DNA of 27,553 nt. Origin: Patescibacteria group bacterium. Lineage in GTDB: Bacteria > Patescibacteriota > Minisyncoccia > UBA6257 > HR35. This document shows, piece by piece, positions 1 to 27,553 of this stretch (the stretch's first letter is position 1; every line of letters begins with the position of its first letter). Both the position numbers and the translations under genes were made by a program. The notes beneath the pieces were generated by a model that saw only the letters and a list, made by a program, of their open reading frames with translations, was not told the origin of the DNA and made no database searches. The stretch spans positions 1 through 27,553 of the forward strand of contig JAUQQN010000006.1 in the NCBI GenBank assembly GCA_030549845.1, written 5' to 3'.

Positions 1-202
1 GTTTTAGCCATTTTCCTACCTTATCATACTTATATCTTCCTATAATCTTGTTATTATCTTCTTTTTTAAGTTCTATAGTTATAGGATAATTAGCTATTTT
101 TGCTTTATATGATGTTTGGGAGAAAGAAGGGTTAAGGGGTAGAGGAGTTATAAAAAGAATAAGTAAGATGAGGTAGAGAAATAATTTTTCTATTTGCTTC
201 AT
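1..202 (-). CDS. hypothetical secreted protein, N-terminal part only (gene runs off the left edge)
   Basis: The reverse strand has an ATG at 202-200. The translation MKQIEKLFLYLILLILFITPLPLNPSFSQTSYKAKIANYPITIELKKEDNNKIIGRYKYDKVGKWLK stays open to position 1. The N-terminus is hydrophobic and signal-peptide-like. The ORF is absent from the track, presumably because there is no stop in the window. Confidence 0.4.
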   Translation of the reverse strand, partial: MKQIEKLFLYLILLILFITPLPLNPSFSQTSYKAKIANYPITIELKKEDNNKIIGRYKYDKVGKWLK

Positions 203-250
203 TGATATAAGGTTTGATTTAAATAATTTATAATATTATATCAAAATAAG

Positions 251-1372
251 ATGAAGATCGAGAACATACAAGTAAATAAAATCCTTGACTCAAGAGGAGA
301 ATGGACTATTGAAGTAGAAGTTGAAAGTGAAGGAATAAAAGAAAAAGCCTCAATTCCTTCAGGAAAAAGTCGGGGAAGTTATGAAGCAATTTGTTTAGAT
401 TATGAAACAATTCAAAAAAATCTGCCATATTTTTTAAAGGAAATTGAAAATATAGACTTTGATTCCTCTCAAAGATTTGATGAATTTTTAATTGAAAGAG
501 CAGGGAAGAATAAAGAAAAATTAGGAGCAAATTTTGTTTTAGGACTTTCGATCGCTTTCGCACGAATAATAGCAAAAAAAGAAAACTTAGAACTTTGGAA
601 GTATCTAAAAAAAGAATATTTTGAAAAAACAAATACTTTTTTGAGAGAAGGTAATAAGTTAATAATTAATACAATTGGAGGAGGAGTGCATTCTTTTAAT
701 AATTTAGATATCCAAGAATATTGGTTGGTAAGTAAAGAAAAATTTTCAGAAAATTTAATAAATATTATTTTAAATACTATTAAAACATTAGAAGAAAAAT
801 TACCAAAGCCTCTCGGGAAAAATGATGAAGGAGCTTTTTGTACTGATTTTAAAGATAATTATGAACCATTCATTTATTTAAGTCAATTTGAAGAAGATTT
901 TGAACTTGGCGCAGATATTGCAGCTAATCAAATCAATAAAAAATTTGATTGGAATAAAGTATATGAAAGCCTGAAAAAATTAAATGTCATTTATTTAGAA
1001 GACCCATATAAAGAAGACGAATTTGAAAATTTTACGAACCTCAGATTTAAAGGTTTTAAAGTAATTGGCGATGATCTCACAGTCACAAATGTAGAAAGAT
1101 TAAAGATTGCAATAGAAAAGAAATCTATTGATGGAGTAATTGTAAAACCTAATCAGATAGGTACAATAAAAGAAACTTTTGATTTTGTTAAATTAGCAAA
1201 AGATAATAACTTATTTACGATTTTTTCACACCGAAGTGGGGAAACTAATGATAATTGGATAATAGATTTAGGGGTTGCTTTTGATACAGATTATTTTAAA
1301 ATAGGTGTCCCAATGCAAGGTGAAAGAGTTTCAAAATGGAATAGATTAATGGAAATTTTTAAAAATGGATAA
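251..1372 (+). CDS. eno: enolase (phosphopyruvate hydratase), compact 373-aa form
   Basis: The N-terminus ILDSRGEWTIEVEV...IPSGKSRGSYEA matches the enolase pattern ILDSRGNPTVEV...PSGASTGxxEA. Other enolase motifs are QEYW (QEFM), NDEGAF (DEGGF), YLEDPYKEDEF, VIGDDLTVTN, VKPNQIGT and SHRSGETND. The protein is about 55 aa shorter than typical enolases. Confidence 0.85.
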   Translation: MKIENIQVNKILDSRGEWTIEVEVESEGIKEKASIPSGKSRGSYEAICLDYETIQKNLPYFLKEIENIDFDSSQRFDEFLIERAGKNKEKLGANFVLGLSIAFARIIAKKENLELWKYLKKEYFEKTNTFLREGNKLIINTIGGGVHSFNNLDIQEYWLVSKEKFSENLINIILNTIKTLEEKLPKPLGKNDEGAFCTDFKDNYEPFIYLSQFEEDFELGADIAANQINKKFDWNKVYESLKKLNVIYLEDPYKEDEFENFTNLRFKGFKVIGDDLTVTNVERLKIAIEKKSIDGVIVKPNQIGTIKETFDFVKLAKDNNLFTIFSHRSGETNDNWIIDLGVAFDTDYFKIGVPMQGERVSKWNRLMEIFKNG

Positions 1373-1958
1373 AGAATTAGCCAAGCAAATTTTTGAAGAA
1401 TTATATAAAGAAATAGACGGCATTAGCATTTCTCTGAATGAAAGAAATGCTCTTAATATTTCAAGCAAGGAATTTGTTTACGGAGAAATAAACTTTGATT
1501 CATTTATAGAGATAGTTGATAAAGTAAAACCCAAAGAAGATGATATTTTTTATGACCTAGGATCTGGTACTGGAAAACCTTGTATTGCTATAAGTTTGGT
1601 GTATAAAATTAAAAAAGCTGTTGGCATAGAACTTTTGAACAACCTTTGGGAAACTTCAAATAAAATTTTGAAGAAACTCCGGGAAGAAATTAGAAATCCT
1701 TTAGAAATAGAGTTTAGACGAGGCAATATATTGGAGGAAGATTTTAGTGATGGAACAATAATATTTTCTCATGCAACATGCTTTGAGGATCAAACAATGG
1801 AAAAATTAGAAAAAAAATTACAATCACTAAAAAAAGGAGCAAGAATTATTTTGATTACAAAAAAACTAAAAGGAGATGAATTTGAACTAATAGACGAAGG
1901 CGAAAAAAGAATGTCTTGGGGATATGCAACTTATAGAATATACAAAAAAATAAAGTAA
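1365..1958 (+). CDS. DOT1-like class I SAM-dependent methyltransferase
   Basis: VYGEINFDSFIEIVDKVKPKEDDIFYDLGSGTGKPCIAISL...AVGIE and ...EFRRGNILEEDFSDGTIIFSHATCF...LKKGARII parallel the Dot1 pattern YGETSFDL...DDLFVDLGSGVGQVV...GVE...ERGDFLSEE...VIFVNNFAF...MKEGGRIV. The ATG overlaps the eno stop (ATGGATAA, 8-nt overlap). Confidence 0.65.
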   Translation: MDKELAKQIFEELYKEIDGISISLNERNALNISSKEFVYGEINFDSFIEIVDKVKPKEDDIFYDLGSGTGKPCIAISLVYKIKKAVGIELLNNLWETSNKILKKLREEIRNPLEIEFRRGNILEEDFSDGTIIFSHATCFEDQTMEKLEKKLQSLKKGARIILITKKLKGDEFELIDEGEKRMSWGYATYRIYKKIK

Positions 1959-1973
1959 AATTTAATAAAAGCA

Positions 1974-3650
1974 ATGTTTATTCAATTTTCTATAATCTTT
2001 TTAATTACACTTTTATTAACATTAGTTTTTAAAAAAATCAATCAGCCTTTGATTGTAGGTTATATTATTGCCGGAATTTTATTAGGTAATTTGTTTGTAA
2101 ACTCTGCTGATTTTAAAAATTTAATAAATTTTATGGCAGAATTAGGTGTTGCGCTGATGTTATTCATAGTAGGACTTGAGTTAAAGCTTAAGAATTTAAA
2201 AGAAATAGGAAAACTGTCTTTGGTTATAGGTATATTACAAGAGGTTCTGACAATAATTTCAGGAGTAATTTTGGCTTATCTTTTAGGTTTTAATTTAATT
2301 GAATCCATATATTTGGGATTGGCTCTTTCTTTTAGTAGCACAATTCTGATGGTAAAGTTAATTTCAGATAAAGGAGATTTAGAAAAATTTTATGGGAAAT
2401 TAGCTGTTGGATTTTTGATAGTACAAGATTTAATAACCATTTTAATTTTACTTACCTTACCATTCTTTAGTTTAAGTGAAATAACAACTTCACCTCATAA
2501 GTTTTTAATCGGCCTTTGTTTGATCTTTATAATACCAGTAGTTTCGTATAGATTTTTACCTAAATCAGAAAAATTTTTAGCAGAAACCCCTGAGCTTTTA
2601 TTTACTTTTGCAATTACTTTTGCATTAATAATATCTTCTATTTTCAAACAATTATCTTTAGGAATAGAAATAGGAGCTCTTATTGCAGGAGTGTCTCTTT
2701 CATCTTTAAAAATAAGCACAGAGATAGCTTCAAAATTAAAGCCTGTTAGAGATTTTTTCCTTATTTTATTTTTTGTTTATTTAGGTTCTAATGTTTTTGT
2801 ATCATATTTAGACGATATTTTAATAAAAGCTATAATCCTGTCTTTGTTTGTTTTAATTTTCAACCCTATAATAATGTGGCTAATAATTTCTCCTTTAAAA
2901 ATTTCTAAAAAAAGTGCATTTTTGCTAAGTTTGACTTCAGGCCAAATAAGTGAATTTTCGTTTATCTTAATAAATTTAGGGGTAGCACTATCTCACATTA
3001 ATAAAGAATTTATTTCCTTAATTTCTTTAATAGGAATAATTACATTTTTAGGTTCAACATATCTCTTCTCAAAAGGAGAAGAAATTTATGAAAAAAGCAA
3101 AAGATTTATTCCTTATAAAGAAAAACCAGAGATTTTTGAAATTGTACAAAAACCATTTGAAATAATTCTTTTTGGCTGTGATAGAATCGGCTACAGTTTT
3201 TTAAAAATTTTTTCAAATACTAAAGAAAAATTACTAATTGTTGATTATAATCTTGAAAAAATTAATGAAATAGAAAACTTAGGTTTTAATGCTTTATATG
3301 GAGATGCTAGTGAAATTGAATTTTTGAATGCACTAAATTTGCAAAATGCAAAGTTAGTTATTTCTACTATTCCAGATTTTCAGACTAATTTTCTTATTTT
3401 GGAAGAATTTAAAAAGAAAAATGAAAATGGAGTTTTTATATGTACATCTTATAAAGTAGAAGATGCTTTAAGGCTTTATGAATCAGGAGCTGATTATGTA
3501 ATTACACCTCATTTTCTTGGAGGAGAACATGCAAGTCATATTGTAGAAGATTTTATGTTTAATAAAAAAGAATATGAAAAAATTAAAGAGGCCGAAATTA
3601 ATAAACTAAAAGAAAGAGCCAAATTGGGGCACCAACATCCTATTAGTTAA
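1974..3650 (+). CDS. monovalent cation:proton antiporter (CPA2/Kef-type) with C-terminal RCK/TrkA-N domain
   Basis: About 370 aa of multi-span membrane domain typical of Na+/H+ exchanger-family proteins. This is followed by a Rossmann-like IILFGCDRIGYSF...LIVDYN...GDAS segment, which fits a TrkA-N/RCK fold. Confidence 0.8.
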   Translation: MFIQFSIIFLITLLLTLVFKKINQPLIVGYIIAGILLGNLFVNSADFKNLINFMAELGVALMLFIVGLELKLKNLKEIGKLSLVIGILQEVLTIISGVILAYLLGFNLIESIYLGLALSFSSTILMVKLISDKGDLEKFYGKLAVGFLIVQDLITILILLTLPFFSLSEITTSPHKFLIGLCLIFIIPVVSYRFLPKSEKFLAETPELLFTFAITFALIISSIFKQLSLGIEIGALIAGVSLSSLKISTEIASKLKPVRDFFLILFFVYLGSNVFVSYLDDILIKAIILSLFVLIFNPIIMWLIISPLKISKKSAFLLSLTSGQISEFSFILINLGVALSHINKEFISLISLIGIITFLGSTYLFSKGEEIYEKSKRFIPYKEKPEIFEIVQKPFEIILFGCDRIGYSFLKIFSNTKEKLLIVDYNLEKINEIENLGFNALYGDASEIEFLNALNLQNAKLVISTIPDFQTNFLILEEFKKKNENGVFICTSYKVEDALRLYESGADYVITPHFLGGEHASHIVEDFMFNKKEYEKIKEAEINKLKERAKLGHQHPIS

Positions 3651-3652
3651 AT

Positions 3653-4603
3653 ATGATAGAAAAAATCAGAGAGTTTTTAAATCAATTTTCTTTTGAGCCC
3701 TATATAGAAAATAAAGAGAATTTTAATGAATTATCAAAATTTGTAATTTGTGGAATGGGTGGATCACACTTAGCAGGTGATTTTTTGAAATTTTTATTTC
3801 CGGAAATTGATTTATTAATTCATAGAAACTACAATCTACCCTTAATTAAAGATTTAAAAGAAAGAACTATTATAGTAATTTCTTTTTCAGGGAATACAGA
3901 GGAGACTATATCCTCTTTTAATGAAGCAATAAGTAAAGGACTTAATCTTATAATCATTTCTCAAAATGGAAAAATTTTGGAATTAGCAAAAGAAAGGCAT
4001 ATTCCATATATTAAACTTCCTGAGGATGATATTCCACCAAGGTTAGGAGTAGGGTATATGCTAAAAGCTTTATTTCATATTTTGCATTATGAAATTGATT
4101 TAGAAAATATAAAAAAAGAAGTTAATATTTTAGAGATTGAAGCAAAATCTCAGAAATTGTTAGAAGAATTAAATAATAGGATACCATTAATATATTCTCC
4201 CGAAGAAATATATCCTTTAGCTTACTTCTGGAAAATTGCTTTTAATGAAAATTCAAAAGAGTTAGCTTTTGCAAACTCATTGCCAGAAATTTGCCACAAT
4301 GAAATAGAATTTTTAGAAAATAGTCAAAGATTAAAGAAGATAAAATTTTTTGTAATATTTTTAAATGCTGCTGACTTAGTAGATAAAAGAAATATAAAAA
4401 GAATGGAGATTATTAGTAATATTTTAGAAGAAAATAAAATACCATTTGAAATAATAAATTTTAAAGGAGAAGACAAGTTTATAATCACTATTAAAAATAT
4501 TTTGCTAGCACTATTTACAACTTATTATCACTCAATAAATAATAATATTGATCCAGTTAAAGTTAATTTGATAGATAGAATAAAAAAAGAAATAGGAAAG
4601 TAA
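3653..4603 (+). CDS. bifunctional phosphoglucose/phosphomannose isomerase family protein (SIS domain)
   Basis: The protein is 316 aa. ICGMGGSHLAGDF and VISFSGNTEETI are SIS-domain signatures, and the size and layout fit the short archaeal-type PGI/PMI family. The ATG lies 2 nt after the upstream stop. Confidence 0.7.
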   Translation: MIEKIREFLNQFSFEPYIENKENFNELSKFVICGMGGSHLAGDFLKFLFPEIDLLIHRNYNLPLIKDLKERTIIVISFSGNTEETISSFNEAISKGLNLIIISQNGKILELAKERHIPYIKLPEDDIPPRLGVGYMLKALFHILHYEIDLENIKKEVNILEIEAKSQKLLEELNNRIPLIYSPEEIYPLAYFWKIAFNENSKELAFANSLPEICHNEIEFLENSQRLKKIKFFVIFLNAADLVDKRNIKRMEIISNILEENKIPFEIINFKGEDKFIITIKNILLALFTTYYHSINNNIDPVKVNLIDRIKKEIGK

Positions 4604-4611
4604 ATTTCTAG

Positions 4612-5922
4612 TTAACTAAAATTTTTTCTTAAGCCCTCTAAATACTTCTTTAAATCACCTTCTTCTATGAAATCAATAAATCCTTTTTCATATTCTAAAT
4701 TTCTTTCATCAGATAAAAATTCTAAAAATAACTCTTTAGATTTTGCCGGTAAATGATGAGCGCCGCCAAGATAATAAATCAATTGCTTATAGAACCAGTC
4801 TCTTTTTTCTAGGAATTTTTTTAAGATTTCTAAATTTATTTCCTTAAAAACTTCTAATAAATAAAATAGTAAAAGTAAAATTTCTGCTTTAAAATGATCT
4901 CTTAATCTTAGCCCATAAATATTTGAGGGTAGTTTGTAATCCGGTAATTTATATTTCTTTTTCATCTCTTGCTCAAATTCCATAATAAATTGATTCATAA
5001 AATTAATTGGATAGAACTTATCTTTTTCTTCGCCAATCACAAGATTAGTTAATTGAAAAGGCCCAAAAGAAGGCACAATATCATAAATAGAAGGAATTGA
5101 GGTTATAAATCTTAATCCATATTTTCTTAATAGGTACTCCAACATTTTTCTATTAATTTCTTTATCCTTACTTATATTGGAAATTTCATTTAAAATTAAA
5201 GCCAATAAAAGGTTAACAAAGTAATTTAAAAATTTTTCATCTCCTAAAATTTGAAATGTTAAATTTCTTTTCTCTTCATCAAATTTAAATCTTTCATTTT
5301 CTAATAATTCTTCTAATTTTAATGTAAAGAAAACTTCTAGAATACAAAATTTTAAATATGTTTTAAACTCCTCAATATCTTTAATGTATCCTTTAGGTAG
5401 TTCTTCGTATTCATTCATTAGTATTTCTTTAAATTTTCTAAATTCTAAAATTTTTTCTTCTTTCTCTTTTCTATTTCCTTTCAGCTTTTCTTCCACTAAA
5501 TTTATTTTTTCTTCCCATAGATTATCAATAACAAATGCTTCTAAACCTTTCTCAATCTCCATTAAATAATATTTTGTTAAATCAGAGATTTCTTTATTTT
5601 TAAGATATTCATTTATCTCTTTTGCAAGATCAGAATAATCTAATTGGGCATTATTGTTTTCTAAATTTAGAAGACGTTTATTTATCTCTGATAATTTTTC
5701 TTCTAAAAGGATAGCTTCTTTTTTTTCTTCTTCTGCTTCCTCTTTTGTCTTTTTAATTATTCTCGGAAGTAATTTATAACCTAAAACTCCTAATAAAGCT
5801 AATACTACCAATGTTAAAAATTCTCTTCTAGTGATTCTCTTTTTATCTTCTCCACCTTCAGTTTTTCCCCCTCTACTTTCAATTTTCTCTTTCCTATTTC
5901 CAGGTTGTTTTCTTATTTCCAT
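4612..5922 (-). CDS. hypothetical membrane-anchored protein with twin-arginine-like N-terminus and coiled-coil region
   Basis: A long ORF of 436 aa. It has a charged N-region, then ITRREFLTLVVLALLGVLG (S/T-R-R-x-F-L followed by a hydrophobic helix). A Glu/Lys-rich helical stretch and a C-terminal globular part follow. I recognise no family. Confidence 0.6.
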   Translation of the reverse strand: MEIRKQPGNRKEKIESRGGKTEGGEDKKRITRREFLTLVVLALLGVLGYKLLPRIIKKTKEEAEEEKKEAILLEEKLSEINKRLLNLENNNAQLDYSDLAKEINEYLKNKEISDLTKYYLMEIEKGLEAFVIDNLWEEKINLVEEKLKGNRKEKEEKILEFRKFKEILMNEYEELPKGYIKDIEEFKTYLKFCILEVFFTLKLEELLENERFKFDEEKRNLTFQILGDEKFLNYFVNLLLALILNEISNISKDKEINRKMLEYLLRKYGLRFITSIPSIYDIVPSFGPFQLTNLVIGEEKDKFYPINFMNQFIMEFEQEMKKKYKLPDYKLPSNIYGLRLRDHFKAEILLLLFYLLEVFKEINLEILKKFLEKRDWFYKQLIYYLGGAHHLPAKSKELFLEFLSDERNLEYEKGFIDFIEEGDLKKYLEGLRKNFS

Positions 5923-5987
5923 TCTAATTTTAAAATTATAATAAAGTTTTTTAATTAAATTTCATTTATGATTATTTTTATATTTTT

Positions 5988-5996
5988 TGTTATAAA
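5988..5996 (+). promoter_or_regulatory. extended -10 promoter element (TGtTATAAA) for rsmI, probable leaderless transcript
   Basis: TGTTATAAA ends 6 nt before the rsmI ATG at 6003, and there is no SD in between. Confidence 0.45.
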
Positions 5997-6002
5997 TAGA
6001 TT

Positions 6003-6668
6003 ATGGGCAATCTTTATGTCGTTCCTACTCCTATTGGAAACTTAAAAGATATAACTTTAAGAGCTATAGAAACTTTAAAATCTGTAGATTACATCATTTG
6101 CGAAGATACAAGAAGAGCAAAAATATTATTAAATTATTATGGAATAAAAAATAAAAAGCTTTTATCATACTTTGCCCCCCATGAGGAAAAGAAAATTCCC
6201 CAAATATTAAAAATTTTAGAAAAAGAAAGGGTTGCTTTAATCACAGACTCTGGAATGCCAGCAATTTCTGATCCTGGTTATAAATTAATAAAAGCTTGTT
6301 TAGAGAAAAGTATAACTATTGAAGTTTTACCGGGTCCATCAGCATTTTTGACAGCACTAGTAGGTTCAGGGCTTCCAACTGATAGATTTTTATTTTTAGG
6401 CTTTTTACCCAAAAAGGGGTTGCAAAATTTTTTAAAAGAATATTTAAACCTAGATTGTACTATAATATTTTATGAATCGCCAAAAAGAATCTTGAAAACT
6501 TTGGAAGTTATAGATCAAATTTTAGAAAAAGCTCAAATTGTTATTGCTAAGGAAATTTCAAAACTTCATGAAGAATACATAAGAGGGGACTTGAAGGAAA
6601 TAAAAGAAATTTTAAAAAATAAAAAATTAAAAGGAGAAATTACAGTTATAATAAGGAAATTAAAATAA
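6003..6668 (+). CDS. rsmI: 16S rRNA (cytidine1402-2'-O)-methyltransferase
   Basis: LYVVPTPIGNLKDITLRAIETLKSVDYIICEDTRRAKILLNYYGI, ITDSGMPAISDPGYKLI and IFYESPKRI are characteristic of the RsmI / tetrapyrrole-methylase fold. Confidence 0.9.
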   Translation: MGNLYVVPTPIGNLKDITLRAIETLKSVDYIICEDTRRAKILLNYYGIKNKKLLSYFAPHEEKKIPQILKILEKERVALITDSGMPAISDPGYKLIKACLEKSITIEVLPGPSAFLTALVGSGLPTDRFLFLGFLPKKGLQNFLKEYLNLDCTIIFYESPKRILKTLEVIDQILEKAQIVIAKEISKLHEEYIRGDLKEIKEILKNKKLKGEITVIIRKLK

Positions 6669-6669
6669 A

Positions 6670-7968
6670 ATGAATTTTTTTAAAAGATTTTTCTTCCAAG
6701 AAGATCAAAAACCACCCGGGTCTATTTCTAAAGAAATTATTGAAAAGATAAAGAAATATTTTCGTGAAAGTGCTTTTTATCCTGATTTTGTAAACCTAAT
6801 ATTTTATTATCAATATTTTTATGAAAAACTTTTCAAAAATTATATTTGGCCAAATTATATAGAAAAGAAAATAAAAGAAATCGCCAAAGAACCTGTATTT
6901 CTTGAATTGGGGGCATATATAAGCCGAAATAAAGATTTGATTCCCCCTGAATATCAATCAAGATATATAATTTCTGATATAAATTTCGAAGTATTAAAAG
7001 AAAATCCAAAAGAGTACCCCAGGATTGTTTTAGATTTCGGAAATATCCCCTTTAAAGAAAATACCCTTCCTTTCTTATTAGGGATAAATGTTTTTAGTCA
7101 TATATTAGGCCTTGGTAACTTAGAAGAAATTAAAAGAGTTATAGAAAGAAATGGGCGGTGTATTTTTATTGAAGATTTAGCCTTATATGCTCCAGGTGCT
7201 TCTTTGTTTTTTGAAAAATTAAATAAAAAAAATTATTATTTATTTGACCCTTCAGACTACAAAATCAAAATTTTTCTACTTGATGAAAACAAACTCCACT
7301 ATTTAAAAGAAAGCCTTGAAAATTTTTTTAGAAACCAAATCGATATCAAAAAATTTATCGAAGAAATAAAAAATCTTGAAATAACAAACCAAGAAATTAA
7401 TCAACTAAAAGATGGTCTCATTTCAAAATTAGGAGAATTTCAAATTTTAATTGAAAATAACATATATATAGAAAATCCTATAGTATTTTCTGCACAACTT
7501 CTTGATCTAACTATTTTTATTAATAAATTTTTAAACTCTTTAGCAGAGTCATCTAAAGAGAAAATATCACATATTAGAGATTCTTTTTATAACTTCCTAA
7601 TACTTTTACGAAAATTAATTTCAGAATATAGTGAAACAATTATTTCTAATTGGCAAGATTTTATCAGCTCAAAAGAACTCCAACTTGTTTTTGAATCTTT
7701 AAAATTAAAAGTCTATTATGAAATTGTAGAAATGGAAAGTAATAGAGAGGAAATATTCAATTTTCAAAACAGGATTTTGCAGAATATTAACCAAAAAATG
7801 CTCACACAAAGCTATCCAGATTGGGGAAAATTCGTTGAATCAAGAAATCATTTACTGAATGGATTTGGTTTAGAAATAGGAGTAAATGGCGAAAGCTTTA
7901 ATTTTGAGACTGGGTCCATTAAATATAAGGCATTAATTATTACAATCGAAAAAGCTCCTGATTCTTGA
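6670..7968 (+). CDS. hypothetical protein with degenerate class I methyltransferase-like N-domain plus unknown helical C-domain
   Basis: The ATG is 1 nt after the rsmI stop. The order VFLELGAY / YIISDIN / LDFGNIPFKENTLPFLLGINVFSHI / GRCIFIED resembles MTase motifs I, II, IV and post-IV, but without the GxGxG glycines. About 230 aa of C-terminal sequence is unassigned. Confidence 0.6.
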   Translation: MNFFKRFFFQEDQKPPGSISKEIIEKIKKYFRESAFYPDFVNLIFYYQYFYEKLFKNYIWPNYIEKKIKEIAKEPVFLELGAYISRNKDLIPPEYQSRYIISDINFEVLKENPKEYPRIVLDFGNIPFKENTLPFLLGINVFSHILGLGNLEEIKRVIERNGRCIFIEDLALYAPGASLFFEKLNKKNYYLFDPSDYKIKIFLLDENKLHYLKESLENFFRNQIDIKKFIEEIKNLEITNQEINQLKDGLISKLGEFQILIENNIYIENPIVFSAQLLDLTIFINKFLNSLAESSKEKISHIRDSFYNFLILLRKLISEYSETIISNWQDFISSKELQLVFESLKLKVYYEIVEMESNREEIFNFQNRILQNINQKMLTQSYPDWGKFVESRNHLLNGFGLEIGVNGESFNFETGSIKYKALIITIEKAPDS

Positions 7969-8037
7969 AAATATATGATACAATAAACATTCTAATCAAA
8001 AAATAAAAATCAAAAATTTGCAATTTTAAATCTTAAA

Positions 8038-8775
8038 TTAACTAATTAATCTATGATATAAATTGATTAATTGGGGAAATGAAAGTTGATGTGGTTTTTT
8101 GGCTAAAATCTCTTTATCTACTTTAGATAAATCGAAGTTTTTTAAATTATTTTTTAAATTTTTATTGGGATATTGGAAAATTTTTTTTAGAAAATTTTCG
8201 TAACTTTTATAATCATCGATTAAAGGCTTTTTGTAAAAGACAAACTTTATTGCGATTGAGTCAACCCTTGGAGTAGGGAAGAAGTTATTTCTTTTGATCA
8301 CAAGCAATTTTTTAATTTTACTCCATATGTTAATCCAAGAATGTAAAAAATTGTTTCCATCTTTACCTAAAATTTTTTCGCCATACTCCTTTTGCATAGT
8401 CAAAACAGCAATTTGGGGATGTTCATCTTTGGAAAAAATTTTTCGAATAATTTCTCCTGTTATCGAATATGGGATATTTCCAATTAAGTAATAATTGTTT
8501 TTAAAAACCGACAGATCTGCTTTTAAAAAATCTTCATTTATGATTTCAGCACTTTTAAATCGAGATTTTAAAATTTTAGCTAAATCTCTATCAATTTCAT
8601 AAATAATAAGTTTTTTAGCATCTAATAAATATTTCGAAAGCTCTCCATGACCTCCGCCGATTTCAATTACTATCTTATTGTGGATATCTCCTAAAGAATC
8701 AGCTAAAAATCTTAAAATTTTTGTATTTTTTAAAAAGTGCTGACCCCATTTTTTGGTTTTATTTTGTTTTTTCAT
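8038..8775 (-). CDS. rsmA: 16S rRNA (adenine1518/1519-N6)-dimethyltransferase
   Basis: KKWGQHFLKN...VIEIGGGHGELSKYL...LIGNIPYSITGEII...FFPTPRVDS are KsgA/Erm-family signatures. Confidence 0.9.
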   Translation of the reverse strand: MKKQNKTKKWGQHFLKNTKILRFLADSLGDIHNKIVIEIGGGHGELSKYLLDAKKLIIYEIDRDLAKILKSRFKSAEIINEDFLKADLSVFKNNYYLIGNIPYSITGEIIRKIFSKDEHPQIAVLTMQKEYGEKILGKDGNNFLHSWINIWSKIKKLLVIKRNNFFPTPRVDSIAIKFVFYKKPLIDDYKSYENFLKKIFQYPNKNLKNNLKNFDLSKVDKEILAKKPHQLSFPQLINLYHRLIS

Positions 8776-8821
8776 GTTATAATTATAAATACTAGGTCGA
8801 ATTTGAGTATAAGAAAAGAAA

Positions 8822-9664
8822 ATTAGTACAAAATTTTTATTTTTTGTTTTAATTTTAATTATTGGTTTTTCTTTCTTTTATCACAACATAAAAATTGCTA
8901 AAGAAAATATAAACTTTACTAGAAATAATATTGAAGTTGAAGAAATTTTTTCTATTGGAACCTTAAGTCCAAATAAAATAATAACAGAAGAACCTGAAAT
9001 TTCTCAAACATTAGCTTATAAAATAAACAAAGAAAATCCTAAAATTTTCTCAAAGAAAGAACAAAAAGAAATTGCACAAAGGATTGTTTTACCCAAAAGT
9101 AAGACATTTACTTATGTCGTTAAAAAAGGAGAAACTTTAGAAATTATTTCTAAAAAACTCGGGATAAAGAAATCCGATATTTTAGCCTTGAATAATTTAA
9201 AAAACGAAGATTTTATTAGAGCAGGTCAGAAACTTTTAATTCCAGCAAATAAAGTTACTGTTCAAGGAAAAATTAATACAAAAATCGCTATAAAACCTGT
9301 ATTTGTATCAGCTCTCTCATCTATTGGAAACTTAATTGTTCCTGTTTCTGGTGTAAATCAAAAAAGAATTCATAGCAATAATGGAGTAGATATTAGTGCA
9401 GAATGTGGATCTCCTGTTTATGCAGCAGATTTCGGGATAGTTGTTGAATCATCTGATGGATGGAATGGTGGTTATGGAAATTATATAGTTATTCAACACA
9501 AAGGTTACGAAACCTTATATGGACATCTCTCACAAAGATATGTAGAGGTAGGTGATTATGTAGAAAGAGGAAATTTAATAGGCACAGTAGGAGCAACTGG
9601 TAAAGCAACAGGCTGCCATTTGCATTTTGAAACTAGAGGAATTAAAAATCCCTTAGGGCATTAA
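8822..9664 (+). CDS. membrane-anchored LysM domain + M23 family peptidase (start codon uncertain, possibly AUU at 8822)
   Basis: The track ORF (TTG at 9188) covers only the M23 part, with GYGNYIVIQHKGYETLYGHLS and GCHLHFETRG. The same frame is open back to a TAA at 8810-8812. That upstream stretch encodes KKISTKFLFFVLILIIGFSFFY (TM anchor) and TYVVKKGETLEIISKKLGIKKSDILALNNLKNEDFIRAGQKLLIP (LysM). No ATG, GTG or TTG lies in frame between 8813 and 9187. Confidence 0.7.
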   Translation: MSTKFLFFVLILIIGFSFFYHNIKIAKENINFTRNNIEVEEIFSIGTLSPNKIITEEPEISQTLAYKINKENPKIFSKKEQKEIAQRIVLPKSKTFTYVVKKGETLEIISKKLGIKKSDILALNNLKNEDFIRAGQKLLIPANKVTVQGKINTKIAIKPVFVSALSSIGNLIVPVSGVNQKRIHSNNGVDISAECGSPVYAADFGIVVESSDGWNGGYGNYIVIQHKGYETLYGHLSQRYVEVGDYVERGNLIGTVGATGKATGCHLHFETRGIKNPLGH

Positions 9665-9679
9665 AAACTTTCTTAAAAT

Positions 9680-12604
9680 TTACTTTAACAAAATGTAAGG
9701 AGTGAATGGCTTTTCAAAACTTAATGGTGGGTGAAGGCTTTGAGAAAAATATCGCGTTGAATGTTTAAAAGTTAGATAAATTAATTCACCTTTATTGAAT
9801 TCTTCCAAATTTAAAATGAAATTTCTAGGAATTGTGTAATTAAATGTTCTTCTTAAGTTTTCTTTAGTAGGAACCGCTAGGCCTTTAAAATTTTTTTGAT
9901 AGGCTAAGGTTTTTAAGTAAGAAATAATTTCAGAAAGAACCTGAGTTGAAATATTTTCAATTTGAATGGTATCTATAACCAAATATTTATCACCTTCAGA
10001 ATCCTCTGCTTCGAAAAGATTTATATACCCTCTTGCATATTTTCCTACAAAAATAATGTAGAAATGTTCTTTAGGCTCAAATACTCTTAATATTTCATAT
10101 CTCATTTCAGCTGTACAATCACTCGCAATATATCCCCTGAATAAAGCTAGAAATCGATTATTTATAATACTAACAACCTCTTCCTCTCGTTCAGTAAATA
10201 ATACTTTTCCTATTTCACCTTCAATTTCGTGAGATCTTTTTTCAAAAAACCTTAAAATTTCTTGTGGAATAGGAACATTTTTTCCTTTGAAATATTCAAT
10301 TAAACTCCATCCTTGTTGATAACTATAAAGCAAGCCATCTATTTTGGAGTACATCTCTTCACTTTTTAACCTCGAAATTAACCCAGGGTCAGTTAAGCCA
10401 TAACATTCGAAAAGCCTTTTTAGCCATTCTAGTATATGAGGTTTTATAATTTGTGATTTCTGCAATTCAATTAAAAGAATAGCGATTAAGCCTTCTATAA
10501 TTAATTGTTTATTCTCATATTTTTGTAAAAATTCAAGTATAGAAGGAGGAGTTTCTATTTTTTCAGCAATTAATTTTAAATTCCTTGCTTTAGTAATATC
10601 TAGTTTACTTAATCTTTCCTCTTCTATATTCTCTTTAACAGAAAATTCCTTCCTAAGATTTTCATCTCTTATTGTAATATAACTCATAAGATAGGTAAAA
10701 AGATTTAGCTTGTATTCTTCAAATTGTTCTCCTAAAATATCCTTAATTTCCTCTAAGAAACTGAAATCTAAAAATTTATTAAGATTTTGACTTAGTTCTT
10801 GAATTCTCTGTAATATTAATTCAATATTAATATTTTTATAGTCATAGTTAATTCTATTACCTACAATTGGAGGAAAATCTTCAAAACCCCCTTTTATTTC
10901 AAAAGCTTTATAAGCTCTTTCTAAATGAGAAAGCCTTTCAAAATCCTCAGGAATTTTACCCAATAAATGAGTTAGTAAAACTTTTATATTTTTAGGAGTA
11001 GCTCTTTTTTTAAACCATCCTAATATTTCTTCGAAAAATGTAAACGTTAATTTAGTTCTTATACAATAATTTAAAAGAAAAGCATAAAATAAATTTACAT
11101 CATTTTCATTTTCTAAGTCAGGAACTATACCTTCAAAAAATCTATTAATTCTTTCTTGTTGTTTTTTAATCCATTCTTCTAATTCTTGTTTATTTAGGTT
11201 TAAACAGTATCTAACCCATTCTGGAAATGGTAATAAGTTTTGACTAAATAAATACTCTGCCATATCTAATTCCTCTAACGTAGAAAGTTCAAGCAACATA
11301 TTCAATGTGGAAAGATTTATAACTCCCCTTTTTCTTTTATATTCCTTTTGAGCAATACTGGTTATTTTTTTCAACAATTCATATGCAGTAATAATATCAA
11401 CTGCTAACATTTTTTTAATCATATCATCAAGAAAGTAAAAATAATATGGGGAGTACCATAATTCATCTTGAGTTAATTTATTAAGATGATCAATTAACGA
11501 TATAAAAGGCTCAATCGCTGCTTGTGATTGTAATTGTTTTATAAATTCAATTAAATTGGATGTAAATTTTCTTTTTTTGGCACGCGCTAAGTAATCTAAA
11601 TAATCTTTAAAAACTTCAAGCCCTAAAAGTTGAAGGAGAGTTTTTATCAATTCATTATCAAATTCGTATATTTTTTGTCCTAAATTTAATAATAAGAAAA
11701 TATTTTCAATTACATATGGCTCTTTTGAGGAAGTCAAAATAGATATTAAATCTAGTTTTTTCTCAATAGCTTTTAAAAGAGATATTAAATCATCTGCTCC
11801 AAATTTATAAAAAGGGGAGGTAATTTCGAATAATAAATCTAAAAATTTTCTACAATCATCAATTCTTTTTTCTTCCATCAATTCTATAATGATTGACCAA
11901 GATTTTTTTGTAAATTCTGAAACCGGTTCATCTCTAGCAAAGTTTATATATTCTTCCTCCCCTCTAAATTCATATATAAAAGATTCATATTGTGGATAGA
12001 TTTCAGTGATAAAAACAACAATTAAAGGAAAATCAAGCTTTTTCCAAAATTCATAATTGATTTTTTCAATTATTTCAGTTAAATAATCAGCGCTTTGCCC
12101 ATCACTTATTTCTTCAATCTTTTCCACAAAACTTAAAGAGAGTTTTTTAACTTCATTAGGATCTTCGTTTTTTATATAATCTAAAATTTTTTCTAAAAAT
12201 AATTTCAAGATTTCTGGATGACTTTCCAATGTTTCAATATAGAATATCGCGATTTCATTAAAAATTTCCCGTCTTGTTTCATCTAGATTATTTAGCTCGC
12301 TTATGTCTATTAATTTTTCGAGTTTAAGCCTAAATTGCCTTAAGGATTCTTCTTTAGCTTTTTTAATTCTCTCAAGAGCTTCTTCTTCACTAATTTTAGT
12401 CAAAAATTCAGAGAAAAATTCACCTACGGTACCATCATCAAATTCAACTTTAATTAATACTTTTCTTTCTCCTAAAATATCATCTTCTCGTATTGAAATA
12501 ACGCTTCCTACTTTATTTAATTTTTTGTGTAGTACAAAATCTCCGATCTTAAAAGGGAGCTGTTCTTTTTGAATAAATTTATCAAAAGATTCAAAATTTT
12601 TCAT
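9680..12604 (-). CDS. large hypothetical protein (974 aa), mostly alpha-helical, with an N-terminal small beta-barrel-like segment
   Basis: A long uninterrupted ORF. I trimmed the start to the ATG at 12604 (MKNFESFDKF...) because the track's first 24 codons are the antisense of a tRNA gene. I recognise no catalytic motifs and see no Walker A. Confidence 0.75.
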   Translation of the reverse strand: MKNFESFDKFIQKEQLPFKIGDFVLHKKLNKVGSVISIREDDILGERKVLIKVEFDDGTVGEFFSEFLTKISEEEALERIKKAKEESLRQFRLKLEKLIDISELNNLDETRREIFNEIAIFYIETLESHPEILKLFLEKILDYIKNEDPNEVKKLSLSFVEKIEEISDGQSADYLTEIIEKINYEFWKKLDFPLIVVFITEIYPQYESFIYEFRGEEEYINFARDEPVSEFTKKSWSIIIELMEEKRIDDCRKFLDLLFEITSPFYKFGADDLISLLKAIEKKLDLISILTSSKEPYVIENIFLLLNLGQKIYEFDNELIKTLLQLLGLEVFKDYLDYLARAKKRKFTSNLIEFIKQLQSQAAIEPFISLIDHLNKLTQDELWYSPYYFYFLDDMIKKMLAVDIITAYELLKKITSIAQKEYKRKRGVINLSTLNMLLELSTLEELDMAEYLFSQNLLPFPEWVRYCLNLNKQELEEWIKKQQERINRFFEGIVPDLENENDVNLFYAFLLNYCIRTKLTFTFFEEILGWFKKRATPKNIKVLLTHLLGKIPEDFERLSHLERAYKAFEIKGGFEDFPPIVGNRINYDYKNINIELILQRIQELSQNLNKFLDFSFLEEIKDILGEQFEEYKLNLFTYLMSYITIRDENLRKEFSVKENIEEERLSKLDITKARNLKLIAEKIETPPSILEFLQKYENKQLIIEGLIAILLIELQKSQIIKPHILEWLKRLFECYGLTDPGLISRLKSEEMYSKIDGLLYSYQQGWSLIEYFKGKNVPIPQEILRFFEKRSHEIEGEIGKVLFTEREEEVVSIINNRFLALFRGYIASDCTAEMRYEILRVFEPKEHFYIIFVGKYARGYINLFEAEDSEGDKYLVIDTIQIENISTQVLSEIISYLKTLAYQKNFKGLAVPTKENLRRTFNYTIPRNFILNLEEFNKGELIYLTFKHSTRYFSQSLHPPLSFEKPFTPYILLK

Positions 12605-12619
12605 GATAAAATTACCTTT

Positions 12620-12690
12620 TGCCCCTGCCAGGATTCGAACCTGGATTTCAGCCTCCGCAGGGCTGCGTTCTTCCATTGAACTACAGGGGC
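12620..12690 (-). tRNA. tRNA-Arg (anticodon GCG), no encoded CCA
   Basis: The reverse complement folds as GCCCCUG-UA-GUUC-AAUGGAA-GAAC-G-CAGCC-CUGCGGA-GGCUG-AAAU-CCAGG-UUCGAAU-CCUGG-CAGGGGC-A. The acceptor has 7 perfect bp, and the D, anticodon and T stems are all paired. The T-loop is UUCGAAU, A20 is present, and the discriminator is A. Confidence 0.85.
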
Positions 12691-12707
12691 TTTATTAAAA
12701 TTATATT

Positions 12708-13832
12708 ATGGGTTTTTATTTGTTAAAAACAAGTGAAATTGTTATTAAAGGCAGAAATAGAAAATTTTTTGAAAAAATTTTAATTAATAATCTGAAAGAA
12801 AAACTAAAGAATAAAAGTTTTAAATTAAAAAATCTTGGTGGTGAATTTTTGCTTGAAATAGATGGAAATATTGAAGAAGAATTATCTAAAATTTTTGGAA
12901 TAAATAAAGTTTTAGAAATAAAAATATTTGATAACCTTGATTCTGTAAAAGATTTTTTAAAAAAAGAAGCAAAAGAGAAGGGAATAGGGATTAAATTAAA
13001 AGTAAAAAGAAAAGATAAAGAATTTAATATGACCTCAAAGGAAATTTTTGAATACTTGATGGGTGAATTAAAATATTTTACGAACCAAGCTCCTAAAGAA
13101 ACAAAAGAATACTATTTAATTTATTACAAAAAGAATTTTTTTATCGGGGAAGAAAAATTTAAAGGATATGGAGGGTTGCCGGTAGGTGCAAGTGGCAAAG
13201 GATTAGTATTATTATCAACAGGTTTTGATTCGCCAGTAGCTAGTTTTTTAATGATGAAAAGGGGATTAAAGTTATATTTCTTGCATTTTCATTCTTATCC
13301 ACAAACTTCAATTCAAGATATAGAGAAAGTCAAAAATATTGTACAAGTTTTAGATGAATACAATTTGGGTTCCGAGCTTTATTTAATGAATATTTTAAAT
13401 ATCCAAAAATTTTATTTTAAAAACATACCTTCGAAGTATCTTGTTATATTTTATAGAAGAACAATGTTTAGGTTAGCAACGAAATTAGCTAAGGATAAAG
13501 GAATTAAAGTATTAGTAACTGGCGAAAATTTAGGACAAGTTGCTTCACAAACGATAGATAATTTAAAGACTATTGAAAATGCAACCGACCTTTTAGTTTT
13601 AAGGCCACTTATTGGTTTAAACAAGCAAGAAATAATAAATATGGCCCAAAAAATTGGGACATACGATATATCAAAACTACCTGGCGATGATTGTTGTTCG
13701 TTATTTATTCCCAAGCACCCAGCAACAAAATCTAATTTAAAAGAAATTTTAAAAATAGAAAGTACAATTAAAGATAAAATCGAAGAATTAGAGCAAGAAA
13801 TTTACAAAGAAAAGGAGCTTCTTAAATTTTAA
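12708..13832 (+). CDS. thiI: tRNA 4-thiouridine synthase ThiI (THUMP + PP-loop, no rhodanese domain)
   Basis: GLVLLSTGFDSPVASFLMMKRG is PP-loop-like (SGGxDS variant). ENLGQVASQT and PGDDCCSLFIPKHPATK match the CxxF.PkhP region with the catalytic Cys. The 374-aa length fits the short form. Confidence 0.85.
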   Translation: MGFYLLKTSEIVIKGRNRKFFEKILINNLKEKLKNKSFKLKNLGGEFLLEIDGNIEEELSKIFGINKVLEIKIFDNLDSVKDFLKKEAKEKGIGIKLKVKRKDKEFNMTSKEIFEYLMGELKYFTNQAPKETKEYYLIYYKKNFFIGEEKFKGYGGLPVGASGKGLVLLSTGFDSPVASFLMMKRGLKLYFLHFHSYPQTSIQDIEKVKNIVQVLDEYNLGSELYLMNILNIQKFYFKNIPSKYLVIFYRRTMFRLATKLAKDKGIKVLVTGENLGQVASQTIDNLKTIENATDLLVLRPLIGLNKQEIINMAQKIGTYDISKLPGDDCCSLFIPKHPATKSNLKEILKIESTIKDKIEELEQEIYKEKELLKF

Positions 13833-13860
13833 GCAAAATATAAACGGCACAGCTAAAAAT

Positions 13861-13899
13861 ATTATAAATTTAGAATGCTATAGCATTGTAAAAATAAAA
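13861..13899. repeat. 39-bp repeat copy 1 with 14-bp palindromic core AATGCTATAGCATT
   Basis: ATTATAAATTTAGAATGCTATAGCATTGTAAAAATAAAA is identical to 13963-14001. Its first 27 nt recur inverted at 23616-23642. Confidence 0.9.
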
Positions 13900-13962
13900 C
13901 AAGTTCTTAAATTTTAATAAGAATATAGCTAATTGTAAACTTACCAAAAAAAGAAAAAGTAG

Positions 13963-14001
13963 ATTATAAATTTAGAATGCTATAGCATTGTAAAAATAAA
14001 A
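13963..14001. repeat. 39-bp repeat copy 2 (identical direct copy)
   Basis: Exact 39/39 match to 13861-13899, offset by 102 bp. A degenerate related unit sits about halfway between (13911-13945, ...AAGAATATAGCTAATTGTAAAC...). Confidence 0.9.
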
Positions 14002-14206
14002 TGCGGTTATTCAATTTTACAAAATAATTAAAGAAAGCCACCTTCCTTTACATACCTGGCCAGAGTATAAGTATTTATCTATTGATATTTTTAGTTGTTA
14101 AAAATTTTCTCAAAAGGTTATAAAAGACTTTATGAAATACAATCAATTCGCCAATACTTCAAAAAGTTCGTGAAAATTATAAGAGAAAAATAAATAGGTT
14201 TAAATA

Positions 14207-14234
14207 GGTTCGTAAAAGATATATTTTGCGAACC
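14207..14234 (-). terminator. hairpin downstream of fba (GGTTCGYAAAA inverted repeat)
   Basis: GGTTCGTAAAA-GATATA-TTTTGCGAACC forms an 11-bp stem with one G-U pair, 19 nt beyond the fba stop on the minus strand. It is followed by an AT-rich tract with only a weak U-run. Confidence 0.35.
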
Positions 14235-14252
14235 ATGATAAAATACAATATT

Positions 14253-15113
14253 TCACCCTAACCAGAATAACTTCTGATAAAAAATAATTTTCTTTGTTAT
14301 TTTTTTTACCACTGGATTTAGAATTTTGTATGGAACAATAGATTCTTTTTTTAAACTTTTTTCTAATTCTTTTTTCCAAATATTTCTAAATTCAGTATTA
14401 ATATGAATTATCGAGATACCGTTCTCTATTGCTTTTAAATAATCTTTTTTATTTAAGCCAGAGCCTCCATGTAAGACTAAAGGTACCTTTACTTTTTCTT
14501 TAATTTCTTTTATTCTTTTAAAATCTAATTTTGGTTTTTCAACTAATTTCCCTTTTATCTTAACTCCTTTAGGTATACCATGAACATTCCCAACGGAAAT
14601 TGCTAAAAGATCAACTTTAGTTTTTTTTACAAACTCTTCTGCTATTTCTGGATCAGTAAAGTACTCTTCTTTTAATTCAATAATACCTTCTATATCGGAA
14701 TGACCAGTTAAATATCCTATTTCTCCTTCAATTAAAGTATTTTTATTTTTTTTATTTCTATATTCTACAACTTTTTTGGTTCGTAAAATATTTTCTTGCA
14801 AATTTAACTCACTTCCATCAAATAATACAAAATCAAACTTATAATCAATAGCTTCTTTTGCAGAATTTATACTTTTGCAATGATCTGCGTTTAGAAAAAC
14901 TTTAATCCCCTGCTCTTTTGCTTCATCTATCAAATCTTCAATATAATTGATACCAAAATAATTTCTTTCTCCTTCTGATACGCCAATTATTAAAGGAATT
15001 TTAGTTTCTTTTACTGCCTCAATTCCTGCCTTAAATTGTTCAAAAGTAGAAACATTATAATGAAGTAATGCTCTACCCTTTTTTAATAAATTATTTAATT
15101 CTTCTTTATTCAT
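14253..15113 (-). CDS. fba: class II fructose-bisphosphate aldolase
   Basis: ALLHYNVSTFEQ (N-terminal xxN motif), FLNADHCKS, GEIG, AISVGNVHG, LVLHGGSG and HINTE are class II FBA/tagatose-bisphosphate aldolase signatures. I chose the ATG at 15113 (MNKEEL...) rather than the track's TTG at 15134. Confidence 0.85.
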   Translation of the reverse strand: MNKEELNNLLKKGRALLHYNVSTFEQFKAGIEAVKETKIPLIIGVSEGERNYFGINYIEDLIDEAKEQGIKVFLNADHCKSINSAKEAIDYKFDFVLFDGSELNLQENILRTKKVVEYRNKKNKNTLIEGEIGYLTGHSDIEGIIELKEEYFTDPEIAEEFVKKTKVDLLAISVGNVHGIPKGVKIKGKLVEKPKLDFKRIKEIKEKVKVPLVLHGGSGLNKKDYLKAIENGISIIHINTEFRNIWKKELEKSLKKESIVPYKILNPVVKKITKKIIFYQKLFWLG

Positions 15114-15248
15114 ATTATTTGAATTATACAACAACCTCTTTTAATTACTTTAACTTAATTTTATTTTGTACATTACTATTAGCTAAAATTAAGCATATTT
15201 TTATTTTTATAATTTTATTGGCACAATACACTTAAAGGAGGGATAAGT

Positions 15249-15434
15249 ATGAAGGAAAAATTACTATTATGCCCCAAATGTGGGTATTTTCCTCTTCAGA
15301 AAGAAGAACCTACAAAGAGGTGGGAGGTGGTCAAAGACTATGTTTTGTATCGATGTCCCCAATGCGGCAGGGGATATTTCGTTTATTTACCTTCTTCCCA
15401 TACTTCCCACAACAAACCTAAGAAAAAACCATGA
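15249..15434 (+). CDS. zinc-ribbon mini-protein (61 aa), GC-richer cassette 1
   Basis: The SD AAAGGAGGG (15234-15242) lies 6 nt before the ATG. The protein has two CPxC knuckles (CPKC...CPQCGRGYFVYL) and a basic tail. A hand count gives about 40% GC with many G/C-ending codons. A strong terminator follows. Confidence 0.65.
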   Translation: MKEKLLLCPKCGYFPLQKEEPTKRWEVVKDYVLYRCPQCGRGYFVYLPSSHTSHNKPKKKP

Positions 15435-15453
15435 ACTTTAAACTTAAGTTTTT

Positions 15454-15489
15454 AAGCCCTGGTTAGAAATAGCCAGGGCTTTTCTTTTT
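15454..15489 (+). terminator. intrinsic terminator of cassette 1
   Basis: AAGCCCTGG-(10 nt loop)-CCAGGGCTT followed by TTCTTTTT. Confidence 0.8.
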
Positions 15490-15597
15490 ATGAATCATTA
15501 GGTTCGCAAAATTTATTCTAAGTTATCCACATTTATGCTTTTGAGGCTTAATTTTTAATTTAAAATTTTTTAAACCCTATAAAAGGAGGTGAGAAGT

Positions 15598-15804
15598 ATG
15601 GAGGAAGAATTATATGAAGTTGAAAAAATTGAACCTAGGTGTCCGGACTGTCTTAGATTGTTAAATATGATAGGTATCGTAAAGGATACTACTATTCCAG
15701 TGTATGAATGCCCCAACTGCAATAGGGTCTTCCTTGTTATCTCCTCCAGTTACCTCGTTGAAATCAAGTATCCATCTTTAAAGTATCTAGCGGCAAAGCT
15801 GTAA
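15598..15804 (+). CDS. zinc-ribbon mini-protein (68 aa), GC-richer cassette 2, paralog-like to cassette 1
   Basis: The SD AAAAGGAGGTG (15581-15591) lies 6 nt before the ATG at 15598. The track's GTG start at 15589 sits inside the SD. The protein has CPDC...YECPNCNRVFLVI, a TAAAAT box sits at 15561-15566, and a terminator follows. Confidence 0.65.
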   Translation: MEEELYEVEKIEPRCPDCLRLLNMIGIVKDTTIPVYECPNCNRVFLVISSSYLVEIKYPSLKYLAAKL

Positions 15805-15830
15805 AGCTGTAGATTAATTTCTCCTTCTTT

Positions 15831-17129
15831 TTAAAGCCCCTCTTGGGGCTTATCTTTTGTAAAAATTTTATTTGTTTCTTTTACTCCTAAAAATCCTAAT
15901 CCAAATATAAATCTTAAAAATCCGGAGATTAACGAAATAATCATAATTGAATTAAAGTAAGGATTTTCAAATAAATTAATCAAAAATCCTCCGATTAGAG
16001 AGCCTAAAAATATTCCAATTCCATAAAAAATATTTGAGTAAGCAGAGCATAAATCTCTTTTAGGTTCAGTTACGTTATTATAGAAAAAATTAGTAGTAGA
16101 AATCCCATGAAAGGACCAAACGATTCCTCCTATTATATTTATTAAAATAACAAAAAATAAAATCCAGTTGAATGGAAGAAATAAAGTAATAGGCCATAAA
16201 AGCGCTGGTAAACTTACTAAGAGACCAACAATTTGCAAAACTTTTATATTACCTATAAGCTCTATAATTTTCCTTGCAATATAATATCCCACAAAAAAAC
16301 CTAAAGAGCTTGCAACTAACATTACTAAAAATTGTGAATAAGAAAACCTTAAATCTCGAAAAATGTATAAGTTGTAATAAGGCCCAGAAAGGTTAGTTGA
16401 AAAAAGAAGTAGGCTGTTAAAAATAACGAATTTTCCAAAGTTTGTTTTTAAACCTCGTTGTATAAAACTTTTAAAAGAAAAATAAGTTTCTAAAGGAGGA
16501 TTAAAAATAGGCTCATAAATTTTATTGATTAAAAATATTCTAAAAATATTTAAGATAGCTCCTATTAAAAAGATAACAACAAACCCAACTAGGGCATTGT
16601 GAAAAATTTGAAATTTAAATACATCCAAAATAATCCCCCCTAAAACTATACCGAATAACCCACCTAATACTGCTAATGAGTTTCTAAAACTAAAATAATA
16701 ATTAATTTTTCTTTTTTCTACAATATCTCCCAATAAACTTGCCCACGAAGGTGCTGCAAGAGAAATAAACAAAGAATAAACAGTAAAAAATAGAATAATT
16801 AAATGAGAAGATATATTCCATTTTAGTAGAATTAAAATAGTAAATATTGTTAAAGCAAAATAAAATAAAGATTGTATGAAAATAGAAGCATTAATCAATT
16901 GTTTACGTTTAAATTTAAAAATTAATTTTCTACTCAAAAGCTGAATCCAAGGACTAATAGCATTTGGTATGCCATTTAAAAGGCCTAATCCTATTGTAGA
17001 AATTTTAATTGTAATTGCGTAAGGAGAAATATAATTATCACAAAGCCCAGATACAATACTTCCAAAAACTACTTCCTTTAAACTTAAGATAACAGATTTT
17101 TCTTTTAAAACAATTTCTTGACTTTTCAT
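15831..17129 (-). CDS. MFS-type transporter
   Basis: 432 aa with about 12 hydrophobic spans in two halves, which is the typical major-facilitator layout. The last ~9 codons (KDKPQEGL) are encoded across the cassette-2 terminator hairpin. Confidence 0.7.
   Translation of the reverse strand: MKSQEIVLKEKSVILSLKEVVFGSIVSGLCDNYISPYAITIKISTIGLGLLNGIPNAISPWIQLLSRKLIFKFKRKQLINASIFIQSLFYFALTIFTILILLKWNISSHLIILFFTVYSLFISLAAPSWASLLGDIVEKRKINYYFSFRNSLAVLGGLFGIVLGGIILDVFKFQIFHNALVGFVVIFLIGAILNIFRIFLINKIYEPIFNPPLETYFSFKSFIQRGLKTNFGKFVIFNSLLLFSTNLSGPYYNLYIFRDLRFSYSQFLVMLVASSLGFFVGYYIARKIIELIGNIKVLQIVGLLVSLPALLWPITLFLPFNWILFFVILINIIGGIVWSFHGISTTNFFYNNVTEPKRDLCSAYSNIFYGIGIFLGSLIGGFLINLFENPYFNSIMIISLISGFLRFIFGLGFLGVKETNKIFTKDKPQEGL
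15834..15859 (+). terminator. intrinsic terminator of cassette 2 (overlaps the 3' end of the convergent MFS gene)
   Basis: AAGCCCC-TCTT-GGGGCTT followed by ATCTTTTGT. Confidence 0.7.
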
Positions 17130-17154
17130 TTTAATAGAATTTTATAAAATTAAG

Positions 17155-17163
17155 TGTTATAAT
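17155..17163 (+). promoter_or_regulatory. extended -10 element TGtTATAAT upstream of 17185 gene
   Basis: TGTTATAAT lies 21 nt upstream of the ATG, in the divergent intergenic region shared with the MFS gene. Confidence 0.4.
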
Positions 17164-17184
17164 TTCAATATTAAGTTCAAGAGA

Positions 17185-17682
17185 ATGCTACCAGGGGCGC
17201 ATATCATAATATCAAACGGTATTTCGCTAAATCTTACAACTAATCCTATTTCAGGATTTATTTTGGGTGTTATAATGCATCATTTAACGGATTCTCTGCC
17301 TCATATTGATCTTAATATCTTAAAAAATTATAATGAGTTTACAATTAAAAATTTACCTAAAAATTTAAAAATTTTATTAACTTTTGAATTTTTAATAGGG
17401 TTTCTTTTTTCTTTACTATATTTTGTTTATTTTTTCGAGAAAAATTTTATTTTATTTTTATTTATAAGCTTAGGGGCAATATTCCCTGATTTAATTATGA
17501 TATTTTTTAAGAGAGCTTTTGAAAAATATGGTTTTGGTAGAAGATACATCAATTTCCATAAAAACTTTCATTACGAGCTCAAAAATAATAGCATAAAAAA
17601 TGTAATTTTTTCTGGAATTATAGAAATTTTGATAATATTTTTATCGATAATATTTTTCAATTTATCCAGCAAATTTGTTTGA
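17185..17682 (+). CDS. small polytopic membrane protein, possibly YdjM/DUF457-like metal-dependent hydrolase
   Basis: 165 aa with 4-5 TM segments. The N-terminal PGAHII and HHLTDSLPHID loosely resemble the GH...PDIDH pattern of DUF457. The match is weak. Confidence 0.45.
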   Translation: MLPGAHIIISNGISLNLTTNPISGFILGVIMHHLTDSLPHIDLNILKNYNEFTIKNLPKNLKILLTFEFLIGFLFSLLYFVYFFEKNFILFLFISLGAIFPDLIMIFFKRAFEKYGFGRRYINFHKNFHYELKNNSIKNVIFSGIIEILIIFLSIIFFNLSSKFV

Positions 17683-17722
17683 TAAAATTTTCAAATAGGT
17701 CGCAATTTTTAAAAGATTAAAA

Positions 17723-18280
17723 ATGCAAAACCCAATTTACTGGATAATAGGTATTGTAATTTTCATTTTCTTAGTAATAGTTTATATATATAACAGATTA
17801 ATAACTTTAGCTCAAAGAGTAAAAGAGGCAGAAAGTGATATAGATGTTCAACTCAAAAGAAGAGCAGATTTAATTCCTAATTTAGTTGAGGCTGTCAAAG
17901 GATACGCTTCTCACGAAAAAGAAGTTTTTGAAAGAGTCACACAAGCAAGATCAGCTTTACTTTCTGCGAAAAATATTAAAGAAGAAATCGAAGCTGATAA
18001 TATGTTAACATCCGCTCTAAAAACTTTATTTGCTGTTGCTGAAAACTATCCAGAGCTAAAAGCTAACCAAAATTTTTTAGAACTTCAAAGAGAACTTAGA
18101 GATGCTGAAGACAAAATTATGGCATCAAGAAGATTCTATAACGCAGTTGTAATGGAATATAATTCCTTTTTGCAGCAATTTCCCAATAATTTAATTGCGA
18201 ATATTTTTAAATTTAAACCCTATGAATATTTTGAAATTGAAGTAGAAGCAGAAAAAGAAGTGCCAAAAGTTAAATTTTGA
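17723..18280 (+). CDS. lemA: LemA family protein
   Basis: An N-terminal TM is followed by YNRLITLAQRVKEAESDIDVQLKRRADLIPNLVEAVKGYASHEKEVFERVTQARS...NYPELKANQNF..LQ.EL...E..I...R..YN, the classical LemA pattern. Confidence 0.85.
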   Translation: MQNPIYWIIGIVIFIFLVIVYIYNRLITLAQRVKEAESDIDVQLKRRADLIPNLVEAVKGYASHEKEVFERVTQARSALLSAKNIKEEIEADNMLTSALKTLFAVAENYPELKANQNFLELQRELRDAEDKIMASRRFYNAVVMEYNSFLQQFPNNLIANIFKFKPYEYFEIEVEAEKEVPKVKF

Positions 18281-18489
18281 TAAGGGTTTGCAAGGAGTTT
18301 TTCAATCTCTTCATCAGGGATTGTTATTCCAAATACTTCCTCTACTTCCATGACCATCTCCACCACATCTAGTGAGTCAGCCTTTAAGTCTTCGATTAAC
18401 AAGGCTGGCTCCTTTACATCCTCGTGTCGTACTTTAAGCCGTTTGACTATTATATCCCGAACTCTTTGAAACACTTCCTCCCTGGTCAC
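18220..18489 (-). CDS. acyl carrier protein-like ORF with aberrant C-terminus (possible 3'-truncated pseudogene), GC-richer cassette 3
   Basis: The SD AAAGGAGGTGA (18496-18506, minus) lies 6 nt before the GTG at 18489. MTREEVFQRVRDIIVKRLKV..EDLKADSLDVVEMVMEVEEVFGITIPDEEIEKLL matches ACP helices I-III with the DSL phosphopantetheine serine motif. The expected helix IV is replaced by sequence that is antisense to the lemA 3' end (61-nt overlap). There is no terminator. Confidence 0.55.
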   Translation of the reverse strand: MTREEVFQRVRDIIVKRLKVRHEDVKEPALLIEDLKADSLDVVEMVMEVEEVFGITIPDEEIEKLLANPYQNLTFGTSFSASTSISKYS

Positions 18490-18545
18490 AGAAGGTCACC
18501 TCCTTTCTTGGAGATTAGTATTAAATATTTTAAACCGCAAAATTT

Positions 18546-21017
18546 CTATAAGCTATCAGGAAAGATTTTGTAATAAAGTTTTTTTGCAAGTTCAGTTAAA
18601 ATAAAGAAAATTGTAAGCAAAATTAATAGTTTATAAATTATCCCAATTGGCAAAAACTTGAAACTAAAAATCCTCATAAAGAATGGATGGAGGATGAACA
18701 TAAAAGTAAGGAAAATAGATACAATTAAAGAAAGGAGGACAATAAAAGGCATTTTAGGAGCGAAAATAATCCAATCTTTTGTTCTTATAGAAAACATAAC
18801 AAATATTCCAGTTAAGGTTGTAATTAAAAATATTGTTGTTCTAACAATATCTATAGAATAATCTTTAACTAATAAATAGGCCCCAATATTAATAAAAGCT
18901 GCAACCATTCCCAATAGAACTAAAAGCATAATAAACTCAAAGCTACTTATTTCTATTGATTTTTTAATATCTTTATTTTTTACATTGTCATAAGCAATAA
19001 ATGCTAAAGGAAGATCTGTAAGCAAATTTGTAAGAAGAACTTGAACAGGGGTTAATGGAGTGTATTTTAAAATTAAGCTTAAAAAAGCTACAGAAAAGAA
19101 ATTACCAAAATTATCACTCATCGTATGCTTAAGGTATTTCCCTATATTAAATACAGCTTTCCTTCCTTCATAAATTGCGTCAACAATTAAGCTTAAATCT
19201 TTTTCTCTTAAAATAACATCAGCCTCTTCTTTAGTAATATCAGTAGCTGTATCAACTACAATTGAAACATCTGAAGTCTTTAATGCAAGAGCATCATTTA
19301 TCCCTTCACCTAAATAACCAACAAAATATTTTTCCTGAAGAGCAGAGATTATTTTAAATTTATGTTCAGGTAAAACCCTGGCGAAAACATTATACTTTTC
19401 ACAAACTTTTAATAACTCCTCTTTACTCATCTTGTCTAAATCTTCTCCTAAAATAACCTCTCCTTTTTCACACAAACCTAAATCAATTGCCACTTTTTCA
19501 GCAACCTCCTTTGCATCTCCTGTTAAAATTTTTATTTTCAAATTGATCTTTTTAGCTTTTTCTATAGTTTCTTTAGTTGTTTCTTTTAATGGATCTTCAA
19601 AAATAGCTAGCCCTAAATATTTAAAATTATTTTCTTCTAATAATCCGAAAGATAAAGTTCTATATCCCATTTGAGAATATTTTTTAAATTCTTGAAGATG
19701 TTTCTCCTTTAAATTTTCATCATCCATATAGCTAATAATATTTTCTGGGGCTCCCTTGATTAAAATTTTTACTTCCCTACCCTCTTCAATTTTAATTTTT
19801 TTAACTCTTTCTTTTGGATCAAAAGGAAATATCTCAATAATTTTTAAATCTTTATTTTCTATCTTAAATTTATTTAATTTTTCATCAAATTTTTCTTTTA
19901 TAGCATCAATATAAAAATCTTTTTCTCCTAATTGCCAACAGTCAATTAGTCCATATTTTAATAAATTGTCAATATCTTCTGAAATTATTTCTTTCAATAC
20001 CATCTCATTTTTTGTAATAGTTCCTGTTTTATCAGTACATAAAATCTCTATTCCTCCTAAATCTTCTATTGAGGACAATCTTTTAATAACTAACCCTCTT
20101 TTTGCTAATTTCAAAGCAGAAATTGATAAAGTTAAAACAGTTACGCCTGGCAAAAATTCTGGAATGATTGAAATCGCTAATGTTATTGCAAATAAAATTA
20201 ATTCCTTTAAAGGAATGGGTTCAGGTTTTAAAAAATTAAATACAAACAATAAAATAATAAGAAAAGCTGCATAAAGAGTAATATATTTTGCAAATTTATT
20301 GAAAGTTTTTTGATATCCAGTTTCTTTTGAGATTTCTAAGGTTGATTTTGCTATTTTCCCTAAATAAGTCATTTGTCCTATTGCAATTACTATTCCCTCA
20401 ATATATCCACTTACAACAGTTGTTCCACTAAATCCTATATTTTTTGCATCATAAATACTCTCGGCTTGGCAAAGATTTTCATTTTTAATAACTGCTTCTG
20501 ACTCTCCTGTTAAAATAGATTCATCTACTAGAGCATTTTCTGATTTAATAATTCTTATATCAGCTGGAATTAAATATCCTGCTTCAACTCTTACATAATC
20601 TCCAATTGTTAACTTTTCCGAATCGATAATTTTAAATTCATTATCTCTTTTAACTTTTGCATAAATTTTAAAATAACTCAAAAGTTCTTCAGCTAATTTA
20701 TTTGATTTGTAGTCCTGATAAATCGAAAGGAAGCTTGCTATAAAAAAGAAAATAAAAATTAAAATTGTTTCTATCGAAAATCCATTAATAATAAGTGCTA
20801 AAATGCCTGCAATAAAGAGTAAAATATTGAAATAGTTCAGCAAATTTCTTTTAGCTATTTCCAATAAGTCTATCTTAAAATATTTAACTTTATTAGGACC
20901 ATATTCTTTTAACCTCTTTTGAGCTTCTTCTTCGTTTAGTCCTGATTCTGACGTTTTTAAAATTTCAAAAATTTCTTCTTGGGTTTTATCAACAAATTTT
21001 AAAAATTCATCTTTCAT
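18546..21017 (-). CDS. cation-transporting P-type ATPase (type II/III-like, Ca2+/Mg2+ family)
   Basis: Motifs present are TGESEAV, PEFLP (TM4), ICTDKTGTITKN, KGAPE, ILTGDA, LPEHK and GEGINDALALK. The protein is 823 aa with N- and C-terminal TM bundles. Confidence 0.9.
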   Translation of the reverse strand: MKDEFLKFVDKTQEEIFEILKTSESGLNEEEAQKRLKEYGPNKVKYFKIDLLEIAKRNLLNYFNILLFIAGILALIINGFSIETILIFIFFFIASFLSIYQDYKSNKLAEELLSYFKIYAKVKRDNEFKIIDSEKLTIGDYVRVEAGYLIPADIRIIKSENALVDESILTGESEAVIKNENLCQAESIYDAKNIGFSGTTVVSGYIEGIVIAIGQMTYLGKIAKSTLEISKETGYQKTFNKFAKYITLYAAFLIILLFVFNFLKPEPIPLKELILFAITLAISIIPEFLPGVTVLTLSISALKLAKRGLVIKRLSSIEDLGGIEILCTDKTGTITKNEMVLKEIISEDIDNLLKYGLIDCWQLGEKDFYIDAIKEKFDEKLNKFKIENKDLKIIEIFPFDPKERVKKIKIEEGREVKILIKGAPENIISYMDDENLKEKHLQEFKKYSQMGYRTLSFGLLEENNFKYLGLAIFEDPLKETTKETIEKAKKINLKIKILTGDAKEVAEKVAIDLGLCEKGEVILGEDLDKMSKEELLKVCEKYNVFARVLPEHKFKIISALQEKYFVGYLGEGINDALALKTSDVSIVVDTATDITKEEADVILREKDLSLIVDAIYEGRKAVFNIGKYLKHTMSDNFGNFFSVAFLSLILKYTPLTPVQVLLTNLLTDLPLAFIAYDNVKNKDIKKSIEISSFEFIMLLVLLGMVAAFINIGAYLLVKDYSIDIVRTTIFLITTLTGIFVMFSIRTKDWIIFAPKMPFIVLLSLIVSIFLTFMFILHPFFMRIFSFKFLPIGIIYKLLILLTIFFILTELAKKLYYKIFPDSL

Positions 21018-21078
21018 TTATTAATTTTAAAATAAAAGGTATAGTAACTATAAAAACTTTGTAAAAAAAATAATTTTT

Positions 21079-21087
21079 TGTATAATA
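21079..21087 (+). promoter_or_regulatory. -10 element (TGTATAATA) for htpX, probable leaderless transcript
   Basis: TATAAT at 21081-21086 is preceded by TG. The ATG at 21094 is 7 nt downstream, with no SD. Confidence 0.45.
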
Positions 21088-21093
21088 TTTAAT

Positions 21094-21990
21094 ATGAAAA
21101 CAGCATATTCAGTGATAGAAGAAAATAATTTAAGAACATGGCTTTTGATGACACTATTTTTGATATTGGTATTTGGTTTTGGGTATTTATTTGCTTATAT
21201 CTTAAATGAACCTGTGATTTTTTATATAGCTGTAATTTTCGGTTTATTAACTAATATATGGAGTTATTACTATGGAGATCGAATTATTACATTTTTAACA
21301 GGAGCTAAGGAAGTAAATAAAAATGATTTGCCTGAGGTTTACAGAATTTTGGAAAATTTATCAATCACTGCAGGGCTTCCTAAAACTCCGAAGTTATATT
21401 TAATAAACACACCTGCTATGAATGCTTTTGCAACAGGAAGAAACCCAGAAAATTCTTTAGTTGCTGTAACTTCTGGATTGATCAATAATTTAAGCAAAGA
21501 AGAGATAGAAGGGGTTATTGCCCATGAAATTTCTCATATAAAAAATAGAGACATTAAAGTAATGATGATAGCAACAATTTTAGCAGGAATAATTGCCATT
21601 ATGGCAGATTTATTTTTGAGATTCGGATTATATTCTTCTTCAGATCGAGAAAACAAAGGAAATGTTATTCTATTTTTAATAGGTTTTATTCTTGCATTGT
21701 TAGCTCCAATTTTTGCACAACTTATTCAACTCGCAATTTCAAGAAAAAGAGAATTTATGGCAGATGCAAGCGGTGCTTTAATCACAAAAAACCCACTAGG
21801 TTTAGCTAGTGCTTTAGAAAAAATTTCTAAACAAAATATTCCAATGGATGTATCTCCTGCAACAGCAAGTTTATTCATAGTTAATCCATTTAAAGATAAA
21901 AAAGGATTTATAAATTGGTTAGGCAACCTTTTTTCTACCCATCCTCCAGTTGAAGAAAGAATAAAAAGGTTAAAAGAGATGATATTGTAA
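21094..21990 (+). CDS. htpX: M48 family zinc protease HtpX
   Basis: Two N-terminal TM helices, NAFATG, HEISHIKNRD (HExxH), a further TM pair, EFMAD and HPPVEERI. Confidence 0.9.
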   Translation: MKTAYSVIEENNLRTWLLMTLFLILVFGFGYLFAYILNEPVIFYIAVIFGLLTNIWSYYYGDRIITFLTGAKEVNKNDLPEVYRILENLSITAGLPKTPKLYLINTPAMNAFATGRNPENSLVAVTSGLINNLSKEEIEGVIAHEISHIKNRDIKVMMIATILAGIIAIMADLFLRFGLYSSSDRENKGNVILFLIGFILALLAPIFAQLIQLAISRKREFMADASGALITKNPLGLASALEKISKQNIPMDVSPATASLFIVNPFKDKKGFINWLGNLFSTHPPVEERIKRLKEMIL

Positions 21991-21997
21991 AAGAGAG

Positions 21998-22030
21998 CCC
22001 CTCCACAAAAATGTGGAGGGGATGTTTTTT
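21998..22030. terminator. strong hairpin shared by convergent htpX and cassette 4
   Basis: CCCCTCCACA-AAAA-TGTGGAGGGG is a perfect 10-bp stem, followed by ATGTTTTTT on the + strand. On the - strand the hairpin is followed by CTCTCTTTT. Confidence 0.8.
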
Positions 22031-22033
22031 AAC

Positions 22034-22246
22034 TTACGTCTCTTCCACGCTAATCTTAACAAAATCCACCCCTTGAAGCTTAATAATGACCTCATGACTT
22101 ACCCTCCCTCCTCTACAGGACTTTCGCACAGCCCTCTTTTGAATTAGTTCATCTATCATTATTACAACCATCCCACTACAATTTTTGTGCGGGCAGGTGA
22201 TGATCGCCTGCCCCTTTATCACGCGAACAACAAGTTGGCTTTCCAC
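22034..22246 (-). CDS. small Cys/His-containing protein (70 aa), GC-richer cassette 4
   Basis: The SD AAAGGGAGGTGA (22252-22263, minus) lies 6 nt before the GTG at 22246. The track's GTG at 22255 is inside the SD. A hand count gives about 45% GC. The sequence contains ITCPHKNCSG...KSCRGGRVSHEVIIKL, TGTATAAT sits upstream at 22285-22292 (minus), and a terminator follows. Confidence 0.55.
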   Translation of the reverse strand: MESQLVVRVIKGQAIITCPHKNCSGMVVIMIDELIQKRAVRKSCRGGRVSHEVIIKLQGVDFVKISVEET

Positions 22247-22344
22247 TATTTTCACCTCCCTTTAGCAAGATATGGCTAAAAACTATTATACAATTAAAAT
22301 TAAAAATCAAGATTAAGGAAAATTTGATTTATAATAATTAGAAA

Positions 22345-22416
22345 GCGGTGGTAGTTCAGAGGTAGAACGCCTGCTTCCCAAGCAGGAGGTCGCGGGTTCG
22401 AATCCCGTCCACCGCT
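22345..22416 (+). tRNA. tRNA-Gly (anticodon CCC), no encoded CCA
   Basis: GCGGTGG-TA-GTTC-AGAGGTA-GAAC-G-CCTGC-TTCCCAA-GCAGG-AGGTC-GCGGG-TTCGAAT-CCCGT-CCACCGC-T forms a full cloverleaf with a U discriminator. Confidence 0.9.
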
Positions 22417-22536
22417 AAAAATTACTCAGGTTTCTTTTATTAAGCACCTGAAGGTAAGTAGTCATTTATTTTCTTTAAAATATATTCCATATCTGACACA
22501 AAGCCTTCTATCTCTTCTTCCCGGATATTAGGCGTT

Positions 22537-22965
22537 CTACCTATTTTTTTCACCGCCATGAATAAAAATCAATAAACTAAATCTAAATTTTTGGATTAAT
22601 TTTTCCACATTAAGTTTGCCATTCTCTATAAAACCTATTCTATATGGAGATTCCCTAAGGTATAAAAGGTGTAAATCTGCATAATTAGGTTTACCTGTTT
22701 CCTTTAACTTAATTTCTCTGAAGCATTTTAATGCTTCATCAAGAAATCTTACAATATTAGTTAATTCATTAAATCTCCTTGTAACGTCTTGCAGGCTCCT
22801 ACCTTCAGGTTGAAAGCTATCTAGGTATTTGTAAACATTCTCCCAAAAATCTCTGAATGGAGAAGAATAACTAAAAAGTTCTTTCAATTTTTTAAATCTT
22901 TCTATTTGTTCTGCTTCTTCTACCTGATTAAATGGCTTTCGCTCTTTGGGTTTAAATCTTTCCAT
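22537..22965 (-). CDS. hypothetical protein (142 aa), possibly frameshift-truncated (alternative frame continues to 22440)
   Basis: An ORF with an ATG at 22965 and no recognisable family. The stop comes immediately after an A7 run (22544-22550 on +). Removing one A would add 34 codons (IGRTPNIREEEIEGFVSDMEYILKKINDYLPSGA). Confidence 0.5.
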   Translation of the reverse strand: MERFKPKERKPFNQVEEAEQIERFKKLKELFSYSSPFRDFWENVYKYLDSFQPEGRSLQDVTRRFNELTNIVRFLDEALKCFREIKLKETGKPNYADLHLLYLRESPYRIGFIENGKLNVEKLIQKFRFSLLIFIHGGEKNR

Positions 22966-23028
22966 TCATTTTATTATAATTTAAATTTATAAAATTTTGA
23001 AAATGAAATCCAAAATGATTTTTATCAT

Positions 23029-23064
23029 ATAAAATAAAAAAGGCAGGAGTAAAAACTCCTGCCT
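23029..23064 (-). terminator. intrinsic terminator of cassette 5
   Basis: AGGCAGGAG-TAAAAA-CTCCTGCCT. On the minus strand the hairpin is followed by TTTTTTATTTTAT. Confidence 0.75.
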
Positions 23065-23077
23065 TAAAATATTAGGG

Positions 23078-23293
23078 TTAGTTAGAGATAAAACCCAGCC
23101 ACCGGAGTATTTGAACCCCGATGGCTGTCATAATTCCAAACCCCAAAATAAAGAAAAGTATCAAGGCCAGTGGGGGTGCTCCCCACCGGCCATACACTAC
23201 AGACCACTCGCTCTCAGGGACCCCGTTCATCCCCGAAAACCACAGCCACCACCTCCATAGATTTTTTGCCATGCTTCGAATTTTCTCCCACAT
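23078..23293 (-). CDS. Trp-rich small membrane protein (71 aa), GC-richer cassette 5
   Basis: The SD AAAGGAGGTGA (23301-23311, minus) lies 8 nt before the ATG. The protein is MWEKIRSMAKNLWRWWLWFSGMNGVPESEWSVVYGRWGAPPLALILFFILGFGIMTAIGVQILRWLGFISN, with one clear TM helix. A terminator follows. The two + strand track ORFs here are antisense artefacts. Confidence 0.6.
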   Translation of the reverse strand: MWEKIRSMAKNLWRWWLWFSGMNGVPESEWSVVYGRWGAPPLALILFFILGFGIMTAIGVQILRWLGFISN

Positions 23294-23344
23294 CTTTCTT
23301 TCACCTCCTTTGTAGAGTGCATAGTTTTTATTTTAATCCATTTT

Positions 23345-23373
23345 TTGACATTCCTTAATATTTAATTTAAAAT
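23345..23373 (+). promoter_or_regulatory. near-consensus sigma70-type promoter of cassette 6
   Basis: TTGACA (23345-23350), a 17-nt spacer, then TAAAAT (23368-23373). About 15-25 nt downstream is the SD AAAAGGAGGTGA (23388-23399). Confidence 0.55.
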
Positions 23374-23405
23374 TTAAAAAGCACCCCAAAAGGAGGTGAA
23401 GCAAA

Positions 23406-23489
23406 ATGAAGAAGTTATTGTTTATTATTATTTTTTTGTATTTTCTTATAATCACTATTATTTTTTTGCTCCCTCAACCTTCAAGGTAG
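23406..23489 (+). CDS. 27-aa hydrophobic peptide, cassette 6
   Basis: The ATG is 7 nt after GGAGGTG. The peptide is MKKLLFIIIFLYFLIITIIFLLPQPSR followed by TAG. It is flanked by a consensus-like promoter and a terminator, and is too short to appear in the ORF track. Confidence 0.5.
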   Translation: MKKLLFIIIFLYFLIITIIFLLPQPSR

Positions 23490-23506
23490 GGAGGACCATT
23501 TAATAC

Positions 23507-23537
23507 AGCCTGCCCTTAAGGGGCGGGCTTTCTTTTT
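23507..23537 (+). terminator. intrinsic terminator of cassette 6
   Basis: AGCCTGCCC-TTAAG-GGGCGGGCT forms 9 bp with one G-U pair, followed by TTCTTTTT. Confidence 0.75.
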
Positions 23538-23615
23538 AATATTAATTGAAATTACAAAATACCTTAACTTCTTCTCTCCTTTCTCATTTTTCCTCAAAAA
23601 TAAAACTTTCCTAAA

Positions 23616-23642
23616 AATGCTATAGCATTCTAAATTTATAAT
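23616..23642. repeat. inverted 27-bp copy of the 13861/13963 repeat
   Basis: AATGCTATAGCATTCTAAATTTATAAT is the exact reverse complement of the first 27 nt of the 39-bp repeat. Confidence 0.9.
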
Positions 23643-23802
23643 TTAAAAAACAAGCAAAAGAGCGGAGTTAATGATTTGATTTTAACGATAAGATTTAACA
23701 TAATTTAGGTGTTATAAATGTTATAATTTAATATGTAATTTACGATGTTAGAAAGGCCTAAAAAGCCCTCAAAAATTCACTAAAAATTTAGAAAATAACA
23801 TA

Positions 23803-25266
23803 ATGACAAAAATAGAAATTAATTCCCTACCCTCAGAAGTTTTAAATATTTGGAAAAGACTAATCGAAAGTGGTTATGAAGCTTATTTAGTTGGAGGTTG
23901 TATAAGAGATTTATTATTAAATAGAAAACCAAAAGATTGGGATATTACTACAAATGCAAAACCTGAAGAAATTCAAAAGATATTTCCTAATAGTTTTTAC
24001 GAAAATAGATTTTTTACTGTAGGAGTAAAAACAGATTCGAAAGATCCAACTTTAAGCGTCATAGAAATAACAACATTCAGAGAAGAAAGTAAATATTCAG
24101 ATTTCCGACATCCTGATGAAGTAAGATTTGCTGAAAGATTAGAAGATGATTTAAAAAGAAGAGACTTTACCATAAATGCTTTGGCATTGGATATTAATGG
24201 AAATATTATTGACATATTCAACGGTATGAGAGATCTAAAAAATAAATTGATTCGTGCAGTTGGTGATCCTGAAGATAGATTTAAAGAAGATGCCTTAAGA
24301 ATGATGAGAGCTATAAGGTTGGCTTGTGAATTAGATTTTAAAATAGAGATTAATACATTAAAGGCAATAAAAGAAAATGCTTCATTCATACAATTTATTG
24401 CTAAAGAAAGAATAAGAGATGAATTTGTGAAAATAATAATGTCAAAAAATGCTGCAACAGGAATTGAACTTTTGAGAGAGACAGGCCTTTTAATAGAAAT
24501 AATCCCTGAACTGGTTCAGTGCTATAAAGTTGGCCAGAACAAACATCATAAATTTGATGTTTATACCCATTCTTTAAAATCCTTAGAATATGCAGTAAAA
24601 AAGAATTTTCCATTAGAAATAAGATTAGCTGCTCTTTTTCATGACATTGGAAAACCCTTAACTAAACAAGGTGAAGGTCCAGATTGTACTTTTTATAACC
24701 ATGAAATAGTAGGAGCAAAAATTGTAAGAAATATTCTTCAAAGATTAAGATTCCCTAAAAAAATTATTGATAAAGTGTATCATTTAGTAAGACATCATAT
24801 GTTTTATCTTGAAGTTGATAAAGTAACAATGGCGGCAGTAAGAAGGCTTGCACGAAGGCTTGGCATAGAAAACTTGGAAGACTTTTTTAAACTACGAGAG
24901 GCAGACAGAATTGGCTCTGGAGTAGAAAAAGCTGCGCCCTATAGGTTAAGATACTTAAAATATTTAATCCATAAAGCTCAATTAGAACCAATCACTCCCA
25001 AGCAATTAAAAGTAAACGGAAATGATGTAATGGAGATTTTAAGAATTCCTTCAGGACCAAAGGTTGGTTGGGTATTGAAAGCTTTATTGAATGAAGTCAT
25101 AGAAAACCCTCAAAAGAATGATAGAGATTATTTACTAAAGAGAATAGAAGAATTAGGTAGATTAAAAGATGAAGAATTAAAAGCCTTAGCAGAAATTACT
25201 GAAGAAAAAATAAAAGCGATTGAATCAGAAATAGATAGAAAACTAAAGGAACAATTTAGAGTTTAA
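23803..25266 (+). CDS. cca: CCA-adding tRNA nucleotidyltransferase with HD domain
   Basis: YLVGGCIRDLLLNRKPKDWDITT, RRDFTINALA and EDALRMMRAIRLA mark the PolyA-pol/CCA head and neck. LFHDIGKP and RHHM mark the HD domain. The protein is 487 aa. Confidence 0.85.
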   Translation: MTKIEINSLPSEVLNIWKRLIESGYEAYLVGGCIRDLLLNRKPKDWDITTNAKPEEIQKIFPNSFYENRFFTVGVKTDSKDPTLSVIEITTFREESKYSDFRHPDEVRFAERLEDDLKRRDFTINALALDINGNIIDIFNGMRDLKNKLIRAVGDPEDRFKEDALRMMRAIRLACELDFKIEINTLKAIKENASFIQFIAKERIRDEFVKIIMSKNAATGIELLRETGLLIEIIPELVQCYKVGQNKHHKFDVYTHSLKSLEYAVKKNFPLEIRLAALFHDIGKPLTKQGEGPDCTFYNHEIVGAKIVRNILQRLRFPKKIIDKVYHLVRHHMFYLEVDKVTMAAVRRLARRLGIENLEDFFKLREADRIGSGVEKAAPYRLRYLKYLIHKAQLEPITPKQLKVNGNDVMEILRIPSGPKVGWVLKALLNEVIENPQKNDRDYLLKRIEELGRLKDEELKALAEITEEKIKAIESEIDRKLKEQFRV

Positions 25267-25268
25267 AA

Positions 25269-26981
25269 TTAAGATTTCCTTAGTAACCTCTTAAGCGATC
25301 TTAGCAAAATTAAAACCAAAATCAAAATAATAATTCCTGCCACAATAATAGCTAACTGGATGATATTTAGACTTATAAAAGGCATTTTACTCTTCAATTC
25401 AATTGGCATCCCTAGATAATCATTTTCTTTTATTTCAAAAATACTTGATTGATATGGATAATAGCCTTCTTTTTCAACTTTTATAAAATACCTTCCAGGA
25501 GGTACTATAAAAGAATATTCTCCACTTTTATTTGTAATTTGAGGATTTTCTTGATAATAATCCTTAGCAGGCCATAATTCTATTTTTTGATGTTCAGGGT
25601 TTAACCAATAAAGATAAACCAAGGCTCTCTCAATTCTTACTTCCCTACCCCATATCTTTTCATAAACATAACCAGAAGGATCAGCGTATGTAATTAGGCT
25701 TATTTCCTTTGGCGGCTCTTCATAATAACTTACCAATGTTTTAACTTCATATGTGCCTGGTATTTTAGGAATAGTTAAACTTGAAATATATATACCATCT
25801 CTATCTTTGTCATCGTAGTAAAATTCTTTTATTATAAAACCTTCCTGTTTTTTAATAAAATTAAGGCTAACCAAAATATTACCAAATTGTTTTTTAATAA
25901 AATCTATTAAACCAATACTTCTTTTTTCTTTTAAAATTAATTGGCCCCTGATATTTTTTACAGGTCTCGAAGGCTTATAGATAAAATTTAATTCTTCATC
26001 TACTTTGGTATTTAAATTTAAAATAATTTTATCCTCTTTCTCAATTTTTATTTTGATTGGTAAATCTAGGGCTTTTGAAGTAACTATAAGAACATCGTAA
26101 GGAACTTTGTCTTTATAGCTTGTAAAGATTTTAGCAAAAGGAACAGTTTTAGCAATATCAAAAATTTCAGAAATAGTAGGAATAGTTAATATTAATCCTT
26201 TAAATCGCGCTAAGTCGCTCGTTTTTGTAATACCTGTTTCAATTAACTTTTTTCTAAACTTCTCAATCCTTTCAGCTAAAGTTTTTAAAGGCTCAGGTAA
26301 ATATAAGACTGGTTGTAATTCTGATACAATCTCTGGTTGGGGTGTTATAGCTTCTGGAGGTTTAGTAATTCTTATTCCTGGTTTAATAAATTCTTCTGGG
26401 AAGTATATTTCTTCTGTTGGTTTTCCTGAGATCTCTCTTCTACCAAATAAATTTTGTAATGCATTTAATAAAGGCAGAAGGTAAGGCTCAAGATTTATTT
26501 CCTCAGGTGCTTTTTGATATGTGCTTCCTGTAATTTGAAAACCTTCTTCCTTTCTCGTCTCAACAATCTTTCTCCACTGAGTGACAACTTTGCAATTATT
26601 GCAATCAAAATTTATAATTCCACCAGGTCCTCCCAAAATTATTGCATAACCAGAAAATTCACCTGTGTTAGGATTAATCTTTACATTTGAAAAATCTATC
26701 CAACCAACATTTTCTCCCCAAGCATAACCAGATAAATTTCCATTACCATCATTTCTAATCCCACTATTAGTTGGACTTAAATTAATCCAACCATAATTTT
26801 CACTCCATGCATAACCTGTTAACTTATCATTAAAAACTTGTACATTTCCATAAGTAGGATTAAAATTTACCCAACCAAGTGTATCAGACCATGCAAATTT
26901 ATAATTTACATCCATGCCAGCAGAAAAAACAAAATGCGGTAAAGATATTAAAATTAAAAAAACAATAATTCTGACTTTCAT
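25269..26981 (-). CDS. secreted, C-terminally anchored surface protein with GYAWxENxGWINF repeats and a CarboxypepD_reg-like beta-sandwich
   Basis: A signal peptide (MKVRIIVFLILISLPHFVFSAG) is followed by four ~28-aa repeats: KFAWSDTLGWVNF, GYAWSENYGWINL, GYAWGENVGWIDF and GYAIILGGPGGIINF. The C-terminal KSGEYSFIVPPGRYFIKVEKEGYYPY is followed by a TM helix and a basic tail. Confidence 0.75.
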   Translation of the reverse strand: MKVRIIVFLILISLPHFVFSAGMDVNYKFAWSDTLGWVNFNPTYGNVQVFNDKLTGYAWSENYGWINLSPTNSGIRNDGNGNLSGYAWGENVGWIDFSNVKINPNTGEFSGYAIILGGPGGIINFDCNNCKVVTQWRKIVETRKEEGFQITGSTYQKAPEEINLEPYLLPLLNALQNLFGRREISGKPTEEIYFPEEFIKPGIRITKPPEAITPQPEIVSELQPVLYLPEPLKTLAERIEKFRKKLIETGITKTSDLARFKGLILTIPTISEIFDIAKTVPFAKIFTSYKDKVPYDVLIVTSKALDLPIKIKIEKEDKIILNLNTKVDEELNFIYKPSRPVKNIRGQLILKEKRSIGLIDFIKKQFGNILVSLNFIKKQEGFIIKEFYYDDKDRDGIYISSLTIPKIPGTYEVKTLVSYYEEPPKEISLITYADPSGYVYEKIWGREVRIERALVYLYWLNPEHQKIELWPAKDYYQENPQITNKSGEYSFIVPPGRYFIKVEKEGYYPYQSSIFEIKENDYLGMPIELKSKMPFISLNIIQLAIIVAGIIILILVLILLRSLKRLLRKS

Positions 26982-27011
26982 TTAAAAATTTTAACTAAAA
27001 ATTTTAAATTA

Positions 27012-27553
27012 TTAATTCCCCAAATTCTGTAAACTAGAATTTTCGGAATTTCCATTTGACTCTCCAGGTTGATTACTTTGATTAATATTTTCTTCTGAAA
27101 AATTGCTACCCTCACCATTTGTTTCTGAACTAGTTGATATCTCGTTATTTGGTACAGAACTTTCCAATGAACTTGTTGAAGACGAATTACTACTTGAACC
27201 AAAAGAATTATTCTCAGCATTATTTATACTTTGATTAACTACATTAGAATTTTGGGAATTTTCACAATTTCCTTTTTTCTTTACAAACTCTCCATTTTCT
27301 AACCATACACAATAAATTTCTCCAGTAATTTTATCTTTCATTTCAAATTGCTCTAGATTCTTTATATTTTTAACATATAAATCATTCTCTATTACTACTT
27401 CTTTAACAAACAATCTCTCAACAACTAAATCTTTAACATAATTAATAATATTTACTGTAGAGCTTGCTAAATTACTAATTTTATTTGCTAAACTTTTGAC
27501 TGAAGAACCTATAAATGATATGAATTTATAGAGGTTGATAGATTTTCCATTAT
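27012..27553 (-). CDS. Ser/Asn-rich low-complexity protein, C-terminal part (gene runs off the right edge)
   Basis: The frame of track ORF 27012..27413 stays open upstream to the window end (...NGKSINLYKFISFIGSSVKSLANKISNLASSTVNIINYVKDLVVERL-FVKEVV...). The TTG at 27413 is therefore probably internal. The C-terminal tail is N/S/G-rich. Confidence 0.55.
   Translation of the reverse strand, partial: NGKSINLYKFISFIGSSVKSLANKISNLASSTVNIINYVKDLVVERLFVKEVVIENDLYVKNIKNLEQFEMKDKITGEIYCVWLENGEFVKKKGNCENSQNSNVVNQSINNAENNSFGSSSNSSSTSSLESSVPNNEISTSSETNGEGSNFSEENINQSNQPGESNGNSENSSLQNLGN

Follow-up and report, generated by a model that had tools for sequence, protein, structure and literature searches.

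The window analysed here, a 27,553-nt stretch of DNA from a hot-spring Patescibacterium (Paceibacteria), has a GC content of 27.3%. Among its genes are six short ORFs, c1 to c6, all of which we recovered at the coordinates proposed in a first-pass annotation. Each lies in a small cassette with expression signals of its own:

15208..15491, + strand: c1, with a TATAAT box (15208-15213), the Shine-Dalgarno sequence (SD) AAAGGAGGG (15234-15242), the ORF 15249-15434 (GC 0.40, GC3 0.39) and a terminator (15454-15481) with a T-run
15541..15860, + strand: c2, with TTGAGG and TAAAAT boxes, the SD AAAAGGAGGTGA (15581-15592), the ORF 15598-15804 (GC 0.38, GC3 0.41) and a terminator (15834-15851)
18220..18520, - strand: c3, with the SD AAAGGAGGTGA (18496-18506) and an 89-aa ORF that starts at GTG 18489
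21998..22320, - strand: c4, with an extended -10 box TGTATAAT (about 22286-22293), the SD AAAGGGAGGTGA (22252-22263), the ORF 22246-22034 (GC 0.45, GC3 0.48) and a bidirectional terminator common to htpX (21998-22021)
22344..22417, + strand: tRNA-Gly(CCC), outside any cassette and given for context
23040..23335, - strand: c5, with the SD AAAGGAGGTGA (23301-23311), the ORF 23293-23078 (GC 0.50, GC3 0.58) and a terminator (23040-23065)
23345..23540, + strand: c6, with the promoter TTGACA-17-TAAAAT (23345-23373), the SD AAAAGGAGGTGA (23389-23399), the ORF 23406-23489 (GC 0.24) and a terminator (23507-23529)

The mechanical ORF of c4 starts at GTG 22255, inside the SD; the start at 22246 agrees with a deposited 70-aa product (P0016).

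Signals and composition of the cassettes

GGAGG lies 6-9 nt upstream of the start in all six cassettes and in none of the 21 long genes of the window (Fisher p = 3.4e-6), a contrast that has to be read knowing that the cassette ORFs were first chosen partly by their SD. A GC-island scan blind to the SD returned the cassette places and two tRNAs. Six AAGGAGGTGA-type 10-mers occur in the window against 0.5 expected, and five of these are cassette SDs; the remaining four AAGGAGG sites have no ORF downstream. The proposed GC-richness of the cassettes holds for c1-c5, whose ORFs (GC 0.38-0.50, GC3 0.34-0.58) differ from the 21 host genes (GC 0.23-0.33, GC3 0.13-0.22; Mann-Whitney p = 1.2e-4) and have raised GC at each of the three codon positions. 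It fails for the c6 ORF, which is not GC-rich at 0.24 and is raised only in GC3 (0.36 over 27 codons) and in its terminator.

Terminator-like sites number 14 in the window against 3.6 +/- 2.0 expected. The strongest mark the 3' ends of c1, c2, c4 (shared with htpX), c5 and c6, the predicted five of six, and the scan of the window left c3 without one. The c2 terminator and the final codons of the MFS gene overlap, and a further terminator-like hairpin lies within the 3' end of the c5 ORF (23096-23127). The promoter boxes fared less well: we counted 35 in the window against 50.5 expected by chance, no excess in such AT-rich DNA, and only the c6 promoter stands out, as the best match in the region. 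By their ORF coordinates, convergent host gene pairs do abut, as had been noted.

In relatives, the genes for ribosomal proteins L11, S6 and S18, EF-P and NusG have no SD and a GC3 of 0.12-0.28. Because these housekeeping genes share neither feature, the contrast in SD and GC3 is not a sampling artefact, the concern raised with the original observation. Just 8 of 134 long, low-GC3 ORFs, the core genes of the clade, carry the SD core, and -10-like hexamers are commonest at 6 and 9 nt upstream of the ATG (17 and 15 sites, respectively, over a background of 3-4). The clade's core genes thus look leaderless; their mRNAs would be leaderless or SD-less, with a -10 box 6-7 nt upstream of the ATG.

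The plan predicted for each cassette is a sigma-70-type promoter, a 20-35-nt leader, an SD and an intrinsic terminator. The SD (AAAGGAGGTGA) would pair with the 16S 3' tail over 10-11 nt and, with the cassette's own promoter and terminator, suggests canonical 30S, SD-dependent translation independent of neighbouring genes. A likeness between the c2 and c6 leaders, pointed out previously, is real but not special to that pair, as the plan is common to 12 cassettes in 6 genomes. GGAGG is invariant in all 12 leaders, while their ORFs have diverged to 17-47% identity. In other species, the region 3' of lemA holds TTGACA-17-TATAAT, a leader, GGAGGTGA, a GC-rich ORF and a terminator. One such locus (L013) encodes a 60-aa zinc ribbon (GC 0.47) and an 82-aa membrane protein (GC 0.59), and another (L016) a 283-aa membrane protein with a GC of 0.61 within a 30% GC genome.

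Cassette products and their alleles

Both c1 and c2 encode CxxC...CxxC zinc-ribbon proteins, of 61 and 68 aa respectively. They are weak paralogues (pairwise BLASTP E = 7e-5; phmmer E = 0.006), and the Pfam zinc-ribbon matches of c1 fall below cut-offs. In strain contig L118, the c1 allele has 37 of 186 nt (20%) changed between flanks that differ by <=0.5%. The changes are mostly synonymous (12 synonymous versus 4 nonsynonymous codon changes over codons 1-48), indicating that c1 is a real gene. The c2 protein shows no change in L117 or L118.

The c3 cassette holds a truncated acyl carrier protein (ACP) gene, without a close relative and in four stages of decay. Codons 1-65 (18489-18295) represent the N-terminal three-quarters of an ACP (Pfam PP-binding, E = 1e-8, positions 1-54 of 67; NCBIfam NF002148, 80.7 bits against a cut-off of 71, positions 2-64 of 79), and beyond codon 65 the ORF continues as read-through of the strand antisense to lemA. 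The best full-length ACP matches share ~57% identity. The population contains the window form, an allele with 3 amino-acid changes (P0003), an allele with a further 11-codon deletion (P0017), and absence; in the last state (L002, L004, L005 and L006), 25 nt stand in place of the piece and an orphan SD is left.

The c4 product is a Cys/His beta-rich protein of 70 aa with the motif CPHxNC...C...H. Searched exhaustively with HMMER, 1.84 billion proteins yielded only three relatives (P0048-P0050), all on AT-rich Paceibacteria-like contigs and two of them adjoining htpX, and the Cys and His residues are conserved across the family. Its AlphaFold2 model, from a 5-sequence alignment, has a pLDDT of 83 and no Foldseek match in the PDB. 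In two strain contigs (L004 and L005), the unit 22021-22320 is exchanged for 360 nt with a 30%-identical c4 homologue, beside an HtpX that is 100% identical. Conversely, the closest c4 (47% identity) sits beside the most distant HtpX (78%), so the relationships of c4 and HtpX are incongruent.

The two cassettes upstream of cca encode membrane products. That of c5 is a Trp/Arg-rich membrane protein of 71 aa, with a homologue in the same slot of L093 (37% identity, BLASTP E = 1e-11) whose GC is 0.25. The c6 product is a 27-aa membrane peptide with a single hydrophobic helix and the C-terminus LLPQPSR. In L001, 1442 nt replace the c6 segment (23336-23613) and carry an SD-led c6-homologous peptide (MKFRSFIILIILAYLVLMFVLFLLPTPAR) with its own terminator, together with a PaaX/Cas2-like gene; in L092, the c4 homologue has as its neighbour a 36-aa peptide that resembles c6 and terminates in LSPLPAK. 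The synonymous bias in c1, the conserved Cys and His of c4 and the homologues of c4, c5 and c6 establish that the cassettes are real genes. Their products are likely to be regulators that bind zinc and small membrane peptides, and may have roles in interactions with hosts or phages.

Slots and strain variation

The cassettes occupy a few intergenic slots: between fba and the MFS gene, at the 3' end of lemA, between htpX and tRNA-Gly, and upstream of cca. Among strains with 99%-identical flanks, cassettes are present, absent or swapped, and four strain contigs (L006-L009) end exactly at cassette borders. At the swap borders we looked for a recombinase, repeat or target motif and found none. Two slots are closed in related genomes, indicating that their cassettes are insertions. 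The gap from fba to the MFS gene is 127 nt in L010. In related species tRNA-Gly lies directly 3' of htpX (the end of htpX and the start of the tRNA are at 10891 and 10901 in L019, and at 653 and 660 in L020), so the c4 unit is an insertion into that junction.

The L093 homologues of c4 and c5 have a host-like GC of 0.25-0.31 (0.22-0.31 when an L010 paralogue is included), and L010 contains six SD-led ORFan genes with a GC of 0.22-0.28. The SD and GC-richness can thus occur apart from each other. L093 also keeps the order cca-c5-(Zn)-c4-htpX, consistent with a vertically inherited locus. Both families, c4 and c5, are tiny and were seen only beside genes of the Paceibacteria clade, where they share the htpX-cca slot with their order unchanged. 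GC-richness is thus no fixed property of these genes, and the proposal of one foreign small-protein system is too simple.

Origin of the cassettes

Our preferred explanation, to which we assign a probability of about 0.6, is that the six cassettes are independent, leadered, monocistronic small-protein genes that together belong to the strain-variable gene content of a hot-spring population of Paceibacteria (Patescibacteria/CPR). Cassettes are lost, decay or are exchanged for divergent alleles, probably by DNA uptake and subsequent homologous recombination within the conserved genes on either side. The elevated GC, which extends to every codon position, suggests alleles drawn from a pool richer in GC than the 27% GC chromosome. 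We found no donor or GC-rich reservoir: the exhaustive c4 search returned only AT-rich contigs of the clade, and scanning viral and metagenome contigs for patterns produced nothing beyond chance matches. The cassettes appear to be an exchangeable pool of mini-genes about which little is known, and not a product of faulty assembly.

They might instead be old, vertically inherited genes of the clade, in which selection maintains the SD and GC (for efficient initiation or mRNA and protein stability at high temperature, for example) and strain differences reflect very fast evolution. Long SDs are expected in thermophiles, and the shared slot and order of c4 and c5, the SD conserved across species and the missing donor all agree with this account. 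We nevertheless find it doubtful. Against it stand a 30%-identical c4 beside an unchanged HtpX, c4/HtpX incongruence, the sharply bounded 20% tract in c1, GC raised at every codon position, homologues of host-like GC, highly expressed housekeeping genes free of such bias and ordinary RNA structure in every ORF except c5. Nor can it account for the truncated ACP or the L016 gene of 61% GC, neither of which can be native.

GC-biased gene conversion would lift GC in place, through biased repair in frequently recombining slots, and would make a donor unnecessary. The cassettes are demonstrable hot spots of recombination and replacement, and GC is most raised at third codon positions. However, a rise in GC3 from 0.18 to 0.5-0.6 over 200-nt tracts far exceeds effects reported for bacteria, leaders and promoters within the swapped segments stay AT-rich, and in L010 and L093 the variable genes with an SD are likewise AT-rich, making this process improbable.

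We give slightly less credence still to phage morons, the original reading, or to degraded prophage or plasmid remnants integrated near tRNA genes. The cassettes match the moron architecture as defined in PMC4378225, tRNA-Gly adjoins c4, and the L001 insert carries the PaaX/Cas2-like gene. A foreign source also agrees with the closed slots, the composition, the strain swaps and the ACP fragment. The phage part of the reading found no support: the window has no phage, integrase or transposase gene or domain, PHROG gave nothing beyond weak zinc-ribbon noise for the products, c4 and c5 had no tblastn match among 50,697 phage records, and the cassettes are spread over four separate slots among housekeeping genes. 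The lack of a donor, the clade-bound c4 and c5 families and their host-like GC in L093 weigh against foreignness itself.

An artefact, whether chimeric assembly with a GC-richer organism or structured non-coding RNAs misread as ORFs, is largely refuted: RNA genes often account for GC-rich islands in the AT-rich genomes of thermophiles, as the two tRNAs of the window do, and the c5 ORF RNA is unusually structured (z = -5.25, against 0 +/- 1 for host pieces), but the other five ORFs fold ordinarily (-0.9 to +1.0), Rfam returns only tRNAs in the window at E up to 5, and substitutions and homologues show conservation at the protein level. Chimeric assembly at the island borders is excluded by independent assemblies, each made from a different sequencing run, in which every cassette junction recurs with an identity of 99.5-100%, with L003 and L117 100% identical across 17855-22414 and 13972-17884, respectively, and L001 spanning 18531-23335.

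Translation signals and composition of six small genes

Six short ORFs in the window differ from the genes around them in their translation signals and, with one exception, in their composition. Each lies within a small unit that we call a cassette:

15208-15491 (+): c1, putative zinc ribbon
15541-15860 (+): c2, putative zinc ribbon
18220-18520 (-): c3, truncated acyl carrier protein (ACP)
21998-22320 (-): c4, probable zinc-binding type
23040-23335 (-): c5, predicted membrane type
23345-23540 (+): c6, predicted membrane type

For comparison, we took as host genes the 21 ORFs of the window that are at least 90 aa long and not nested in a longer ORF. The first-pass annotation had claimed that only the small ORFs carry strong Shine-Dalgarno (SD) sequences, and this was borne out. 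All six have AAAGGAGGTGA, AAAGGGAGGTGA or AAAGGAGGG 6-9 nt 5' of the start, while GGAGG occurs within 25 nt 5' of the start in 0 of 21 host genes (Fisher p = 3.4e-6). Six 10-mers resembling AAGGAGGTGA are found in the window against 0.5 expected; five of them are cassette SDs, and no ORF lies 3' of any remaining AAGGAGG site. Within the window, the SD motif is specific to the cassettes.

The window has a GC content of 27.3%. Host genes range from 0.23 to 0.33 in GC and from 0.13 to 0.22 in GC at third codon positions (GC3), compared to 0.38-0.50 and 0.34-0.58 in five of the six small ORFs (Mann-Whitney p = 1.2e-4 for GC3, cassettes versus host genes). All six had been described as GC-rich, which is true of c1 through c5 and not of c6, whose ORF has a GC of 0.24. 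A blind scan for GC islands recovered the cassettes and two tRNAs. The cassettes lie in both orientations, each with its own -10/-35-like boxes, leader, SD and, except in c3, terminator. Fourteen terminator-like sites occur in the window against 3.6 expected, and the strongest end c1, c2, c4, c5 and c6, just as the earlier claim of five terminators had it. Promoter boxes did not hold up as a cassette marker, since such hexamers are no more frequent than chance in this AT-rich DNA. The abutting convergent host gene pairs are as previously described, judging from ORF coordinates.

The host genes encode enolase, a Kef-type exchanger, PGI, RsmI, KsgA, an M23 peptidase, ThiI, a class II aldolase, an MFS transporter, LemA, a P-type ATPase, HtpX and a class II CCA enzyme. 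Across the 27.5 kb, we detected no domain of phage, integrase or transposase type. The closest relatives of HtpX come from hot-spring Patescibacteria, with 81% identity to Ca. Paceibacter KUB_Bin06 and 65-72% to KatS3mg094, 096 and 097, which are Parcubacteria of the Katase hot spring (PMC9671151).

To see how these core genes might be translated, we assembled 134 long, low-GC3 ORFs from the window and 12 related loci. An SD core is present in only eight of them, and -10-like hexamers peak 6 nt (17 sites) and 9 nt (15 sites) before the ATG, over a background of 3-4. At htpX, for instance, 7 nt separate TATAAT from the ATG. This spacing is a signature of leaderless mRNAs, and we predict that the host core genes are leaderless or SD-less. 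Host gene sequences have the features expected of the leaderless class, in which the A of the ATG is the first transcribed base: a -10 box 6-7 nt before the ATG and no SD. The genes for L11, S6, S18, EF-P and NusG in relatives also lack an SD and have a GC3 of 0.12-0.28. Given these results, the contrast with the cassettes is not an artefact of a small sample.

Strain variation at intergenic slots

We compared the window with contigs of the same population and its strains (L001-L009, L117 and L118) and of related genomes (L010, L013, L016, L019, L020, L092, L093 and L095). Same-population contigs are approximately 99% identical in core genes and differ at the cassettes, which are flanked by fba, the MFS transporter gene, lemA, the P-type ATPase gene, htpX, tRNA-Gly and cca. 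Several strain contigs end exactly at cassette borders, as expected if alleles coexisting in one sample break the assembly.

The differences range from divergent alleles to complete replacement. Two additional contigs span c1 and c2. In one of these, L118, the c1 allele differs at 37 of 186 positions, whereas the surrounding fba, c2 and MFS genes differ by at most 0.5%. Codons 1-48 of c1 contain 12 synonymous and 4 nonsynonymous codon changes, and this excess of synonymous changes indicates purifying selection on the protein. In L004 and L005, the c4 unit (22021-22320) is replaced by 360 other nt, which include an SD and encode a 77-aa homologue only 30% identical to c4, next to an HtpX that is 100% identical. 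Across species, members of the c4 family share 17-47% pairwise identity, compared to 71-100% for the neighbouring HtpX. The two are also incongruent: the window's c4 has its nearest relative in L095, the genome with the most distant HtpX. The c6 segment is replaced in L001 by 1442 nt holding a homologous peptide cassette and a PaaX/Cas2-like gene. Slots can also be empty. In L019 and L020, htpX runs directly into tRNA-Gly with no c4 unit, and the fba-MFS gene distance in L010 is 127 nt.

The c3 gene is decaying. It encodes the first 64-65 residues of an ACP, fused to an antisense-lemA read-through that supplies the last 24 residues. The product matches Pfam PF00550 (E = 1e-8) and NCBIfam NF002148 (80.7 bits, cut-off 71, model positions 2-64 of 79), and its PP-binding domain contains the DSL phosphopantetheine-attachment serine (motif LKADSLDVVE). 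Since the match stops at position 64 of 79, the complete four-helix ACP domain of ~75-80 aa is absent. No ACP relative exceeds 57% identity, and most are unnamed. In four contigs (L002, L004, L005 and L006), the ACP piece (18294-18495) is missing and 25 nt stand in its place, leaving an orphan AAAGGAGGTGA with no ORF. These strains keep a perfect AAAAAAGGAGGTGA (L002 2468-2520; window equivalent 18294-18520) with neither a start codon nor an ORF after it. Two more c3 alleles show three amino-acid changes and an extra 11-codon deletion, respectively. In the 50 nt 5' of the c3 SD, 5 positions (10%) differ between the alleles with and without the ACP piece, compared to ~0.8% in the ATPase gene, indicating that the alleles have different leaders too.

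The same plan recurs in related genomes. Downstream of lemA in L013, TTGACA lies 17 nt from TATAAT or TAAAAT, and a leader, GGAGGTGA, a GC-rich ORF and a hairpin terminator follow. Two related genomes, closed or nearly so, have genes at this position:

L013 7545-8420, 3' of lemA: a 60-aa zinc ribbon (GC 0.47) and an 82-aa membrane protein (GC 0.59)
L016 4600-5591, 3' of lemA: an SD-led gene for a 283-aa polytopic membrane protein, GC 0.61 in a closed genome of 30% GC

Because both carry SD-led, GC-rich genes there, the lemA 3' end seems to be a recurrent landing site. When 12 cassette leaders from six genomes are aligned, GGAGG is invariant. The htpX-cca slot of L093 contains c5-, zinc-ribbon- and c4-type genes in the order and orientation of the window; all three are SD-led, with a GC of 0.22-0.31. 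L010 has a paralogue of GC 0.25 beside a copy of GC 0.44, as well as six SD-led ORFan genes (GC 0.22-0.28) whose slots are unoccupied in the window. The cassette plan is a property of the clade: its accessory class is marked throughout by the SD and only in part by high GC.

No motif common to the swap borders was found. The only repeat family is a ~30-nt palindromic repeat with the core AATGCTATAGCATT, for which five matches at ≤2 mismatches were counted against 0.34 expected:

Window 13874-13887, 13976-13989 and 23616-23629: palindrome copies
L001 4942, 5309, 6008 and 6249: palindrome copies

The palindrome occurs only in this population and always in variable intergenic slots; of the cassette slots, it borders that of c6 alone. 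In L001, four copies bracket the c6-like cassette and the PaaX/Cas2-like gene, which are the modules of the 1442-nt insert. The repeat may act as an operator for the PaaX/Cas2-like regulator, or it may be a recombination site.

Two further regions of the window vary among genomes. The 420-nt, AT-rich thiI-fba gap (13833-14252) includes two copies of the palindrome and, on the minus strand at ~14037-14048, a degenerate orphan SD, AAAGGAAGGTGG, with no ORF. Its equivalent in L010 holds four SD-led ORFan genes of 120-130 aa. From its sequence, the gap looks like an emptied cassette slot. At 9680-12676 (-), a mechanical 998-aa ORF overlaps tRNA-Arg(GCG) (12620-12690 (-)); translation probably begins at the ATG at 12604, immediately past the tRNA. 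We detected no Pfam domain in its product. The matching slot in L010 holds different SD-led ORFan genes, so this large gene, too, belongs to the variable complement despite its host-like GC.

Predicted products of the cassettes

Searches of Pfam, PHROGs, PADLOC and NCBIfam with the cassettes returned only the ACP of c3 and sub-threshold zinc-ribbon matches, and among PHROG families there was nothing beyond weak zinc-ribbon noise. Four of the six products are absent from a collection of 15 billion proteins, and gene callers therefore systematically miss this gene class. Such a missed class of small genes could be widespread.

The c1 and c2 proteins (61-68 aa) are weak paralogues with two CxxC knuckles each (CPKC and CPQC in c1, CPDC and CPNC in c2). 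We counted as a zinc ribbon a protein with two knuckles ~20 residues apart and a score over a curated family threshold; the best Pfam/NCBIfam scores of c1 and c2 are 17-19 bits, under cut-offs of 20-37, which leaves the two as candidate zinc ribbons. Together with the Cys/His set of c4, the knuckles and weak matches recall archaeal and bacterial zinc-finger or zinc-ribbon micro-proteins (HVO_2753-like and YnfU/ECs_2282-like CxxC). All scores against those families lie under their cut-offs, and c4 has no family or fold match. Judging from these residues, the c1, c2 and c4 products are probably zinc-binding. In the predicted fold of the c2 transcript, the SD region AAAAGGAGGUGAGAAG (15581-15596) pairs with UUUCUCCUUCUUUUU (15819-15833), just 5' of the terminator. 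The overall fold is not significant (z = -1.05), and the modelled pairing could reflect SD sequestration or coincidence.

An exhaustive HMMER search of 1.84 billion representative proteins found only three relatives of c4 (E = 5e-8 to 5e-7). All three are ~70 aa long and have CPHxNCGG...C...H in common. A word-indexed search gave only the self-match for c4 and nothing for c5, tblastn of both against phage records gave nothing, and scans of viral and metagenome contigs with the back-translated CPHxNCGG pattern gave chance matches only. Running Pfam on all c4-family members and searching PDB sequences with a profile yielded nothing beyond local similarity to the beta-carbonic anhydrase zinc site. 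From the single sequence, AlphaFold2 modelled c4 poorly (pLDDT 45); with a five-sequence alignment the model rose to pLDDT 83, and Foldseek found no PDB match for the latter. An AbrB/MazE-like swapped-hairpin fold, considered for c4 on account of its beta-beta-alpha-beta-beta order and G-x-V-x-I-x-x-x-L motif, received no support and was dropped. In four cases, namely the window, L092, L093 and L001, c4 is accompanied by a small membrane peptide. This co-occurrence hints at a functional pairing, though it proves nothing.

From their sequences, c5 and c6 are predicted to encode small membrane proteins. The c6 product is a 27-aa single-helix peptide, and homologous peptides in L001 and L092 have the same C-terminal LxPxPx(R/K) motif. 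A c5 homologue in L093 is 37% identical (E = 1e-11). The RNA of the c5 ORF is unusually structured (z = -5.25 against dinucleotide shuffles), whereas the other five cassette ORFs are ordinary. Its coding sequence (23078-23293 (-)) contains three long perfect or near-perfect hairpins, one of which is GGCCGGTGGGGAGCACCCCCACTGGCC and another a terminator-like 13-bp stem with a U-run at 23096-23127, just 5' of the stop codon. No comparable structure is seen in the AT-rich L093 homologue (z = +1.45). The c5 hairpins may serve in attenuation or in a second, RNA-level function. We also checked for a type I toxin-antitoxin arrangement, in which an overlapping antisense RNA represses a small hydrophobic toxin peptide. 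Divergent c5 and c6 are read from back-to-back promoters, their transcripts do not overlap, and no antisense promoter-terminator pair is evident there.

Between c4 and c5, a 142-aa ORF (22537-22965) and a 39-aa ORF (22440-22559), both within 22440-22965 (-), correspond to one 174-aa gene in L001. Because that gene is intact in L001, the window copy is frameshifted, as either a pseudogene or a sequencing error. The gene encodes an ORFan protein, and its start is of the leaderless type (TATAAT, 7 nt, ATG).

Proposed origin of the cassettes and comparison with known systems

We propose that the cassettes are independent, leadered, SD-dependent micro-protein genes and form part of a flexible gene pool in hot-spring Paceibacteria. 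Units are replaced, lost or eroded at a small number of intergenic slots, and recombination in the conserved flanks is the probable route. Many alleles would come from a GC-richer source, as suggested by the raised GC at all three codon positions, the truncated ACP and the L016 gene of 61% GC. The GC3 range of 0.14-0.58 among homologues fits amelioration or several sources. The 10-11-nt SD would let cassette mRNAs reach the ribosome differently from those of the leaderless core; the predicted duplex of this length is plausible at high temperature.

A more far-reaching reading is a two-tier genome in thermophilic Paceibacteria, to which we tentatively assign a probability of about 0.3. A leaderless, extremely AT-rich core would coexist with a portable pool of zinc-binding and membrane micro-protein genes on an expression chassis of conserved promoter, 11-nt SD and terminator. 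Co-occurring strains and species would exchange these units at a handful of intergenic landing slots and draw on an unseen, GC-richer reservoir: an extrachromosomal element, a virus or the symbiont's host. The cassettes would then be chromosomal "morons" without a phage, moved by an unexplained mechanism.

The nearest competitor, which we consider rather unlikely, holds that these are native genes shaped by selection. Their synteny and clade restriction fit, but the allele swaps, the HtpX incongruence and the bounded divergent tract of c1 do not. Biased gene conversion at recombination hot spots is improbable, because it seems too weak for the size of the GC shift.

Marginally less probable again is the idea that the cassettes are phage morons or prophage remnants. 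A phage moron is a single ORF with its own promoter and terminator between adjacent phage genes (PMC4378225). The first-pass annotation had drawn this comparison, and the architecture supports it: the cassettes are autonomous promoter-ORF-terminator units of deviant composition between genes that abut in relatives, with terminators in five of six, a common promoter plan and closed slots in L010, L019 and L020. Their GC3 departs from that of the host as a moron's would, with c6 the exception in overall GC, and their route of acquisition is likewise unexplained. However, the defining feature, a phage context, is missing. The cassettes sit in a cellular chromosome with housekeeping-type flanks and no phage-family matches, several are clade-specific families occupying the same slot across species, and they differ by translation-initiation mode, not composition alone. 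Finally, the data reject both chimeric assembly, since the junctions recur at 99.5-100% identity in L001, L003 and L117, contigs of per-run assemblies of other sequencing data, and non-coding RNA, which is excluded for five of the six ORFs by their ordinary shuffle z and by Rfam searches (gathering thresholds and E up to 5) that found only tRNAs, leaving c5 still odd.

Other systems offer partial parallels. Integron gene cassettes are likewise small, single-ORF exchangeable units at recurrent sites, but those described here bring their own expression signals (promoter, SD, terminator) and are scattered instead of forming an array. The window has no attC-like site common to the borders, no integrase and no attI, and the units are not promoterless ORFs served by a common Pc promoter; we rejected this candidate. 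In replacement-type flexible genomic islands and islets, alleles or genes at a fixed slot are exchanged by recombination in conserved flanks. Here too, near-identical strains swap the contents of fixed slots, variants occur side by side in a single community, and assemblies are interrupted at the borders. Flexible islands are multi-kilobase clusters for glycosylation or surface structures, whereas the cassettes span 200-400 nt and encode proteins of 27-90 aa. By this analogy, the population behaviour of the cassettes resembles that of replacement-type islets, reduced to the size of one mini-gene.

To our knowledge, almost nothing is known of gene expression and exchange in Patescibacteria (CPR), which are ultra-small symbionts and mostly uncultured. 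In our literature search, no paper turned up on leaderless initiation or SD use in this group, nor any report of a core-versus-accessory split in initiation. Leaderless and SD-led genes are mixed in Actinobacteria, Deinococcus-Thermus and many archaea (PMC3160421, PMC6028130). Those genomes similarly combine two initiation modes, with a -10 box immediately 5' of the leaderless ATG. The present genome differs in being split by gene class: its core is predicted to be leaderless or SD-less, and its small variable ORFans have a near-perfect SD. So clean a split between core and strain-variable micro-protein genes, in one genome of the 0.6-Mb class, offers a natural system for studying how two initiation regimes coexist and are regulated at high temperature, and it flags which genes serve as the currency of gene flow in Patescibacteria. 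The hypervariability among strains suggests roles in interactions with hosts, phages or competitors. The cassette pattern is robust and surprising, and it opens testable questions.

Two observations concern the host itself. MAGs labelled Candidatus Bathyarchaeia archaeon and Nitrososphaerota archaeon include near-identical contigs of this population (records MEM4650049.1 and MEM2555191.1). The gene content of these contigs (RsmI, KsgA and the class II CCA enzyme) and their best relatives are those of Paceibacteria; the labels probably reflect mis-binning, or possibly co-abundance with an archaeal partner. In addition, positions 1365-1958 (+) of the window encode a 197-aa protein with a DOT1-like domain (histone H3K79 methyltransferase family; Pfam E = 2.7e-20), unusual in a reduced-genome bacterium, and its ORF shares 8 nt with the end of the enolase gene.
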